A stretch of DNA of 64,000 bases, taken from positions 63,483 to 127,482 of the forward strand of contig CAYVYM010000001.1 of the NCBI GenBank assembly GCA_964455705.1, read 5' to 3'. Of the stretch, positions 1 through 64,000 are shown piece by piece (positions within the stretch are counted from its first letter, which is position 1; each line of letters starts with the position of its first letter). This DNA comes from an uncultured Rikenella sp. (GTDB lineage Bacteria > Bacteroidota > Bacteroidia > Bacteroidales > VadinHA17). The position numbers and the translations under genes were made by a program. The notes under the pieces were generated by a model. That model did no database searches. It was given only the letters and a program-made list of their open reading frames with translations, and was not told the origin of the DNA.

Positions 1-3000
1 AATTCATATCCGTCCATAACAGGCATTATAATATCACTGACAACAAGAATAACATTGTATATCGAAAGTGCTTTAAGTGCTTCATTGCCATTATGAGCGA
101 GGATGATATTATACTCACCGGATATCTCTCCGGCAATAAACCTCCCCATTTCAGTTTCGTCCTCTACAAGAAGTATGTTTGGCAGGGAGTTTTCAGGAGA
201 GCCAAAGACTTCAAAAGTGTTGTGGTCTGTCTTGTACAACTCCTCAGATTCAATTATGCTCTCCGAAATTGATTCTTTCTGATATCTGGTCAGTTCAAGA
301 ACAAACGAATTATACTGTTCCTCATTTGTGTCAAGAAAAAGCCTGCCATGGTGAAGTTCTGCAAGTGAACGTGCCAGAGATAGTCCGAGGCCGGTGCCTT
401 TTTCTCCGGGTTTATTATGGTCAATCTGGTAAAACGGCTCAAAAATCCTTTCACGAAGCCCTTCAGGTACCAGATTACCGTCATTGTTTACCCGTATCCT
501 TATCATGTTTTCACTGTTCGTCGCGGGTTCGAGAAACAGGTCAACCTTTGATCCGGCGTATTTAAGGGCATTTGACAGGAGATTACTGATTATCTTGGTA
601 ATTGCTTCCCTGTCAACAGCCAGATCACAATGATTTACAGGAGAATGCAGTTGCATCGATATCCCCTTTTCTTCACTGTACGGCAGGAACAAATTGAATA
701 TCGACCCAATCAGTTCACAAAGATCTGTCTTGATAAAGTTGAGTCTGAACTTCTCCTTCTCGGTTTTCCGGAAATCAAGCAGCTGGTTGGTAAGGTTCAG
801 GAGCCTGTCAGTATTTCTTTTAATTATTAACAGGTTATTCTCTGTATCCTTTGAATATCTTATCCCAGACCGCAGTATCCTGTCAAGTGGCCCCTTGATC
901 AGAGTCAGCGGGGTACGAACTTCATGAGTGATATTTGTGAAGAAACCGATTTTTGCATTAAGTATCTCCTTCTCTTTATTGGTTTCAATTAAATCTATTT
1001 TTCTCTGATGTTCCAGGGCTTTTCTTTTCAGATAAAAGCTGATCAGCATATAACCAATTGACCCGGCTACAATAATATAAAGTATATAAGCAGGAACAGA
1101 CATCCAGACCGGCGGAGTAATTTTAATACTCAGCCTGGCTTCATCGGTGCTCCATGTTATGCCATCTGTTGAGGAACTAACCCTGAACCTGTATCTGCCG
1201 TGAGCGAGGTTGGTATAATATACCTTTCTGTTACCTGAGATAAGAACCCAATCAGGATCAGAGCCTTCCATCATATATTTATATTGTATCAGATTTGGAC
1301 TGGTAAAAGCGGGAGATACAAAATCAATGCTGCAAGAAGACTGATTATGTTTGAGTGTGATCCGGCTGGTAACGAGAATTGATCTGAAATCAGCAGAACC
1401 TTCGGAATTGATTACATGCTCCTCGCCATTGACCTGGAAGCCGGTAATGTAAACAGGCGGACTATAACTGTTTTCTCTTATGTCTGCAGGGTAAAATGAC
1501 AAAAGGCCGCTGATAGTGCCAAAATACACTTTTCCGTTCTTGTCCTGATATGCTGAGTTATAGCTGAAAGAGTTGTCGAGAAGGCCATCATCTTTGGTAT
1601 ATGTTTTATACTGATTTGTTGAAGGATCGAGTTTGAGGAGACCCCTTGTTGATGTTATCCAGAGATTTCCGAAACCATCCTGCAGCATAGCGCAGTATAT
1701 TGCGAAATCAATATCCCTGCCCGGAACATATCGGGTAACTGCTCCCGTTTCGCCGTCAATATAGCTGAAACCGTTTCCCTCAGTAGTGAACCAGATCCTG
1801 TGGCTGTTATCCTCATAGATTGAGGTGATGTGCTCTCTCGTCAGGTTTTCGTAATCCCCTCTTCCGGATAATATTTGTTCGCAAGTCTGTGATGACCTTT
1901 CATATTTATATAAGCCCCTCCCATAAGTCCCTATCCATATGTTCCCTTTATTATCCTCATATAAAGCATGGATAAATGCGCCGGCAGCCACATCGTTGAG
2001 GAATATGAATGATGAGGTGTTTCGGTCAAAACGGTACATTCCGGTCACGCTTCCTGCATATATTGTTCCTTGTGTTGTTTGAAGGAAGGTGACGAATGAA
2101 TTTGTTTTCAGGCCGCTTTGCCCATCCATTGACTTGAAATGATCCGTAATATTCCCTGAAGGAATATTCAATATGTATATTCCGTTATCATAGGTCCCGA
2201 TCCAGAGGTCGTCGTCATCAACCAGCAATCCCTGGATATTTCTGCTGTCAATTTTGACGCGGTTGTGACCCTCGGTGATACTTGAGAATAACCCTGTCTG
2301 GTAATCTGTCCTGATGAGTCCGGCATCTTCGGTGCCAATCCAGATATTGCCATAGGAGTCTGCCCGTATCTCCCTGACAACATTTCCGTTAAGTGCCCCG
2401 GACAATCCCGTCGGGTAATACTTTTCAAATGGCTTGTTCTCCTGGGGAAGGTAATTGACACCTCCGTAAAAGGTCCCGATCCATACGCCACCTTCCCTGT
2501 CCCTGGTAATGGTACGGACCATATTGTTTGAAAGCGAATACGGATCAGTCCATTCCATTTGAAGGTTCGTAACATAGCCTGTATCCATATTATAAATATA
2601 GATGCCCGATTCAGTTCCTATCCAGATCTCCCTGTCAGTGACCAGACTTGTTGTCCGGATCAGGATATTGTTCCATATCTTATCTTTCTCAAACAGACTT
2701 GTAACCCTTCCGGTATTAGGTTCAAACTTCCTGAGGCCGGCAAGGTCGGTGGTGATTATCAGCCCATAACTATCTGCATCGAGAATGTTCTTCAGGCTGA
2801 CAGAAGCTGATAGTTCTTTTTCGGTAAGAATCTTAAAGCCGGTGAAATTGTCAGTTCTTGCATCATATTTATAGATCTTTCCATCTGTTGCTGACAGCCA
2901 GACATCCCCGGAATTGGTTAAGCTGATGCATTGAGCTGAAAAATATTCGTCAGCGGGATAAGAGCTCAGACTGGCACTAAGTTTATCATACTTGTAGGTC

Positions 3001-3431
3001 CCGGTGAAGGTCACTATCCATATATTATTATTGTCGTCAGCCTTAACATCAAGTACCAGTCCTGTAATCTTCGGATCTTCTGATATAATCGTACAGAAGC
3101 AGTCATTATCCGGCATGTAGTAGCAGATACCTTTCGGAGTACCTACCCAGATCCATCCGTCAACATCTTCGTAAATTGCAGTGATGAAGTTGTTTAACAG
3201 AGAGTTGGAAACCGATGGGTTGTGAAGAAAAGTCCTGAACTGGAAACCATCAAATCGTATCAGACCTTCTTTAGTGCCAAACCACACAAAGCCCCTTCGG
3301 TCCTGCAAACTTGCCATTACGGTATTATTCGACAAACCGTTATCATTCCTGTAATGCCTGAAATAATATGGTCTGCCATTCGTAATAACGGAGAACAGCA
3401 AAAAAATAAGTGATATTAAGAATAACCTCAT
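1..3431 (-). CDS. Hybrid two-component system sensor kinase/response regulator (HTCS), 3' end beyond the window edge
   Basis: Not in the ORF track (no stop in window); translated by hand from ATG 3431. Signal peptide, then MRLFLISLIF...YFRHYRNDNGLSNNTV...WFGTKEGL (beta-propeller sensor), a TM helix, HisKA FFTNITHEVRTPLTLI, HATPase NLLSNALKY and GTGLGLSLA, and receiver ILLVEDE...VSDIIMPVMDGYE in the same frame at the edge. An AraC domain is expected outside the window. Confidence 0.93.
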   Translation of the reverse strand, partial: MRLFLISLIFLLFSVITNGRPYYFRHYRNDNGLSNNTVMASLQDRRGFVWFGTKEGLIRFDGFQFRTFLHNPSVSNSLLNNFITAIYEDVDGWIWVGTPKGICYYMPDNDCFCTIISEDPKITGLVLDVKADDNNNIWIVTFTGTYKYDKLSASLSSYPADEYFSAQCISLTNSGDVWLSATDGKIYKYDARTDNFTGFKILTEKELSASVSLKNILDADSYGLIITTDLAGLRKFEPNTGRVTSLFEKDKIWNNILIRTTSLVTDREIWIGTESGIYIYNMDTGYVTNLQMEWTDPYSLSNNMVRTITRDREGGVWIGTFYGGVNYLPQENKPFEKYYPTGLSGALNGNVVREIRADSYGNIWIGTEDAGLIRTDYQTGLFSSITEGHNRVKIDSRNIQGLLVDDDDLWIGTYDNGIYILNIPSGNITDHFKSMDGQSGLKTNSFVTFLQTTQGTIYAGSVTGMYRFDRNTSSFIFLNDVAAGAFIHALYEDNKGNIWIGTYGRGLYKYERSSQTCEQILSGRGDYENLTREHITSIYEDNSHRIWFTTEGNGFSYIDGETGAVTRYVPGRDIDFAIYCAMLQDGFGNLWITSTRGLLKLDPSTNQYKTYTKDDGLLDNSFSYNSAYQDKNGKVYFGTISGLLSFYPADIRENSYSPPVYITGFQVNGEEHVINSEGSADFRSILVTSRITLKHNQSSCSIDFVSPAFTSPNLIQYKYMMEGSDPDWVLISGNRKVYYTNLAHGRYRFRVSSSTDGITWSTDEARLSIKITPPVWMSVPAYILYIIVAGSIGYMLISFYLKRKALEHQRKIDLIETNKEKEILNAKIGFFTNITHEVRTPLTLIKGPLDRILRSGIRYSKDTENNLLIIKRNTDRLLNLTNQLLDFRKTEKEKFRLNFIKTDLCELIGSIFNLFLPYSEEKGISMQLHSPVNHCDLAVDREAITKIISNLLSNALKYAGSKVDLFLEPATNSENMIRIRVNNDGNLVPEGLRERIFEPFYQIDHNKPGEKGTGLGLSLARSLAELHHGRLFLDTNEEQYNSFVLELTRYQKESISESIIESEELYKTDHNTFEVFGSPENSLPNILLVEDETEMGRFIAGEISGEYNIILAHNGNEALKALSIYNVILVVSDIIMPVMDGYE

Positions 3432-3573
3432 CGCTGCAAGATAAAAAACGTACGCAAGACAAAAAAATATTCAATGAAGGTTTCTGAGTATATACGACAT
3501 TCAGTCTTTTCAGATAATGGATGCTCTGTCATTGTAACACAGGGATCAGTAGAAGCAACTTTTTCATATCACC

Positions 3574-3589
3574 TGTGATATTTATCACA
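3574..3589. promoter_or_regulatory. Perfect inverted repeat TGTGATA-TT-TATCACA in the divergent HTCS/rpiB intergenic region (candidate regulator site)
   Basis: Read directly. Fits TGTGA-N6-TCACA (CRP/FNR-family geometry) and is close to the Rex box; the cognate regulator is unknown. Confidence 0.45.
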
Positions 3590-3648
3590 ACATGCATCTG
3601 ATAGCGATTTTGGTGATAAGAAAAAAAGTATATAGATTTAGCGGGAAT

Positions 3649-3662
3649 TACAATCGATTGCA
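3649..3662. promoter_or_regulatory. Palindrome TACAATCGATTGCA upstream of the rpiB-like gene (LacI-family operator-like)
   Basis: Perfect 10-bp core CAATCGATTG about 40 bp before the ATG. Similar AATCGrTT cores recur at other promoters in the window. Confidence 0.45.
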
Positions 3663-3698
3663 TTCACGCGCTAACAGAACGTTTTAAAAAACACAAAA

Positions 3699-4169
3699 AT
3701 GACCCTGATCCCTGATAAAAGAAAACATACTGTCGCCATCGGTTGCGATCCCAATGCTGCAGCCATTAAGGAGATCATTATAGCACAGCTTAATGAGATG
3801 GGATATACAGTTAAGGATTTCGGAAGTGATGATCCGATTTATGCCAGGGTAGCATTCGCAGTTGGGGAAGCTGTTGCAGCACATGAATATGACCGCGGTA
3901 TTCTTTTATGCGGAACCGGTATTGGAATGAGTATAGCTGCAAACAAAGTACCTGGCATTTATGCAGCACTTTGCTCTGACACTTATTCAGCTGAAAGGGC
4001 CATTAAAAGCAATAATTCAAATGTACTGACAATTGGTGCTTTCACCACCGGCACCGAAGTGGCCAGACAGATCGTAAAGACCTGGATGGAAGCGACCTGG
4101 CAATCCGGAACGGCTTCGGAACCTAAAGTAGAATGCTATATGGATTATGCCCGGAGGCACCAGGTTTGA
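3699..4169 (+). CDS. rpiB: RpiB/LacA/LacB family sugar-phosphate isomerase (DerI-like variant)
   Basis: GILLCGTGIGMSIAANKVPG signature. GCDPNA, SNN and SEPKV replace the canonical DHAG, HN and RH..R motifs. Confidence 0.88.
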   Translation: MTLIPDKRKHTVAIGCDPNAAAIKEIIIAQLNEMGYTVKDFGSDDPIYARVAFAVGEAVAAHEYDRGILLCGTGIGMSIAANKVPGIYAALCSDTYSAERAIKSNNSNVLTIGAFTTGTEVARQIVKTWMEATWQSGTASEPKVECYMDYARRHQV

Positions 4170-4197
4170 TCATTTTCAGGATTATTTATAACTACTT

Positions 4198-5061
4198 ATG
4201 AACCCATCGGAAATTCTTAAGCTGGAATATACAGCACTTAATATAAGACGGCATATCTTACGGCTTATCAAAGCGGGTGAGGCAGGTCACGTAGGAGGGG
4301 CACTTTCTACTGTTGAAATTGTGACCGCACTATATTTCAACCTCATGAAGATTGATCCGGGTAATCCAAAATGGCAGCAGCGTGACCGTTTTGTACTGTC
4401 AGCCGGTCATAAATGTCTTGTGCTTTATGCCGCACTTGCCGAGCGCGGATTTTTTGATACCTCCGTTCTTGATACATACGGAGCACTTGACAGTACAATT
4501 CCCGGGCATCCGAATATGCATAAACTTCCGGGGGTTGAAACAAATACCGGAGCTCTCGGACATGGCCTTTCAATAGCCGGGGGAATGGCTTTGGGGCTGC
4601 GAATGGACAAATTTCAGTCAAGAGTCTTTGTTTTAATGGGCGACGGAGAACTGGCTGAAGGATCCAACTGGGAGGCAGCGTCAGCCGCATCAATGCACAA
4701 GATTGAAAACCTTATTGTCTTTGTTGACAGGAACAAGCTTCAGATAAGCGGACCCACCATTGAAGTAATGAGCTATGAACCTCTTGATGAGAGGTGGCGG
4801 TCATTCGGCTGGGGCGTCAGAACTATAGATGGTCACAATCTGGAGTCAATAATAAGCAATGTGAACCAGACTCCTTTTGAAAAAGGCAAACCATCAGTAA
4901 TAATCGCTGATACTGTTAAATCAAAAGGATTAAGTTTTGCAGAGGGTAAGGTCAGTTACCATTACTGGAAGGCAAAGCCGGAAGAGATGGAACAGGCAGA
5001 ACGTGATCTGGACAAAACAGAGGAACATCTGAAGTCAAAAATGGGGAAGATTGAAATATGA
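4198..5061 (+). CDS. Transketolase, N-terminal (TPP-binding) subunit of a split transketolase
   Basis: GHVGGALS, DRFVLSAGH, TGALGHGL and the GDGELAEGSNWEA...VDRN TPP motif. Confidence 0.93.
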   Translation: MNPSEILKLEYTALNIRRHILRLIKAGEAGHVGGALSTVEIVTALYFNLMKIDPGNPKWQQRDRFVLSAGHKCLVLYAALAERGFFDTSVLDTYGALDSTIPGHPNMHKLPGVETNTGALGHGLSIAGGMALGLRMDKFQSRVFVLMGDGELAEGSNWEAASAASMHKIENLIVFVDRNKLQISGPTIEVMSYEPLDERWRSFGWGVRTIDGHNLESIISNVNQTPFEKGKPSVIIADTVKSKGLSFAEGKVSYHYWKAKPEEMEQAERDLDKTEEHLKSKMGKIEI

Positions 5062-5996
5062 TCAATGATTTAAAAGATCCGAGAAAGACCTTTGGAGAGG
5101 CTGTTATTGAAGCTGCAGAGGTTAATCCAGACATTGTGGTCCTTTCAGCTGACAGCAGTTCGGGATCAGGGCTGGCGGATTTCAAAAAAAAATTCCCGGA
5201 CAGACATTTCGAATTCGGAATAATGGAACAGGGTGTCACAGGTTTTGCCAGCGGGTTTGCGACAACGGGTAAGATACCCGTCTTTGCTGCTATTGCTCCA
5301 TTCGTTACTGCACGTAATTTTGAGATGTTCAGGAACGATCTCGGGTATATGAATCAGAATGTAAAAATCGTAGGCCGTTGCGCTGGTCTTACATATGATC
5401 AGCTTGGATCGACACATCACTCTATAGACGATGTGGCCATTATCAGAACGATCCCGGGAGTAACTGTTATCAATCCCGGAGACCCCGTGACTATTAAAAA
5501 AGCTGTCCATGCAATGATACAGCATGTGGGCCCCTGCTATATGAAAATCGGAAACCCCGCGATACCGGTTCTTTACGAGGAGGACGTTGATTTCACTCTC
5601 GGGAAGGGTATTGTTATAAAGGAAGGAAGTGATGTGGTTCTGATAGGAACGGGCACAGTTTTATCAAAAGCAGTGGCTGCCGCAAAGCTTCTGGAGGAAG
5701 CTGGTGTGAGTGTACGCCTGATAGATATCCATACTATCAAGCCTCTTGACCGCGAGCTCATATTGTCTTCGGCCAGGGAAATAGGTAAAATCGTTACCGT
5801 GGAGGAGCATTTTGTTGCCGGAGGCCTGGGCAGCGCAATCGCTGAGCTGTGCAGCCGGGAATATCCGGTAAGAATGAAGATGATCGGCATTGGAGATCAA
5901 TATGCCAGCAACGGCCCTTATGAGGAATTACTTGGTAAGTACGGGCTGCAGCCTGACCAGATAAAAGAATCAGTAATCAATTTTTTAAACAACTAA
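5058..5996 (+). CDS. Transketolase, C-terminal (pyrimidine-binding + C-terminal domain) subunit
   Basis: FEFGIMEQ, GSTHHSIDD, IKPLD and VEEHFVAGGLGSAIAE motifs; ATGA overlap with the upstream subunit. Confidence 0.93.
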   Translation: MINDLKDPRKTFGEAVIEAAEVNPDIVVLSADSSSGSGLADFKKKFPDRHFEFGIMEQGVTGFASGFATTGKIPVFAAIAPFVTARNFEMFRNDLGYMNQNVKIVGRCAGLTYDQLGSTHHSIDDVAIIRTIPGVTVINPGDPVTIKKAVHAMIQHVGPCYMKIGNPAIPVLYEEDVDFTLGKGIVIKEGSDVVLIGTGTVLSKAVAAAKLLEEAGVSVRLIDIHTIKPLDRELILSSAREIGKIVTVEEHFVAGGLGSAIAELCSREYPVRMKMIGIGDQYASNGPYEELLGKYGLQPDQIKESVINFLNN

Positions 5997-6012
5997 TAAC
6001 CCGGGATCATTT

Positions 6013-7317
6013 ATGGAAAACTCTGGCGCAACGAAAATGTATCTTGCACTGGCAGCTTTGCTTGCCAGTGCAGAAATCCTGCTTCTGACAACCGGTAATG
6101 GAAAACTTCCAATATCCGGACTGATACTTTTCGCATTTTTCTTCCTTCTGGCTCTCAGTGCTCAGAAATCGGAGAAATTCAAAGGATTATCCTTTACACT
6201 GCAGATATTTGCATTTGTCTCCTTTACCCTGTACTTCCCGGAAATGTTTACTGACTGGGGCTTTGACACCAATAAACTGATAGTTCCGTCTATACAGGTG
6301 ATTATGTTTGGGATGGGAACGAAACTGAATCTCAGGGATTTCGTCAGGGAATTATCAAAACCCGTGGTTGTTATTGCCGGTACTATAATGGTCTTTGTAT
6401 TTATGCCGCTCGCGGCACTGCTGATAATAAATATCTGGGATTTTCCGCCTGAAGTGGCTGCCGGTATAATCCTTGTAGGCGCATGTCCCGGAGGAGTGGC
6501 TTCGAACGTAATGACATATCTTGCCAAAGGAAACCTCGCCCTTTCTGTAACACTTACCACTTTTGCCACCCTACTGGCACCGCTTGTAACGCCTCTGCTG
6601 ATGATGTGGTTTGCGGGCAAGTTGATTGAGGTAAATGCTGTAAGCATGATGATCAGTATTATCAACATGATATTGATTCCAATATTCGCGGGTATCATTG
6701 TCAATAAGATACTATATGGTAAGCTGGATTGGGTCAGGAAGGACCGGAACATGATTTTGCTTGCAATACTGACTTTCATTGCAGGCCTGATCCTGATATT
6801 CATTCCCTTCCCCGCAATACTTAAATCATCACAAACAGGCCTGATCCTGATTGCATGGGCCGTGTCTATTGTATCAGTCACAATGATAATGGTTCGTCGC
6901 TCTAACGGCCCCGAAGACTGGATGGATAAAGTTCTTCCTAAGCTTTCGCTGAGCGCCATCATGCTGTATATCATCGTTGTGGCAGCACATAACCAGCAAA
7001 CACTGCTTACCATCGGACCGTCTCTCTTCCTTGCGGTCATCCTCCATAATACAATTGGACTGGCTATGGGTTACGGAGCATCAAAAGCACTGCGGTTCAG
7101 TGATGAAGATGTGCGAGCCATAACTCTTGAGGTTGGTCTGAAAAACGGGGGACTAGCCGTAGGTCTTGCCTACGATGTTCTTAAAAGTGCCGCTGCCGCT
7201 CTTGCACCACTCATTTTCGGCACATGGATGAACATAGCCGCCTCCTCCCTCGCCAGCTTCTGGAGTCATAAGGTACCAAGGGTTAAGGAACCCGTGGTGA
7301 AAACCACAGAAACATAA
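6013..7317 (+). CDS. Bile acid:sodium symporter (BASS) family transporter
   Basis: IMFGMGTKL, ACPGGVASNVMTYLAKGNLALSV and EVGLKNGGLA motifs; many hydrophobic helices. Confidence 0.9.
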   Translation: MENSGATKMYLALAALLASAEILLLTTGNGKLPISGLILFAFFFLLALSAQKSEKFKGLSFTLQIFAFVSFTLYFPEMFTDWGFDTNKLIVPSIQVIMFGMGTKLNLRDFVRELSKPVVVIAGTIMVFVFMPLAALLIINIWDFPPEVAAGIILVGACPGGVASNVMTYLAKGNLALSVTLTTFATLLAPLVTPLLMMWFAGKLIEVNAVSMMISIINMILIPIFAGIIVNKILYGKLDWVRKDRNMILLAILTFIAGLILIFIPFPAILKSSQTGLILIAWAVSIVSVTMIMVRRSNGPEDWMDKVLPKLSLSAIMLYIIVVAAHNQQTLLTIGPSLFLAVILHNTIGLAMGYGASKALRFSDEDVRAITLEVGLKNGGLAVGLAYDVLKSAAAALAPLIFGTWMNIAASSLASFWSHKVPRVKEPVVKTTET

Positions 7318-7453
7318 AAAATGTTAATATTTCAATCAAATCCCAAAAATCCCGAGATAATCGATAGTTTTAAATTGTATAAATTTAATTTCGGAGCAAT
7401 TAACCTGATTTTTTACATCTTAATTAAATAATCAAACCACAGGAGGACGAACT

Positions 7454-8497
7454 ATGAAAACCAGGAAACTATATTATTCACTGTGCCTCGCTCTGCTTGC
7501 GGGAATAATTATGTGTACTTCAGTCAGTGCTCAGCCAACTTCACTGACAAAAGATGAGATGCTTTATTACACATCACTCTGGAAGGGAGAGCGTTTTCCG
7601 GACGGAAGACCTAAAGTCTCTGAAGATATGATTCAGAGGATGAGATACGTATCGGTAACTGAGGCCTGGCAGATCCTGAACGGAGCCAGTGATCCTGTTG
7701 AAGGCCAGGGTCCCACGAGTTTTGGTGAATTCAGGAGGCCTACCTATTCCAATCAATATTACGGAGGATTAAAAATGATGAGGGATGAAATCATTATTTG
7801 CGGAAGGGCTTCAACAATACATTTTCTTCCCTATCGTCCCGATCTTAATGGCCTCATTCAGCAGCAGGGAACAAAGGATGGAAGAGGAAGAGGACAGTAT
7901 ACATGGGGAATCGATCAGCTGCAAAACGGGGATGTTTATGTTGCCAATGTATGTGAAGGAATTCTGGATGCATCTCACGTTGGTGATAACCTTGGGACAA
8001 CAATCTGGACCAAGACCGGCAATGGTGCGGTAATCCGGGGAACTCTCAGGGACCTTTACGGAAATCTGAGAGTCAATCCTGAATGGAATGTAATGGTACG
8101 CGATTTCAGGCCGCAGGCCAACAGCTCTAACCTCGTGATAGGAATTAATTGTCCGATACAGGTTGGTTATATAACTGTTATGCCGGGAGATGTTGTTCTG
8201 GGGACACGTGAGGGAGTGGTATTTATTCCGCCTCAGCTCGTGCAGATGGTTGTAGAGACATCGGAGAAAACACGTATGCAGGATGTCTGGGCTCATATGG
8301 GAGTAAAGGCGGGCCGTTTTACCGCTCAGCAGGCAGATGGTGCATATACTCCGGAAATGAACCAGGAATTTACAAAGTGGTTGCTTGACAATGCAGATAC
8401 TATGGGGAAATTCTTCGATGATCCCGGCGCAGCCCCGTCGCCTGAATTTATAAGGGCTTATGCAAAGGAGCGCCAGGAGATGAAACCTCGCCGGTAA
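7454..8497 (+). CDS. RraA/HMG-aldolase-like family protein with a Sec signal peptide
   Basis: GDNLG...GAVIRGTLRD and VTVMPGDVVLG..EGVVFIP RraA-like motifs; N-terminal MKTRKLYYSLCLALLAGIIMCTSVSA/Q. Confidence 0.8.
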   Translation: MKTRKLYYSLCLALLAGIIMCTSVSAQPTSLTKDEMLYYTSLWKGERFPDGRPKVSEDMIQRMRYVSVTEAWQILNGASDPVEGQGPTSFGEFRRPTYSNQYYGGLKMMRDEIIICGRASTIHFLPYRPDLNGLIQQQGTKDGRGRGQYTWGIDQLQNGDVYVANVCEGILDASHVGDNLGTTIWTKTGNGAVIRGTLRDLYGNLRVNPEWNVMVRDFRPQANSSNLVIGINCPIQVGYITVMPGDVVLGTREGVVFIPPQLVQMVVETSEKTRMQDVWAHMGVKAGRFTAQQADGAYTPEMNQEFTKWLLDNADTMGKFFDDPGAAPSPEFIRAYAKERQEMKPRR

Positions 8498-8532
8498 TGT
8501 GTTTGACAGTTTACGGACCTGAATGACTTAAG

Positions 8533-9657
8533 ATGAATAGGCGTGATATCCTGAAGACCCTTGCAGCAGGAGCTGCAGGTGTTGCACTTACAAGATGCAC
8601 CTCTGCCGAAAGAAAAACATCGGATTCCTCTGAACCTGTATATTCCGGACATGGTAAAAAAGCCACATTTGATAAGGTTATCAAACCCTCAAATGTAAGT
8701 CTTATTAAAGGTAATGATGCCCGTGATAACACATTCAATGCACTTAAAAATATAGAAGACGAAATCATGGCTTCCCTTGAGGGTAAGAAGCGCATCCTGA
8801 TCAAACCTAATTTTGTAGTGGTTACTACACCTCTTTGTGCCACAGGTGTCGATACTGTGAGGGGGATACTTGATTTTTTCAAGCCCCGCTTCAAAGGGAC
8901 AATTGAGATAGGTGAGGCAACAGTATCCGGAGCTAAAGGGAGCAACATAGGAACTGAAGGTACTTATGCGGGATTCAGAGATTACGGATATCTGCCCCTT
9001 GAAAAGGAATATGGTGTGAAGCTTACGGACCTTAACCTGGAACCTCATATAACCCATTTTATTTTTAATAGTGACGGTAACAGGCCTCAGCCTATCCGTA
9101 TGATAGCCAAATACCTCGACAGGGATCAATATCTTATCTCTGCCGGGAAGATGAAGACACACAATTGCGTTCTGGTTACCATGTCACTGAAGAACATTCT
9201 TATGGGGGCTCCAAAGAATGACTATAAAACACAGAACGATAAATTCCTCATGCATAGCTGGTCACCCAAGAACATCACACGTGATTTCAGGTTTGCTTTT
9301 ACGAAAGATATGGTGCTGCATTACAATCTTTTCCAGATCGCCCAGATTACCTATCCCGATCTTGGTGTAGTGGATGCATTCACCTCCATGGAAGGTGATG
9401 GCCCTATCGATGGAACCCCGGTAGATACGAGACTTGCACTTGCCAGTACAGACCCGCTTGCTCTGGACTCCCTGGGAACTAAAATAATGGGATTTGATCC
9501 TACCCAGATTCTGTATCTGTCATCGATGAATGAAGCAGGTATGGGGCAGGGCGACCTTGATAAAATCAACGTACTGGGAGCTGATCTGAACGAATGCCTG
9601 TTTAAATTTAAACCTCATTCGATGTTAGCTGAAACATACGGACTGGTGAATGTCTGA
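8533..9657 (+). CDS. DUF362 domain protein with twin-arginine signal (possible lipoprotein)
   Basis: MNRRDILK...ALTRC; ILIKPN, KMKTH, SLKN, MEGDGPIDG and DPLALD motifs. Confidence 0.85.
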   Translation: MNRRDILKTLAAGAAGVALTRCTSAERKTSDSSEPVYSGHGKKATFDKVIKPSNVSLIKGNDARDNTFNALKNIEDEIMASLEGKKRILIKPNFVVVTTPLCATGVDTVRGILDFFKPRFKGTIEIGEATVSGAKGSNIGTEGTYAGFRDYGYLPLEKEYGVKLTDLNLEPHITHFIFNSDGNRPQPIRMIAKYLDRDQYLISAGKMKTHNCVLVTMSLKNILMGAPKNDYKTQNDKFLMHSWSPKNITRDFRFAFTKDMVLHYNLFQIAQITYPDLGVVDAFTSMEGDGPIDGTPVDTRLALASTDPLALDSLGTKIMGFDPTQILYLSSMNEAGMGQGDLDKINVLGADLNECLFKFKPHSMLAETYGLVNV

Positions 9658-9712
9658 TCTGTACCTGTTTAATGATTGCTGTAACAAAGAGAACTCTTAA
9701 ACAAAGAAGAAA

Positions 9713-10894
9713 ATGAAAGCATCAGAAAAAGAATTAGTGGTGGGAAGACGGAATGCCCTGAAGATGATAGGCCTGGGTTCTGCAGCCATGCTTTCTGTGG
9801 GATTCAGGGATATTCAGGCCGTGGAACCCCTGGATATGAGACCCAAAACAAAGCCTTTCATGAAGGAGGGCAACAGTCCTGTAGCCTTTACCACAGGCAC
9901 CGACAGGCAACAAATGCTATTCGAAGTAATCAGGCCCTTTGAGAATGAGATCAGGGCCGGACTGAAAAAGAAGCAACTGGTAATCAAACCGAATATGGTT
10001 GTTACCAACAAAGAGCTTTGCGCAACTCATAAGGACGCATTGGGCGCTCTCCTTGAATATCTTAAACCTATTTACAAAGGTCAGGTCATTATTGCTGAAT
10101 CAAGCTCAAGCGTGAACTCCTCCGATGGCTTTAAAAACTACGGTTATACTGAGCTTGAAAAGAACTATAACGTAAAGTTTGTTGACCTTAATTCCACCGG
10201 ACCGGGTAAACCATATTATATAATAGACAGGAATCTTCATCTTGATAAAATTGAAGTTGCTGATATTTTCGCAAATCCTGATTATTATGTCATATCGATA
10301 TGCCGGCCCAAGACCCATAATTCGGTTGTGATGACCGGGGGTATCAAGAATATTATTCTGGCTGCTCCGCTCAATCCGGGTGCTGTTAACGGAGGCAGAC
10401 CGATAAGCTACAAACGGAATATGCACTCGGGCGGATCACGCTTTCTGCATTATAATATGTTCCTTCTGATGCAGAGTATCAGGCCTGACTTCACGATTAT
10501 AGACGGTGTTGAGGGTATGGAAGGAAATGGTCCGATCGCAGGCACACCGGTCGATCACAGGATTGCACTGGCCGGGTTTGACTCTGTTGCGGTCGATAGT
10601 ATGTGTGCACGACTCATGGGTATTCCACTCGAAAATATTGGCTATTTAAATTACTGTGACGCGGCCGGTATAGGAAATATGGACCGTGACAGGATAGATA
10701 TCATTGGAGACAGGGATCCGGACAAAAGTGTCATTGCATACCAGATGGGTTCAAATATCGACCGTCAGCTTGAATGGAAAGAGCCATTAAATCTGCCTGG
10801 ACAGGGTCAGCGGCCTTCACAACCCGCACCATCTGCTCCAACTGCACCGGCAGCCCCTGCACAGTCGGCAAACCCGACAGCACCACAGAAATGA
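9713..10894 (+). CDS. DUF362 domain protein with twin-arginine signal and Pro/Ala-rich C-terminal tail
   Basis: GRRNALK signal; VIKPN, RPKTH, GIKN, GMEGNGPIAG and DSVAVD motifs; paralog of the preceding gene. Confidence 0.85.
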   Translation: MKASEKELVVGRRNALKMIGLGSAAMLSVGFRDIQAVEPLDMRPKTKPFMKEGNSPVAFTTGTDRQQMLFEVIRPFENEIRAGLKKKQLVIKPNMVVTNKELCATHKDALGALLEYLKPIYKGQVIIAESSSSVNSSDGFKNYGYTELEKNYNVKFVDLNSTGPGKPYYIIDRNLHLDKIEVADIFANPDYYVISICRPKTHNSVVMTGGIKNIILAAPLNPGAVNGGRPISYKRNMHSGGSRFLHYNMFLLMQSIRPDFTIIDGVEGMEGNGPIAGTPVDHRIALAGFDSVAVDSMCARLMGIPLENIGYLNYCDAAGIGNMDRDRIDIIGDRDPDKSVIAYQMGSNIDRQLEWKEPLNLPGQGQRPSQPAPSAPTAPAAPAQSANPTAPQK

Positions 10895-10940
10895 TCATGA
10901 AAGATTAATGACATTTATTAAGAAAATCAATTAGATTATT

Positions 10941-12275
10941 GTGAACGAAATCAAGTTATTCCTCAGTACCCTGTTATCTTCGCACGACAAGGAGGGCAGT
11001 GCAGCTTCAATAATCCCGGAGGATAAAGAATATACTGACAGGGTTCTCAACACCCCATTATCCGGTGATCATTTCACTTTCCTGAAAAACAATATAAGGT
11101 ATGTGGGTGTCACCCGGAACTTCCGCGAGATCATTGATTATTTCAAGACCCCACCTGGTGAAACACCCGCGGGTTTCAAGATCCGGTATGTATTAAGTGA
11201 GAGGGATGTTTTGCGTGTTGATCTTGTCCGTAACATTTCATATGACAAAAACGGCATCAGGCGTCCGACAAAAGTATTATTCTCAGCAGACAGCGCAAAT
11301 CCGTATGAGATAGTTTCGGTCAGGAACATTATTTCAAATCTCACTTGTAATCCCGGTATAATCTATGACTTGTTTATCAATAACCCTGAAGCCAATGTGG
11401 GAAACAAGTTTAAGACGAGGGATGAGGTGATGCAGGAGATAGGAAATATACTTGGCCCCGGCTGTGATATCTCCGTTGAACTTAACAATCCGTTTAATGA
11501 TTCGGTCAGTGAACTGATCGAAGAGGCAGAAAGATTCAGGGAAATGCTCTCACCATACCGTGTTGTGATTAAAGTTCCGCATACCGGGCCGGTCAATAAA
11601 GACAATCTCAATGAGCTTCTTGACGGCGACAAAAAGTTCCGGAGGGCTTATGACGCGGGAACGACCAGCGATAAGTTCAGGGGACATAATCTGGCGCTCC
11701 TGTTGCGTGATCATGGCTTCCGCATTAATTTCACACTGATGTTTGAACCTTATCAGGCTGCCCTGGCGCTTCAGGCAAGACCTTATTTTATAAATTCATT
11801 CATCAGGCACCGTGGCTCTGCCAGTAAAACGATCAAAAATTATCTTAACGAGTTTAACAGGTCAAATGACGACAAGTTCCTTGAAGATCTGAAGACATTC
11901 TTTATTGACAAGGATTTTATCCCTCCGTCAGCCAATGGGCTGAGCCCTGGTGAAGTTAAAAAGACAGCCGAGAGGATACTTAAATACCGGAACTATGAAA
12001 ACCATGAGGGTCGTGATGATCTTGACAGCGTCCGTCACAACCTCAGAGTGCTCCGTTATGCCAATCTTCCTGACACCCGTTTGATCATCTGCAGTATGGA
12101 AGGGGAAGAGAATTATCCTGCCATTGATAAACTCCTTACAGAACCTGAGTTCATTGATATGGCAGACCGGGTTGTGGTAACAGCCGAGCCGGAATACCTT
12201 GCCAAATTCACCACCACTCCCCAGGTGATTTCATACCAGAGGAGATTCTTAAACGCGGCCAATGGGCAACAGTGA
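10941..12275 (+). CDS. Transaldolase/fructose-6-phosphate aldolase family protein, extended form
   Basis: FSADSAN, LTCNPGI, ISVE, VIKVP (Schiff-base Lys) and INFTLMF motifs; about 110 extra N-terminal residues; GTG start. Confidence 0.78.
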   Translation: MNEIKLFLSTLLSSHDKEGSAASIIPEDKEYTDRVLNTPLSGDHFTFLKNNIRYVGVTRNFREIIDYFKTPPGETPAGFKIRYVLSERDVLRVDLVRNISYDKNGIRRPTKVLFSADSANPYEIVSVRNIISNLTCNPGIIYDLFINNPEANVGNKFKTRDEVMQEIGNILGPGCDISVELNNPFNDSVSELIEEAERFREMLSPYRVVIKVPHTGPVNKDNLNELLDGDKKFRRAYDAGTTSDKFRGHNLALLLRDHGFRINFTLMFEPYQAALALQARPYFINSFIRHRGSASKTIKNYLNEFNRSNDDKFLEDLKTFFIDKDFIPPSANGLSPGEVKKTAERILKYRNYENHEGRDDLDSVRHNLRVLRYANLPDTRLIICSMEGEENYPAIDKLLTEPEFIDMADRVVVTAEPEYLAKFTTTPQVISYQRRFLNAANGQQ

Positions 12276-12313
12276 TATTCATGAGTTATAAAAATTAATC
12301 AATAAGCAGAACA

Positions 12314-13201
12314 ATGGAAAAAAAGCTGATGGGAGTTTTTGCGCCTATTACAACTCCGTTCGATGAAAAGGGAGAGGTGGCATACGATAAGCTCAGGGAA
12401 AACATGAATTTCTATGCGAAGTCCGGGCTGAAAGGATACCTGGCCCTGGGCTCCAACGGCGAGAATAAGAGCCTTAGCAACAGCGAAAAGGAGAAGGTCC
12501 TTGAAACAATAATCAAAAACAAGGGAAGTGAACAGGTTGTCATGGCCGGTTGCATTTTTGAATCAACCAAGGAGACCATAGAATTCGCGAAAATTGCACA
12601 GGGACTGGGTGCAGATTTTATAACTCTCCTGCCTCCCTCGTATTTCAAGAAGGAGATGACTGACCCTGTGCTTCTGAAGTACTTTACTGACGTGGCTGGC
12701 AGCCTTACAACCCCATGCCTGGTATATAATGCCCCTCAGTTCTGTGGGGGAACAACACTGTCAGTCAGCCTGGTAAAGGAGCTGGCAAAACACCCCAACA
12801 TAAAAGGTGTAAAAGATTCTTCTACCGGCAATATTGAAAGTTTCCTGCTCGCAGTGAGAGATACGTTTAATGTAATGCCCGGATCTGCCAATTTCTTTGT
12901 GAACGGACTCATTATGGGTGCACCCGGAGGGGTCATTTCCCTGGCCAATGTATTTCCGGAAATCACATGCAGACTGTATGAGCTGACAGTAAGCAAACAG
13001 TATGAAGAAGTCTTTAAGCTTAATGAAAAGGTAATTCAGCTGAACAAGGCCGTCTCAGGCACCGGAGGTGTTGCTGCAGTGAAATATGCAATGGACCTGG
13101 CCGGACTTTATGGCGGACTTCCGAGACTGCCGCTGCTACCTCTTGGAGAAGAGGTGAAGAAGAAAATCGAAGACTATCTTAAAAAAGAAAATCTGATATG
13201 A
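12314..13201 (+). CDS. Dihydrodipicolinate synthase (DapA/NAL) family aldolase
   Basis: APITTPF, LGSNGE, VYNAP, GVKDSS and PRLPLLPL motifs. GSNGE and the gene context suggest a keto-acid aldolase rather than true DapA. Confidence 0.9.
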   Translation: MEKKLMGVFAPITTPFDEKGEVAYDKLRENMNFYAKSGLKGYLALGSNGENKSLSNSEKEKVLETIIKNKGSEQVVMAGCIFESTKETIEFAKIAQGLGADFITLLPPSYFKKEMTDPVLLKYFTDVAGSLTTPCLVYNAPQFCGGTTLSVSLVKELAKHPNIKGVKDSSTGNIESFLLAVRDTFNVMPGSANFFVNGLIMGAPGGVISLANVFPEITCRLYELTVSKQYEEVFKLNEKVIQLNKAVSGTGGVAAVKYAMDLAGLYGGLPRLPLLPLGEEVKKKIEDYLKKENLI

Positions 13202-14163
13202 AAAAAGTACTTGTGAATGAGAAAGTAAGCCCTGATGCTCTCGATATTCTGAGAAAGGCATCGGAAGTCGTATATATACCATCAGGTGATCATGCCGAGA
13301 TTATCAGAATGCTTAATGATATTACAGGCATTATGCTTGATACTACAATTAAGTTCACTGGTGAGCTCATGGACTCCGCCCCGAATCTGAAGGTGATAAG
13401 CCGGACCGGGACAGGGGTGGATAATGTGGATGTTGAGGCTGCAACTCAAAGAGGAATAATGGTCTTGCATACTCCCGACGCCAATACGGTGACGGTTGCT
13501 GAACATACAGTATCAATGATCGGCGCACTGACCAAGCACTTATTGTTTCTTGATAAGGAAACAAGGGAGGGTAAGTTCAAAACGGCCAGACGCTATTATC
13601 TGCCCGTTGACCTCGATGGAAAAACACTGGGCATTATCGGGTATGGCAGGATCGGAAAGCAGGTTGCAAAGAAATGTATGGCTGCTTTCAATATGAAAGT
13701 GATCATATATGACCCGTATATCAGTGACGATGTTGTTGCCCCCGGAGTCATAAGGTACAGCAATGAGGAAGATGTTTATAAACAGGCAGACGTTCTCAGC
13801 ATACATGTGCCGCTCACTGACGAGACGAAAAAACACCTTGGAGAAAGACTTCTTTCACTGATGAAGCCATCAGCATACCTTATTAATACAGCAAGAGGAA
13901 GTATTATTGACGAAGCGTATGTCATTAAAATGTTAAATGAGGATAGGCTGAAGGGCGCTGCCTTTGACGTTCTCACCAATGAGCCTCCGATGGATAATGA
14001 GGAATTCCTCGATAATCCCAAAACAATAATCAGTCCCCATACGGCTGCGCTTACACATGAATGCACCATCAGGGTGGCATGCGAGGCCGCTGCAGGTATT
14101 GTTGATTACCTGGAAGGAAGAATGCCTAAATCCATTTTTAACAGAAAAGGACTGGGTTTGTAA
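13198..14163 (+). CDS. D-isomer-specific 2-hydroxyacid dehydrogenase
   Basis: SRTGTGVDNVD, GIIGYGRIG, LINTARG, FDVLTNEP and SPHTA motifs. Confidence 0.92.
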   Translation: MKKVLVNEKVSPDALDILRKASEVVYIPSGDHAEIIRMLNDITGIMLDTTIKFTGELMDSAPNLKVISRTGTGVDNVDVEAATQRGIMVLHTPDANTVTVAEHTVSMIGALTKHLLFLDKETREGKFKTARRYYLPVDLDGKTLGIIGYGRIGKQVAKKCMAAFNMKVIIYDPYISDDVVAPGVIRYSNEEDVYKQADVLSIHVPLTDETKKHLGERLLSLMKPSAYLINTARGSIIDEAYVIKMLNEDRLKGAAFDVLTNEPPMDNEEFLDNPKTIISPHTAALTHECTIRVACEAAAGIVDYLEGRMPKSIFNRKGLGL

Positions 14164-14182
14164 ACAAATTAGCTGAACGATA

Positions 14183-15241
14183 ATGAGCACAGATAAAAAA
14201 TACGACTTGATAGGCTTCGGTGAAGCGATGATAAGGTTCACCGCGCCTGACCACGCCAGGCTTGAACAATGCACCCATCTGCACATTGCCATTGCAGCTG
14301 CCGAGTTGAATGTGACCGTAAACTCTTCAAGACTCGGACTTAAAAGCGCCTGGGTATCAAAGCTTGTTGATATATGGTCAGGTCAGTATATCATTAATAA
14401 AGGCAGGGAGCACGGAGTTGACATGTCAAACGTGATACTGCTGCCTTTTGACGGGAAGGGAACCGTAAGGAACGGTCTGTGCTATCTTGAGGTTGGCATA
14501 GGACCCAGGGCCAGCAAACAGATGTATGACAGGGCTCATTCAGCTATCAGCCTTATTAAACCTGGCGACATCGACTGGGAAAAGAGACTCTCTGAGACGA
14601 AATGGTTCCACACCACAGGTATCACTACGGCCATATCTGACAATGCAGCCGCTGAAGCAATTGCATCGCTCAAAGCCGCCAAAAAGCTGGGTGTAACCAC
14701 AAGCTTCGACCTGAACTTCAGATCAACATTATGGAGTTCCGAAAAAGCCATTAAGGTTATGAAGGAGGTTATGCCTTATGTTGATGTTATTATAGGTAAT
14801 GAGGAGGATTTTGAAAAAATGCTGGGAATAAAGGCTGAAGGCGGAACTGAAAGCTATGCTGACCTTGATCCTGAAAGCTATGAGACAGTGGCCCGGCAGG
14901 TCGTCAGGCAGTTTCCCAATGTACAGGTTGTGGGGACAACTCTGAGACATGTAAAGACTGCTCTTCTTAATGACTGGCAGACAGTAATGCTTTTTAAAAA
15001 CAAATTCTATACATCAAGAAAGTACGAGAATCTTGAGATCCTTGACCGGACCGGTGGAGGTGACAGCTTTGCATCAGCATTGATCTGTTGCATGCTTGAA
15101 GGAAAAGATCCACAGGAAACGATTGAGTTCTCGGCAGCTTATTCAGCTCTCTGTCACGGTTTTATGGGTGACTGGAACTGGGCTACAAGAGCTGAGGCAG
15201 AGAGGGTAATGAAAGGCGGAAGTGCAAGAGTGATCCGCTGA
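14183..15241 (+). CDS. kdgK: PfkB family sugar kinase, 2-keto-3-deoxygluconate kinase-like
   Basis: FGEAMIR, YDRAHSA, WFHTTGIT, SFDLNFRSTLWS, IGNEED and DRTGGGDSF motifs. Confidence 0.82.
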   Translation: MSTDKKYDLIGFGEAMIRFTAPDHARLEQCTHLHIAIAAAELNVTVNSSRLGLKSAWVSKLVDIWSGQYIINKGREHGVDMSNVILLPFDGKGTVRNGLCYLEVGIGPRASKQMYDRAHSAISLIKPGDIDWEKRLSETKWFHTTGITTAISDNAAAEAIASLKAAKKLGVTTSFDLNFRSTLWSSEKAIKVMKEVMPYVDVIIGNEEDFEKMLGIKAEGGTESYADLDPESYETVARQVVRQFPNVQVVGTTLRHVKTALLNDWQTVMLFKNKFYTSRKYENLEILDRTGGGDSFASALICCMLEGKDPQETIEFSAAYSALCHGFMGDWNWATRAEAERVMKGGSARVIR

Positions 15242-15370
15242 AAGGATAGTTACCCGGGGATGGTTTAAAAATATTTAAATGGTATTGACAAATGAATATT
15301 TATTTACTATCTTGCGTAATAGATTAAGTGTATTATTTACACCTATTTACTAACCTAACCCACAAAAATC

Positions 15371-18300
15371 ATGAGAAAATTCACAACTCTGCTTGTACTC
15401 CTGTTTTTCGCAGGTTTGCAGGTAGCAATTGCTCAACGGACAATTACCGGTAGAGTAACCAAAACCACTGACGGCACCTCGCTTCCGGGGGTTGTTGTCG
15501 CGGTTAAAGGGACTACTTCCGGGGCTCTAACTGATGCTGACGGCCGGTTTTCCGTCACGGTGCAGAACAATCAGGCTGTGTTACAGTTCTCCTTTATCGG
15601 GTTTAATACAAAGGAAATACCGGTTGGTACTCAAACCATAATTGAGGTTTCCCTTGATGAAACAACGGTAGAGATGGGAGAAATTGTTGTAACAGCCCTT
15701 GGTATTAAACGGGAATCCAAAAAAATCGGGTACTCCGTAACATCTGTTGAAACGGCAGATCTGACGACAAACAAGACTATCAACATGATGGAGTCGCTTA
15801 CAGGGAAGATTGCAGGTCTGAATATTACACCTCCGGCTGCCGGTGCAGGCGCCAGTACGCAAATACGTTTGCGCGGACAGGTTGCATTCGCAGGGGCTAA
15901 CAACGCTCCGTTGCTTGTAATTAACGGCCTTCCGATGGACCAGAATGCACAAAGTGCAAATGGTTATGGAGCATCACGCGACCTTGGGGATGCCATGACC
16001 AATATTAACCCGGAAGACATTGAGAACATGACTGTACTGAAAGGTGCAACTGCCGCTGCAATTTATGGTTCACGTGCAGCCAACGGTGCAATACTCATTA
16101 CTACTAAATCCGGCCGGAGAAGTCAGGGTATCGGTATTGAATTTTCTTCCAGCGTGACTGTACAGGAGGTTTTGGACTTCTTTGAGTTTCAGGATGTATA
16201 CGGACTGGGTGTTGCCGGACAGAAACCGGTCAGTGCGGCTAATGCCGCCGGCAATGGCCAGTTTGGCTGGGGCGCAAAGTACGATGGCGAGCTTGTCCCT
16301 GCTTTTGACGGATCAATGATACCTTACGAATTTCAGAAAAACAGGCTGAAGGATTATTTTAACACCGGGACAGTTTTGGCTAATACTGTCGCTTTTTCAG
16401 GCGGTAATCAAAAAGGAAGCTTCAGGGCATCTTATGCCAGAACCGACACAAAAGGCATTGAACCGACAAATGAATACATAAGGAACATTGCCAATCTGGG
16501 TGTCACTTATGACATTACTGAAAAAGTCAATTTTTCAATGAACGTTAACTATAACAATGAGAATTTCATAAACCCGCCGCAAATCGGAACACAGGGCGAA
16601 GGTTCAATGAACTTCCTGACCCGGGTTTCTCTATCCATTCCTTTGGACATCATTGAAGCTTCTGCAATAAATCCTGCAACAGGAACTGAAATGCCGGTTG
16701 CCGGTTGGACTACAATCAACAATCCCTACTATACCCAGCAGGTGGGTCAAAGTTATATCAGGGAAAGAGACCGTTTTCTGGGGACAGCTACCGTAAGATA
16801 TGATATCACTGACTGGCTGTATGCCCAGGGAAGGTTTAACTACGATTTTCTGGTTGGATTTAACGAATCCAAGAGACCTGGCGGGATAGGAACCAGTCAG
16901 CCAAAGGAAAGTGATGGTACCTGGAAAGGAACCTACAGTGTATTTGAAGCCAATGAATCTAACGTAAATGCTGATTTCCTCGTAGGTGCAAACAAAGAGT
17001 TCGGAAAGTTTTCTGTTGACGCAAGTTTTGGCGGAAATACCTTCAGAAACGAATATAAAAGGTTTGACATAACCGCCACACATTTTACTGTCAGAGACTT
17101 ATACTCCATATCAAACGGTGTTACTAAAACACAGGATTTTGATTATAGACAAAGCCGGGTAAATTCACTTTACGGACTGGCTGAGTTTGGCTATAACTCG
17201 ATGTTTTTCCTCAATTTTACGGGTAGACAAGACTGGTTTTCCGTATTAAATCCGGCAAGCAATTCCAAGTTTTATCCGTCTGTGTCCGGTAGTTTCCTGT
17301 TCTCACAATTGTTAACGAACCAGAGTTGGCTTTCATACGGTAAGCTCAGAGGTTCCTGGGCTCAGGTAGGTAGCGCCAATGGTGTAAACATTTATGAGGG
17401 GAACCTGACTTATAATATAGCCAATAATCAGTTCAATGGTCAGACACTGGCAACTATAGCGGGCACAGGTGCACCTAATCCGAACCTGCAACCATTTACT
17501 GTAACTGAAAAAGAAATAGGTTTGGAGTTGAGGTTATTCAATAACAGGCTGATTTTTGATGTAGCAGCCTTTGACAAGGTGACAACTGACCAGGTATTAA
17601 ATGTTCAGCTTTCCAATGCATCAGGGTATAGTACTTCCAAGAAAAATCTAGGCTCATTAAAGAACCAGGGTATAGAATTTATGATAGAGTATACACCAAT
17701 AGAAACCAGTAATTTCAGATGGACAACTTCCTGGAACAATACCTATCTGAAAACAGAAGTACTTTCTGTTGGCGTAGACCCTGACGGAACGCCAATTGAT
17801 GATTTGCTTGTAATTAACTTTAATGGTACCGGCATGGAGTTTCTTGGAGAATTACATTACACGGTAGGAATGCCAATGAACCAGCTGTATACAAGAACAT
17901 ACCTGAGGAATGATAATGGGGACATTCTTGTCAGGGACAACGGCAGATTGCTGGGAACGCCCGATGTGATTCCTGTAGGAAGTTCTATACCAAAACATAC
18001 CGGCGGATGGAGCAACACTTTTGCCTACAAAAATCTTACCTTCGGCGTGTTCTTTGACTACAAGCTTGGAGGTACAGTGCTGTCATCCACATTGATAAAC
18101 ATGACAAGGCAGGGACATTCAATGCTTTCACTCGAGGGTCGTAGAGAAGGAGAAAACGGCCTGATATTTCCCGGTGTTTATCAGTCAAGCGGACTCCCTA
18201 ACACCACCGCGGTTACCGACCTGCAAGGGTTTTATGGAGATTACAGAAATCTTCAGATCGGGGATCCTTTCACATTTAAGTCTGATTTCCTTAAGTTGAG

Positions 18301-18535
18301 AAGCATATCCATGTCATACGATCTCACCAATGTATTCAGGAGATCGAGCTCACTTAACTTCGTCAAGGGGCTAATACTCACAGCTTCCTGTCGAAATGTG
18401 TTGATTTTATATAAAGATCTTCCCAATCTTGATCCCGAAGCCGTTCAGTCTTCAGGAGACACAAGGGCTGGTTATGAAAACTCATCATTACCAACAACCC
18501 GAAATTATATGTTTAGTCTAAATGTAAAATTCTAA
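15371..18535 (+). CDS. susC: SusC/RagA family TonB-dependent outer membrane transporter
   Basis: Signal peptide, carboxypeptidase-regulatory-like N-domain, plug motif INPEDIENMTVLKGATAAAIYGSRAANGAILITTK, C-terminal Phe. Confidence 0.96.
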   Translation: MRKFTTLLVLLFFAGLQVAIAQRTITGRVTKTTDGTSLPGVVVAVKGTTSGALTDADGRFSVTVQNNQAVLQFSFIGFNTKEIPVGTQTIIEVSLDETTVEMGEIVVTALGIKRESKKIGYSVTSVETADLTTNKTINMMESLTGKIAGLNITPPAAGAGASTQIRLRGQVAFAGANNAPLLVINGLPMDQNAQSANGYGASRDLGDAMTNINPEDIENMTVLKGATAAAIYGSRAANGAILITTKSGRRSQGIGIEFSSSVTVQEVLDFFEFQDVYGLGVAGQKPVSAANAAGNGQFGWGAKYDGELVPAFDGSMIPYEFQKNRLKDYFNTGTVLANTVAFSGGNQKGSFRASYARTDTKGIEPTNEYIRNIANLGVTYDITEKVNFSMNVNYNNENFINPPQIGTQGEGSMNFLTRVSLSIPLDIIEASAINPATGTEMPVAGWTTINNPYYTQQVGQSYIRERDRFLGTATVRYDITDWLYAQGRFNYDFLVGFNESKRPGGIGTSQPKESDGTWKGTYSVFEANESNVNADFLVGANKEFGKFSVDASFGGNTFRNEYKRFDITATHFTVRDLYSISNGVTKTQDFDYRQSRVNSLYGLAEFGYNSMFFLNFTGRQDWFSVLNPASNSKFYPSVSGSFLFSQLLTNQSWLSYGKLRGSWAQVGSANGVNIYEGNLTYNIANNQFNGQTLATIAGTGAPNPNLQPFTVTEKEIGLELRLFNNRLIFDVAAFDKVTTDQVLNVQLSNASGYSTSKKNLGSLKNQGIEFMIEYTPIETSNFRWTTSWNNTYLKTEVLSVGVDPDGTPIDDLLVINFNGTGMEFLGELHYTVGMPMNQLYTRTYLRNDNGDILVRDNGRLLGTPDVIPVGSSIPKHTGGWSNTFAYKNLTFGVFFDYKLGGTVLSSTLINMTRQGHSMLSLEGRREGENGLIFPGVYQSSGLPNTTAVTDLQGFYGDYRNLQIGDPFTFKSDFLKLRSISMSYDLTNVFRRSSSLNFVKGLILTASCRNVLILYKDLPNLDPEAVQSSGDTRAGYENSSLPTTRNYMFSLNVKF

Positions 18536-18540
18536 GGGTC

Positions 18541-20136
18541 ATGAAAAAGATGAAGCAATTTATATTGTTTAGTGCAATCCTGATATTAATTGGGGGATGC
18601 GATAAGAATTTTGTGGAAATAAACACAGATCCATTTGCTATAAATGAAATTGACCCGGGTCTTCTGTTTGCAGGAGCACAAGGTGGAAATATGGGTGGCT
18701 GGGAATCAGAACATACTATTGTTCAGCATTTTGTAAATCCCTTTAACGATGGAGCCACATTGGCTTTCAATTTCAATTATAACATAGACAACTTCCAGAA
18801 TACACCCTGGGGAGAATATACGGGTTCAATCAAAGGCCTTGTTCAAATTTTAAATCTTTTGGAAGGAACCACTGATCAGATTAACTTAAAGAGTATGGCT
18901 CGCATAACAAAAGCCTATTTCTTTATGGACATGGTTGACCATTACGGCGATGTACCTTACTTCAATGCCGGGCTGGCTGCTATTGGTGGCGAGGAATATT
19001 TCTACCCTGTTTATGATGATGATGCAGCCATCTATGATGATCTCTACAATGAGATTAAAGAAGCACTGGCTGCTTTGAATCCAGGTGGTGATTTCGTCTC
19101 TGCAGACCTTATTTACGGGACTCATGGTTATTATCCTACAAGTGCTGCAGCAGCTCAGGTTGAAAAATGGAAAAAACTTGGTAATTCGCTTTTGCTGAGG
19201 TTGGGTATGCGATATTCCAAACTTAATCCTACAAAAGCTGCATCAATTGTGGCTGAAGCGTTCAGCGGGGGAGTGATGACATCAAATGCCGACAATGCGT
19301 TCTTAACTTATGATGGCTCACTATATATAAATAACGCTAACAACGGTCTGATAAACAATCAGCCGAAGTTCTATTATGCGGCAGAACCTTTTGTAGATCA
19401 TCTGAAAGCCACCAATGATCCGCGCAGTAAGTTTATGATTGCTATGTTTGATGATCCGGGTGATCCATTAGGTACTGCTGTCCCAGGTGTCGATCTGGCA
19501 GATCAGTTCGGTGTTCCGGTTGGGGTTACCAGGATAGACCTTGCCGATCCTCCTTACAGAGGGGTTAAAGGACAGGGCTATGATTATTCGCAGATGAATG
19601 TGAATGTGATGGCATCAGTACGCGCCCCCACTTTCTGGGTTACGTATGCACAGACTTCCCTGCTGCTCGCAGAAGCAGCAAAAAGAGGCTGGATATCCGG
19701 AGGCGAAACTGCTGCCCAGCAGAATTATGAAAATGCAATCAGAGCGGATATGGATGTTATGTCATTGTATATATCTGAGACCGGATCCGGTTATGATCCT
19801 GTATCTGTAGCTGAACAGGATGCCTATATTGCTCAACCCGGAGTGGCATATGATGCTGCCAACGGTCTTGAACTGATTAACACACAGTACTGGGTTGTGT
19901 GTCTCAGGAATGGTTCGGAAGCCTGGGCCAACTTCAGAAGGAGCGGGTTCCCTGCTTTGAATCGTAATGATTACGATGACCAGCTTCTGGAAAATGGCGG
20001 TGACGGATATGTTCACAGATTTTCTTATCCTGATGCTGAACTGGCACGGAATAAAGCGAACCAACAGGCTGCAGTTGCAGCTCTTGATGGTGGCCTTGAT
20101 GATCTGGTAAACAGAATTTTTTGGGACATACCCTGA
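18541..20136 (+). CDS. susD: SusD/RagB family lipoprotein
   Basis: Lipobox IGGC; VDHYGDVPYF and EAWANFRRSGFP motifs, ends IFWD; directly follows susC. Confidence 0.93.
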   Translation: MKKMKQFILFSAILILIGGCDKNFVEINTDPFAINEIDPGLLFAGAQGGNMGGWESEHTIVQHFVNPFNDGATLAFNFNYNIDNFQNTPWGEYTGSIKGLVQILNLLEGTTDQINLKSMARITKAYFFMDMVDHYGDVPYFNAGLAAIGGEEYFYPVYDDDAAIYDDLYNEIKEALAALNPGGDFVSADLIYGTHGYYPTSAAAAQVEKWKKLGNSLLLRLGMRYSKLNPTKAASIVAEAFSGGVMTSNADNAFLTYDGSLYINNANNGLINNQPKFYYAAEPFVDHLKATNDPRSKFMIAMFDDPGDPLGTAVPGVDLADQFGVPVGVTRIDLADPPYRGVKGQGYDYSQMNVNVMASVRAPTFWVTYAQTSLLLAEAAKRGWISGGETAAQQNYENAIRADMDVMSLYISETGSGYDPVSVAEQDAYIAQPGVAYDAANGLELINTQYWVVCLRNGSEAWANFRRSGFPALNRNDYDDQLLENGGDGYVHRFSYPDAELARNKANQQAAVAALDGGLDDLVNRIFWDIP

Positions 20137-20205
20137 TCTGATGGTTCTAACCGGAAGTAAGAATGTTGAGTTTACTTCTGCACCGGACGGTTTAAACTAA
20201 TAAAC

Positions 20206-20236
20206 AGAGGGTGTCTCAAAAGGGCACCCTCTTTTT
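20206..20236 (+). terminator. Rho-independent terminator after susD
   Basis: AGAGGGTGTC...GGCACCCTCT stem followed by a T-run. Confidence 0.8.
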
Positions 20237-20312
20237 GCCATATTTTCTGACTTGATAATATGTAGGTATTCAGATATTTAATATCATATTTATTTCCAAA
20301 TATCAGTGCAAT

Positions 20313-21845
20313 ATGAAAACAGTTTTGCAGCAAATTAAAGAAAAACAAAGGCAGGATGAGAAAGCAACAAGAAATGCGCTCAGGGCTGAGATGAATAATC
20401 CTTCAACCCCGAATAATCGTCGCAGCTTTCTCAGGAGAGCAGCCATGGGTGGCGTAGCTCTCGGCGGGCTATTACATCTTTCTACAGAAGATACGATAGC
20501 CCAGACAACCCGGAACGTGTCACGGGCTTCCAGCCCATCAGACCTGAAAATCACCGATCTTCGTGTTGCCGAGAAAGGAGGCAGAGGTTCCATAGCCAGC
20601 CGTCTGATCCGTATTGACACAAACCAGGGCATCTATGGGCTCGGTGATATTAGGGATGGTTCTGACCAGCGTCTTGCCCTGTTCCTTAAAAGTAAGATCG
20701 TTGGCCTCAATCCGTGTAATGTTGAAATGATCTTCAAGGTCATAAAACAGTATGGCTATCATGGCCGTCAGGGCTGCGGCGTAAGTGCTGTTGAAATGGC
20801 CTGCTGGGATCTGTGCGGAAAAGCGCTCGGGGTGCCGGTATGGCAGCTTCTGGGAGGCAGATACCGCGATAAGGTAAGAATATATGCAGATACTCCTGAA
20901 GACAGAGATCCTTCTGTTCAGATTGAAAAACTGAAAAAGAGACTTAATGAGGAGGGCTATACATGGCTTAAAATGGATCTTGGCATACACCAGTTAAACA
21001 AACCGGAGGAAGGATTGGTTAATTATAAATACTGGAATGAACATGGAGGCGGCATAAGAAACTGGTACATGGGAAGGGGTTATGAAAACGGAGGATATAC
21101 AGACTACTGGAAACAGGACCATCCGTTTACGCAGGTACAGATAACAGAAAAGGGACTCGAGGAACTGGCACATGTAGTGGAGAGTGTTCAAAACGTAATC
21201 GGTACCGAAGTGCCTCTTGCAGTTGATCATTTCGGCCATATGGATATGAACCAGATCATACGCATTGGCAAAGCTGTCGAAAAATACCGGCTGGCATGGC
21301 TCGAGGATTGTGTGGCATGGTATTATACTGACCAGCTGAAGGCTATTACCGCAGCACTTGAAACGCCTATCTGCACAGGCGAGGATATCTACATGCTCGG
21401 AGGCATGCTGGGCGGTTTCAAGAAACTCATTGACGCCGGTGCCGTTGATATTATCCATCCTGACCTTGTAAGTGCCGGAGGTATACTTGAAACAAAGAAG
21501 ATCGGAGACTATGCCGAAGAGGCGGGTATTCCGATGGCCCTTCATGCAAACAGCACTCCTGTTGCATGGATGGCAAATGTTCACTGTGCAGCTGCAACTG
21601 AAAACTTCCTGTGTCTTGAGCATCACAATGTCGACAATCCCTGGTGGGAGGGACTGGTTAAGATGACCGGTTCACAACCTATGATCACAAAAGGATTTGC
21701 CAATGTACCTCTTGATGCGCCCGGACTGGGCATTGAACTGAACGATGATAATGTGAAGGCAATGATGACAAAGGGTGCAAAATACTTTGAACCTACACCT
21801 GAATGGGACAGATCAGGAAGATCATATGATAAACAATGGATTTAA
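20313..21845 (+). CDS. Mandelate racemase/muconate lactonizing enzyme (enolase) superfamily protein, probable acid-sugar dehydratase with a Tat-like signal
   Basis: SAVEMACWDLCGKALGVPVWQLLGG, KMD, VDHFGH, WLED, TGED, HPD and PGLGIELN motifs; NNRRSFLRR plus a hydrophobic stretch near the N-terminus. Confidence 0.9.
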   Translation: MKTVLQQIKEKQRQDEKATRNALRAEMNNPSTPNNRRSFLRRAAMGGVALGGLLHLSTEDTIAQTTRNVSRASSPSDLKITDLRVAEKGGRGSIASRLIRIDTNQGIYGLGDIRDGSDQRLALFLKSKIVGLNPCNVEMIFKVIKQYGYHGRQGCGVSAVEMACWDLCGKALGVPVWQLLGGRYRDKVRIYADTPEDRDPSVQIEKLKKRLNEEGYTWLKMDLGIHQLNKPEEGLVNYKYWNEHGGGIRNWYMGRGYENGGYTDYWKQDHPFTQVQITEKGLEELAHVVESVQNVIGTEVPLAVDHFGHMDMNQIIRIGKAVEKYRLAWLEDCVAWYYTDQLKAITAALETPICTGEDIYMLGGMLGGFKKLIDAGAVDIIHPDLVSAGGILETKKIGDYAEEAGIPMALHANSTPVAWMANVHCAAATENFLCLEHHNVDNPWWEGLVKMTGSQPMITKGFANVPLDAPGLGIELNDDNVKAMMTKGAKYFEPTPEWDRSGRSYDKQWI

Positions 21846-21904
21846 GATTGGTACAGAAAAAATATTACCAAAAATTAAAATAATTGACTGGAAAGGAGAA
21901 GATT

Positions 21905-23341
21905 ATGAAAAGTAATAAAACCTTCCCGGCTTTGCTGATGAGCATGAGTAAGCCGGACGATGCTTCAATGAAGCTTATATCATCGGCCTTATTGATCTGG
22001 GTCTTAAGTTCTTTAATGACTGTCAGCGGGCAAGCCGGTAACGCCGGGCAGGGAAAGTCCATAGAAAGAGTGCCTCTTGCTGAACGCATAGGACACACTG
22101 ATAAGGCCAAAGCCTTTGCCGGGAAGAATGTCCATCAGGGTACCGGGACGTTACACATGCAGACTCTTCTTGGGAGAGGGGCTGTCAACGGATTGAACTT
22201 CATGCATCACGGTCCGTTGATGCCAGAAAGCTCTATTGGTCATCACTTTCATAACAATTCGGATGAAATGTTCCTTATCCTGGACGGTGATTGTGAATTT
22301 ACGGTCAACGGTCGTACTGCGCTCATCAAAGGACCGGTAGGGGTTCCGTGCAGATCAGGGAATTCACACGCAGTATATAATCCTTCGGATAAGCCCGTTG
22401 ACTGGGTGAATTTCAATGTGGCTGTTCTCAGCCCCGCTGAGGCAGCAGGATATGGTGCCCCTTCAGGTGCCGGAGGATTTCCACGGAGAGGCAGCTATAA
22501 CTATTATGCTGATCCGACAGCTCTTTTTGAAACTGCCGATGACCGTGCCGGAGTGACACTCGATAACAAGCCGGCCTTTATTCATACAGGCCGGCTTACA
22601 AAAGAGATGTTACGTCCGGTTGCCGCGATGAATGGGGGTAAAGACACCGTGTTTTACAGAAGAGCCCTGGGCCCGGGTTCATTTGTCTCTAACTGGGCGT
22701 TTGTCGATCATCTGCTGATCCCGGCAGGGTCATCTGTCGGCAGACATTTTCACTCAGGCGTCGATGAAGTCTACTTCGTGATCAAAGGGAAGGGCAAAGT
22801 CCGTGTCAATGACGAATGGGCCGATATTTCCTACGGAGATGCAGTACCGGTGCGGGCAGGTGAGATCCATGCCCTTGAAAGCACTGAGACTGATCCGCTC
22901 GAAATGATAGTATACGGAGTTGCACTTGAGAAGGGAAAGCTTGATGTAACAGATGTTCCCCTGACAATGGTAAAACTGCAGATGTTCTTTGAAGTGGAAC
23001 CGCGGAATTTTGAGGCTTTTGAAAAGAATTATATCGATGTATATGTGCCGGCTTTAAGAAAACAGGTCGGATATATGGGGTCAAAACTGCTTCGACGTTT
23101 TCCTGATGATTTCTCAAAGAAAATAGGATCGCCTGCTACCAAATTCAATTTTGAAATGGAGCTTATGTTCGATACCGAAGAGCACAGGCAGATGTGGACC
23201 AAAACCCAGGAGCACGATTATGCATGGCCAAAGACTGCAGCATTGTCGAGATCATATCAGTGGCTTGGATATGATATTGTTGGAATGGACCAGGCAACGG
23301 ATCCGCTGGGCTCAAGAAATATGACAACCGAAAAGAAATAA
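21905..23341 (+). CDS. Bicupin protein with an additional C-terminal domain, probably exported (start uncertain: 21884, 21905 or 21968)
   Basis: Two cupin metal motifs (GHHFH..SDEMF...H and GRHFH.GVDEVY...H). Hydrophobic signal-like MKLISSALLIWVLSSLMTVSG. The C-terminal ~120 aa resembles a dimeric alpha+beta barrel (ABM-like) domain. Confidence 0.8.
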   Translation: MKSNKTFPALLMSMSKPDDASMKLISSALLIWVLSSLMTVSGQAGNAGQGKSIERVPLAERIGHTDKAKAFAGKNVHQGTGTLHMQTLLGRGAVNGLNFMHHGPLMPESSIGHHFHNNSDEMFLILDGDCEFTVNGRTALIKGPVGVPCRSGNSHAVYNPSDKPVDWVNFNVAVLSPAEAAGYGAPSGAGGFPRRGSYNYYADPTALFETADDRAGVTLDNKPAFIHTGRLTKEMLRPVAAMNGGKDTVFYRRALGPGSFVSNWAFVDHLLIPAGSSVGRHFHSGVDEVYFVIKGKGKVRVNDEWADISYGDAVPVRAGEIHALESTETDPLEMIVYGVALEKGKLDVTDVPLTMVKLQMFFEVEPRNFEAFEKNYIDVYVPALRKQVGYMGSKLLRRFPDDFSKKIGSPATKFNFEMELMFDTEEHRQMWTKTQEHDYAWPKTAALSRSYQWLGYDIVGMDQATDPLGSRNMTTEKK

Positions 23342-23382
23342 GTAACCTTTTTAATGATAAAAAAACCTAATCCTCAAGAATT

Positions 23383-25311
23383 ATGAGATCATTAATGAAA
23401 AGAATCATTCTCCCGGGCCTTCTGATCATAATCATGATCATCATGGGCCGGTGTACCTCAGCGCCTGAATGGCATAAGAAAAACAAAGAGCTGATCAAAC
23501 AGTACGATTTGCCTGTAAGGCAGCTTTCCGGTATTCCCAAAACAACCATTGAATCGAATCTTGTACCAGGGGAAGTGACTAACCTTAATAGCCTGACCGA
23601 TACAGATTTGCATGCCGGAGTAAAGGCAAAAATCTACTGGGGGGGAGGCACAATGGTAAGTATCCTCACACTGGGTCCCAATGCGGAAATTCCTGAAGAG
23701 GTACTTCCGTCTGACAGGTTTGTGTTTGTTGTGGAGGGAACGATAGATCAGCTGATAGACGGCTCTCCCGTCACCATGATATCCAGGAAGAGGGAGGAGC
23801 CTGACGGGATACACAGCGCCACATCAAGGATCGATTTCGTGTTTCTTGAAAAAGGCAGTAAAAATGCACTGACAGCAGGTCCGTCTGGTGCAAAACTGAT
23901 CGAGCTTTCCAGCCCCCTGCGTCTTGACTATCTTCAGAAAGCCGGCGTTGAAAATATTCCTGCGGAATCAGTTGATCTTAAGACCCCACAGGTAGCCAAC
24001 GTACAACCAAACAAGGTTTATGACCTGTATGATTTTCAGCTCACCCAGCTTGCTCCGGGATCAAATTCGCGGCTGGTGACCGGACGGAATATGCAGATCA
24101 GTTTTGTTTCAATGGACCCCGGAGCTGTGTTTGAGCGTCATATTCATCCGGAGGACCAGACGATGCTTGTATTACGGGGAGGGTGCAACGAGATTCTTCT
24201 TGACGGAGAGCAGCGAATGGCTGCAGATGATATCACATTAATCCCCGGAAATATGGTGCACGGTGCACTTATCGGTCCGCTTGGATGTGATGCGATGGAT
24301 GTCTTCTGGCCGGCGCGCGATGATTACAGTGCAAAGGAAAAAGCAAGACTGGAGGCATACCATGCCATCATACCACGGGATGCCAGTTTGGAACTGATTA
24401 TAGACGGTACCAAAACAAAACCGGCACTCTATTTCTCCGAAGGCCCGAAATGGATGAACGGCAAGGTCTATTTCTCAAATATGTACTTTGATCAGGCATG
24501 GACAGGCGATCCTAAGAAAAGCTCAATAGTCGAAATGGACCCGGACGGGAGCTACAGGAATATCACTGAAGGCAGAATGCAGGCAAACGGTCTCTATCCG
24601 TACAAGAACGGCAACCTCGTTGTCTGCGATATGCTGGGACACAGAGTGGTTGAGATGACAACCAAAGGCCAGGTAGTCAGGGTGATCGCTGACAGATATG
24701 ACGGGAAACCGCTCGACGGTCCGAATGACATAGTTACTGACACCAGGGGAGGTATTTATTTTACTGACCCGCAGTTCACCATGGAGCCCGTTAAATCTCA
24801 GCCCGGTCGCACCGTGTACTACCTTTCACCCGAAGGCAAGCTGATCAGGATTGTCGAACCCAATGAGTTTGCCATGCCGAATGGGATAGTGTTATCGCCT
24901 GACGGTAAAACCCTTTATATCAACAACACATATGATAATGAATCATGGTACCCTGTAGACAGCGACAAGGATAATTTTATCTGGGCATATGATGTCAATG
25001 AAGACGGCACAATCAGCAACGGCCGTAAGTTTGCGATGCTGTTCCTCACCGGGAACGTGCTTGACAGACAGGGCAGATCAACAAGCGCCGACGGGATGGC
25101 AATAGATCAGATGGGCAATCTTTATGTCGCAACCTTTTACGGGGTACAGATCTTCAATGTCAAAGGAGAATATATAGGAATGATTAATCTCCCGACATTC
25201 CCTGTTAGCCTCTGTTTCGGTGATGCAGACATGAAAACGCTGTATATTGTCAGTTACAGCCAGGTGTATAAGATCCGGACAAATATGGAAGGCTATGTAA
25301 ATTATTTATAA
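23383..25311 (+). CDS. Cupin + SMP-30/gluconolactonase family fusion lipoprotein
   Basis: Lipobox-like IMGRC; cupin HIHPEDQ...H; lactonase motifs SEGPKW, GPNDIV, YFTDP, PNGIVLSPDG and ADGMAID. Confidence 0.88.
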   Translation: MRSLMKRIILPGLLIIIMIIMGRCTSAPEWHKKNKELIKQYDLPVRQLSGIPKTTIESNLVPGEVTNLNSLTDTDLHAGVKAKIYWGGGTMVSILTLGPNAEIPEEVLPSDRFVFVVEGTIDQLIDGSPVTMISRKREEPDGIHSATSRIDFVFLEKGSKNALTAGPSGAKLIELSSPLRLDYLQKAGVENIPAESVDLKTPQVANVQPNKVYDLYDFQLTQLAPGSNSRLVTGRNMQISFVSMDPGAVFERHIHPEDQTMLVLRGGCNEILLDGEQRMAADDITLIPGNMVHGALIGPLGCDAMDVFWPARDDYSAKEKARLEAYHAIIPRDASLELIIDGTKTKPALYFSEGPKWMNGKVYFSNMYFDQAWTGDPKKSSIVEMDPDGSYRNITEGRMQANGLYPYKNGNLVVCDMLGHRVVEMTTKGQVVRVIADRYDGKPLDGPNDIVTDTRGGIYFTDPQFTMEPVKSQPGRTVYYLSPEGKLIRIVEPNEFAMPNGIVLSPDGKTLYINNTYDNESWYPVDSDKDNFIWAYDVNEDGTISNGRKFAMLFLTGNVLDRQGRSTSADGMAIDQMGNLYVATFYGVQIFNVKGEYIGMINLPTFPVSLCFGDADMKTLYIVSYSQVYKIRTNMEGYVNYL

Positions 25312-26949
25312 ATCATTGCCTTTCCGCGTAGTATTCTTAACAGCCTCTTTTCCCAGCCGGTCTTTAAGCTGTGTAAGGTAAAGGCTCCTGGGGGTCACAT
25401 GTCTGTCCATTGACTCCACATGACCATTCGGTTTGGAAAGGTCCTGGAGGAGTGCGTTGAATATGACGGCATTTATTCCGATATGCCCGAAGGAATAGTT
25501 CTGTGCGGTAGGCGGTTTCTGGATAAGAAAATCACCTTCGCAGTTCCAGAACACAGTATTGGCACCGGCCCAGCCGATACTTATATCTTTCCAGTATCTG
25601 GCTGTGAGCGGTGCTTTGATGTTATCATAAAGGGCTCCGTTAACCCACATACTATGTGGCTCGCTGGATGAGTAAGGGTTGACAGCTTCAGAATCGAGGA
25701 ATACATTTCCGCTGGATGAGAAATTCTGCATGACAAATGAATGACGTCCTTTCTGCGAAAAGCATCTTTGCGCAAGAGCAAGCTGTCCGCTTAATTGGTA
25801 TGTAAACCGCCTTGCTCCGGCCCTGATTGATACAGGTTCTCTTGATTCACAATCCTGTATCGTAATCCATTTTGTATTGGCTGTGGTTGTTACCAGGCTG
25901 CCGGCAAAGTGAAGGGCGCTGACATTCCTTACCCAGCTGTTAATGGCATTGGTTATTAAGATAAAATTGAAATAATGATTCTCGTCAGAATAGTATTCGT
26001 CACCTTCGTAACGAGCCCTGGGATCATCCCATGAACCCCGGTCCATATTTCCATAAGCCGTCATTCTCACACCGGGGTCATATTCCGATATTCCCCGCAG
26101 GTTCTCTATCCCAACCTGTCCGATCCGCCCCTGGTCGTCATATTTCACTACCTCGCCACCTCCCCATCGGGCTTCGATGGCACAGAAAACCGGAGCATCA
26201 ATTGAAATACTGTTACCCCTGATATCAACAATCACCCTGTCATAGGAAATGACAAATGGTCTCCAGCGGAATCTCCCGACAGTTGCAGTGTCTTGTCCTA
26301 TTTCCCTGATCCACTCCTGGTTTCCAATACGTCTTACAAGAATCCTGTCGCCCACCTTAAATCCTTTGGCAGAGGCAACACTGAAGCTTCGTGCACCAAC
26401 CGGTACATAATTATCAGTAATAATCTGTTTAGTCTCTTCAGTTGCAACTGCGCCTGAAGCACCGCTGATGTTTACAAGCGCCGCCCTGGAAAAGGGCCCC
26501 TGCCTTTCTTTCGGTATTTTTCCGACAAGTATTGTACCGATGTCACTCATTCCTTCTCCCCTCAGCACAACTCCTGATGCTTTTATATAAATGGGGGTTT
26601 CAAGATTATAAATACCCATTTTCAGTAGCACGGCGCCTCTGAATCCCGAAGCATCGGGCGGTAGTGCTGAAACGCGGTCGATCGCTGCCTGGATGGTGGC
26701 AGAATTATCACCCGGCACCGGCCAGACAGTTTCTTTGACCGGTACATGCGGAATAGTAACCCCACCGCCCCTGTATCCTGCATATGAAAAATCAGGAATT
26801 CTGTTCCCAAGACTGTCAGATACATAAGCCAGTCTTCCATCAGTACCGGGATATACCAGCGATGCTGTCGGCGCGAGATCCTGGGCATTTAGACTGAATG
26901 CATGGAGAAGCGGCAACAGTACAACATAGAAATAAGCTTTTACATTCAT
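25306..26949 (-). CDS. Secreted pectin-lyase-fold (right-handed beta-helix) protein of unknown specificity
   Basis: Signal peptide; IPDFSYAGY, D..ATIQAAID and SGVVLRGEG motifs typical of Pectate_lyase_3-like N-termini. Confidence 0.72.
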   Translation of the reverse strand: MNVKAYFYVVLLPLLHAFSLNAQDLAPTASLVYPGTDGRLAYVSDSLGNRIPDFSYAGYRGGGVTIPHVPVKETVWPVPGDNSATIQAAIDRVSALPPDASGFRGAVLLKMGIYNLETPIYIKASGVVLRGEGMSDIGTILVGKIPKERQGPFSRAALVNISGASGAVATEETKQIITDNYVPVGARSFSVASAKGFKVGDRILVRRIGNQEWIREIGQDTATVGRFRWRPFVISYDRVIVDIRGNSISIDAPVFCAIEARWGGGEVVKYDDQGRIGQVGIENLRGISEYDPGVRMTAYGNMDRGSWDDPRARYEGDEYYSDENHYFNFILITNAINSWVRNVSALHFAGSLVTTTANTKWITIQDCESREPVSIRAGARRFTYQLSGQLALAQRCFSQKGRHSFVMQNFSSSGNVFLDSEAVNPYSSSEPHSMWVNGALYDNIKAPLTARYWKDISIGWAGANTVFWNCEGDFLIQKPPTAQNYSFGHIGINAVIFNALLQDLSKPNGHVESMDRHVTPRSLYLTQLKDRLGKEAVKNTTRKGNDL

Positions 26950-27045
26950 TATGGTGCGAATTATATTAAATGCTGTGACATACAGTCATCATAAAAATAA
27001 AGAAATTTATATATAACCTGCCAAAACATACTGTGAGATTTCAGG

Positions 27046-27079
27046 AAAAAGAGAGGCTGCCTCTATTGAGACAGCCTCC
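27046..27079 (-). terminator. Rho-independent terminator after susD (27142-28968)
   Basis: On the minus strand GAGGCTGTCTC-AATA-GAGGCAGCCTC followed by TCTTTTT. Confidence 0.78.
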
Positions 27080-27141
27080 TCCAATTTTCAGATAATGTCA
27101 GGATAAATTACCCCACAATAATCTAATCTGACTTATTTGCA

Positions 27142-28968
27142 TTATTGGTAAGCCTCATTTTGATCGCACAGTTTATTTTTCAACAACTCATCCGTTGGAA
27201 TTGGCATATCCATCCTGTTAAGAATAAAATCAAAATTACGGTAAGTATTCCATACATCTTGCTGAGCATTAGGGTTCTGAGAACCTACCCCTTTTGGATA
27301 ATTGATGTTAATGTGATCCTCAATAAAGCCGGAGCGTATTAAATCCTGAGCAAGACACCATTCAGCATTGAATTCCTTACGGCGTTCCTGGCCCAGTGCT
27401 ACCAACCATACCGGAGAAGCAAAACCTTTAGTAGTTTTTTCGGAGGTATAATATGTTTTCGCATCAGGAACAGTTACTAAGGCTGTGTTGAACGGAAGGG
27501 GGTAAGTAGTCGGTTCTACTATATCTGTAGCGCCGTTACCTATAAAGAACTGTGCCATGTTTTGATAATAAGGGAGGTAAGTAGCAGTTAAGGCAGCTTC
27601 CTTACCAACTTCCAGATTACCCCAGGCACGTTCGCGAATTTGATTAATATAGCCCCAGGCAGTTGCATCTTCGCCACCATTCAAATTGAACAGGCATTCT
27701 GCGTAATCCAACAGAACATTTGCATAGCGCTTGTAATAAATCTGCTGTGGGCCCCACGGTGCCTGATAGTTTGAACGGGTTGTACGCCAATACTTCAGTG
27801 TCCATATAGAAGGAGCTGCTTCACCTCCCATTAAGAAATGATAATGTGTATTTAACCCGTCGCCAACTGTAAGACTCTGTTGCAGATATGGATTGTAACC
27901 ATAGTTGGTGGCAGATTTCCAGGCAGGAACAATATCTGTTATAGCGCCGGTAACAGCTGAAGCTTCACGACGCTTATCGCCTGGTTCATAGCAACTCCAC
28001 CATTCCCATGAGAGGTACAGGGTACCCCATCCGCCTATAGACGGAGGAGCTACGAAATGGATCATCCAGTTGTGTGCCTGGGACAGATTGGACCATTGGT
28101 TCCACTGTGAACCTTCGTCAAGAACTTCCTCCCAGATACATTCTTTTGTCCAGACAGCTCCCGGATCAAACAAAGTGGTGAAAGAAGGATTCAATTCATA
28201 TTTACCGCTCTGAATCACCTGCAATAACGCAGCTGCTGCCAATGTGTAGTTTTCCTCAGCTTGCGCAGGAACACGATATGCTTTCCACATATAAGCTTCA
28301 CCCAGATAGGAGAGGGCAAACCCTTTGGTAATACGTCCATACTGTCCGGACATGGGATCCCAGTCAAGTTCATCAGCTGCTATTTTCAAGTCATCAATAA
28401 TGAAATCCCACATCTCTGAGAAATCCTGCGCACGGGCTTTTTCCGGAGTGTTAATATAATTTTCACCTGTTGCCAACATAGGCACACGACCGAAGGCTTT
28501 TGCCAGCCACATATAGAAGAAAGAACGGATGCCCCTGGCCTGTCCGTCAAGTGAAGTTTTTACAGCAGGAGTAACATTTTCTGCCTCAGCAAGACCGGCC
28601 AGAAAATCGTTGCAACGGGAGATTGCTGCATAGGCCTGTCTCCAACCCAGCAATAATTCCGGGCTACCCGGAGTCCAGTTTTGTGAGTTCCAGTCTTTGT
28701 CCCATCCTGTTGCCTGTGTATCCATTGTCGGATGACCACCAATAAACAGGTTCGGTTTGATACCCCAGTCTCCAAGAATATCTGTCGGAAGCATCATTGT
28801 GTAGCAACCGATAAGACCGGCTTTTGCATCTTCGTCTGACTTAAACATCTGATCGGCAGCTAAAATTGAATAGTGATCCACCGACAAATAGTCCTTGTCG
28901 CAGGAGGTTATTCCTAACAGAAATAGCACACATGCAACTGTAAAGATTGTCTTTGATATATTTTTCAT
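27142..28968 (-). CDS. susD: SusD/RagB family lipoprotein
   Basis: Lipobox ITSC; RYANVLLDYAE and ERRKEF motifs, PIP near the C-terminus; follows susC. Confidence 0.93.
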   Translation of the reverse strand: MKNISKTIFTVACVLFLLGITSCDKDYLSVDHYSILAADQMFKSDEDAKAGLIGCYTMMLPTDILGDWGIKPNLFIGGHPTMDTQATGWDKDWNSQNWTPGSPELLLGWRQAYAAISRCNDFLAGLAEAENVTPAVKTSLDGQARGIRSFFYMWLAKAFGRVPMLATGENYINTPEKARAQDFSEMWDFIIDDLKIAADELDWDPMSGQYGRITKGFALSYLGEAYMWKAYRVPAQAEENYTLAAAALLQVIQSGKYELNPSFTTLFDPGAVWTKECIWEEVLDEGSQWNQWSNLSQAHNWMIHFVAPPSIGGWGTLYLSWEWWSCYEPGDKRREASAVTGAITDIVPAWKSATNYGYNPYLQQSLTVGDGLNTHYHFLMGGEAAPSIWTLKYWRTTRSNYQAPWGPQQIYYKRYANVLLDYAECLFNLNGGEDATAWGYINQIRERAWGNLEVGKEAALTATYLPYYQNMAQFFIGNGATDIVEPTTYPLPFNTALVTVPDAKTYYTSEKTTKGFASPVWLVALGQERRKEFNAEWCLAQDLIRSGFIEDHININYPKGVGSQNPNAQQDVWNTYRNFDFILNRMDMPIPTDELLKNKLCDQNEAYQ

Positions 28969-28996
28969 AATGTTATTCTATATATATGTGTAACAA

Positions 28997-31900
28997 CTAG
29001 AATTGAATGTTCAAACCTAATGAGTAGGTACGTGGCATCGGGAAACGGCCTGCATCCAAACCGGTATAGAGAACACTTCCCTGTCCTGCCTCAGGATCAC
29101 CATATTTGTTGTAACTTGAAATGGTGAGCAGGTTTTGGATAGAGAAGTTAACGCGTGCAGCCTCAAGGCGAATTCTCTGCAACAGATCCCTGTCAAGATT
29201 ATAACCAATTTGAATATTACTGATTTTGAGGTAATCACCTTTTTTAACCCATTTGTCAGAACCACGCATGTTGTAATTCAAATCGAGGAATGACAATCTC
29301 GACATGGTGGTGCTCTGATTTTCCTGAGTCCAGGCGGTCTGTGCAACCTCATTCAGGACATTGGGAGTAGTACCATTATCACTCGGGAACATGTTGGATA
29401 ATACCATTGCGGAGTATGAATAGATTTGTGCTCCCATTACGCCATAGGAATAAATTGAAAAATCCCAATTCTTATAAGAAGTGGTTAAGGTCAAGCCGTA
29501 GTTTAACTTAGGGAATCCATTGCCTAAGATGGTCATATCCTGATCACTCAGAAATCCATCTCCATTAAGGTCTTTGAACTTGAAATCACCGGGAACGGTG
29601 TTTGACCCATTATTGTATCCGCCAGGGTGACCTGCAGCTATAGCTGCATCGTTGGCAGCATCTATTTCGGCCTGATTCTGGTATATACCTTCAACTATGT
29701 ATCCCCAGAAAGAACCTACAGCATAACCTTCGCGACAAATTGAATGACCGTTCCAGTGCGTGCCTGCCGGAGCACCGATGGGACCAATGTTGGAACCATC
29801 ACCGGTAGCAGCTGTGTTTTCACTGAACAAATCAGCCCCCATTTTTAAGACTCTGTTTTTCAGACTTGAACCCGTTAATGTGGCACCGACATTCCAGTCC
29901 TGATTAACTTGCTTCCGGTAGTTTATGCTGAATTCAATGCCTTTATTCTCAATTTCACCATAGTTTGTATATACCTGGGTGTAACCCGATGAGGGACGTA
30001 TTGACTGGTACAACAATAAATCCTTGGATTTCCGGATGAAATAATCTACAGTAACATTCAATGTACTCTGCAGTAAACCCAGGTCAAGACCTACGTTAGT
30101 TTGTTCATTGGTTTCCCATTTCAATCTGGGATCAGTTAATGTAGGAGCATAGCCGGTGGCTAATTGCCTTGAAGTATTCATACCAGCCTGGCCATTCTGT
30201 CCATAAAAGAAGTATTGAATTTTATCTGAAGTCAATGCTGTGACAGAGAGGTCTGTCGGACCACCTGAGTTACCTGTCTGCCCCCAACCTAAACGAAGTT
30301 TCAGATTACTTATAGTCGGACTGTTTTTCATGAAATCCTCTTCTGAAATACGCCATGCAGCGGCAACTGACGGGAAGTTACCCCAACGGTTATCGGCACC
30401 GAAGTTGGAAGAACCATCACGACGCATAGTCGCTGTTATAATGTAACGATCCCTCAGAGAATATTGAACACGACCGAAATAAGATAATCCACGGGATTCA
30501 AGGTTATAAGCACCATCACCGCTTCTTGCAGATGGATCATTTGTCAAACCAATATCACGGATGTTATCCCCGGGGAAACCGTTTCCGGAAGCACTACTCC
30601 AGTTTCCGAAGCCTTTGGATATCGAATTCCCTGCCATTAAAGTCAAATTGTGGATATCACTCTTCCAATTGTAAGTCAAATAATTTTCGATGGCAAGATT
30701 GTTATAATTGCTATTACTGATTCCCATATAATATTTGGTATCGTAGTTATACAATACCACCTGTGTTCCGTCAGGAAAGTAACGTTTTTTGTTGCCCCAG
30801 AAATTATACCAATTGCCTGCGGAAAAATTATAAGATCCTATTGATTTGAAAGTCAAACCCTTAAACAATTCAATATTGGCATAAGCGCTGAGTAGTATCT
30901 GGTTATTTTTGGATACACCGGTATTTTCCATCTGTTCAGCATACAGGTTGTTTCCCAGATTTGCATCGTTTGAACCTACATCACCTTGCATTGGAGCACC
31001 AAAAGTTCCGTCCGGGTTTATAACGTTTGGACTTACAATCTGGTTAGTAACCGGATCTACATAATCCATGGTGGGAGCTGTGAAAGCCCAGTCGCGGAGA
31101 GAAGAAAGGTTTCCGTTATTGCCGAGACCGGCATTACTGCCTTGTGATTCTGTGTGAAAGAAATTGAGGTCACCACCGATCTCAAGGAATTCAGTCACTT
31201 TGGTAGTTACATTTGCACGGCCGGTCAACCGCTTGTAATTTGAATTAACAACAATACCGTCATGATTCAAATAACTAATTGAGAGTAAAGACTGGGTCTT
31301 TGCAGTACCTCCTGAGGCAGAAAGATTATATTGCTGTTTATAGGCAGCGCGTGTCATTATCTTTTGCCAGTCAATGTTATTTCTTTGACCGTCATATTGC
31401 TCAGCGAAAATCTGATTAGCCAGAATTCCTCCGTCGTTAGCACGAGCCTGACGAATATTTGCCGCATACTGGTCAACATCACCAACATCCAGTGTTGAGG
31501 CTAAAGTCTGAATCCCAAAGTCTGCTGAAAAATTTATTTGTGAAGTACCTTCTGTACCGCGTTTAGTAGTAATCATGATCACACCATTAGCCCCGGCTGC
31601 ACCGTAAATAGCAGTTGCAGAAGCATCTTTCAGTATTTCAATGCTCTCTACGTCATGAGGGTTAAGAAAATTGGCATTTGTACCTACCTGTACACCATCT
31701 ACGACAAACAGCGGATTGGCGCTACCGGTGATAGTTGCAACACCACGAATACGAATGGCTGAGTTTGCATCAGGAGCACCATCCTGTGCTGTAACCATTA
31801 CACCCGCAGCCGCCCCTTTTAAACCCTGCACAATGTTTGTGGGGCTTCTCATCATCATTTCTTCGCTGGTAACTGATGAAACAGAGCCGGAGATATCGCT

Positions 31901-32350
31901 TTTCCGGGCAGTACCATAACCAACAACTACAACCTCATCAAGCGCTAAATCCGCTAAAGTCATTTGAACATCAATGGTTTCCTGCCCCTGTAACAGGACT
32001 CTTTCAACAGCATAACCAACATATGTAAAAACAAGGGTTTTAGCTGAAGCCGGAAGAACAATAGAATAACTGCCTGCTACATCAGTCAACGTACCCACTG
32101 TAGTTCCCTGAACGGATACGTTTACACCTATTAAAGGCTCATTTGTCTGAGCATCACGAACAGTACCTGTAACTCTCTGTTGTTGTGAGCCATCTGATAT
32201 TAAATTCAGATTATTTGCTGCCCTCAGGTCAACCATATTGCTCTGCAATACAATGAGGACAAAAGCAAAAAGAACTGATTTAATAATTAGTGAATGGTTT
32301 TCTATTCCTTGCCTTAATAAAGGAACAGGACTGGTTAGTTTTTCTTTCAT
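28997..32350 (-). CDS. susC: SusC/RagA family TonB-dependent transporter
   Basis: Plug motif LNPHDVESIEILKDASATAIYGAAGANGVIMITTK; RRDGSSNFG and LKWETNEQ motifs; C-terminal Phe. Confidence 0.96.
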   Translation of the reverse strand: MKEKLTSPVPLLRQGIENHSLIIKSVLFAFVLIVLQSNMVDLRAANNLNLISDGSQQQRVTGTVRDAQTNEPLIGVNVSVQGTTVGTLTDVAGSYSIVLPASAKTLVFTYVGYAVERVLLQGQETIDVQMTLADLALDEVVVVGYGTARKSDISGSVSSVTSEEMMMRSPTNIVQGLKGAAAGVMVTAQDGAPDANSAIRIRGVATITGSANPLFVVDGVQVGTNANFLNPHDVESIEILKDASATAIYGAAGANGVIMITTKRGTEGTSQINFSADFGIQTLASTLDVGDVDQYAANIRQARANDGGILANQIFAEQYDGQRNNIDWQKIMTRAAYKQQYNLSASGGTAKTQSLLSISYLNHDGIVVNSNYKRLTGRANVTTKVTEFLEIGGDLNFFHTESQGSNAGLGNNGNLSSLRDWAFTAPTMDYVDPVTNQIVSPNVINPDGTFGAPMQGDVGSNDANLGNNLYAEQMENTGVSKNNQILLSAYANIELFKGLTFKSIGSYNFSAGNWYNFWGNKKRYFPDGTQVVLYNYDTKYYMGISNSNYNNLAIENYLTYNWKSDIHNLTLMAGNSISKGFGNWSSASGNGFPGDNIRDIGLTNDPSARSGDGAYNLESRGLSYFGRVQYSLRDRYIITATMRRDGSSNFGADNRWGNFPSVAAAWRISEEDFMKNSPTISNLKLRLGWGQTGNSGGPTDLSVTALTSDKIQYFFYGQNGQAGMNTSRQLATGYAPTLTDPRLKWETNEQTNVGLDLGLLQSTLNVTVDYFIRKSKDLLLYQSIRPSSGYTQVYTNYGEIENKGIEFSINYRKQVNQDWNVGATLTGSSLKNRVLKMGADLFSENTAATGDGSNIGPIGAPAGTHWNGHSICREGYAVGSFWGYIVEGIYQNQAEIDAANDAAIAAGHPGGYNNGSNTVPGDFKFKDLNGDGFLSDQDMTILGNGFPKLNYGLTLTTSYKNWDFSIYSYGVMGAQIYSYSAMVLSNMFPSDNGTTPNVLNEVAQTAWTQENQSTTMSRLSFLDLNYNMRGSDKWVKKGDYLKISNIQIGYNLDRDLLQRIRLEAARVNFSIQNLLTISSYNKYGDPEAGQGSVLYTGLDAGRFPMPRTYSLGLNIQF

Positions 32351-33000
32351 AGTTTAGGTTTTTATTAAAAATAGATTAATCATTTAAGGAGGAAATCTAA
32401 ATTCGCACATTACGACATGAGGATACGCATGTCCATACGGTCACTGTCAGGTTTCTTTGTGTTTCATAGGCATGATTGTAGATTTGATTATAACAGTAGT
32501 AAGTGTAAAAAAAACACCAATATAAAGTTAAAGAAAGAGTCATTACATTGACTTTTAAAAATCGGTCAAAAAGGATTAAAAATCGTTCAAATGCTTTAAA
32601 AAGTCCCTTCAGGGTACTTATTTTTAATCAGGCAGATCATAAGTCAACAGCGGTTTTATCAGCTTATTGTATGTATGACACTATTATAAATAATCGATTA
32701 TCTCAGTCCTAATGCATTTAAAATATTTACTATGAAAGAATTAGCTTTCATCACTTTCTTGCTGTTTGTCTGCCATTCATCCCGAACTCCCGGTTCATCC
32801 GGTCTTAAACATAAACTGCCGGAGGAGCACAGGTACAGGAAGCCGAACCAGAGCTTTACCTTTACTGAAGGGTGTTCTTTGGCCCCCGAAGGAAGGGTGC
32901 TGCTGTATATCTGTCCTGCGAAACAGCCATTGAACCTAAGGAATCGATTGTCTCGCATGCAACCTCCCAGCTTCATTACAGATCAGCCCAACGACAGACC
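32200..33000. repeat. Diverged segmental duplicate (copy 1) of the susC 5' end + divergent promoter + lactonase 5' end; copy 2 at about 38100-38835
   Basis: Many shared blocks, e.g. GCTGCCCTCAGGTCAA, AATAAAGGAACAGG, GGAAATCTAAATTCGC, TCAGGTTTCTTTGTGTTTCATAGGCAT, AAGTGTAAAAAAAACACC, ATAATCGATTATCT, AAAATATTTAC.ATGAAAGAATTAGCTTT. Confidence 0.9.
32557..32591. promoter_or_regulatory. Direct repeat AAAAATCG(G/T)TCAAA x2 with 21-bp period upstream of susC (candidate HTCS/AraC site)
   Basis: Copies at 32557-32570 and 32578-32591 with one mismatch. They lie just upstream of a TAACTTTA -7-like element on the minus strand. Confidence 0.45.
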
Positions 33001-33073
33001 AGCTTGTTTCTTTAACTGCAACATACGGAAGAGCAATTGCACTGCCCCTGTATCGTGCATATGTAATATGTGA
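32732..33073 (+). pseudogene. Degraded 5' fragment of an SMP-30/gluconolactonase gene (paralog of 38641-39540)
   Basis: MKELAFIT.LLFV, FTEG.S.A..GRV and F.TDQPNDR match the intact gene, but there is an internal insertion of about 24 codons and the rest of the propeller is missing. Confidence 0.82.
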
Positions 33074-33352
33074 TTTTATTTCACGGGCTGCCAGAAAAAT
33101 GTACAAGTCTGCCGTCATTCCCCGGATATGCCATGGATGTAGTCGGCGGAAGCTCCTGAGTTTTGACAAGGAGTCCACTGACAAGAAAATCAGCACAGTA
33201 AGATATTTGACGAAAGTTATCTTATTATCTGGTTTATTAATGCCTGACAAATGTCTGGTACAGGCTGAATATCCTCAATATTTGAGAATTATGCCAACTA
33301 TGTGCTTGCCGGTTCCAATGAATCTGATAGAAAAATATCACGACTGAGGTTC

Positions 33353-33388
33353 AAAAAAAAAGCATCCGCAAGTAGATGCGGATGCTTT
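33353..33388 (-). terminator. Rho-independent terminator after susD (33414-35087)
   Basis: AAAGCATCCGCA-N6-TGCGGATGCTTT stem; the A-run on + is a T-run on the minus strand. Confidence 0.82.
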
Positions 33389-33413
33389 CAAACCCAAAAA
33401 CCAAACTAAGCTA

Positions 33414-35087
33414 CTAGAAATTCGGATTTCTGTCGACCTCAGTCTGAGGTACAGGAAGAATCAGTGACTGATACCCTTGCCAGCCAGGTTTGAATTTAAC
33501 ATAGTCGGCGCCTTTTTTCCAACGTAACAAATCCTCTTTTCTCCAGCCTTCAACATATCCCTCACAATAGCGCTCGTGTTCAATGAGCTGCATCAATGTC
33601 CAGCCTTCGGTTGCCATGAGAGCCGAGGCAGTAGGTAACTGGCCGCGAACTCCCGGACGTGCACTGTAAAGATGCGGCTGATCGTTCACGGGATTATTGG
33701 CGCGGTCTCTGATCAGATCAATCCAATAGATTGCACTGTTAGGATCTGCCGGTGAGACATTGCCGGGGTTCAGCTGAGCCATACACTCAGCATAAAGCAA
33801 CATAATGTCTCCCAGACGGATAAGCCTTACATTATTATCGGACCACAACGGATCGAGACCGGTAGGAGCGTCGGCAGCATTGTCAAGGGCATATTTACGT
33901 ATACCGAGCACACCCGTTTGTCCAATGACTGATTCCTCATGCCAGCCCTGTTCCAGATAATCCTTCTCAACACCAAACTGGTCAGTGAAATGTGCACCGT
34001 TCGGGACACCCCAGAATGTCCCATAGGTTCTGTAATCGTAAACCGTGGTTGGTACACCCTCAATAGTCTCAGTCCAGCTTTCATACTCATCAAGCTTGAT
34101 ATATGGCACGGCAAAGTTCCACCACATGATGCTCCATGAAGTACGATTCAGGGTAAAGTTCTGGAACAGCCAGTTAACATCATTGTTGCTCCAGGCACCT
34201 TGTGAATTCATGTTATGAAACTGGATTTCGAAGATCGATTCGCTGTTGTTCTCCGTTGTCCGGGTAAAGTTATCCCTGAAGTTCTGGGTGAGTGAGTATG
34301 TTCCGTAAGCAGCATCTCCCACTCCCGGAAGGACTTTCTTAAACTCGACAGCAGCTTTATCGTACATACCTCTGTTCATATAAAGCTTGCCCAGAAGAGC
34401 AGCAGCCGCACCGCGTGTAGCCCTTCCTTTTTCGTAGCCTGCTGTTGTGTTGAGGCCTTGTGCCAGAAGGGTCTGAGCCTTTTTCAGATCAGACTCGATG
34501 AAGGCGATTGTGCTGTCAGCAGGAGCCGGGGCCATAATAAAATCTGCCTCACTCTGTGGTTTTGTTCTCCTGATCACAATTTTATCGTCGCCGAAGTACT
34601 GGGCTAAATTCCAATAATGAAAAGCCCTTAAAAAGTAGGCCTGTCCCATCATCAGATTTAAATCAGCCTCAGTGAAATTCGGGTCATTTGCTTCAACCTG
34701 TGCACCAGGCATTACGTCCAGGGCATTATTACATATCAGAATATTGTAATAATAATTGTTCCAGACATCTGCTACTGCACTTTGATTCGCCTGTATGTCG
34801 AAATTACTTATAGGGCCCCAGGGAGTAAAACCGGCTGCATAACCAGTCTCATAAAGGTCATCGCCCAGTACAAAATGCATTATACCTAAGAACCAGGTGT
34901 ATCCGTTGGCCCAGCCATTGAGCGTTGAATATGCTGCATTAAGAGCCTGAGCAGCATGATCTTTTGTATTATAGAAAGTATTGGGTACGTATCTTGATTT
35001 ATCAAAATCCTTTGTGATGAAATCTTCACCACAGGATGTGATAAGCAAGCATCCTATCATAAGTGCTAATATTTTGGTTTTCATCAT
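33414..35087 (-). CDS. susD: SusD/RagB family lipoprotein
   Basis: Lipobox ITSC; GQAYFLRAFHY, IRLGDIMLLYAE and LPVPQTEVDRNPN motifs. Confidence 0.93.
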   Translation of the reverse strand: MMKTKILALMIGCLLITSCGEDFITKDFDKSRYVPNTFYNTKDHAAQALNAAYSTLNGWANGYTWFLGIMHFVLGDDLYETGYAAGFTPWGPISNFDIQANQSAVADVWNNYYYNILICNNALDVMPGAQVEANDPNFTEADLNLMMGQAYFLRAFHYWNLAQYFGDDKIVIRRTKPQSEADFIMAPAPADSTIAFIESDLKKAQTLLAQGLNTTAGYEKGRATRGAAAALLGKLYMNRGMYDKAAVEFKKVLPGVGDAAYGTYSLTQNFRDNFTRTTENNSESIFEIQFHNMNSQGAWSNNDVNWLFQNFTLNRTSWSIMWWNFAVPYIKLDEYESWTETIEGVPTTVYDYRTYGTFWGVPNGAHFTDQFGVEKDYLEQGWHEESVIGQTGVLGIRKYALDNAADAPTGLDPLWSDNNVRLIRLGDIMLLYAECMAQLNPGNVSPADPNSAIYWIDLIRDRANNPVNDQPHLYSARPGVRGQLPTASALMATEGWTLMQLIEHERYCEGYVEGWRKEDLLRWKKGADYVKFKPGWQGYQSLILPVPQTEVDRNPNF

Positions 35088-35101
35088 AGTAATTTTAAGT
35101 G

Positions 35102-38100
35102 TTAAAAGTCAACCTGAACTCCCATTATTACTGTTCGGGCCTGAGGATAATACCCGTTGTCGATACCTCTTGAGGTGTTAACTGAACCTCCTGCTCCGAC
35201 AGCATTGGATCCGATTTCAGGATCGTAGAAAGGATACTTGGTAAAAGTAAGCAGATTGCGTCCGGTTACATAAACCCTGAGATTGCTTATTCTTAAAAAG
35301 TCAATCGCTGTCCTCGGGAGAGTATAACCCAGCGAAGCATTCTTCAACCTGAAGTATGCACCATCTTTGATATACCTGTCAGAAACCCACGTGATATTGT
35401 GATTGGGATCGTTACGTACGGCTCTCGGGACAGTAGCAGTTGTATTTGTGGGTGTCCAGCGGTCAAGTGCAGCGGTACCGGCGCTGAAGTTATTATGCAT
35501 GCCCTCGGTCCACATAACCAGTTCAGCAAAAATATCATTACCATGAACACCCTGGAAGAACAGCGACATGTCAAATCCCTTGTAGTCGATACTTGCTGAA
35601 ATACTGTATGTAAGAGTTGGGATCGGGTTTCCTATGAACTGGCGATCATCAGAGGTGATTAAGCCATCATCATTAAGGTCAGCCCATTTTATATCGCCTG
35701 GTTTCGCATTTGGCTGTATCAGGGTGCCATTTCTGGTATAGGCATCAATAGAAGCCTGGTCGGGGAATATTCCAAGCACATGATAGCCATAGAACGCTCC
35801 GATCTGGTGTCCTTCAGCTATCCTGGTAGCAGTACCTGGCTCAGTCGAGCCGGCATTCCATGAGGGGGCTCCTCCAAGATCGAGTACCTCATTATGCAAT
35901 GCTGTCATGTTGCCTGTAACCGCAAAATTAAAATCTCCGATGTTTTGTCTTACAGTGGTTGAAAACTCAACACCCCTGTTCAGAATTACACCTACGTTTT
36001 TGAAAATGTTACCTGATGATCCGCTTGACGGGGGAAGCGGAACGCCTACTATCATATCCTCGGTGCGCTTGTCAAAATAATCAACAGTGACTTCAAGGAG
36101 ACCTTTGAACAGGCCTAAATCAAAACCCATATCAAATTGTTTGACTGTCTCCCATGTAAGGCTGGGGTTGTTGAAACCGGTCACTGCAACTCCGGAATAT
36201 TTGTTGCCGCCGAATACGTAGTCAAGTCCTGATGACAAGCCGCTAAGATAGGAGTAAGGTCCGACAGGAGCATCGTTTCCTACAACCCCAAAGCTGGCTC
36301 TCAGTTTCAGGTTATTGATCTGCTCAATACTTTTCATGAACGCCTCATCACTTACACGCCATGCTACTGAAGCCGACGGGAAATTGCCCCATTTGTTTCC
36401 GGCTCCGAATTTTGATGAACCGTCACGCCTGAAATTGGCGGTAAACAAATATTTTCCCTTATAGGAATACATTATACGTCCCAGTACTGAGATCCGGGAG
36501 GTTTCAGTTTCATTACCAGTAACTCCGAATCCTGTCTCTGTTTTTGAGAGAACATCATTGGTCTCAGTCTGGATTGTGGTTCCATTGCCACCCAGACTAT
36601 GATATTTTGAATATTCAGAGGTATAAGCAGCCATTGCTGTCAGATCATGACTGCCGAATGCTTTCTGATATGTCATCATGTTTTCCCAGACCCAGTTATA
36701 AGTCCAGTCTGCCCTCTCACTCAGAGTAGTGTTAGCATAGTTTTTGGGGACCATATCAGTTTTAAGAACGAAATTCCTGTTCTGGTAATCAGTATTGATC
36801 AGCCCAAAAGTGCTTCTGAAAGCAAGGCCCTGAATGATCTCATATTCACCATATGCACTGGCAATTAATCTCTTATTGTAATTCATGTTTGTGGCGCGCA
36901 TCAAAGAACCTACAGGATTGCTCGCATCATGACCAACCAGAGATGCATCATAGCCAGAGTATCCTCCCAATACCAACGGATTCAGTACCGCAATATTTGA
37001 GGTAATCTTGATCATCTCTTCAATTGTTGTCCGTCCTCCGTTCGTATCTTCACTCTCATTCTCATTGTAAATGAACGCGATGTTCTCACCGAATTTGAAT
37101 TTTTTGCTTTGCCAGTTGGAGTTCATACGTAAGGAGTACCTTTTATATTTGGTGTCCAGAATGATACCATCCTGGGTAAATTGATTTGCCGAGAAATAGT
37201 AGTTACCTGCATCCGTTCCACCTGAGATATCAATATTATGCTCGGCTATGGCTCCTGTCTGGAATATTTCACTCTGCCAGTCTGTTTCCTCTCCACTATA
37301 ACCATTGGCAAGAATATCTACAGCCAGAGGAGGAGCGGTTGTACCACCTGCAGCATTATTTTCAGCAACCATTTCCGCCCACTGTTCTATGTTCAGCAGA
37401 TCAAGCTGTTTCCAGGGGGATTCCAATCCATAGTATCCGCTGTAACGAACTTTCGGTGCGCCTCTTTTACCGCCTTTTGTGGTGATAATGATAACCCCGT
37501 TGGCACCACGGGAACCGTAGATTGCGCTTGATGCGGCATCTTTCAAAACCTGCATACTCTCTACATCCTGTATATTGACAAATGCACCATCCATTGGAAT
37601 ACCGTCAACAACATACAGTGGGTCAGTTGTATTAACACTTCCCACACCGCGGATCCTGACTGTGGGCAACGTACCGGGCTGGCCCTGATTGCTTTGTACC
37701 TCAATCCCGGGGGCAAGTCCTACCAATGCGCTTGTCACGTTAGCAACAGGTGCCCGGGTAATGGCTTGTGCATCAACAACAGCTATAGCAGATGTCACAT
37801 CCTTCTTCCTCTGGGTACCGTAGCCCACAACAACGATCTCTTCAAGAGTCTCCGTGGACTCTTCCAAAGTAACATCAATAACAGTCCTGCCATTTACAGG
37901 CACGTCCAATACGGCATATCCTACAAATGAAAATTCCAGTACTGCATCAGCCCTGGGTACTGCTAACATATATTTTCCATCGATATCGGTCAGGGCACCC
38001 AGAGTTGTGCCTAAAACCTTGACGGCAACACCAGGCATGGGCTGTCCGTCTGTATCTTTCACAACACCGGTTACAGTAATCTGTTGCTGTGAATAATCTG

Positions 38101-38251
38101 AAGTGATATTCAGATCATTGGCTGCCCTCAGGTCAATCATATTGATTTGAAGAAAACTGAAGACAAAAGCGAAAAGAACTAATTTGATAATTAGTGGGTG
38201 TTTTTCTATTCCCCTTAATAAAGGAACAGGTGTGGTTAGTTTTTGTTTCAT
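35102..38251 (-). CDS. susC: SusC/RagA family TonB-dependent transporter
   Basis: Plug motif VLKDAASSAIYGSRGANGVIIITTK; RRDGSSKFG and LTWET motifs; C-terminal Phe. Confidence 0.96.
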   Translation of the reverse strand: MKQKLTTPVPLLRGIEKHPLIIKLVLFAFVFSFLQINMIDLRAANDLNITSDYSQQQITVTGVVKDTDGQPMPGVAVKVLGTTLGALTDIDGKYMLAVPRADAVLEFSFVGYAVLDVPVNGRTVIDVTLEESTETLEEIVVVGYGTQRKKDVTSAIAVVDAQAITRAPVANVTSALVGLAPGIEVQSNQGQPGTLPTVRIRGVGSVNTTDPLYVVDGIPMDGAFVNIQDVESMQVLKDAASSAIYGSRGANGVIIITTKGGKRGAPKVRYSGYYGLESPWKQLDLLNIEQWAEMVAENNAAGGTTAPPLAVDILANGYSGEETDWQSEIFQTGAIAEHNIDISGGTDAGNYYFSANQFTQDGIILDTKYKRYSLRMNSNWQSKKFKFGENIAFIYNENESEDTNGGRTTIEEMIKITSNIAVLNPLVLGGYSGYDASLVGHDASNPVGSLMRATNMNYNKRLIASAYGEYEIIQGLAFRSTFGLINTDYQNRNFVLKTDMVPKNYANTTLSERADWTYNWVWENMMTYQKAFGSHDLTAMAAYTSEYSKYHSLGGNGTTIQTETNDVLSKTETGFGVTGNETETSRISVLGRIMYSYKGKYLFTANFRRDGSSKFGAGNKWGNFPSASVAWRVSDEAFMKSIEQINNLKLRASFGVVGNDAPVGPYSYLSGLSSGLDYVFGGNKYSGVAVTGFNNPSLTWETVKQFDMGFDLGLFKGLLEVTVDYFDKRTEDMIVGVPLPPSSGSSGNIFKNVGVILNRGVEFSTTVRQNIGDFNFAVTGNMTALHNEVLDLGGAPSWNAGSTEPGTATRIAEGHQIGAFYGYHVLGIFPDQASIDAYTRNGTLIQPNAKPGDIKWADLNDDGLITSDDRQFIGNPIPTLTYSISASIDYKGFDMSLFFQGVHGNDIFAELVMWTEGMHNNFSAGTAALDRWTPTNTTATVPRAVRNDPNHNITWVSDRYIKDGAYFRLKNASLGYTLPRTAIDFLRISNLRVYVTGRNLLTFTKYPFYDPEIGSNAVGAGGSVNTSRGIDNGYYPQARTVIMGVQVDF

Positions 38252-38640
38252 AGTTTGGGTTTTTATTAGAAAACTACTTACTCGTTTAAAGTGGAAATCT
38301 AAATTCGCCCGTCAGGGCACAGGGATATGTGATATCCCACCGGATAGCGGTCAGGTTTCTTTGTGTTTCATAGGCATAATTATATATTAGGTATGAACAG
38401 CATTATAAGTGTAAAAAAAACACCTATATAAAGTTAGGTAAAGAGACATCATACCGACTTTAAGTATTCAATCAAAAAAGATCAATAAACGTTCAAATAG
38501 ATAAATATATCGCTCCATAACATATATTTATAATCAGACGGAACACTAGTCACCAGTGGACCTGTCAGAGCATTCCCTGTTTTGCGGCATTGTAACAGAT
38601 AATCGATTATCTTAGTGTTAATACAATTAAAATATTTACA

Positions 38641-39540
38641 ATGAAAGAATTAGCTTTTATCACTTGCCTGCTGTTTGTCTCTTATTCGTGCGGGGCGCAG
38701 AACCCAACAACCCTTGAAGCATTAATAGCAGAAGAAGCGCAGGTTCAAAAAGCCGGTTCAGGTTATGCCTTCACCGAAGGGCCCTCTGTAGCCCGTGACG
38801 GAAGGGTATTCTTTACCGATCAGCCCAACGACAGGATCTATGTCTGGGACGAAAAATCAGGAATAACACTGTTTAAAGAGAATTGTGAGCGGGCAAACGG
38901 CACCTGGTTCGACCATCAGGGTAACCTTCTGGCATGTGCTGATCTGCATAACCGGCTGGTAAAATTTACCCCTTTGGGAGAATTGACTGTTGTCTATGAC
39001 AAAGGCTACCGGGGAGCACATCTGAACGGGCCCAATGATCTCTGGCAGGACGCGAAAGGAGGCATTTACTTCACTGATCCCTACTATCACCGAGATTACT
39101 GGGAGAAGGGACATAAACAGGAACAGGATGTTCAGGCGGTTTATTACCTGAAACCTTCAGGTGAACTGGTCAGGGTGATTGAAGACCTCAGGCAGCCAAA
39201 CGGTATCGTGGGTACTCCTGACGGGAAGTTCCTGTTCGTGGCAGATATAATGGGAAGAGCCACTTGGAAATATACTATCAACCCCGACGGTTCATTGGAC
39301 AATAAGACCAGTTTTGCACCAGCCGGATCTGACGGAATGACAATCGACGAGCATGGCAATGTCTATCTTTGCTTTGGCAAGATACTGGTATTCAATCCGA
39401 AGGGACAGAAGATTGGTGAGATTGAACTGCCTGAAGGCCCAACCAATCTATGTTTTGGAGGGAAAAAGAGGAATATCCTCTTTATAACAACCAGAACATC
39501 GGTTTTCACCCTGAAGATGAGAGTGAAGGGAGTGGAATAA
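38641..39540 (+). CDS. SMP-30/gluconolactonase/LRE family protein (probable lipoprotein)
   Basis: FTEGP, FFTDQPND, NGPNDL, YFTDPYY, QPNGIVG, SDGMTID and NLCFGG motifs. Confidence 0.92.
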   Translation: MKELAFITCLLFVSYSCGAQNPTTLEALIAEEAQVQKAGSGYAFTEGPSVARDGRVFFTDQPNDRIYVWDEKSGITLFKENCERANGTWFDHQGNLLACADLHNRLVKFTPLGELTVVYDKGYRGAHLNGPNDLWQDAKGGIYFTDPYYHRDYWEKGHKQEQDVQAVYYLKPSGELVRVIEDLRQPNGIVGTPDGKFLFVADIMGRATWKYTINPDGSLDNKTSFAPAGSDGMTIDEHGNVYLCFGKILVFNPKGQKIGEIELPEGPTNLCFGGKKRNILFITTRTSVFTLKMRVKGVE

Positions 39541-39554
39541 CAGTATCTTATCGA

Positions 39555-41063
39555 TTACTTTATGGGTATCAGTAGCTGGGTCAGTGAGTGAGCCGGGAAA
39601 CTGTAATTAATAGTATTACCCTTGAATTTGATTTCGCTGGTGACTGTGTTAACAGGTTCCTGAGCCCTGGGATTCCCCTGAGCCGGTATCTTCCCGTTTA
39701 CCTCGCTTACTTCAGCACTCCCGGCAAGATTGCCGCTCTGCAGCATTATGTCTGCTTTGATAGCATCTGCCTCATGCCTGTTGACTACGTTTACAACCAG
39801 CATTTTGGCTGAATCATTCAGCACAGCAGTGACATCAAGATATGGTATATCTTTAATTGCCTCATTACTGTATTTTTCACAGCTCGTATAGACATCGAGA
39901 GCTGTCCCGTGGCAGTTATTGGAGAAAAGGTAGAATGCATGGAATAATGCATTCTTGAAGGCACCATCGGGGGAATTTCCCACCAGGCTTGACAGCATGG
40001 TTATATTAGCCATTTTAACTATATCGGCATGCCTGATGAAGGAGTTCAGATGCTGTGCCACCAGTAATGATGTTGTAATACTGCCGCCAAAGCCACCTGA
40101 CCATTCATCGAATGAGATATAGACAGGCCTTTTGGATCCGGATTTCATCATTGCTTTTTCAATCAGTGCCTGTACCATCTCTGTCTTTTGATCTACATCA
40201 AGACCCAGGCTCATCATGCCGGAAAAGCTCCTGTCGCCCGGGGTGAGCGCCTCGGTCGCATACCTGTGTACAGACAGATAATCAATGTTTCCGGCCATAT
40301 GGGTCAGAACGTAATCATTCCAGTCAATCCACCCGTTATCCGGCTTGTAATTTGAAGCTCCGGAAGCAATGAGCTTTATATTCTTGTCAACCAGCTGCAT
40401 CAGCTTACCTGCCTCAAGGGCGAACTTGACGTAGTCTTCTGCATTTTTTTGTCCCATCTGCCATGGTCCGTCGATCTCATTTCCCAGGGCCCAGTATTTT
40501 ACATTAAAAGGTTTTTCATTGCCATATTTCCTCCTGAGCTCTGAATAGTATGTTCCTTTTTCAACATTACAATATTCCACCCAATACCTTGCATCGTCAA
40601 GTGTGCCTGTTCCGGCATTTATGCAGATGAAGTTCTCCGATCCAATGAGACTGCAGAGCTTTACATATTCATCTGTTCCCATATGGTTGGTCTCCACCTG
40701 GTTCCACGCAAGATCAAGCCTTGCCGGGCGTAGTTCCTTCGGGCCGATGCCATCCTCCCAGTTATACCCTGAAACATAATTTCCACCCGGCCACCTGACA
40801 ACCGGTATTTTCAGCTCACTGAGCAGCTTGAGAACATCTTTCCTGAAACCGTTCTCATCAGCAAAAGAAGATTTAGGATCATAAATACTGCCATATACAA
40901 CAGTACGAATAGGTTCAATAAAAGCACCATAGATGTTCGGATCAACCGCCCCAATCTTGCGATCAAAATCAATTTTGATCACAGCCGGTTCCTGCGACTT
41001 AAGATTCCCGGTAACAATGCCGGACAAAATCATGCAACTGATTAAGATTCTTAACTTTTTCAT
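39555..41063 (-). CDS. abfA: GH51 alpha-L-arabinofuranosidase
   Basis: IYGAFIE, RWPGGNYVSGYNWEDGIGP, WALGNE (acid/base) and ISFDEW (nucleophile) motifs. Confidence 0.92.
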   Translation of the reverse strand: MKKLRILISCMILSGIVTGNLKSQEPAVIKIDFDRKIGAVDPNIYGAFIEPIRTVVYGSIYDPKSSFADENGFRKDVLKLLSELKIPVVRWPGGNYVSGYNWEDGIGPKELRPARLDLAWNQVETNHMGTDEYVKLCSLIGSENFICINAGTGTLDDARYWVEYCNVEKGTYYSELRRKYGNEKPFNVKYWALGNEIDGPWQMGQKNAEDYVKFALEAGKLMQLVDKNIKLIASGASNYKPDNGWIDWNDYVLTHMAGNIDYLSVHRYATEALTPGDRSFSGMMSLGLDVDQKTEMVQALIEKAMMKSGSKRPVYISFDEWSGGFGGSITTSLLVAQHLNSFIRHADIVKMANITMLSSLVGNSPDGAFKNALFHAFYLFSNNCHGTALDVYTSCEKYSNEAIKDIPYLDVTAVLNDSAKMLVVNVVNRHEADAIKADIMLQSGNLAGSAEVSEVNGKIPAQGNPRAQEPVNTVTSEIKFKGNTINYSFPAHSLTQLLIPIK

Positions 41064-41099
41064 AGATATTTTTTATTAATTGATTTGCAGAGATATTTA

Positions 41100-42041
41100 C
41101 TATCTGATATTTAACGCTTTAATGAAGAAATTACCGCCGACAACCATCAGGGTATTCTCATTCCCTGAAATACCCGTGAGATCTTCCTCCGAAATCACTG
41201 CCAGGTCATTGCAGTGTGAACAGGAGGTCAGCTTCATGAGCTTTCCTTTCCCGAAGACAAGAAAGAACTGTTCTTCCGGGGGGTCATATAGCATATCATT
41301 AGGAGATTCACGCAGGAAGACCGGCATGCCCTGTTCATCAGTATAATTCAGTTTCCTTTCTGTCCAGACTTTTCCCCCTGAGGAAAACATCAAAACCGGT
41401 GAGCCATCATTTCTGTTGCCTGTAATGGCTATACGATCTTCTGTTACCAGAACTCTTGTGAAATGGCAGGGCTGGTAAAAACCCGAATAAAACTCGTTGA
41501 AGTCAAGTATGTCCCAGCTGATAGCGTCAGATGAATGAATTATCTCGCCCTCGTCTGTTACTCCGAAACAGTCATCTTTGCCGGCTGAGACTGATACGAT
41601 GTTGCCCTTTACTTCAAGATGAGTCTTTCCGAAAAAACCTCCTGCATCCCCTGATAATATTTCCCCCTGGTCGCAGCCCGCTATTATAGTGTTGTTGAAT
41701 AGAGTAAGGGAATTTATATTCCTGGCTGTACAGCTTTCAACTATCCGGAACAATCCGTCTTCATGAGCTATCAGAATTCTACCGTTATCTCCTGCAACAA
41801 CTATCATCTCATCATCAGAGAGCAGGCAATTAAAGCATTCGCCCGGGAACTCTTCGGATTTCAATAACTTTCCTGATGCTGAAATACGGTCTATTCGTCC
41901 GCCTGTACCAGCTGCAATAAATCCATCCTCATATCTGATAACGGTCCTGTATCCTTCAGACCCGGTTCTTTCCCCGGGAGATAATAACATCATGCCTCCC
42001 AAAAGAACAAACAGATAGTGCAGATGCAGAAGAAAAATCAT
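41100..42041 (-). CDS. Hypothetical beta-propeller (WD40/BNR/YCF48-like) protein
   Basis: Repeated (I/V)AG..G.I..S.DG..(W/F) blades; hydrophobic N-terminus; co-oriented between the GH3 and GH51 genes. Confidence 0.6.
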   Translation of the reverse strand: MIFLLHLHYLFVLLGGMMLLSPGERTGSEGYRTVIRYEDGFIAAGTGGRIDRISASGKLLKSEEFPGECFNCLLSDDEMIVVAGDNGRILIAHEDGLFRIVESCTARNINSLTLFNNTIIAGCDQGEILSGDAGGFFGKTHLEVKGNIVSVSAGKDDCFGVTDEGEIIHSSDAISWDILDFNEFYSGFYQPCHFTRVLVTEDRIAITGNRNDGSPVLMFSSGGKVWTERKLNYTDEQGMPVFLRESPNDMLYDPPEEQFFLVFGKGKLMKLTSCSHCNDLAVISEEDLTGISGNENTLMVVGGNFFIKALNIR

Positions 42042-42051
42042 TCGGGCGAGC

Positions 42052-45000
42052 TTATTTCAGGCCATTGTTGGTTATTCTGAAATAATCATAAGCAACTTCA
42101 AAGTCACCCTGTGCCGGTTCAGGCATCTGAGACCTCATATAAGAAGGTATGCCTTCATCCGATCCTTTACAGACAATCATTCCGGTTTTCACATTATTTA
42201 AGATAACGTCAGTGGTGCCGATTGTTTTGAAGTTTTTGCCATCTGATGAACAGGATGCAATATAAAGGCTGCCTTTTTTCTCGAGCCTCATAATCAGTAT
42301 ATTGTCATCCTTTATTACCTCAGCCATACTTAATATTGCTGCAGACTTCCGGTAACCCTCGTACTCAACTACAAGTTCCACGGAACCGGGCTGAACTCCG
42401 GTTCCGCCGGAGTCGAAGAATCTTCTTCTGATATCAGGTCTGTAAACCAGCTTCACGAAATTGTCATCATCCTGGTATGCCAGAATCCCGCCGTTCTCTG
42501 AAAATCCCGACGGTTTTCTTGAGAATACCATCCTGGATTCGACTGTCCAGTCAGTATTTGCACTCTGCAAAAGAATGTTCACGGCATTATTGTTTGTTGA
42601 AACGATGTCGCCTTTATCACCCGTGATAACCAGCGATCCGGATTTTTTGGAAAGGCTCCAGCGTGCAGGATTCTCCCTTACCCAGATCCAATTCGTGTTC
42701 AGCGTGGCACTGCTGAACTCGTCGCTGACGGATTTTATCCCGAAGTTTATGAAATACTGGTTCTTTTCCACCGTGATATTGTCTGTCAGAGTGACTATTG
42801 CAGTTCCCGGAATACCACTGGCCTGGTCAACGCCTGCGGAAATATCGGAGCCTGCCGCAGAAGCATTGACATCTGGAACAGCAGAGGCCTCCTTCAGGAG
42901 ATAACTGTAAGTCTTAACCGCTGGATTAAACCCTTTGACATTCTTTCCGTTGACAGTTATTGCTGCCGGCTTCAGATCCGGCATTACCTTCAGAGGATAA
43001 CTGTCTGACAAAGTCTTCCCATTCACAGTCACATATGCAAATATTGAAACCGTTCCGACTCCGTTAGCGGTCACAATTCCTTTCTCGTCAACACCCGCCA
43101 CTGCCGGATTATTGCTTTTGTATGTCACCTTTGCATCTCTTATATTATAGAAGCTGTCATCTGACATCGCCGCGGTAACACTGGTCTGCACTTTGTTTCC
43201 GGGCCTCAAAACCACACTGCCGCATTCTGCAACAACGGTCTTCAAAACAGGATTATACGTACCACTCATCACGGCTTCTGCCTTTCCCCTGATGTCCTTT
43301 GACGATGCTCCTATCTCAAAAATGTATTTACCCTGATCAAAAGTAATTCTGTCCTTTTTGCTGTCCCAGAACCACAGATCCGCACAGTCAATATCTATCG
43401 ACACTGTCTTCGTCTGACCTGCTGGTATCGTTACCCTCTGGAACCCTTTCAGCCTCTTTACAGGTCTCTCCAGAGATGCCGGGCTATCGGGTGTCGTTAC
43501 ATAAATCTGTACTATTTCGTCTCCGTCAACTCCTCCCGTATTCTTCACGTCTGCTGATACGGTGATCTTGTCATTCGGAGTGATGGCATTCCTGCTTATG
43601 CTGAAATTGCTGTAATCGAAGTTGGTATATGAGAGTCCGTATCCGAATTCGTATGAGACCTCCTTGTCAAAATACCAGTAGGTCCTCCCGTTCTTGTCTG
43701 GTCCGCTTCTTAAGGTATAGTCGGTGATCTCCGGAAGGTCATTCAGCGACTTGTACCATGTGGCATTCAGTTTCCCTCCGGGGTTTACTTCACCAAATAG
43801 TATTTTTGCCATTGCTGTCCCCTGTGCCTGGCCGTTGAAACCGGTCCAGATTATCCCTGCCACGTTCGGATTATCCTTGAACATGTCTACCTCCACCATT
43901 CCCAGTGATTGCATCACCACTATTGTATTGGGATTGACGGCTGCAACTGCGTTGATGAGCTCATACTGATTGCCTGGCAACAGTAGTGTCAACCTGTCCA
44001 TCTCCTCTCTCGCTGTTGTCTCATCAGTTCCGACGAAAACCACTGCAACGTCAGAAGAGGCAGCCAGAGACAGGGTCTCCTGGTCAATTGCAGCTACCTC
44101 GGGTGCACGATAGACAAGCACGATAGTCTGAGGTCCTGTCACACCGAGGGAATTGACTTTGGTTGCTACTGTTCTTGATCTGCCAAAACCCATAAATCCG
44201 CCTTGCTGGTTACCGGCCACCTTTGCTGATGCCAGCATATTGCCTGTAGCTGAGCCAATTCTGACTTCAACTATCCCGCCGTCAGCGCCAGGTACAGTCA
44301 TGTTGATTTTCAATGAATCGATATCGGTAATATCTACATCGTTGTAGAGTGTCCAGTCACCGTCCTTTATCCCTCTGACTGAAAATTGTCCCATTCTTTC
44401 GCTGGCAATGATACCCTGTGCTGATGCATCAAATTTGGTGGCATCATACTCTTTTACAGCACCATTCCTGTAGATGGTTGAAAAACCGGTTACTGTGAAG
44501 AAATCGCTTCTTTTTGTTGTATTTCCGCCCGAACTGTAAAGGACTTCAGTTTTCAGTTTATTCTGTTCAATGTAATTTTTTATGCCTGCCAGGGGTGTGA
44601 TTTTAAGAGAAGCCTCGGCCTCTCCTGAATATGGTCCAAGTTCCACTCTTTCTGCCTGTGGCCCGATTACGGCAATTTTATTAATTTCAGCTGCCTTGAC
44701 AGGAAGGGCTTTTCTGCCGGTTTTGGCAACCATATTATTCTTTAGCAGAACAGGTGTCTTTGTAGCAACCTCAATTGCAAGGTCATTATGCGCAGGATCA
44801 TTGATGATACCCGGCTTAATACCCGCGTACGGAACCTTGCTTTTCGGATCAAATTCACCCAGTCTCATCCTTACCGTGAACATATTGACAAGGGCCAGGT
44901 CCATATCAGCTTCAGTGATCAGCCCCTGTTTTATTGCCTCAAGTGCACTTGTCTGGTAAACACTTCCGCAATCGGTATCAACTCCTGATTTGAGCCCCAT

Positions 45001-45897
45001 TGCAGCTGCTTCAGGATTGCTTTTTGCATAACGGTGCCCTGTAACAATATCAGAAATTGCACCACAATCTCCAGTTATATAACCATCTAAGCCGTATGTC
45101 TTTCTGGCGATCGTATCGACAAGATATTTATCGGCCGACATCGGAACACCGTTCACGGCGTTGTAACAGGTCATAATTGCCGGAAGTTTATCCTTCTCGA
45201 TAAGCGTCTTATACGGCAGAAGATAAAACTCTCTCATATCCCTGTCATCCATATCTGAGCTTCCCGTATGGCGGTTAAACTCAGAATTGTTTGCAAAGTA
45301 GTGTTTCCCGCACGGGACTGCTTTCAGATAAACCGGATCGTCCCCCATCAAACCCTGAATAAACCCTCTGCCAATCTCTGAAACAAGGAAAGGATCCTCA
45401 CCAAATGCTTCTCCCGTTCTTCCCCATCTGGGATCCCTTACGGGTTCAATCACCGGAGACCAGTAGGTAAGGGTAAAAATCACATCGTAACTAAAGCCTC
45501 TGGCTTCATCAGAAATGACAGTAGTTTCACGCTTCATCAGTGCCGGATCCCACGCAGATCCCAGGGCAACACTGTTTGGAAATGATGTGGCAGTCATTCC
45601 GCTGTTCCTGGTTCTGCCTAACACCCCATGAAGGGCCTCACCCCAGACATCGTAGAAATTAACTCCCAGTCGCGGTATGGGAGGCATTGTGTTGCCAAGC
45701 TGGCTTTGCTTTTCCTCAGGGGTCATCCTCGAAACAAGATCGGCCGCTCTTTCCTGGAAAGAATAGGCTGTGTTAAGGTATATCGGAATTTTAGCGTTCT
45801 TTGCTCCGGTTTCACCTGCTTTGTCTGCCGAAAGAAAGAATATGATCGCAAATCCGGCAAAAGCGATTAAGTTAATTTTCCCAAGTCTTTTTTTCAT
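42052..45897 (-). CDS. GH3 beta-xylosidase-like glycosidase, multidomain
   Basis: WGEALHG, RDPRWGR.GEAFGEDP, KHY and YITGDCGA motifs. CBM6-like insert (IKDGDW..Y..VD...VEVR.GS..G), Fn3-like domain (LKGFQRV), Ig-like domains and a C-terminal beta-sandwich. Confidence 0.92.
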   Translation of the reverse strand: MKKRLGKINLIAFAGFAIIFFLSADKAGETGAKNAKIPIYLNTAYSFQERAADLVSRMTPEEKQSQLGNTMPPIPRLGVNFYDVWGEALHGVLGRTRNSGMTATSFPNSVALGSAWDPALMKRETTVISDEARGFSYDVIFTLTYWSPVIEPVRDPRWGRTGEAFGEDPFLVSEIGRGFIQGLMGDDPVYLKAVPCGKHYFANNSEFNRHTGSSDMDDRDMREFYLLPYKTLIEKDKLPAIMTCYNAVNGVPMSADKYLVDTIARKTYGLDGYITGDCGAISDIVTGHRYAKSNPEAAAMGLKSGVDTDCGSVYQTSALEAIKQGLITEADMDLALVNMFTVRMRLGEFDPKSKVPYAGIKPGIINDPAHNDLAIEVATKTPVLLKNNMVAKTGRKALPVKAAEINKIAVIGPQAERVELGPYSGEAEASLKITPLAGIKNYIEQNKLKTEVLYSSGGNTTKRSDFFTVTGFSTIYRNGAVKEYDATKFDASAQGIIASERMGQFSVRGIKDGDWTLYNDVDITDIDSLKINMTVPGADGGIVEVRIGSATGNMLASAKVAGNQQGGFMGFGRSRTVATKVNSLGVTGPQTIVLVYRAPEVAAIDQETLSLAASSDVAVVFVGTDETTAREEMDRLTLLLPGNQYELINAVAAVNPNTIVVMQSLGMVEVDMFKDNPNVAGIIWTGFNGQAQGTAMAKILFGEVNPGGKLNATWYKSLNDLPEITDYTLRSGPDKNGRTYWYFDKEVSYEFGYGLSYTNFDYSNFSISRNAITPNDKITVSADVKNTGGVDGDEIVQIYVTTPDSPASLERPVKRLKGFQRVTIPAGQTKTVSIDIDCADLWFWDSKKDRITFDQGKYIFEIGASSKDIRGKAEAVMSGTYNPVLKTVVAECGSVVLRPGNKVQTSVTAAMSDDSFYNIRDAKVTYKSNNPAVAGVDEKGIVTANGVGTVSIFAYVTVNGKTLSDSYPLKVMPDLKPAAITVNGKNVKGFNPAVKTYSYLLKEASAVPDVNASAAGSDISAGVDQASGIPGTAIVTLTDNITVEKNQYFINFGIKSVSDEFSSATLNTNWIWVRENPARWSLSKKSGSLVITGDKGDIVSTNNNAVNILLQSANTDWTVESRMVFSRKPSGFSENGGILAYQDDDNFVKLVYRPDIRRRFFDSGGTGVQPGSVELVVEYEGYRKSAAILSMAEVIKDDNILIMRLEKKGSLYIASCSSDGKNFKTIGTTDVILNNVKTGMIVCKGSDEGIPSYMRSQMPEPAQGDFEVAYDYFRITNNGLK

Positions 45898-46222
45898 TGT
45901 TGAAGTTTTTGAAATATAGGCTACCGATTATAGTTTGTTTTCCAAAGTAATGTCGGGACATAAACCTCAAAATAATTTGAAATTTAATAAAACAACACCA
46001 CTTCAGAGTAAAAAAGAACAGGCTGTTCCTTTTAATTTTTCGTCAGAGATTTTAAAAATAAGTCATAAAATCCAAATCGGAGAAAAAAACTGTTTTTCCA
46101 TGAGAGGTTTCAGGTCAGGAGGATTAATTTTCGAACAAGTTTTTTATCTTTCCCTTCGGTATTGATGAGTGTAACTAAATTATCAGAAATCAGTGTAACT
46201 ATATTATTAACAGACCAGAAAA

Positions 46223-47929
46223 ATGAAAAAGATATTCGTATTTTATTTCCTCATCCTGATCTCCTGTTCAGGAAAAATCACTCAGGAAACCAAAACTTAC
46301 TGCAACCCGCTTGATCTTAATTACCGGTTTCAGTTCACTGACAGTACATCTTACCGGGAAGCTGCTGATGCATCAATGATAAGGTACAATGACAGATATA
46401 TTCTGTTCGTTTCGCACAGCGGCGGGTACTGGTATTCAGATGATTTGCTGGGATGGGACTACCTGCCTGTCAAATCACTCCCTATTGAAGACTATGCTCC
46501 GGATGCAATAGCAATCAATGACACAGTATATTTCTCTGCTTCCGCGGCGGTCAGGAAACCATTCTGGTACACTACTGATCCGTTTCAGGATGACTGGAAA
46601 CCCATGAATGACACTTTACCATTTGCAGTATGGGATCCGCATTTCTTCGTCGATGATGACGGTCAAAGATACCTTTACTGGGGATGTTCAAATTTCCTTC
46701 CTATCTATGGTGTACGGCTCAATTCGAAAATGCAGGCTGTTACTGAACCCGCGATCCTGATTAAACATAATCCGGAAAAATACGGCTGGGAAGTGCCGGG
46801 CGAGCAGAATGAGCTGACAAGAAATGGATGGAATGAAGGAGCCTGGATGACAAAATACAACAACCGGTACTACCTCCAGTACGCTGCTCCCGGAACAGAA
46901 TACAAAACTTATGCTGACGGTGTTTATACCTCCGATTCACCGCTGGGACCGTTTGAATATGAAACCTACAGTCCTTTTTCCTATAAACCGGCCGGTTTTG
47001 CCGGAGGGGCCGGCCACGGTTCAACATTCCAGGACAATTACGGAAATTACTGGCATATAGCAACTATGTCTATTTCAATACGCCATATGTTTGAACGACG
47101 TCTCGGGTTGTTCCCGGCAGCATTCGACAAAGACGGTGTGCTGAGGACTTTTACTGTTTTCGGAGATTACCCCACTATCATGCCTGACCGTAAGGTTGAT
47201 TTTGAAAAAGAAAGCCTTTTCAAAGGTTGGATGCTTCTTTCTTATAAAAAGAGTGCGGAAGCATCTTCCGCCATGGAAAGCTATCCCGTGAATAATGCTT
47301 TTGATGAAGATATAAGAACGTGGTGGTCAGCCAATACCGGGGATGCAGGAGAATGGCTCAACGTGGAACTCGATGACAATTCAACCGTGTGGGCAATCCA
47401 GGTAAACTTTGCTGACAATATGTCAAATCTTAAGCCAGACAGCAGGAACATCAGCTATAGTTATCGTATTCTCTCCTCCGGTGACGGGGAATCATGGGAT
47501 GTCATAGTTGACAAAAGCAGTAATACCATAGATGCCTGTCATGACTATATCGAGCTCGGGAAGCCCGTCAGGACCAAATACATTAAAATTGAAAATGTCA
47601 AGGTTCCTGATGGTATGTTTTCCATTTCTGATCTGAGAATATTTGGCCACAGAGAAGGTAAGGTACCTGCTACTGTTGATGATTTCACTGTAATCAGGGA
47701 TGAGGCTGATCCAAGAAAGGCGGGATTGGAATGGCTGAACGACGAAAATGCTACAGGTTACATAATAAACTATGGTGTTGATAAAAACAAACTCTATTCC
47801 TCAGTGATGGTCTATGATGCCGCTTCGCTGGTGCTGACGGGCCTGAACAGAGATGTGACATACTATTTCAGTATTGACGCATTCAATGAATCAGGGATCG
47901 CCCGGGGCACAAAAGTCATAATGAAATAG
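46223..47929 (+). CDS. GH43 family glycoside hydrolase lipoprotein with F5/8 type C (CBM32-like) and Fn3 domains
   Basis: Lipobox LISC; YCNPL, READ-like REAAD, WDPHFFVDDDG, WNEGAWM and GAGHGSTFQD motifs; discoidin-like AFDEDIRTWWSA. Confidence 0.88.
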   Translation: MKKIFVFYFLILISCSGKITQETKTYCNPLDLNYRFQFTDSTSYREAADASMIRYNDRYILFVSHSGGYWYSDDLLGWDYLPVKSLPIEDYAPDAIAINDTVYFSASAAVRKPFWYTTDPFQDDWKPMNDTLPFAVWDPHFFVDDDGQRYLYWGCSNFLPIYGVRLNSKMQAVTEPAILIKHNPEKYGWEVPGEQNELTRNGWNEGAWMTKYNNRYYLQYAAPGTEYKTYADGVYTSDSPLGPFEYETYSPFSYKPAGFAGGAGHGSTFQDNYGNYWHIATMSISIRHMFERRLGLFPAAFDKDGVLRTFTVFGDYPTIMPDRKVDFEKESLFKGWMLLSYKKSAEASSAMESYPVNNAFDEDIRTWWSANTGDAGEWLNVELDDNSTVWAIQVNFADNMSNLKPDSRNISYSYRILSSGDGESWDVIVDKSSNTIDACHDYIELGKPVRTKYIKIENVKVPDGMFSISDLRIFGHREGKVPATVDDFTVIRDEADPRKAGLEWLNDENATGYIINYGVDKNKLYSSVMVYDAASLVLTGLNRDVTYYFSIDAFNESGIARGTKVIMK

Positions 47930-48411
47930 TCAGACTTACATACTAAAGATTATTCTGTCGGGTAAACCGGGCAAGCATCCGGAGTGGGTGTACTATGCCT
48001 GAAAATGCCCTTTCCGGCTATGCAATAGACTGGAGAGAATAAATTCATTCCACGGGACAGCGTAAATGAATTATGTTAAACTCTATGAAATCGGTTGCAT
48101 TATTAAATATATTTATTATATTTACCATGTTGTAGAATTTTTTCCAAGGGTAGTATTGCAGGATTTTGTTTGAAATGTGGAAGGGAACAGTGATGTGTTA
48201 AGGTCTCAAGGTTCCCATCTGCTGTGGTGAATGATGTTTTGTAAAGAACAGACTATATATTGTTACATCAGACAAAATTAGGACCATGCAAATCAATGAC
48301 AATTCCCCATGAAAAAGGAAGCCTGCTTCCTGACCGTTTACAGGATGAGACCCTGATTTGAGATCGGTCTCATTGAAAAAACAGAAAATTAAACCTTAAA
48401 ACCAAAATCTT

Positions 48412-51400
48412 ATGATTAAAAATCCTCCAAACCCGGGTATTCTGTTTAAGAAATACTTCGGAAAACTACTTTTGAGTTTATTGTTCATGGCAGTGCTGAT
48501 AATCGCGCAATCAGGCATGGCATTTGCCTCAGGAACTGACTCTGAAGAACTGATCATTGCCCAACAGAGGGTAATTACGGGCCTCGTCGCTGAGACCGAT
48601 GGCAGCCCGATGCCAGGGGTAGCCGTTCAGGAGAAGGGAACCACCAACGGAACATTTACCGATGCAGGTGGTCAATACAGTATTACAATCACGACGGCTT
48701 CACCGGTACTGGTATTCTCCTTTGTAGGATTTCAAATGCAGGAGTTGCCTGTTGGAAGCAGCTCAAGCATTAATGTGACTCTGGAAGTAAGTGATGTTGG
48801 TCTTGATGAGATTGTAGTCATCGGTTACGGCACCGTGAGGAAGAGAGATCTTACCGGATCTGTTGCCTCAATAAGAGGAGAAGAGATGCGTGATATTCCC
48901 TCGGCTAATATTTCACAGGCACTGCAGGGACGCATTTCAGGAGTAGATTTGACACAAACTTCTACCAAACCTGGCGCCACAATGCAGATTCGAATACGTG
49001 GTTCACGCTCGTTAAATGCCAGTAACGACCCACTGATAGTTGTCGATGGTATCCCGTTTCCCGGATCTATCGGCGACATTAATCCCACTGACATTAAAAG
49101 TATTGACGTATTGAAAGATGCTTCGGCAACCGCCATTTACGGTTCCCGAGGTGCAAATGGCGTCATATTGATAACGACAAATACCGGTCGGGCCGGGCAG
49201 CAGGCACAGGTATCATTCAATAGTTATGTGGGCATTAAAACAGTATTTGCTCCGTATCCCATGATGGACGGTCCGGAGTTTGTTGCTCTCCGCGCAGCAC
49301 GCGGCCAGTACTCAAACGGACCGGATGAGTTCGATAACGTAAATACAGATTGGCAGGACCTCTTTTTTCAAACAGGCAAGGTGACAAGCCACGACTTAGG
49401 CGTCACGGGTGGCACGCAGAAGGGCAACTACCGCTTCGGTGTGGGTTACTACCGCGATGAAGCAGTGGTACCCGGCCAGAGCTACGACCGTTTTTCAATG
49501 CGTGGTACTCTTGACCAGGAGGTAGGCAAATTTATTCGCTTTGGCTTCATAACAAACAACAGCTATTCAGTTAATAACGGGAACAATATGGGACTCTACG
49601 GAGTCCTAAGCAGCTCGCCCATCTCCGATCCGTATAACGAAGACGGCTCCTTTAAAAGAACCATAAAGATGTCGTTAGATGAAAACTGGGTATATACAAG
49701 AGAAACAATAGAAGCCCTGGGAGATAAATGGATTGACCTGACCAAAGGGTATAACTCCTACAACACTATATATAGTGAGGTCAAGATTCCCGGCATTGAA
49801 GGATTGAGCTATCGCATCAATGTAGGTTTGAACTTCCGCATGAGTAACGGCGGAAACTACACGGGAGAGGGTGTGTTCAATTACAATCCCGAGAATCTGT
49901 CAACAGCTTCCATCAGTAATTCCCTTACTACTAACTGGGCAATTGAAAATATGCTGAATTACAACCGGACATTTGCCGGAAAACACATGGTGAATCTTGT
50001 TGCTTTGTATTCTGCCGAGAAATCTCATTATCACAGTTCACAGGTTTCGGCAAGGGATATCCCGGCTGACGCATTCCAGTTCTATAATATAGGTCGGGCC
50101 GCAGGTGAAATTACGGTTAACCCTAATAACCAGAACTACAATGAGAGTGGGCTGATATCGTATATGGGACGCGCAATATACTCATATGACAACCGCTATA
50201 TGCTGACAGCCAGCATCCGCTCAGATGCCTCATCAAGGCTGGCACCTGGTCAGAAGTGGCATACTTATCCTGCCCTGTCGGTCGGATGGAATATCTCCAG
50301 CGAATCGTTTATGAGTAATGTAGAGCTGATAGATATGTTGAAACTGCGCGTTGGCTATGGTCAAACCTCCAACCAGTCGATAAACCCATATGCGACACTT
50401 GGACTTCTGAACACCAGGCCTTACAACTTTGGAAGTACCTATTCCATTGGATATTATGTATCACAGTTGCCTAACCAGAATTTGGGATGGGAGTACTCTG
50501 ACACATGGAACGTTGGCCTCGACTTCTCACTCCTGAAAAACAGGTTGTCCGGTACCATAGAATATTACATCCTGAATACAAAAGATATTCTGCTGAGTGT
50601 TAATCTGCCCCCCACATCAGGCGTGAGCAGCTATATGGCAAATATCGGGCAAACTCAGAACAAAGGGGTGGAGTTTTCCCTCAACGGGGTGATTTTGGAA
50701 AATCCCAATGGCTGGTCATGGGAAGCCGGCATCAACCTGTATGCAAACCGCAATAAGCTGGTCGCACTTGCTTCCGGGCAAGAGAGAGATGAAGGCAACT
50801 CGTGGTTTGTAGGCTATCCTATTGATTGTATCTACGACTACGAGAAAATAGGCCTCTGGCAGGAGGGAGAGGAGTATCTGACTGCCTATGAACCGGGTGG
50901 AAATGCGGGCATGATCAAGGTTAAATATACCGGCGACTTCAATGAAGATGGGTCACCGGTAAGACAGATCGGACCTGCCGATCGCCAGATCATGAGTGTT
51001 GAGCCCGATTTTATGGGGGGCTTCAACACCCGCCTGTCTTACAAAGGACTGGACCTGAGTGCTGTCGGCGTCTTCAGGAGCGGCGGCATACTAATCAGTA
51101 CTCTCTACTCCGGGGGAGGATATCTTAACCTGATGACCGGACGCAGAGGGAACGTGAAGGTAGATTACTGGACTCCGGATAACACTGACGCCAAGTATCC
51201 AAATCCTGCCGGCGTGCTAAGCGGTGACAATCCAAAGTATGCCAGCACACTGGGCTATTTCGACGGCTCGTACCTGAAGCTACGCCAACTTTCGCTGGGT
51301 TATAACCTGAGTCGCAATACCTGGGTTCAGAACGCAGGCATCGAGAGACTGCGCCTTTACCTCACTGTTCAGAATCCATTTGTGATGTTCTCGCCCTACC

Positions 51401-51546
51401 ATAAAGAATCTGGTATGGATCCCGAAACTAACTCATATGGCAACGAAAATCAGGCAGTAGCAGGTTACCCGAGACGTCTGCTTGTTATCGGGACTAACAC
51501 GCCTTCAACACGCAACTACTTGATTGGCATAGATTTGACATTCTAA
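48412..51546 (+). CDS. susC: SusC/RagA family TonB-dependent transporter
   Basis: Plug motif INPTDIKSIDVLKDASATAIYGSRGANGVILITT; RSDASSRLAPG motif; C-terminal Phe. Confidence 0.96.
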   Translation: MIKNPPNPGILFKKYFGKLLLSLLFMAVLIIAQSGMAFASGTDSEELIIAQQRVITGLVAETDGSPMPGVAVQEKGTTNGTFTDAGGQYSITITTASPVLVFSFVGFQMQELPVGSSSSINVTLEVSDVGLDEIVVIGYGTVRKRDLTGSVASIRGEEMRDIPSANISQALQGRISGVDLTQTSTKPGATMQIRIRGSRSLNASNDPLIVVDGIPFPGSIGDINPTDIKSIDVLKDASATAIYGSRGANGVILITTNTGRAGQQAQVSFNSYVGIKTVFAPYPMMDGPEFVALRAARGQYSNGPDEFDNVNTDWQDLFFQTGKVTSHDLGVTGGTQKGNYRFGVGYYRDEAVVPGQSYDRFSMRGTLDQEVGKFIRFGFITNNSYSVNNGNNMGLYGVLSSSPISDPYNEDGSFKRTIKMSLDENWVYTRETIEALGDKWIDLTKGYNSYNTIYSEVKIPGIEGLSYRINVGLNFRMSNGGNYTGEGVFNYNPENLSTASISNSLTTNWAIENMLNYNRTFAGKHMVNLVALYSAEKSHYHSSQVSARDIPADAFQFYNIGRAAGEITVNPNNQNYNESGLISYMGRAIYSYDNRYMLTASIRSDASSRLAPGQKWHTYPALSVGWNISSESFMSNVELIDMLKLRVGYGQTSNQSINPYATLGLLNTRPYNFGSTYSIGYYVSQLPNQNLGWEYSDTWNVGLDFSLLKNRLSGTIEYYILNTKDILLSVNLPPTSGVSSYMANIGQTQNKGVEFSLNGVILENPNGWSWEAGINLYANRNKLVALASGQERDEGNSWFVGYPIDCIYDYEKIGLWQEGEEYLTAYEPGGNAGMIKVKYTGDFNEDGSPVRQIGPADRQIMSVEPDFMGGFNTRLSYKGLDLSAVGVFRSGGILISTLYSGGGYLNLMTGRRGNVKVDYWTPDNTDAKYPNPAGVLSGDNPKYASTLGYFDGSYLKLRQLSLGYNLSRNTWVQNAGIERLRLYLTVQNPFVMFSPYHKESGMDPETNSYGNENQAVAGYPRRLLVIGTNTPSTRNYLIGIDLTF

Positions 51547-51558
51547 AAAAAGACGAAA

Positions 51559-53508
51559 ATGAAAAGTGTATATATAAAAAGAGTTTTCGGAACAGTCTTG
51601 TTAGCGTTGTTCCTTGGAGCGTGCTCTGATATCCTGGAAGAACAGCCGCGCAGTATTTATGAACCTGGTTATTTCAAGACCGAGAAGGGCGTAATGGGAG
51701 GATTAACAGCCATGTACGCACACCTGCGCTGGATATACGGACAAGCCTACTACTATAATGCTACCCAGACCGGTACCGATGAAGCAACATATGCTCAAAG
51801 CGCCGATGGAAACTTCAAAGACCATGATCTTTCAGGCGTAGGATCGCTTACTTCCACAAGCAGCCGTTCTGATGTATTGTGGGGAACTGCATTCTCAAAT
51901 ATCAACACTGCCAGTGGAGTTATTGAAAATGCTGCTGCAGTTGGAACCATTTCGAATGCGTTGATTGCTGAAGCCAGATTTTTCAGAGCCTTCGACTACT
52001 TTCTGCTGGTACAGACATTCGGAGGGGTGCCGCTGGATCTTGGGTCGGGTGAACTGATGTTCAACACTACCCCTGTGAGAACCTCGGTGCGTAATACTGT
52101 GCCCGAAGTCTATACCAAGGCTGTTTTCCCTGATCTGCTGACAGCAATGAATGATCTGCCTGAAAACCCGCGTGTGACTGGCGCTGTAACCAAAACTGTC
52201 GCGCGGCTGTTCCTTGCCAAGGCTTACCTGACATACGGATGGTGGCTCGAAAACCCCAATAGTATCCCTACTTATCCTGAGGCAGCACGGAACGATCCTG
52301 ACGGACATGACGCCCAGTGGTACTTCCAACAGGCATATGATATAGCTGTTACTGCAATTGACAATCCCGGACCCTATGGACTGATGGATACTTACTATGA
52401 TGTGAACCTGGCACAGAACGACAGGAATAAGGAACAGCTGTTGTGGGCTGACCATACTGAGGAAAGTGAATATTATAACGGAGGCAGCCTTAGTTATGGT
52501 GGTGGCGGAGCTCCGGATAACTTTGCCGTATGGATGGTTACATGGAACTATACTGAAATCAGAAGCGCTGCCGCTCCGGACTGGGTTACGAAGATAAGCT
52601 CTGTTCAGCGTGAAGCAGAACAGCATCTTGGACGTCCGTGGACACGCATGGCTCCGCCTATTGGCGTATTTACAAATACCTTCGCCGACAAGACCAATGA
52701 TTCCCGCTACGACGGCACCTTTACAACCGTTTACCGTGCCAACTGGCCTAAGGGAGGCACTGCCAACACGGTAGCCTATAATGCCAACAATCTGGAAGTT
52801 TATCCGGGTGATGCAATCCTTACTTTCCTGGACGAGGAACCGGCTACACCTATTACTTATCCCACCGGAGCAGGTAATAGTAACATTGGTGCGGGGGAAT
52901 TACCAGGAAGGGCCGATTTCGTTATTTCTCCGAGCGGCATAAGCAGAATAGTCTATCCGGGGTTCTGGAAGATGGGTACCTACCGGACTGATAATGGAAC
53001 CGGTCTGGGCCAGCCCAATGCCGGCATAACACGTCCTTACTACGCTGCCAAATTCTCGGAGCTCTATCTCGTAGCAGCTGAAGCAGCAGTTAAAGGCGCT
53101 TCCACCCAGGCTGGCAAGAGTGCAAGGGATTTGATAAATGTCCTTCGTGCAAGGGCAGGGAAATGGCGTTGGGACAACAATGGTAATGTTGCAAAAGTTG
53201 CAGACTACAGTGATGAAATGATGACTGCCACACCTGCTACCATTACAATTGATTATGTTCTTGAAGAGCGTTCCCGCGAACTGTTCGGAGAAGGATACCG
53301 CTGGTTCGACCTTGTCCGTACCCAGAAATGGGGAGCCCTGGCTGGTACTTACGAGATATGCGGGCCCACTAAAGGGGACCATACCCCGGTAGTGTATAAC
53401 CGTACAATTGAGGCTAAACACTATCTGCGACCCATTCCGCAGGGACAGCTCGATGGTATGGAGTTGACCGATGCCGAAAAAGCAGCATATCAGAACCCCG
53501 GGTATTAG
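51559..53508 (+). CDS. susD: SusD/RagB family lipoprotein
   Basis: Lipobox LGAC; AEARFFRAFDY and EERSRELFGEGYRWFDLVRT motifs, ends QNPGY. Confidence 0.94.
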   Translation: MKSVYIKRVFGTVLLALFLGACSDILEEQPRSIYEPGYFKTEKGVMGGLTAMYAHLRWIYGQAYYYNATQTGTDEATYAQSADGNFKDHDLSGVGSLTSTSSRSDVLWGTAFSNINTASGVIENAAAVGTISNALIAEARFFRAFDYFLLVQTFGGVPLDLGSGELMFNTTPVRTSVRNTVPEVYTKAVFPDLLTAMNDLPENPRVTGAVTKTVARLFLAKAYLTYGWWLENPNSIPTYPEAARNDPDGHDAQWYFQQAYDIAVTAIDNPGPYGLMDTYYDVNLAQNDRNKEQLLWADHTEESEYYNGGSLSYGGGGAPDNFAVWMVTWNYTEIRSAAAPDWVTKISSVQREAEQHLGRPWTRMAPPIGVFTNTFADKTNDSRYDGTFTTVYRANWPKGGTANTVAYNANNLEVYPGDAILTFLDEEPATPITYPTGAGNSNIGAGELPGRADFVISPSGISRIVYPGFWKMGTYRTDNGTGLGQPNAGITRPYYAAKFSELYLVAAEAAVKGASTQAGKSARDLINVLRARAGKWRWDNNGNVAKVADYSDEMMTATPATITIDYVLEERSRELFGEGYRWFDLVRTQKWGALAGTYEICGPTKGDHTPVVYNRTIEAKHYLRPIPQGQLDGMELTDAEKAAYQNPGY

Positions 53509-53618
53509 TCTTCCTGATAAGGAAAGCAATTATTCCCGGGTGAAAAACCAACATCAACGAATGATCTGATTTGAATAGATAATATGGAGTCTGGGATTAG
53601 TTAAGGTTGGTTCAGGTT

Positions 53619-53652
53619 AAAGTGTCCGTGGATTTGTCCACGGACACTTTTT
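53619..53652 (+). terminator. Rho-independent terminator after susD
   Basis: Perfect 14-bp stem AAAGTGTCCGTGGA-TTTG-TCCACGGACACTTT followed by T-runs. Confidence 0.88.
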
Positions 53653-53802
53653 ACCTTTTTTTTCCAATACTTTTGCCGGATGCAAAGCTGTTTATGTGAA
53701 GATATTATTGGTACCTTGTTCCGGACAGGAAAAAACACCCGTCAATCTTCGTTGTCCACCTGGCGCCAAGTCAGGCATATTTTACTGTAATAATAATCTG
53801 GC

Positions 53803-54471
53803 ATGACTGAAATTCTTGAAAAACTGTCTACCTGTGTTGAGTTTGGCAAGATTGATATAAATTCACCCTACCCCCCCTCCATGAAGAATCAGGATGGCGC
53901 TTTTGAGCTTACACAGAATGCCCTTCTGGCAGGTATCAGCCCGGGGGAGATACTTGAAGAGGCTCTCATACCCGCGATGTCAAGGGTGGGGCAGAAGTTC
54001 ACCAGGAATGAGATTTTTGTTCCGCAGATGCTGATGGCCGCCAAGGCCATGAGCAGCTCAATGATCCATCTCAGGCCATATTACCTGTCAGGCCATACTA
54101 AACAAAAAGGCACATTCATCATCGGTACGGTGACGGGTGATCTCCATGATATTGGAAAGAATCTGGTCGCCATGATGATAGAAGGGGCAGGATGGGAGAT
54201 AATTGACCTCGGCGTGGATGTCAGCACTGACAAATTCATCCAGGCTGCCGAAGAACACCCTGGGGCTGTGATCGGGCTTTCAGCCCTCCTTACCACGACA
54301 ATGGAAAACATGCGAAAAACAGTCACTATCCTGAGGGAGAAGCACCCGTCCATAAAGATTCTTGTCGGCGGAGCACCGGTCACTGCCGAATTCTGTGAAA
54401 AGATCGGAGCCGATTATTATTCACCTGATCCCCAGGGTGCAGTGGAGTTTCTTAAAACAATCGCTCAATAG
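53803..54471 (+). CDS. Corrinoid (cobalamin-binding) protein, cap + B12-binding domains
   Basis: EIFVPQMLMAAKAM cap, GDLHDIGKNLV (DxHxxG), DLGVDV, GLSALLTTTM and VGGAPV motifs. Confidence 0.94.
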   Translation: MTEILEKLSTCVEFGKIDINSPYPPSMKNQDGAFELTQNALLAGISPGEILEEALIPAMSRVGQKFTRNEIFVPQMLMAAKAMSSSMIHLRPYYLSGHTKQKGTFIIGTVTGDLHDIGKNLVAMMIEGAGWEIIDLGVDVSTDKFIQAAEEHPGAVIGLSALLTTTMENMRKTVTILREKHPSIKILVGGAPVTAEFCEKIGADYYSPDPQGAVEFLKTIAQ

Positions 54472-54499
54472 ACAGCGCTGGTCTTTGTCAATACCAGTA

Positions 54500-54628
54500 T
54501 TGATTTAAGAACAAGGAATGTCGATTTTTGATTTATGAAGTTTTTGATTTGATTTGTGATGCACGTTTTGTGACCGATTATCTTAACTTCTTAAATCCTA
54601 AATCATTAATCGATATTCATAAATCAAT
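54500..54628. repeat. Long imperfect inverted repeat built from GATTT/AAATC short units
   Basis: Left arm ...GAATGTCGATTTTTGATTTATGAAGTT pairs with right arm AACTTCTTAAATC...AATCGATATTC. Confidence 0.65.
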
Positions 54629-54670
54629 TCCTGCCTTATAGTTTTTGACTATCTTCATGGACCAAACCAA

Positions 54671-55522
54671 ATGCACATGAAAACGGTTTTATCCGGTAGC
54701 TCGAAAGAAGTAATAATAGATACTGAAGGACCCGTCATCATCATCGGTGAGTCAATCAACCCGACGAGGCGAAAACGGCTCGTGTCAACTCTTCAGGAGA
54801 AGAACTTTAAGTACATGGTCTCTATTGCCAGAGCGCAGATTAACGCCATGGCGGATGTGCTGGATGTAAACGTTGGTTTTCCCGGAGTTGTGGATGAGGA
54901 ACTGTTACCTGCAGCAGTCATTGCGTTGCAGGAACATTTTGACATACCGCTCTGCCTCGATTCTCCTAATCCGGCCGCGATTGAGGCAGCACTTAAGGTG
55001 GCAAAAGGCAAGTGCCTCATCAATTCCGTAAACGGGGAAGAAAAATCGATGCAGAGGCTGCTGCCCATTGCTCAGGAATACGGCGCCGCAATAATCGGAC
55101 TGGTCCTTGATGACAACGGCATTACCCACGATCCTGAGAAGCGGCTCAGAATAGCCGAAAAGATAATTGAACGAGCGGTGCGAGCCGGTATAAAGGAGGA
55201 GGATGTGATAATCGATCCCCTGGCCATGGCTGTCAGTGCAGATCCCAGCGCATGCAAGGTAACGCTTGAAACCATACGACTGGTGCATGACAGGCTGGGC
55301 CATAACATTACGCAGGGGGCCAGCAATATTTCTTTCGGCCTGCCAAACCGCGAGAACATCAACGGTGCATATATGGTCATGTCAATCATGCTGGGCCTCT
55401 CATGCCCCATTGCCAATCCCGAGAAGATATCAGGACTGGTTCGTGCGGCAGACCTTGTCCTCGGAAGAGATGATTATGCAATCCGCTTCATTGAACATTA
55501 CCAAACCACCCTGCCGTCCTGA
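54671..55522 (+). CDS. Pterin-binding (DHPS-fold) methyltetrahydrofolate:corrinoid methyltransferase-like protein
   Basis: IIGESINPT, LDVN, LCLDS, INSVNGE, IIDPL and GASNISFGLP.R motifs, as in the MetH folate domain/AcsE. Confidence 0.88.
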   Translation: MHMKTVLSGSSKEVIIDTEGPVIIIGESINPTRRKRLVSTLQEKNFKYMVSIARAQINAMADVLDVNVGFPGVVDEELLPAAVIALQEHFDIPLCLDSPNPAAIEAALKVAKGKCLINSVNGEEKSMQRLLPIAQEYGAAIIGLVLDDNGITHDPEKRLRIAEKIIERAVRAGIKEEDVIIDPLAMAVSADPSACKVTLETIRLVHDRLGHNITQGASNISFGLPNRENINGAYMVMSIMLGLSCPIANPEKISGLVRAADLVLGRDDYAIRFIEHYQTTLPS

Positions 55523-56211
55523 ACAGGTTCACCTATACATTCAGCGAGCTGCTTCCGGACGTTGAGTCACTGGAACGTACAATGGGCTACGAGCCCGGTA
55601 TTGCGCCGGAACCCGTAACCATACTCACCAGAGAGGTGTCGGAAGAGCTCAGGCTCATGGGTGACATCAGGGCCGAATACAGGACTTTCAATAACATCAC
55701 ATTTTACCAAGAAGAGAAAAGCATCGGAGTCGATGGAGTTATTTTTGCTGTCAGGCCCATAGTTTACAGGCAGATAAAGGATGCTGACGAGATGGCTCTT
55801 TTCATTTGCACGGCCGGACCGGCAATAGGGGAGATGAGCCATAGAAGCATGAAGGAGGGAGACCTTCTGAAGGGGTACATCTATGATGTCATCGGTTCCG
55901 AGGTGGTTGAGAATGCTGCTGACAGGATGCAGGAAGAACTGAAAGATGAAGCTGCAGCACGCGGAAAAAAGATCACAAACCGCTACAGCCCGGGTTACTG
56001 CGGCTGGGACGTGGCTGAACAGCACAAGCTGTTCACCTTCTTCAGTAATAACTTCTGCGGCATCACGCTGACGGAATCAGCACTGATGAATCCGGTGAAA
56101 TCTGTAAGCGGAATCATCGGACTGGGCAGGGATGTGAAATACGCTCCATACCAGTGTCACATTTGTGGTGACAGGACCTGCATATACCGGAACAGGAAGT
56201 CGAAAGTCTGA
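55519..56211 (+). CDS. Stand-alone B12-dependent methionine synthase activation (AdoMet-binding)-like domain protein; start CTG 55519 or ATG 55582
   Basis: FICTAG, DVIGSEVVE, RYSPGYCGW and M.PVKSVSGIIG motifs; C-terminal CHICGDRTC. Confidence 0.86.
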   Translation: MNRFTYTFSELLPDVESLERTMGYEPGIAPEPVTILTREVSEELRLMGDIRAEYRTFNNITFYQEEKSIGVDGVIFAVRPIVYRQIKDADEMALFICTAGPAIGEMSHRSMKEGDLLKGYIYDVIGSEVVENAADRMQEELKDEAAARGKKITNRYSPGYCGWDVAEQHKLFTFFSNNFCGITLTESALMNPVKSVSGIIGLGRDVKYAPYQCHICGDRTCIYRNRKSKV

Positions 56212-56280
56212 GAAAGTTGCGATTTGCGATTTGCGAATTTTGACTAATCGAAAATCGAAAATCTGAAATCGAAAATTCCT
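56203..56280. repeat. Heptamer-repeat hairpin (GATTTGC)n/(AATCGAA)n between convergent genes
   Basis: TTGCGATTTGCGATTTGCGAATTT...AATCGAAAATCGAAAATCTGAAATCGAAAAT; a near-copy lies at about 58328-58396. Confidence 0.75.
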
Positions 56281-56287
56281 CTATTGC

Positions 56288-58234
56288 CTATTGCCTGTTG
56301 TCTGTCCTGAATGGTGCGGCAGGCAGGCCTTCGCGGTTAAAGAGATTGGCACCTTCCGGGTTATCAGCCCATGCGTATCTTACGGCAACAGGTTGCCTGA
56401 TCTTCCTGCCTTTAACAATCACCCTGTCACCCCTGATCCTCGCCTTCGCCCATACGAACTTCATATCCTCACCGGCAATAGCGAACTGCTGAAGCTTCCC
56501 GCCTCCCTTCACTACCAACCCGGAACCGGTATTATCAAAGCTGAGGATTATTTTCCGGCCTTTTGCTGTCATTGATTTGTATGTAGGACCGGAAAAGATC
56601 ACTTCATTATCACCGTAAGCCACCTTCCTGGCCACCTTGGCCAGTCTTATTCCGACATCCTTTTTATTCAGCGGGTGGATGTCATTCCATTCACCTATAT
56701 CAATCGCGACGGCCATTCCCGTCGCCGGTAACTTCAACGCCTCTGTCTGGGCTTCCCTGAACATTGCCCAGCCGCTTTCCGATGGTTCGTCCTTTGCTTC
56801 CATGAAGTTCGGCAGCTGCACCAGTATAAAGGGGAGGTCACCCTGGCCGAGGTTTTTCCGCCAGTCCTTAATCATTGCAGGGAGCAGGCTTCTGTATTCA
56901 TCCGGCCTTCCGGCGTTAGACTCTCCCTGGTACCAGAGTATGCCCCTGATGTGGTAATTAAGAAGCGGCGCCAGCATAGCATTATAAAGTCCGGCGGGCT
57001 TATAACCGAAGAACGTCTGTCCCCTCAGTGGCGGCATGACAGCACCTACTTTGTATTTCCATTCACCCTCAAGACTGGTTGTAAAGTCGCCTGCAGACAG
57101 ATTATAGGGTTTGTCAGTGACAAACCCACCGTCGCCGATGTTGCTTATCACCCTTACTGTAAGGATATTGCTACGCTCCTTCAGTATACCGGCCGGAATG
57201 GTGTACCTCCGCGGAGGGTACTGGTAAGACACGGTGCCTATGAAAATGCCGTTCAGAAAGGCCGAATCGGCATCAACGATCCTCCCCAGGTTGATGCTGC
57301 CGGGCTGTCCGGTAACCGAGGCAGGAACGATGATCTCCTTCCTGAACCATACTGTGCCGTTGATTCTCTTCAGCTCAGTTCCGGACCACAGGCCGGGGAT
57401 TGTAATTGTTTTCCAGTCATCGGTTGGCATTTCCGGATCGTGCCATTTCACCCCTGGTGTTTTATAGGCTTCGTCAGCCTTCATAAGCTGTCCGTACCAA
57501 TCGTGTATGCGCTTCTGGTCAGCGGCAGCTATGGCCGACATGAGCGAGTCCGACTTGCATTTCTGAAGCTCATCATAGTGGACCGGAAACTCCTTCAGAC
57601 TCTCCTCGCTTATCCATGCCTCGGCCGGTGATCCTCCGAAGGCCGAAGTCAGCAACCCGACAGGCACTCCATAAGTCTCATAAAGATGCACTGCAAAGAA
57701 CCATGCTGCAGCGGAGAAGTCGAGCACGGTTTCAGGATTTGCCGCGATCCAACTACCAGCCGAAAGATCATCAATGGGCTTTTTGAAGGAATAGACCTTG
57801 GGTACTATGAATGACCTGATGAATTTATTCTCCGCGGCTGCAATCTCCGCTTCGTAGAGTGGTCGCACCCTCCTTACAGGCAGCTCCATGTTCGACTGAC
57901 CCGAACATAACCATACATCACCGATCAGAATGTCAGAGAGGGTGATTGTATTGCCGGCCCTGATCTCCATGGTGTAGGGACCGCCGGCCTGCATGGGCGG
58001 AAGAGTGATCAACCATTCCCCTGATCCACCCGCCCGGGTCTCATAAATGCTTCCGGCAAACTCTGCGGTGACAGGCTCGCCCGGCGCGGCCCAGCCCCAA
58101 ATCTTCAGGTCCGTGTCACGTTGCAGCACCATGCCGTTACTGATCAGTCGTGGCAGCCTTACCTGGCCGTGCAGCGGATTCGTGATGAGCAGTGCAAGAA
58201 TAAGCGTGGGAAGGAGTAGGATTTTTGGTTTCAT
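56288..58234 (-). CDS. Sialate O-acetylesterase (SASA/SGNH) family carbohydrate acetylesterase with inserted beta-sandwich
   Basis: GDVWLCSGQSNM, GGSPAEAW, WYQGESN, DIHP, VRYAW and PFRTD motifs; signal peptide. Confidence 0.92.
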   Translation of the reverse strand: MKPKILLLPTLILALLITNPLHGQVRLPRLISNGMVLQRDTDLKIWGWAAPGEPVTAEFAGSIYETRAGGSGEWLITLPPMQAGGPYTMEIRAGNTITLSDILIGDVWLCSGQSNMELPVRRVRPLYEAEIAAAENKFIRSFIVPKVYSFKKPIDDLSAGSWIAANPETVLDFSAAAWFFAVHLYETYGVPVGLLTSAFGGSPAEAWISEESLKEFPVHYDELQKCKSDSLMSAIAAADQKRIHDWYGQLMKADEAYKTPGVKWHDPEMPTDDWKTITIPGLWSGTELKRINGTVWFRKEIIVPASVTGQPGSINLGRIVDADSAFLNGIFIGTVSYQYPPRRYTIPAGILKERSNILTVRVISNIGDGGFVTDKPYNLSAGDFTTSLEGEWKYKVGAVMPPLRGQTFFGYKPAGLYNAMLAPLLNYHIRGILWYQGESNAGRPDEYRSLLPAMIKDWRKNLGQGDLPFILVQLPNFMEAKDEPSESGWAMFREAQTEALKLPATGMAVAIDIGEWNDIHPLNKKDVGIRLAKVARKVAYGDNEVIFSGPTYKSMTAKGRKIILSFDNTGSGLVVKGGGKLQQFAIAGEDMKFVWAKARIRGDRVIVKGRKIRQPVAVRYAWADNPEGANLFNREGLPAAPFRTDNRQ

Positions 58235-58254
58235 CGGTGTCGTGTTTTTTGTCT

Positions 58255-58396
58255 AAAGGTCCAAAGGTCCAAAGGTCCAAAGGTCTGAAGGTCTGAAGTC
58301 TTAGAGTCAAAAGTCCATAAAGTCCGTAAAGTCTGAGGATTTGCGATTTGCGATTTGCGAATTTGGATTATATCGACAATCGAAAATCGAGAATTG
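58255..58396. repeat. Octamer tandem array (AAAGGTCC, degenerating) followed by a heptamer-repeat hairpin
   Basis: AAAGGTCC x3 plus about seven degenerate units (58255-58336), then GATTTGC x3 and AATCGA-type inverse units. Confidence 0.8.
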
Positions 58397-61369
58397 TCAA
58401 TTCTTATAGCTCTCCGGCGGGCCGAGGTATGACGGCCTGAGTCCGCCGGTGTTGATAATGATCTTTTCAAGGACAATGCCCGGGTCAATCATCCATATCT
58501 TCAGGGTGTGATTACCGGGTTCCCTGACGGAAATCTTCCCCTTCACAAAGCGGGTAGCGTCCATCACAGTCTTCTCCCACTCACGGTTACCGTTCTCCGC
58601 ATTGAACTCCTTCGGTACCACGGTTATTATCTGAGCCTCATCGTCATCAATTGAGAGCCCGATCTTAAAGTCGCGGTCAGGCAGGAAGTTGAGCGACGGT
58701 GCTACGTGCAATACCGTCTCGAACTCGCCGGTGGAGAAGAGATACATCTTGTATTCAAGCAATGGTGCATCTTTCCCCGGAACTGCAGGCGGGGCATCCG
58801 TCACAGCCGTGGCCCGCAGTCCCGAAAGAGTGCGACCATAATCTTCAACCCACTCCCAGTATCTCTCATCGGTATCAATGTTAGTCGTGTAGTTGGCAGC
58901 CTCGATGGCAATATATCCGTCGGCCTCGACAAACCCTTCAACAGTTGACGGCTGCGGTTCCGCAGGATTAAATGCGGTTACCCTGATATTAACCTCGCCG
59001 CCGGCGCCTTTTACAATTACTGTTCCTTCATGGTTTCCATATGTAATCATGGGCCAGTCGACCCGCAGCTCAATCCGCTGCTGGTGATTTACAGTGCCGG
59101 CAGTGTGGCTCATGGTGATCCACGGATTATCGGATTCCACCAAAAATTCAAAGGGCTCGTTACCCCTGTTGAAGATCTCAATATATCTTACCTGCCTGTT
59201 GTAAACATCAAAAGGGGGCAGCACCGGAAACCCGTCAGCACCTGGCCATGCCTTTACCGATCCCTCCACGGCAACTCCCAGTGAAGCAGCAACGGGCACC
59301 TCCGGCCGTTGAAGCTTTATCGCTCTCAGGGTGTTCTCCGGCGGATCGGCCCAGTTCAGGTAGCCCAGGTGAGCCTGGTCCATGAAGTGTTTCCACCGGC
59401 CTTCGGCATAGACCCTGTTGTAGTACCCCATCAGTGTGGTGTCTGCCCTGTAGAGTTCCTCTGTCCGGTCTGCCATCATAGCGGCTGCTGACCTGCCCTG
59501 TGATGCGTACAGGGCATTTTTCCCTGCTGCAACATACAGTTCATTGACCAGGGCACACGCCTTAACCGGGAAAAGGACCAGGTGGAAGTATGCATCCTGC
59601 ATTTCCTCCGGCAGCAGGGTTTTTATCGCTTCAGCTTTAAGAAGCAGTCTGATGTACTCACTTGTTATTCTGTCGGCTTCGTGATAATTGACGATGCTGT
59701 AGGTAGCCGGGCTGAGCAATTCAGGCTTACGCCGGCCGTTGAATTTTGTATAAGCGGAAATTATCTCCCCGATCTCTTCAGCATGCTCCGGGCCAAACTG
59801 GCTGGCTGCCCACCGAGCTGTCCATGCTGACATTTCATCACTGCCGTGGGCGTCAGTGTCATACGCCAGTGAAAGGAAATATTCCATCGGTACTTCATAT
59901 CCCCTGAAGTGTCCGACATTGACTATCCATATCCTGTCGGCGCCGTACTGCTTTGCCAGGGACATCTGATCCCATATTTTTGGAATAGGGCTCGTGTTGA
60001 TCCACTGGTAGCTGCGGGGCCCCCCGTGATAATCGAAGTGATAATAGACCCCTGCGCCGCCACTTCGCTTTCTTTCTTCGGCTGTGGGCAGGCGTCTGAC
60101 GTTGCCCCAGTTGTCCTCGGCCCACAACAGTGTCACATCGTCCGGCACTCGCATTCCGGCATGGTAGTAATCCTGCACCTCCTTGTAGAGGCACCACATC
60201 TGTGGCACTCTGGTCACGTCACGATTCAGTTCCTCAGCAATCATCCGCCGCTGTATGTCAACAATTTTCTCAAGTTTGGCAATATTTCCTGCCGGACCGC
60301 CTGGCCCCATCTCCGTGTCATCGGCACCGCGCAGCCCAATAGTAAGAATGCTCTCATAGTCCTTGTTCCTCCTGATGCCGTCACGCCAGAATTTCACAAG
60401 GGTGTCAGAATGGTCTGTCCAGCTCCAGCTTCCAAGGGTGCTCTTGTACCTGCGGTCCCACTCCTTCTGAGCCCTGATCATCGGCTCCTGGTGTGACGTG
60501 CCCATGACAATGCCATACTCATCAGCCAGGCTGGCGTTACGGAGGTCGTCTTCATTGAAGGCATTGTTCCACATGGCCGGCCATAGATAGTTGGCTTTCA
60601 GCCTTAACAGCACTTCGAAGATCCGCGAGTAGAACTCACTGCCATAGTTGGCCACGCCGGGGTGTATGGGAGGATCAGCTGATGGTGTGACATTGCCGTA
60701 TTTAAATGCCACCCATCTTGTCAGGGCCGGGTACTCATCATTGAGGAAGATGCCACGATATTTGACTGAAGGTTCATCCCAGACAAAGCGACCGGGATTA
60801 ATATACAGGTCATCGCTTTTACTGACCGGCACATCAGCCCACCAATGCCACGGTGAGACTCCGATCTGTTTTGATATTTCATAGATACCGTAAATTGTTC
60901 CCCGCTTGTCGCTCCCTGCTATAACCAGGGCCTTCTTTACTCCCGGGAGCGGATTTGTTACCGTCTGAATAAGGTAGCACTCCCATCTTCCGGCGATGTC
61001 ATCGACTCTGATCTTTCCCTTCCTGATAAGTTTATCAATGATCCGGCTCTTTCCTATTGTACCTGCAATGACGATCTCCTTCCCGCGTGCCGGTTTATCA
61101 AGGAGCATCGAAGGTGTTACCCCCGTCACGCTTCCGATATCCGACTGAAGATCTCTGAATGCCCTGATCACTCCCGGCCAGTCGTCGGAACTGATCAGCA
61201 ACGGGGCAGAATTGCCGGAAGCTGACAGGGTGAACATGCTTTCTTCCGGTTCCATGGCAACTACCCGGACGATGTCCGTCTTACCGGCAGCGCGGCCATT
61301 CAATGAGCCGGTGAGGCCAATTAAAAGCACCGGAATGATGACCCTGAGTAATCTTATTCTGTATTTCAT
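58397..61369 (-). CDS. GH115 alpha-(4-O-methyl)glucuronidase
   Basis: IAGSDKRGTIYG, GVSPWHWWAD, YRGIFLNDE, RLKANYLWPAMW, GTSHQEP, LYKEV, DNWG and YYHFDYHGGPRSY motifs. Confidence 0.93.
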   Translation of the reverse strand: MKYRIRLLRVIIPVLLIGLTGSLNGRAAGKTDIVRVVAMEPEESMFTLSASGNSAPLLISSDDWPGVIRAFRDLQSDIGSVTGVTPSMLLDKPARGKEIVIAGTIGKSRIIDKLIRKGKIRVDDIAGRWECYLIQTVTNPLPGVKKALVIAGSDKRGTIYGIYEISKQIGVSPWHWWADVPVSKSDDLYINPGRFVWDEPSVKYRGIFLNDEYPALTRWVAFKYGNVTPSADPPIHPGVANYGSEFYSRIFEVLLRLKANYLWPAMWNNAFNEDDLRNASLADEYGIVMGTSHQEPMIRAQKEWDRRYKSTLGSWSWTDHSDTLVKFWRDGIRRNKDYESILTIGLRGADDTEMGPGGPAGNIAKLEKIVDIQRRMIAEELNRDVTRVPQMWCLYKEVQDYYHAGMRVPDDVTLLWAEDNWGNVRRLPTAEERKRSGGAGVYYHFDYHGGPRSYQWINTSPIPKIWDQMSLAKQYGADRIWIVNVGHFRGYEVPMEYFLSLAYDTDAHGSDEMSAWTARWAASQFGPEHAEEIGEIISAYTKFNGRRKPELLSPATYSIVNYHEADRITSEYIRLLLKAEAIKTLLPEEMQDAYFHLVLFPVKACALVNELYVAAGKNALYASQGRSAAAMMADRTEELYRADTTLMGYYNRVYAEGRWKHFMDQAHLGYLNWADPPENTLRAIKLQRPEVPVAASLGVAVEGSVKAWPGADGFPVLPPFDVYNRQVRYIEIFNRGNEPFEFLVESDNPWITMSHTAGTVNHQQRIELRVDWPMITYGNHEGTVIVKGAGGEVNIRVTAFNPAEPQPSTVEGFVEADGYIAIEAANYTTNIDTDERYWEWVEDYGRTLSGLRATAVTDAPPAVPGKDAPLLEYKMYLFSTGEFETVLHVAPSLNFLPDRDFKIGLSIDDDEAQIITVVPKEFNAENGNREWEKTVMDATRFVKGKISVREPGNHTLKIWMIDPGIVLEKIIINTGGLRPSYLGPPESYKN

Positions 61370-61380
61370 TGTTCCGTGGA

Positions 61381-62763
61381 TTACTGGATTTCAATTACAA
61401 CTGTCGTAACAGACGATGGCTTCAGCATAATGGATTTATCCACCGTGATTGAACCGAGGTCCTTGTACATGCTTCCTTCCACAGTTTGCACTGCACTCAC
61501 GGTTTTTATGGTCTTATCCTTTACCATGAAATCGACATGGGTTGCTGTGGAAAGAGGGTTAACAATTACGATGGTGATTTCAGATCGGGAAGGATTTGCA
61601 AATGCAGAGAGATTTATTGAAGAGGTACTGCTGGTGGCATTTATCCTGTCATAACCCTTATCCACATTTTTGGCAAAGTGTTTCATCACATAATAAAAGG
61701 GAGTGACTGTATAACCGCCGGCACTGCTGATACCGATCATTGACTGCGGGTTGGCGGCATCCCATGCCATGAGCCAGTAGAGGTATCCGGAGGCGTTCGC
61801 TTCATTCAGGTTATTGATAATAAACTGTGCTGTCTTGAGCCATGAGAAGTTGGAATATTCTGTCATGATGCACGGTTTGTTGCCGTAACTGTCACGCACC
61901 ATGTTAAGCAGGGAGGTAGTTTCAGCAATCAGGGTGTTGGCAGACCAGTTGTAAGTATGATAGGCGTAGGCTGCGAGATAAGACTTGTCTTTGATAGGGT
62001 CGGAAAATGCCGCAAAAGTATTCCCGCCGAATTTGCTGACACCAAGATTTTCCGCTTCCGGACCGATCAGTTTGGGAGGATTCGGCCGCGTACTGATCTT
62101 TTCGTATACCAGATCAAAGGCATTTACATATCCGGGAAAGTCCACCGTCTCTGTTGGGCGCCATTCACAGGTCTCCCAGTCGGGGGTGATCCATGAAGGC
62201 TCATTCTGGATGCTTATATAGTCCGGAACGAACGGCATATGATCAAGCATATCAACCCAATAGTCAGCATGGGCTTCGTACATGTATGCCCCTTCCTCTT
62301 TTTTCAGTGTTCCCTGCCTGAGATTGTTGTTGCTCTTCAGGCCTGAGGGAGGTGTCCATGAACTGATGAGCGTCAGGATTTCAGGGTTGTACTGTTTTGC
62401 AATATCATACAACTGACCGGTAACGGTGAAGAGTGTTTTCAGTCCTGCATTCTCCATCACATCTGTCGTCTTCACTGCAGGATACCCCTGCGGGTAATAG
62501 TTGTTCTTGAACCTGACCATGTCCATACCCATATCCTCGAACAGCAGCTGGCAGATCTGGTTCTTGTTGGGGCTGGTCATGATTCTGTCGGAGTACCATG
62601 TCAGCGATCCGCCAAAGCCAATCATCTCCTGGTATGTAACCGAGGGATCAACGGTGATAGTGTATACTGTCGGCTCTTCACCATCATCAACGGGCTCTTT
62701 CCTGCATGAAGAAAAGAGCACTGCAAGGCAGAATATCAATACAAACAGAATGATATTTTTCAT
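61381..62763 (-). CDS. GH30 family glycoside hydrolase lipoprotein (xylanase-like)
   Basis: Lipobox FSSC; YQEMIGFGG, SWTPP, SIQNEP (acid/base) and IMTEY (nucleophile) motifs; C-terminal beta-domain. Confidence 0.85.
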   Translation of the reverse strand: MKNIILFVLIFCLAVLFSSCRKEPVDDGEEPTVYTITVDPSVTYQEMIGFGGSLTWYSDRIMTSPNKNQICQLLFEDMGMDMVRFKNNYYPQGYPAVKTTDVMENAGLKTLFTVTGQLYDIAKQYNPEILTLISSWTPPSGLKSNNNLRQGTLKKEEGAYMYEAHADYWVDMLDHMPFVPDYISIQNEPSWITPDWETCEWRPTETVDFPGYVNAFDLVYEKISTRPNPPKLIGPEAENLGVSKFGGNTFAAFSDPIKDKSYLAAYAYHTYNWSANTLIAETTSLLNMVRDSYGNKPCIMTEYSNFSWLKTAQFIINNLNEANASGYLYWLMAWDAANPQSMIGISSAGGYTVTPFYYVMKHFAKNVDKGYDRINATSSTSSINLSAFANPSRSEITIVIVNPLSTATHVDFMVKDKTIKTVSAVQTVEGSMYKDLGSITVDKSIMLKPSSVTTVVIEIQ

Positions 62764-62829
62764 TCCATAATGGTTAATCCTTATTTTTCAACACATCTTC
62801 CGGGGCCGACAATTATGGTGTTTCTCCTG

Positions 62830-62979
62830 TCATATAACTGTCAGTACCGTCTTCTGGAGATCCTCATCACGTAATGAGGGACCCGTCATGATCTCAAAAT
62901 CACCCGGCTCCACAACATATTTCATATCAATGTTATGAAATGCCAGCTCATTTTGTTCACCAAAGAGGTCAAGCGTCAT
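62830..62979 (-). pseudogene. Remnant encoding only the C-terminal tail of a GH3 (BglX-like) Fn3 domain
   Basis: Hand translation MTLDLFGEQNELAFHNIDMKYVVEPGDFEIMTGPSLRDEDLQKTVLTVI*; ...VVEPGDFEIM.G.S.RD is a typical GH3 C-terminus. Confidence 0.72.
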
Positions 62980-63439
62980 GTTATCTCCTCTATGGTTCTT
63001 TGCCTATCCTTCACGGCAAAGGTTTTCATTCTCACCTATGGCAAGATATAAGCCTTCCGATAATTTTTCTATATGCAGATTTACAATACGTTCCACAACA
63101 ATTTTACATTAATACAAAGATAGTGATTAATTGTCAGTGTTTCCCTTTTTAAATGAACCACAACAACACTACATCACTAACTCCATGCTTTAGCCCGGGG
63201 TAACTACGCCTGATATGATCATCCGGGCCATGAGGAAAGACTATTATTAAAAAGCTTTAAATTTAAGGCAAGGATGTTTTTAAAAAATGAAATTATTAAT
63301 TAAAATGATAGATTTGCTAAATCATTTTTCCATGAAGAAGTTTTTTCTATTGGACCAACTTCAATGGATAGAATTGGTTCCGCGGAATGGGGTCAGATTA
63401 ACATGTGTATCCAAATATTCAATTAATAATAAATAAAGT

Positions 63440-64000
63440 ATGAGCCTAACTTCTCAAAAAGTCACAGTGTTCGAAAAAATAGGGTATAGCCTGGGAGACT
63501 TTGCTGCGAACCTGGTTTTCCAAACATTGATTACTTACTTAGCTTATTTCTATACAGACATTTATGGGCTGAAAAACACCGATGCCTCAATAGTAATGTT
63601 AATTGTCGGCTTAGTTGCCGCATTTGGGTTTAATCCACTAATTGGATTGCTGGCTGACAGAACCAATTCGAGATGGGGCAAGTTCCGACCCTGGATATTA
63701 TTCACTGCTATTCCACTTGGCGTTATTGCTATACTTGCATTTTCAACGCCAGATTTTTCATATAAGGGTAAATTAATTTATGCTGCTGTAACGTATACTT
63801 TTTTGTTGTTGATGTATGCTTCCAGCAATCTTCCGTATGCTGCTTTGAGCGGTGTATTAACCGGTGATATGGGAGAAAGAAATAGTATCTCATCGTATCG
63901 TTTTGTTGCAGTAATGTTTGCACAGTTCTTTGTACAGGTATTTATGCTGCCGATTATTGAATATGCCGGCCACGGAGATAAAGCCGCCGGGATTGAATCG
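63440..64000 (+). CDS. MFS transporter, glycoside-pentoside-hexuronide (GPH) family; runs off the right edge
   Basis: Hand translation MSLTSQKVTVFEKIGYSLGDFAANLVFQTL...YFYTDIYGL...ADRTNSRWGKFRPWIL...NLPYAALSGVLT. Confidence 0.92.
   Translation, partial: MSLTSQKVTVFEKIGYSLGDFAANLVFQTLITYLAYFYTDIYGLKNTDASIVMLIVGLVAAFGFNPLIGLLADRTNSRWGKFRPWILFTAIPLGVIAILAFSTPDFSYKGKLIYAAVTYTFLLLMYASSNLPYAALSGVLTGDMGERNSISSYRFVAVMFAQFFVQVFMLPIIEYAGHGDKAAGIES

Follow-up and report, generated by a model that had tools for sequence, protein, structure and literature searches.

[quoted passage not shown] Within LarA, Lys184 tethers NPN, His200 ligates nickel, His174 serves as one catalytic base, His108 is the second catalytic His and Arg75 contacts the cofactor; the C-terminal domain binds the substrate with Tyr294, Gln295 and Lys298. 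DUF2088 is grouped with DUF362 (PF04015) in Pfam clan CL0471 (PMC11770544). DUF362 is a large family to which the literature searched assigns no function, in agreement with the initial annotation of the DNA described here, and the clade studied here alone contains 4,116 representative clusters (E <= 0.001). Canonical DUF362 proteins carry a 4Fe-4S ferredoxin insert or are encoded next to a polyferredoxin.

Glucose-fructose oxidoreductase (GFOR) and aldose-aldose oxidoreductase (AAOR), which belong to the Gfo/Idh/MocA family, shuttle hydride between sugars on tightly bound NADP. GFOR of Z. mobilis and AAOR of C. crescentus bear Tat leaders and are periplasmic, and the gene for the latter shares a putative operon with that of a gluconolactonase (PMC4628093). 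A separate question, raised as open in PMC11796402, is which proteins use NPN in organisms that make it without LarA. One answer was given in 2026 by NphT, an NPN-dependent aldo-keto reductase found by lar gene neighbourhood, which has a Lys/His pair for its NPN and catalyses hydride transfer from sugar to sugar (PMC13524815). In LarA as in NphT, the cofactor gives an adduct of +450 Da (PMC13524815). That study left LarA homologues aside, and neither DUF362 nor PF04015 appears in its main text (0 matches to 'DUF') or in the 10 of its 12 supplementary files that were searched. No connection between Tat and the LarA family was found in the literature searched.

The window, i.e. the whole 64,000-nucleotide stretch of an uncultured Rikenella sp. 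genome analysed here, encodes two adjacent DUF362 proteins on the + strand: D362a (P0001; 8533..9657, 374 aa) and its paralogue D362b (P0002; 9713..10894, 393 aa), both lengths being counted with the leader. The ORFs are exactly as given in the initial annotation, and membership in PF04015 is clear (100.9 bits, E 1.3e-28 for D362a; 126.1 bits, E 2.4e-36 for D362b; cut-off 24). The two proteins share 33% identity over 348 residues (E 9e-55) and D362a is 50-57% identical to its Planctomycetota orthologues, which rules out a recent tandem duplication as the origin of the pair. All six motifs reported earlier (KPN, LCAT, K.KTH/PKTH, KN, MHS and MEG.GP) occur in both proteins. The reported absence of a CxxCxxC cluster domain also holds, as there are neither Fer4-family matches nor a single CxxC in either sequence, and an Fe-S cofactor was rejected on these grounds. 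Another DUF362 protein of the same genome, with an inserted ferredoxin domain, is encoded at L002:5899-7011. The pair shares with such canonical proteins the family and the invariant K, N, T, D/E, K-x-H, K-N and D residues, but differs from them in the lack of an Fe-S domain or partner, in the twin-arginine leader, in the location within a polysaccharide-utilisation locus (PUL) and in overall sequence (24-32% identity to the canonical DUF362 of this genome).

The twin-arginine leaders described initially are present in both proteins. The leader of D362a (8533..8610, +; MNRRDILK...) contains a possible lipobox, LTRC, or alternatively an SPase I site, TSA/E; that of D362b (9713..9823, +) reads ..VVGRRNALKMIGLGSAAML..IQA/VEP. 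R3 and R4 of D362a are invariant in 22/22 aligned orthologues from Bacteroidales, Ignavibacteriota and Planctomycetota, and all eight orthologues of D362b keep GRRxxLK together with the h-region. Among the best 150 representatives of the D362b clade, 31 of the 33 members with a long N-terminus have RR-x-hydrophobic-hydrophobic within the first 45 residues. This conservation indicates that the twin arginines of both proteins are not a product of chance. A conserved RR followed by a hydrophobic stretch, in a genome that encodes TatC and two TatA proteins, gives both proteins the sequence characteristics of Tat substrates; the Pfam TAT_signal profile scores D362a alone above its cut-off (23.3 versus 22.7 bits). 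The lipobox-like Cys noted in D362a does exist, but it makes a weak lipobox, with Arg at -1 and the Cys kept in 6/22 orthologues. D362a may be lipid-anchored. A similar site, GRCTSA, occurs in a neighbouring cupin-SGL protein. The Pro/Ala tail of D362b turned out to be a low-complexity Pro/Ala/Gln-rich segment (residues 361-393; 10793..10891, +) of low pLDDT, which recurs in similar form in 8/8 orthologues.

The idea that the fold might resemble that of LarA gained support from the AF2 models of both proteins (pLDDT 90.8 for D362a and 87.8 for D362b), since Z >= 8 was reached by LarA-family chains only. The D362b model matched 12 LarA-family entries (Z 14.7-17.3, with an rmsd of 3.0-3.5 over 213-224 aligned residues); the PDB match that came after them had a Z of 5.5. 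For D362a, 48,161 chains were searched independently of Foldseek, and just five had Z >= 8, all of the LarA family (13.8-17.7), followed by one at 5.1. The aligned part of LarA spans residues ~34-302, i.e. the N-terminal, cofactor-binding domain; the structural alignments stop near residue 302 and the C-terminal substrate domain has no counterpart. The restriction of the PDB matches of both models to the LarA family, and to its N-terminal domain, is new here. At the sequence level, neither protein matched PF09861 at E <= 0.001, and PDB searches with D362b and with an orthologue profile gave chance matches only, with no LarA chain among them.

Based on these models, D362a and D362b could be homologues of the LarA N-terminal cofactor-binding domain. 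We put this forward as one part of a tentative explanation, to which we give somewhat less than an even chance, namely that the pair would be enzymes that receive an NPN-type hydride-shuttling cofactor in the cytoplasm, are exported by Tat and act in the periplasm on a sugar, lactone or aldonate.

D362a contains the motif K208-T-H210-x9-K220-N221...H241 (9154..9255, +), whose columns are invariant or nearly so in two alignments (A1 and A3), and D362b its equivalent K200-T-H202-x9-K212-N213...H238 (10310..10426, +). In 70 diverse sequences K200, K212 and N213 of D362b are invariant and T201, H202 and H238 are at least 90% conserved. Comparison of 70 DUF362 sequences with 28 LarA homologues by hhalign placed the D362b motif on the equivalents of LarA His174, Lys184 and His200. 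H202-x9-K212 aligned with H157-x9-K167 of the LarA homologue of this genome in local mode (E 0.0027, probability 11%; a single comparison and statistically weak), and H238 fell on the His200-equivalent histidine in global mode only (probability 2%), the intervening loop being 10 residues longer in D362b. The motif positions of this LarA homologue are those of H171, K181 and H197 in Mar2, of which K181 and H197 correspond to LarA K184 and H200 (PMC7583248). From the numbering offset, Mar2 H171 probably equals LarA H174. By way of the D362b alignment, the D362a motif would occupy the same three LarA positions.

The pair has in common with LarA the fold, the clan, the placement of H-x9-K (tentatively also that of the following His) and the presence of lar genes in the genome, but it fails the Lar_N profile, has a Lys-to-His spacing of 20-25 residues rather than 15, and carries a Tat leader with a predicted periplasmic destination. 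LarA His108, to which the GTH motif presumably corresponds, aligns with a serine (Ser132), and in the global alignment Arg75 is replaced by Gly105 in D362a and His106 in D362b. As these proteins cover the N-domain only and have neither His108 nor Arg75 nor a substrate-binding C-terminal domain, the two-histidine racemase mechanism of LarA is not simply transferable to them.

The lack of conservation of Arg75 and His108 favours another explanation, which we regard as rather doubtful, in which the pair are Tat-exported DUF362 enzymes with a cofactor other than NPN. A metal such as Ni, Fe, Mn or Zn would be inserted in the cytoplasm and bound by the conserved His, by Asp/Glu and possibly by a modified Lys, and export by Tat would avoid mis-metallation in the periplasm. 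The near-invariance of the acidic residues E128/E129 and D281/D264 also favours it. Moreover, canonical DUF362 proteins keep K..KxH-x9-KN-x12-H in 8/8 examined genomes that lack Lar_N, LarB and LarC, so the motif by itself does not imply NPN; these proteins are paired with a polyferredoxin and are 48-64% identical to the lar-adjacent DUF362 protein, and LarB is absent from all 22 genomes of that set lacking Lar_N and LarC. The position of the invariant Lys on the tethering Lys of LarA, albeit in a weak alignment, argues against a non-NPN cofactor.

The genome content bears on both explanations. The genes larB, larC and larE, which the initial annotation proposed to look for, were all found in the genome with scores above the equivalog cut-offs, and the array larC-larE-larB adjoins another, divergently oriented DUF362 gene. 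However, the genome encodes a LarA homologue of its own (L005:4433-5713), which already accounts for its lar genes and thereby weakens the argument for NPN in the pair. In a sample of 401 genomes of the phylum, a DUF362 gene is located beside larC in four genomes of three families, and three of these (G169, G210 and G218) are devoid of any Lar_N protein. The presence of DUF362 inside lar operons of Lar_N-free genomes speaks against a non-NPN cofactor. LarC was detected in 41/401 genomes, 35 of which encode DUF362; Lar_N is absent from 17 of the LarC-positive genomes, and 12 of these 17 have DUF362. A control cyanobacterium similarly has DUF362, LarB and LarC without Lar_N. On the other hand, LarC is absent from 37 of the 72 DUF362-positive genomes of the phylum sample, which is in favour of a non-NPN cofactor.

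Orthologues of D362a were found in 80 loci, and 43 of the underlying genomes were searched: LarB is present in 37, Lar_N in 42 and LarC in 19. LarB and LarC each occur in 13/16 orthologue-bearing Bacteroidota, against 23/201 and 41/401, respectively, in the phylum background, an enrichment that speaks against the non-NPN alternative, though shared ancestry confounds counts of this kind. Apart from the genome studied here, the phylum sample contained no D362a orthologue (0/400). In Planctomycetota with orthologues LarC was found in 2/22, and neither LarB nor LarC was found on one closed Phycisphaerae chromosome that carries an orthologue (L073), again in line with a non-NPN cofactor. We considered the lack of LarC in these Planctomycetota as a refutation of NPN and dropped it, as they retain strong homologues of Lar_N as well as LarE and, in 20/22 (3/4 of the closed chromosomes), LarB. 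There are also genomes in which bona fide Lar_N proteins are present but LarB or LarC is missing (LarB is absent from 6/6 Lar_N-positive, LarC-negative genomes of a 201-genome sub-sample), and missing lar genes therefore do not discriminate between the two cofactor assignments.

D362a and D362b lie within one co-directional cluster of a Bacteroidales PUL. A hybrid two-component regulator (3..3431, -) is divergent from this cluster and runs off the start of the window, with its AraC domain in L004. The cluster includes an RpiB-family isomerase, a transketolase split into N and C halves and an SBF-family transporter (3699..7317, +), all conserved in close Bacteroidales loci, followed by an RraA-like protein with a Sec-type leader (7454..8497, +) directly upstream of D362a. 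Downstream of D362b are genes for a TAL/FSA-like protein, a DHDPS-family aldolase, a D-2-hydroxyacid dehydrogenase and a KDG-kinase-like PfkB protein (10941..15241, +), a SusC/SusD-like outer-membrane pair (15371..20136, +), an enolase-superfamily protein similar to galactonate and mannonate dehydratases, with the Tat leader NRRSFLRRAAMGG (20313..21845, +), and an exported bicupin together with a cupin-SGL lipoprotein of the gluconolactonase family (21884..25311, +). The sugar-acid context suggested earlier is thus confirmed by the Tat-leader dehydratase, the SGL lactonase, the PfkB kinase and the aldolase. Farther afield, 7/23 annotated distant loci have an SGL or PTE-family gene no more than two genes away from the orthologue, and SGL-like matches occur in 14/80 loci.

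From the genes, leaders, fold, motif conservation, genome content and context we infer the following course for the NPN-type explanation, in which the cofactor, the export, the substrate and the reaction are all conditional. LarB, LarE and LarC would synthesise the cofactor in the cytoplasm, where it would become covalently attached to Lys220 of D362a or Lys212 of D362b. As installation outside the cell would be impossible, the holoprotein would have to be exported folded, which would explain the Tat leader. In a periplasm without free NAD(P), a sugar, sugar lactone or aldonate might donate hydride to the tethered cofactor and then receive it back, either in a redox-neutral epimerisation or isomerisation or in a ping-pong aldose-to-lactone shuttle of the GFOR type. 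The product would pass to the neighbouring exported lactonase and the Tat-exported dehydratase, enter the cell through the SBF transporter and be cleaved by way of the kinase, aldolase and transketolase of the cluster. The pair may work in a manner similar to GFOR and AAOR, and an SGL lactonase recurs beside its genes too, but the fold of those enzymes is an unrelated Rossmann fold and their NADP is bound non-covalently, as opposed to the covalent NPN proposed here. NphT, as far as its description goes (PMC13524815), differs from the pair in being a TIM barrel and has no reported Tat leader.

In a divergent DUF362 subfamily represented in the same genome (L003:5417-6589), orthologues alternate between Tat and Sec leaders, which implies that within this superfamily the export route is not always linked to cofactor loading. 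This would suit a third explanation, in our opinion improbable, in which the pair are cofactor-free periplasmic hydrolases, lyases or isomerases, or sugar-acid-binding proteins, that use Tat because of fast folding or oligomerisation in the cytoplasm. However, the L003 subfamily lacks the KPN and KTH-x9-KN motifs, whereas D362a and D362b keep them and their RR is invariant across phyla in the orthologues aligned (22/22 and 8/8); in addition, their fold is that of a cofactor-binding domain. For the same reason, L003-type proteins with Tat leaders in lar-free genomes, which we had considered as a refutation of a link between Tat and NPN, have no bearing on it, as their catalytic motif is missing.

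The gene neighbourhood allows for yet another explanation, to which we attach very little probability: that the pair are non-catalytic partners of exported neighbours, for instance of the RraA-like protein or of the Tat-leader dehydratase, or that they form an obligate heterodimer with one active subunit. In close Bacteroidales loci the pair and the upstream RraA-like gene are co-conserved (both paralogues in 8 loci, RraA in 9), and each protein is a single LarA-N-like domain without the second domain that closes the active site of LarA. Against this, both paralogues keep all of the invariant residues, each has a Tat leader of its own, and 71/80 loci with a D362a orthologue have no D362b copy and mostly no RraA. 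Given these loci, and the tandem pair of D362a-like genes in locus L014, it is unlikely that obligate heterodimers are the general rule.

Returning to the NPN-type explanation, these data nominate DUF362 as a further candidate client of NPN, one that is related to LarA. If DUF362 does use NPN, the lar genes of LarA-less genomes would gain a named client (in the 12 of 17 LarC-positive, Lar_N-negative genomes mentioned above, including three with DUF362 in the lar operon), and the proposed export of a folded, cofactor-loaded protein offers a concrete reason for the twin-arginine leaders of the pair. D362a and D362b may be the first LarA-like enzymes working outside the cytoplasm; polysaccharide degraders would then have cofactor-tethered hydride chemistry in their periplasm and at their cell surface as well. 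A broader and less probable version, which we offer with considerable reservation, is that DUF362 constitutes a second, N-domain-only, NPN-using branch of the LarA superfamily and that the pair are the first NPN enzymes of an extracytoplasmic kind: after cofactor loading in the cytoplasm they would leave it in folded form through Tat, be handed on in relatives by a T9SS-type C-terminal domain, and perform NAD-free sugar hydride chemistry at the cell envelope. Should the NPN assignment prove false, a LarA-like fold with a conserved Lys/His pocket would still suggest a defined active site for this DUF. As regards the wider distribution of the family, matches in the ESM Atlas consisted of DUF362 clusters only, and a search for longer fused forms yielded one fusion, with a sulfotransferase.

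Two adjacent plus-strand genes, D362a (8533-9657, 374 aa) and D362b (9713-10894, 393 aa), match Pfam DUF362 above the cut-off (E 1.3e-28 and 2.4e-36, respectively), and the Pfam profile search gave no ferredoxin-family match in either. ORFs and Pfam matches agree with the initial annotation, which had described adjacent DUF362 proteins without ferredoxin domains, and all the motifs it listed were found in both. The proteins share 33% identity (E 9e-55) and are old paralogues rather than a recent duplication.

D362a also exceeds the Pfam TAT_signal cut-off. The Tat leaders proposed for both proteins are borne out by their orthologues, as the twin arginines are invariant in 22/22 D362a orthologues from three phyla and present in 8/8 of D362b. 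Among the clade's 150 best representatives, 33 have a long N-terminus, 31 of these with twin arginines, and 72 have short N-termini and no leader; this conservation is well above chance level. TatC and two TatA genes are encoded in the genome. The Pro/Ala tail of D362b recurs as a Pro/Ala/Gln tail in 8/8 orthologues. The lipobox-like cysteine of D362a is present, in the sequence LTRC, and its interpretation is doubtful, a Cys being found in 6/22 orthologues.

A fold resembling LarA, the nickel-dependent lactate racemase, had also been suggested. The AlphaFold models are confident (pLDDT 90.8 for D362a, 87.8 for D362b), and the top eleven Foldseek matches of the D362b model in the PDB all belong to the LarA family. 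VIA-align superposed this model on twelve LarA-family entries (Z 14.7-17.3, rmsd 3.0-3.5, 213-224 residues), the best match after the family reaching Z 5.5. For D362a, when 48,161 chains were searched independently of Foldseek, only five, all of the LarA family (13.8-17.7), reached Z of at least 8, the next match scoring 5.1. The LarA family thus stands alone at this level in both kinds of search. The alignments cover approximately residues 34-302 of LarA, i.e. the N-terminal domain binding the nickel-pincer nucleotide (NPN); nothing in either protein is equivalent to the C-terminal substrate domain. Pfam clan CL0471 is listed as holding both DUF362 and DUF2088, the LarA N-terminal family Lar_N (PMC11770544).

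LarA is described as binding NPN through Arg75, Lys184 and His200, with Asp72, His108, His174 and Lys298 as catalytic residues, the binding pair of the malate racemase Mar2 being K181 and H197 (PMC7583248; PMC12611868). In the genome's own LarA homologue (L005:4433-5713), aligned to Mar2, H157, K167 and H183 occupy these positions. When 70 DUF362 sequences were compared with 28 LarA homologues using hhalign, D362b H202 and K212 fell on H157 and K167 in local mode, a weak match (E 0.0027, probability 11%), and H238 fell on H183 in global mode only, also with weak statistics; the register matches the structural superposition. Across the 70 sequences K200, K212 and N213 never vary, and conservation is at least 90% at H202 and H238. 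In contrast to LarA, His108 and Arg75 are not kept: the former is Ser, with a nearly invariant Glu129 three residues ahead, and the latter His or Gly.

The simplest reading, to which we assign somewhat less than an even chance, is of two Tat-exported enzymes with the LarA cofactor domain as their scaffold. An NPN-type cofactor would be loaded onto the invariant lysine in the cytoplasm, the loaded pair would be exported by Tat, and outside the cytoplasm, where free NAD(P) is lacking, it would perform hydride chemistry, the substrate being a sugar, lactone or aldonate. In glucose-fructose and aldose-aldose oxidoreductases the nicotinamide cofactor stays bound. These enzymes, reported as periplasmic with Tat leaders, are the closest working analogy, and the aldose-aldose enzyme is described as sharing a putative operon with a gluconolactonase (PMC4628093). 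NPN-dependent hydride transfer between sugars is reported for NphT, in a study that set LarA homologues aside on purpose; DUF362 is absent from its main text and from all 10 supplementary files searched of the 12 readable ones, and other supplements might list it (PMC13524815). The literature searched assigned no function to DUF362 and linked no LarA-family protein to Tat.

Besides six genes for DUF362 proteins and a single Lar_N homologue, the genome has larB, larC and larE, as the proposed check for these three revealed. In one locus (L001, G000:C4:76000-92000, 4260-9748), a 311-aa DUF362 protein and a 522-aa polyferredoxin are encoded divergently from larC-larE-larB, with a WbqC-like gene alongside. 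Of 401 genomes sampled evenly from the phylum, 41 have LarC, 72 DUF362 and 45 Lar_N; DUF362 is found in 35/41 LarC-positive genomes and in 12 of the 17 lacking Lar_N. Four genomes of this sample, from three families, have DUF362 adjacent to larC, and three of the four (G169, G210, G218) have no Lar_N. G169 carries a pair like that of L001 directly ahead of larC-(larE)-larB, and G210 and G218 a 490-aa DUF362 type ahead of larC-x-larB. Of 80 loci with orthologues, the genomes of 43 were searched: 37 have LarB, 42 Lar_N and 19 LarC; the 16 Bacteroidota among them have LarB and LarC in 13 each, against a phylum background of 23/201 and 41/401. Shared ancestry confounds these counts. In LarC-positive genomes of the phylum sample (L131-L137; families f26, f28, f39, f48), several of them without Lar_N, a cytoplasmic DUF362 subfamily (~370 aa, 61-88% mutual identity) lies in a conserved methylmalonyl-CoA-mutase/UbiA/DUF362/EamA context.

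Another cofactor or metal, likewise inserted in the cytoplasm, is a somewhat less likely alternative; genomes without lar genes speak for it and against NPN. DUF362 occurs in 22 high-quality genomes lacking LarC, Lar_N and LarB, and in 8/8 of those read (L142-L149) the protein shares 48-64% identity with the lar-adjacent copy, has a polyferredoxin gene after its own here too, and shows the identical K..KxH-x9-KN-x12-H motif. LarC was found in only 2/22 Planctomycetota with an orthologue, and PF01969 and TIGR00299 detected none in four closed Phycisphaerae/Sedimentisphaerales chromosomes (L048, L055, L073, L083), which have LarE (4/4), LarB (3/4) and strong Lar_N homologues. The latter combination is suggestive of either a cofactor without nickel or a nickel insertase not yet known. 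Lar_N proteins whose motif is intact are likewise encoded where both LarB and LarC are missing (6/6 such genomes in a 201-genome sub-sample), so the absence of lar genes is not a clean discriminator. Cofactor-free and accessory roles of the pair divide the remaining probability. In three of the closed chromosomes LarB always lies in a TsaD-LarB-NAD(P)HX-dehydratase arrangement (cf. L098-L100).

The surrounding genes fit the sugar-acid context that had been proposed. One co-directional cluster with short gaps encloses the pair: genes for an RpiB-family isomerase, split transketolase, SBF transporter and RraA-like protein with a Sec leader precede it, and those for a TAL/FSA-like protein, DHDPS-family aldolase, D-2-hydroxyacid dehydrogenase, KDG-kinase-like PfkB, SusC/SusD pair, galactonate/mannonate-dehydratase-like enolase-superfamily protein (20313-21845), exported bicupin and cupin-gluconolactonase lipoprotein follow. 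A hybrid two-component regulator is divergent. The cluster thus combines exported steps (lactonase, dehydratase, RraA-like protein, cupins, DUF362) with cytoplasmic cleavage enzymes. The dehydratase has its own Tat leader, a ~65-residue N-terminal extension with a twin-arginine motif (NRRSFLRRAAMGG), and therefore appears to be exported. The TAL/FSA-like protein (10941-12275, 444 aa) gave only a weak match (E 2.5e-11, residues 115-288) and none in NCBIfam; its gene is kept in four close loci. Elsewhere in the window, a corrinoid-binding protein, a pterin-binding methyltransferase and a MetH-activation-like domain protein (53803-56211), flanked by PULs with GH115, GH43, GH3 and GH51 genes, could be an O-demethylase set for methylated uronic acids.

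D362a orthologues (50-96% identity), all annotated only as 'DUF362', come from Bacteroidales, Ignavibacteriota and numerous Planctomycetota. Scanning a single genome per species gave 244 relatives, with 80 loci retained; the complete cluster with both paralogues is confined to 8 close Bacteroidales/Rikenellaceae loci, outside which D362a orthologues lack D362b. At 23 distant loci, with two genes annotated on either side, neighbours include SGL lactonases (5 loci), DUF5648-PMT_2 proteins (5), PTE-family proteins (2), RraA with an enolase-family gene (1) and glycosidases GH95, GH51, GH39, GH10 or GH127. A different tandem of two D362a-like genes (L014:8933-11158, Bacteroidetes MAG) adjoins two GH10 xylanases.

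Just upstream of the window (L004, G000:C1:55000-63500), a 606-aa protein bears DUF362 at its C-terminus, and CBM9 protein and aldo-keto reductase genes also adjoin the two-component regulator; DUF362-CBM9-dockerin proteins were reported in a 2017 metagenome paper (PMC5742341). Among the 14 long relatives (424-521 aa) scanned from the D362b-clade representatives P0134-P0263, 11 carry a C-terminal FlgD_ig/Por_Secre_tail (T9SS-type) domain, 9 of these also having an RR leader; predicted Tat export and T9SS sorting in one protein is an unusual combination. The genome's third exported DUF362-like protein (L003:5417-6589; L150-L154) matches DUF362 only partially and lacks KPN and the KTH-x9-KN motif; it has a Tat leader, and its orthologues carry Tat leaders in some cases and Sec leaders in others.

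Follow-up and report, generated by a model that had tools for sequence, protein, structure and literature searches.

A xylan-degradation supercluster of an uncultured Rikenella sp. (genome G000) contains three consecutive genes for a corrinoid protein (CP), a methyl-tetrahydrofolate:corrinoid methyltransferase (MT2) and a MetH-type activation domain (AD), all of which lie in the 64,000-nucleotide stretch of DNA analysed here (the window). With a confidence slightly to the favourable side of even, we interpret them as the carrier, acceptor and repair components of a four-part corrinoid O-demethylase for a xylan-derived methyl group, most likely that of 4-O-methyl-glucuronate, which would feed tetrahydrofolate (THF). 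The candidate for the fourth component, the methyltransferase that would load the carrier (MT1), is a URO-D-superfamily protein (hereafter the UroD-like protein) encoded beyond the end of the window. The basis of this proposal is provided by domain identities, gene order, an intact metH elsewhere in the genome, statistics of co-occurrence and adjacency, and an interface predicted between CP and the UroD-like protein.

The corrinoid module in the window

The trio (window 53803-56211) lies on the + strand between a SusC/SusD pair and converging esterase, GH115 and GH30-like genes (Table 1), and this order is kept in 4/4 close relatives. The first-pass annotation, which had recognized a corrinoid/pterin/AdoMet gene trio here, proved right as to the presence, positions and strand of all three genes, each of which has Pfam or NF matches. 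As for the flanks that it named, the SusCD pair, the esterase and GH115 were borne out, whereas the supposed GH30 gene falls below the Pfam cut-offs (a second sub-threshold score being 19.6 against 23) and can be described only as GH30-like. The hairpin after SusD suggests that the trio constitutes a transcription unit of its own, and no cobalamin riboswitch was found in window positions 45000-64000. The GPH symporter gene at the edge continues beyond the window (L009:27-989), and its product might import (methyl)glucuronate or aldouronates.

Table 1. Features of the trio and its surroundings, in window coordinates
Feature	Position	Strand	Basis and remarks
SusC/SusD pair	SusC 48412-51546, SusD 51559-53508	+	TIGR04056 801 bits; PF07980 and PF14322 match; immediately 5' of trio
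Terminator-like hairpin, 14-bp stem then T run	53619-53650	+	Consensus scan only; between SusD and trio
CP, 222 aa	53803-54471	+	PF02607 cap 63.8 bits; PF02310 B12-binding 98.2 bits
MT2, 283 aa, pterin-binding TIM barrel, MeTr/AcsE-like	54671-55522	+	PF00809 78.6 bits; NF005719 262.2 bits
AD, stand-alone MetH-type AdoMet reactivation domain	55519-56211, putative start (listed ORF 55582-56211)	+	PF02965 48.2 bits
Three short heptamer tandem repeats	56217-56300		Convergent intergenic region 3' of AD gene
SASA-type carbohydrate esterase with GH2-N-like sugar-binding domain	56288-58234	-	PF03629 74.1 bits
GH115 alpha-glucuronidase	58397-61369	-	PF15979 481 bits; PF17829 191 bits
GH30-like protein	61381-62763	-	PF14587 22.6 bits (cut-off 27); XynC model 39 bits (cut-off 650)
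GPH (glycoside-pentoside-hexuronide) symporter, 5' part, runs off window	63440-64000	+	PF13347 123.6 bits; YagG-like NF007237 199.6 bits

CP combines a cap helix bundle with a B12-binding Rossmann domain, in which the DxHxxG motif takes the form GDLHDIG, and none of the residues D113, H115, G118, S160, L162, G189 and G190 varies among 33 orthologs. Its score against the glycine-betaine corrinoid protein model MtgC (NF047996) is 201 bits, under the cut-off of 370. A gap of 199 nt separates it from MT2, for which the cut-off of the matching model (NF005719, methyl-THF:corrinoid/iron-sulfur protein methyltransferase) is 259 bits; the MT2/AD junction is overlapping or short, and the three are separate ORFs. 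Unlike the activation module of MetH, AD aligns to the Pfam profile over the C-terminal half alone (positions 116-272 of PF02965, cut-off 25 bits) and ends in a CxxCxxxxC tail, conserved in 8/8 full-length homologs. Its NRYSPGY motif (RxxxGY-type), which we take to be AdoMet-binding, is invariant among homologs. The AD reading frame is open from 55495, the residues 5' of the ATG at 55582 align with the N-termini of homologs, and the true start almost certainly lies upstream of this ATG. The upstream open stretch contains no ATG, GTG or TTG, so translation may begin at the CTG at 55519, which overlaps the stop codon of MT2.

All three proteins are homologous to MetH modules (TIGR02082 matches of 123, 132 and 25 bits), in agreement with the earlier description of the trio as MetH minus its homocysteine domain: MetH is one polypeptide with four modules, whereas here there are three polypeptides and no homocysteine domain in the module. 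Given this composition, the trio could alternatively function as a methionine synthase of the split MetH type, or back one up, carrying methyl groups from CH3-THF via MT2 and CP to homocysteine, with the xylan context and the UroD-like gene being incidental or secondary. Relatives lend this reading some support, since a stand-alone homocysteine methyltransferase (PF02574) occurs within the module in 6/28 loci (L082, L085, L086, L093, L094 and L096) and in the same operon in L052, L053, L055 and others, with the L093 operon displaying the full set HcyMT-CP-AD-MT2-MTHFR. Further, the MtgB/MtgC/MtgD system of Ruegeria pomeroyi, according to the part of the report available to us, serves both demethylation and methionine synthesis with one stand-alone corrinoid protein and a THF methyltransferase that works in both directions (PMC12478193). 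However, G000 possesses an intact metH (1216 aa, contig C7), the product of which includes a complete activation domain (332 bits), as well as an adjoining metF, and no stand-alone homocysteine domain, its sole PF02574 match being inside this MetH. The combination of a missing metH and a lone homocysteine domain, which the first-pass annotation had set against its own proposal, is therefore not found in this genome, and the trio is not its methionine synthase. This counts against a simple split synthase in G000, although in the 6/28 loci mentioned above the module does also look like one. Several genomes with the split module likewise retain full-length MetH-sized frames, e.g. G254 (1332 aa), G118 (1221), G018 (1280), G078 (1239) and G028 (1225 aa). 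Given, in addition, the conserved xylan-locus position of the trio and the co-occurrence and predicted docking of the UroD-like protein (see below), which a split synthase leaves unexplained, we consider this reading very improbable.

A URO-D-superfamily protein as candidate MT1

The absence of an MT1 from the window had been correctly stated; the candidate gene is found 10,970 bases past its end and 18.8 kb downstream of the trio, in the same xylan supercluster (G000:C1:138452-139483). It immediately follows GH67 in a cluster with the order LacI-GH67-UroD-XylB-XylA-MTHFR (gaps of -4, 31, 10, -8 and 7 nt), in which the MTHFR is a second copy in the genome besides metF. Thus, the UroD/MtaA-family MT1 that had been anticipated elsewhere in the genome is present at the level of the URO-D superfamily (PF01208, 111.1 bits; cut-off 23.9), but the protein fails the cut-off of the MtaA/CmuA model (TIGR01463, 55.4 bits against 235.4). 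It likewise fails that of the HemE model (TIGR01464, 52.2 bits against 302.95), and no haem genes are present in its cluster context. Its structure model (pLDDT 91.3) matches HemE and MtaA structures at TM 0.75-0.81 (for MtaA, Foldseek TM 0.77-0.81 at 16% identity), and a profile search of the PDB recovered MtaA (4AY7) at E = 0.0094 only; both in sequence and in fold it is equally near true decarboxylases and MtaA.

Within the family H240-N-D242 is invariant, and C320 is present in 26/29 sequences and replaced in 3/29. We take the zinc ligands of MtaA to be His-x-Cys ... Cys; relative to this presumed HxC motif, the UroD-like protein carries an Asp (H-N-D) in place of the second zinc cysteine. 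On our own reading of these motifs, rather than from a structural alignment, H240, D242 and C320 might stand in for the MtaA ligands. The family is widespread, with at least 7,587 sequence clusters annotated as 'uroporphyrinogen decarboxylase', and was found in Bacteroidales, Planctomycetota, Verrucomicrobiota and Kiritimatiellales, retaining 45-57% identity and 55 invariant positions across phyla.

It might be argued from the above affinities, in which true uroporphyrinogen decarboxylases figure among the top sequence and fold matches and the MtaA/CmuA cut-off is not reached, that the UroD-like protein is no corrinoid methyltransferase at all. Its reaction could instead be the decarboxylation or lyase-type cleavage of a metabolite derived from a uronate, or the methylation of an acceptor in the manner of MtaA, with the trio serving an unrelated donor. 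A planctomycete operon comprising a dehydrogenase, a URO-D paralog, an Nramp-like transporter and the UroD-like gene, without any corrinoid gene, would fit such a role, as would the lack of a B12 domain in all four long fused forms found. Nevertheless, we consider this distinctly unlikely in view of the contextual data. In a sample of 300 genomes of the order, a CP ortholog is present in 27/28 genomes with the UroD-like gene vs 20/272 without it, and GH67 or GH115 in 22/28 vs 39/272 (6/28 of the former have neither), although these contrasts overstate significance because related genomes are not independent. Corrinoid-module genes adjoin the UroD-like gene in 8/28 loci, and among planctomycetes 5/5 carrier genomes (carriers only being counted) encode a 210-aa CP with 45-47% identity. 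A dedicated MTHFR is encoded in the operon of G000 and, by BLAST label, of 10 close relatives (L102-L111). Furthermore, no other MT1 type was found in G000: MtaB is absent and the sole other URO-D paralog belongs to an unrelated cluster on contig C4.

Structure prediction of the CP:UroD-like complex also argues against a role apart from the corrinoid protein, giving a median ipSAE of 0.80, as against 0.00 for the best of three controls; in a benchmark that applies only roughly to custom alignments, 58/80 solved complexes and 2/110 mismatched pairs reach the mark. At least 94% of the contacts are shared between runs, and the pLDDT of the partner is at least 91. The predicted interface involves residues 69-81, 115-117, 120, 192 and 194 of CP, including His115, and on the other side the vicinity of the invariant D206/D207 and R288/D289. 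In the prediction, the UroD-like protein contacts CP on its B12 face. We regard the UroD-like protein as a strong candidate for an MT1 that would load methyl groups onto CP.

Gene neighborhoods and the nature of the methyl donor

Relatives with UroD-like proteins of 79-89% identity keep the LacI-GH67-UroD-XylB-XylA-MTHFR order in 11/11 cases, and those at 66-68% identity show a GH115...LacI-UroD arrangement in 3/3. In the phylogenetic tree the G000 protein belongs to a clade of 16 (SH-aLRT of 85; 99 for the inner 14), of which 16/16 are encoded beside GH67 or GH115 and also beside a LacI-type regulator, which is of the sugar-sensing type. The link to alpha-glucuronidases has at least 4 origins on the tree. 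Genes of uronate catabolism (UxaC, UxuA or UxaE) recur beside the UroD-like gene in L082, L090, L092, L170 and L177. Such surroundings suggest that the donor is a sugar, not a phenyl methyl ether. The link to glycan loci posited in the first-pass annotation holds for the conserved place of the trio in the close relatives and for the UroD-like protein, but fails for CP outside this lineage, where, judged by BLAST labels, 20/20 loci show neither GH67 nor GH115 at a distance of up to 10 kb; the link therefore runs via the UroD-like gene and not via the trio.

Across the family as a whole, GH67 or GH115 is found within ~10 kb in 18/97 UroD-like loci and is not nearby in 79/97, many of which are sulfatase, DUF6807 and GFO_IDH clusters. 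Additional contexts include oxidoreductase/sulfatase clusters, GcvP, GH2/GH97, GH127 and the planctomycete transporter operon. Because of this low fraction and variety of contexts, the substrate of the family may be broader or different. The same machinery could accordingly act on another donor even in G000, such as aryl methyl ethers (e.g. ferulate from arabinoxylan), uronate methyl esters or other O-methyl sugars (2-O-methyl-xylose or -fucose, or algal methyl-galactose). Aryl methyl ethers are, as far as the available parts of the sources go, the only established substrates of corrinoid O-demethylases (PMC3727330, PMC9930637). In L092 and L116 the surroundings of the UroD-like gene encode BD-FAE-type esterases, and in L082 a pectinesterase and a GDSL esterase adjoin it. 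Yet, none of the annotated loci showed genes for aromatic-acid catabolism or its regulation next to the UroD-like gene, and the sequence conservation across phyla suggests one conserved substrate class. Taken with the uniform alpha-glucuronidase and LacI association of its own clade and the recurrent uronate catabolic genes, this leads us to regard a different donor in G000 as unlikely, and 4-O-methyl-glucuronate as the most likely substrate.

Elsewhere in Bacteroidales the module is found in varied combinations. MT2 orthologs (68-74% identity) occur in CP-MT2-MTHFR operons, with FTHFS next in the two loci checked by Pfam (CP-MT2-MTHFR-FTHFS in L190 and L201), while G310 shows the order CP-MTHFR-AD-XylB-XylA. 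These gene orders, with the FTHFS and UxaC genes of G000, would fit a flow of methyl groups towards THF. Some operons combine CP orthologs with other URO-D paralogs or with MtaB, the latter adjoining them in the Bacteroidales loci L094 and L051/L196. The frequent presence of a homocysteine methyltransferase or MtaB in the module of relatives tells against a narrow reading, and makes CP look like a methyl hub shared across Bacteroidales, with UroD-like, MtaB, HcyMT and MT2 proteins arranged around one CP family; the homocysteine methyltransferases of the above-mentioned 6/28 loci point to methionine synthesis as a methyl outlet. In a broader and more tentative generalization, to which we would accord somewhat less than an even chance, the 'uroporphyrinogen decarboxylases' of the UroD-like family would be the methyl-donor enzymes of a new O2-independent type of sugar O-demethylation. 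They would pass methyl groups from 4-O-methyl-glucuronate or, in other clades, from other methylated glycan sugars to the shared CP hub, and thence to THF (with a dedicated MTHFR and FTHFS yielding formate and a gain of ATP) or to homocysteine, yielding methionine. On this generalization, they would be the first corrinoid methyltransferases to cleave an aliphatic sugar ether, and non-acetogenic fermenters would retain the methyl groups of hemicellulose instead of leaving methanol to methylotrophic methanogens.

Proposed pathway, known systems and biological implications

In the proposed pathway, periplasmic GH67 and GH115 would free 4-O-methyl-glucuronate from glucuronoxylan fragments for import, possibly via the GPH symporter. 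In the cytoplasm the UroD-like protein, as MT1, would transfer the O-methyl group to Co(I) of CP, and its His240/Asp242/Cys320 site may bind a metal activating the ether oxygen. MT2 would then move the methyl group from CH3-Co(III) to THF, and AD, using AdoMet and a reductant, would re-methylate cobalt that had been accidentally oxidised to Co(II). The resulting CH3-THF could be consumed by MetH, or be oxidised by the second MTHFR of the operon and proceed to formate via FTHFS, and the demethylated glucuronate would enter the UxaC pathway; both FTHFS and UxaC are encoded in G000. To our knowledge, the corrinoid O-demethylases so far described use aryl methyl ethers as substrates, and the leaving group of an aliphatic sugar ether is much poorer than an aryl one. 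In the MtaB-MtaC-MtaA methanol system, an aliphatic C-O bond is cleaved by Co(I) with the assistance of a Lewis-acid metal.

The UroD-like protein shares the URO-D fold with MtaA of that system (structures 4AY7 and 4AY8); however, MtaA removes methyl groups from the corrinoid whereas the UroD-like protein is proposed to load them, and MtaB has no counterpart in G000. The O-demethylases of acetogens and Desulfitobacterium, in the available part of the description, comprise MT I, a corrinoid protein, MT II and an activating enzyme, with the methyl group ending on THF (PMC3727330). This four-part logic is common to the proposed system, with its MT1, cap and B12-domain CP, pterin-binding MT2 and repair protein. 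The differences are a presumed donor that is an aliphatic sugar methyl ether and not a phenyl one, a candidate MT1 from an unnamed URO-D clade, and genes divided over two operons of a xylan supercluster. Moreover, the host is a fermentative, polysaccharide-degrading, non-acetogenic member of Bacteroidales. In the place of the activator the module has the MetH-type AdoMet domain, and no RACo-type ATP-dependent activator (PF14574) was found in G000, which is 98.4% complete. The Ruegeria MtgB/MtgC/MtgD system resembles the Bacteroidales methyl hub, but, as far as the available part of its report goes, its donor enzyme is a glycine-betaine methyltransferase without the URO-D fold, and it belongs to aerobic marine bacteria and to no glycan locus. 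P450-mediated demethylation of 6-O-methyl-galactose is oxidative and O2-dependent and releases formaldehyde. In marine bacteria this cytochrome P450, encoded with glycan-degrading genes, strips the sugar O-methyl group and lets polysaccharide catabolism continue, according to the available part of the source (PMC6292453). By comparison, the system proposed here would be O2-free and would conserve the methyl group on THF.

Hardwood xylans and those of many dicots carry 4-O-methyl-glucuronate as their chief methylated sugar. As we understand the standard pathway, its methyl ether stops normal glucuronate catabolism at the aldolase step. Full-text literature searches turned up no description of its anaerobic handling or of the proposed system, and the only sugar O-demethylase recovered by them is O2-requiring. 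The place of the trio in a xylan cluster and of its candidate partner next to GH67 suggests an undescribed oxygen-free demethylation of plant sugars. If correct, the proposal would offer an O2-free biocatalyst for the cleavage of aliphatic ethers. It would also give a function to a very common unnamed URO-D clade, correcting its annotation as uroporphyrinogen decarboxylase. Full use of glucuronoxylan would then be B12-dependent in some Bacteroidales, with plant methyl groups entering folate C1 metabolism and ending in methionine or formate, not methanol, a diversion that would matter for the carbon and methane balance of guts, peat, sediments and digesters.

The corrinoid module and its surroundings

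The first-pass annotation had placed in a glucuronoxylan locus three genes coding for a corrinoid protein (CP), a pterin-binding methyltransferase (MT2) and a MetH-type activation domain (AD). ORF listing and family scans confirmed this trio as three co-directional genes. The neighboring GH115 and esterase genes it had reported were likewise recovered, but the supposed GH30 is only GH30-like, scoring under the Pfam cut-offs. Within positions 45000-64000 of the window no cobalamin riboswitch or other RNA family was detected, the sole match being a chance CsrC-like hit of 16 bits on the terminator hairpin.

Features of the trio, its flanks and the URO-D-superfamily genes (window positions unless a contig of the genome, G000, is named)
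Feature	Position	Remarks
SusC and SusD	48412-53508	upstream of the trio
Terminator-like hairpin	53619-53650	strong; after SusD, before the trio
CP	53803-54471	PF02607 and PF02310; GDLHDIG, the B12-binding motif
MT2	54671-55522	NF005719 (methyl-THF:corrinoid/iron-sulfur protein methyltransferase model), 262.2 bits, cut-off 259
AD	55582-56211 as listed	PF02965, 48.2 bits, profile positions 116-272 only
SASA-type esterase, GH115 (481 bits), GH30-like gene		converging on the trio from downstream
GPH symporter	starts 63440	
UroD-like gene	G000:C1:138452-139483	18.8 kb after the AD gene; cluster order: LacI regulator, GH67 alpha-glucuronidase (501 bits), UroD-like, xylulokinase, xylose isomerase, second MTHFR
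Second URO-D gene	G000:C4:35046-36014 (L010:7035-8063)	PF01208, 171 bits; MtaA/CmuA model, 102 bits, under cut-off

A scan of the reading frames found that of AD open from 55495, and the residues preceding ATG 55582 match homolog N-termini in an alignment, forming a conserved extension and indicating that the true start lies upstream of 55582. There is no in-frame ATG, GTG or TTG within this extension (55495-55582), and CTG 55519, which shares bases with the TGA that ends the MT2 gene, is a candidate non-canonical start; a sequencing error or translational coupling could also explain an extension devoid of the usual start codons. At its other end AD has a conserved CxxCxxxxC tail, to which a metal or an Fe-S cluster may be bound. 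The 199 nt separating CP from MT2 are filled with GATTT-rich low-complexity sequence (54500-54570), and behind the AD gene the convergent intergenic stretch contains 7-nt tandem repeat runs (TTGCGAT, AATCGAA, CTATTGC) at 56217-56300. Upstream of the xylan genes, positions 3699-25311 are occupied by a sugar-acid and pentose cluster with RpiB, a split transketolase, an SBF-family transporter, an RraA-like aldolase, two DUF362 proteins, a TAL-like protein, a DHDPS-family aldolase, a 2-hydroxyacid dehydrogenase and a PfkB kinase, followed by a SusCD pair, an enolase-superfamily dehydratase, cupin proteins and an SGL lactonase.

The trio might alternatively be viewed as a simple split methionine synthase, which the first-pass annotation had tied to a genome lacking metH and possessing a lone homocysteine domain. 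In G000, which is 98.4% complete, the single match to the homocysteine methyltransferase domain (HcyMT, PF02574) is part of a 1216-aa MetH encoded on contig C7. This MetH has a complete activation domain of its own (332 bits) and is directly followed by metF (323 aa); the same genome search recovered no stand-alone homocysteine domain. The split-synthase reading thus fails for G000, and the trio is not the cell's methionine synthase.

A candidate methyltransferase I of the URO-D superfamily

The window contains no methyltransferase I (MT1), as first reported, but a genome search with PF01208 recovered two URO-D-superfamily genes, one of which, here termed UroD-like, lies 10,970 bases past the end of the window and is a candidate for this role. 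The intergenic gaps of its cluster are -4 to 31 nt from LacI to MTHFR, and the second MTHFR is a 475-aa protein fused to DUF5981. Genes for the GPH symporter, GH10, GH3, GH116 and a PfkB kinase occupy the interval between the trio and this cluster, which makes the entire stretch a single xylan supercluster. Neither MtaB nor a RACo-type activator was found in a search of G000. The second URO-D gene, on contig C4, is accompanied by genes for two beta-lactamase/DUF3471 proteins, an amidohydrolase, a ROK kinase, an MFS transporter, a SIS-domain protein and a patatin, and may code for another corrinoid-linked enzyme with an amino-sugar or muropeptide-like substrate.

Judged by its sequence, the UroD-like protein belongs to no close named family: it scores 55.4 bits on the NCBIfam MtaA/CmuA model (cut-off 235.4) and 52.2 bits on that of HemE (cut-off 303). 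Profile searches of the PDB recovered HemE at ~1e-10 and MtaA at 0.009, while a single-sequence search gave weak HemE matches and chance matches to antibodies. Its structure model (pLDDT 91.3) superposes on HemE and MtaA alike (TM 0.75-0.81, 16-19% identity), and Foldseek did not separate decarboxylase from methyltransferase. The residues invariant in 29 aligned members include C77, E79, R148, D206, D207, H240 and D242, along with S319 and G322-P325 of an SxGGGMPP loop, whose position 320 is Cys in 26 of the 29. The resulting H-N-D ... C pattern presumably resembles the HxC ... C zinc motif of MtaA, Asp standing where that motif has Cys, a likeness drawn between motifs rather than from a structural alignment. 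Publicly annotated as 'uroporphyrinogen decarboxylase (family protein)', the family comprises at least 7,587 clusters at E <= 1e-20 among 8,000 candidates scored. Fusion to a B12 domain was seen in none of four long matches, an absence that is weak evidence, and singleton fusions occur with GH67, SDR and Amidohydro_2 domains. A 767-aa protein with a single member, P0128, combines GH67 and URO-D in one reading frame, which could reflect a genuine fusion or an artefactual frameshift spanning adjacent genes.

Complex prediction with each partner supplied as an alignment, and with three controls, gave a median ipSAE of 0.80 for CP and the UroD-like protein versus 0.00 for the best control; 58 of 80 solved complexes attain this mark, as do 2 of 110 mismatched pairs, counts that are only rough for user-made alignments. 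The runs share at least 94% of contacts, with a partner pLDDT of at least 91. The predicted interface comprises residues 69-81, 115-117 (including His115), 120, 192 and 194 of CP and residues 160-169, 211-216, 246 and 288-289 of the UroD-like protein, so that the B12 face of CP would meet the barrel face bearing the invariant residues. The prediction supports binding of CP to the UroD-like protein.

Genomic associations of the two families

Among 300 other genomes evenly drawn from the same order, UroD-like orthologs (45-57% identity) are present in 28, the complete genomes G178, G254 and G276 among them, and CP orthologs (at least 56% identity) in 47. The latter occur in 27 of the 28 genomes with a UroD-like gene versus 20 of the 272 others, the sole exception, G297, being 79% complete. 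GH67 or GH115 is similarly encoded by 22 of the 28 versus 39 of the 272, neither being detected in the remaining 6; since related genomes are not independent, these contrasts are descriptive and not tests. In flanks of roughly 10 kb taken either side of the UroD-like gene in these 28 genomes, corrinoid-module genes adjoin the UroD-like gene, mostly divergently, in 8 loci (L073, L081, L082, L085, L086, L093, L094 and L096), a count based on blastp labels from G000 proteins, which overlook distant family members, and on Pfam labels for selected loci, with many neighbors unlabelled.

The CP orthologs have varied partners. They occur in operons with other, distant URO-D paralogs (L053, L063, L066, L069), with MtaB (L051), and in CP-MT2-MTHFR and CP-HcyMT-AD arrangements, and a stand-alone HcyMT lies between the UroD-like gene and CP in 6 of the 28 loci, together with MtaB in L094. 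From this variety of HcyMT, MtaB and URO-D partners, the CP family looks like a hub that takes in methyl groups from several donor enzymes and passes them to THF or homocysteine. A published analogue is the MtgC/MtgD pair of Ruegeria, which is reported to serve both glycine-betaine demethylation and methionine synthesis (PMC12478193).

Several of these loci have further peculiarities. Operons of LacI or AraC, CP, MT2, MTHFR and then formate-THF ligase in L190 and L201 (G208, G247), and likewise by ORF size in L193 and L195, resemble a branch of fermentative Bacteroidales metabolism that oxidizes methyl groups. A CobW/G3E-family GTPase of the metal-chaperone type is placed between a URO-D paralog and AD in two corrinoid operons (L199:7451-8344, L203:7362-8273), which hints that those URO-D methyltransferases need an inserted metal. 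MtaB adjoins CP orthologs in L094:12106-13476 (G270; 515 bits, in the order HcyMT-CP-MtaB-AD beside a GH115/GH10 xylan locus) and in L051/L196 (G191), which suggests use of methanol-derived methyl outside methanogens and acetogens.

A scan with one genome per species recovered at least 581 UroD-like relatives, of which the best 80 were used, with Pfam run on 76 unlabelled ORFs from 12 of their loci; they derive from Bacteroidales metagenome-assembled genomes, Planctomycetota, Verrucomicrobiota, Kiritimatiellales and others. Among these, the LacI-GH67-UroD order is kept in 11 of 11 relatives of 79-89% identity and XylB-XylA-MTHFR in 10 of them, the contig of L115 ending inside UroD, while GH115 ... 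LacI-UroD is present in 3 of 3 relatives of 66-68% identity. In a tree of 98 members (11 of 108 loci, lacking a called UroD-like ORF of full length, >300 aa, were omitted), G000 falls in a clade of 16 that all lie beside GH67 or GH115 (SH-aLRT 85; 99 for the inner 14). The alpha-glucuronidase label requires at least four changes on this tree, implying that the link arose more than once. UxaC, UxuA or UxaE flank the UroD-like gene in five further loci. According to the title of PMC8056927, a GH67 enzyme cannot dispense with the 4-O-methyl group in discriminating between substrates.

The wider distribution argues against reading the family as narrowly dedicated to glucuronoxylan. An alpha-glucuronidase gene is found within about 10 kb in only 18 of 97 UroD-like loci, and other contexts recur: clusters of DUF6807, GFO_IDH, ThuA and sulfatase, LacI with GH2 and GH97, GH127, and GcvP, the last including both sampled genomes of the family to which G000 belongs. 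A link between the trio and alpha-glucuronidase loci did not extend across the order, as none of 20 CP loci outside the G000 lineage has GH67 or GH115 nearby by BLAST label, and the trio per se is rejected as a glycan-locus marker. Close relatives keep its position between SusCD and esterase-GH115-GH30 in 4 of 4 cases, and CP-MTHFR-AD-XylB-XylA is the arrangement in a more distant one. In the close relative L217 (G307:C14:258000-277900) SusC, SusD and the CP gene are broken into many short frames, either because the long-read assembly is of low quality or because the locus is decaying.

A conserved planctomycete operon (L120, L135, L144, L146, L179) combines genes for an HIBADH-like dehydrogenase, for a second URO-D paralog called at ~322-427 aa and for an Nramp-like transporter (~586 aa) with the UroD-like gene; the opposite strand codes for a conserved unknown protein of ~215 aa and a xylose-isomerase-like TIM-barrel protein. 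No corrinoid gene lies beside this operon; a 210-aa CP was present in 5 of 5 planctomycete genomes searched, a count that has no negative control.

A proposed route for xylan-derived methyl groups

In the proposed mechanism, 4-O-methyl-glucuronate freed by GH67 and GH115 would be imported, whereupon the UroD-like protein, as MT1, would move its methyl group to Co(I) of CP, from which MT2 would pass it to THF, with Co(II) on CP being repaired by AD using AdoMet. The methyl group could then be oxidized via the operon's extra MTHFR and the FTHFS encoded elsewhere in G000, or alternatively be used by MetH, and the demethylated glucuronate would enter UxaC; genes for both FTHFS and UxaC were recovered by the genome search. 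This direction of methyl flow is inferred from the catabolic context, the LacI-type regulator and the MTHFR-FTHFS operons of relatives.

It is quite probable that CP, MT2, AD and the UroD-like protein jointly form a corrinoid methyl-transfer system. We rate this higher than the full statement, that they form a corrinoid O-demethylase delivering xylan-derived methyl, most likely from 4-O-methyl-glucuronate, to THF, for which the odds appear only slightly better than even. The demethylation originally suggested is partly supported and much strengthened by the MT1 candidate, but its substrate and activity are only presumed. To our knowledge, the corrinoid O-demethylases described so far all act on phenyl methyl ethers, and where an aliphatic C-O bond is concerned the closest precedent is methanol cleavage by MtaB. 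Full-text searches of papers outside subscription journals, main text only, recovered no description of a corrinoid-dependent sugar O-demethylase; the sole sugar O-demethylase encountered was the P450 for 6-O-methyl-galactose of PMC6292453, an O2-dependent enzyme. The system is classed as a corrinoid methyltransferase system with a new MT1 clade, a new presumed substrate class and a MetH-type repair domain, whose chemistry, the corrinoid O-demethylation of a sugar ether, would be new.
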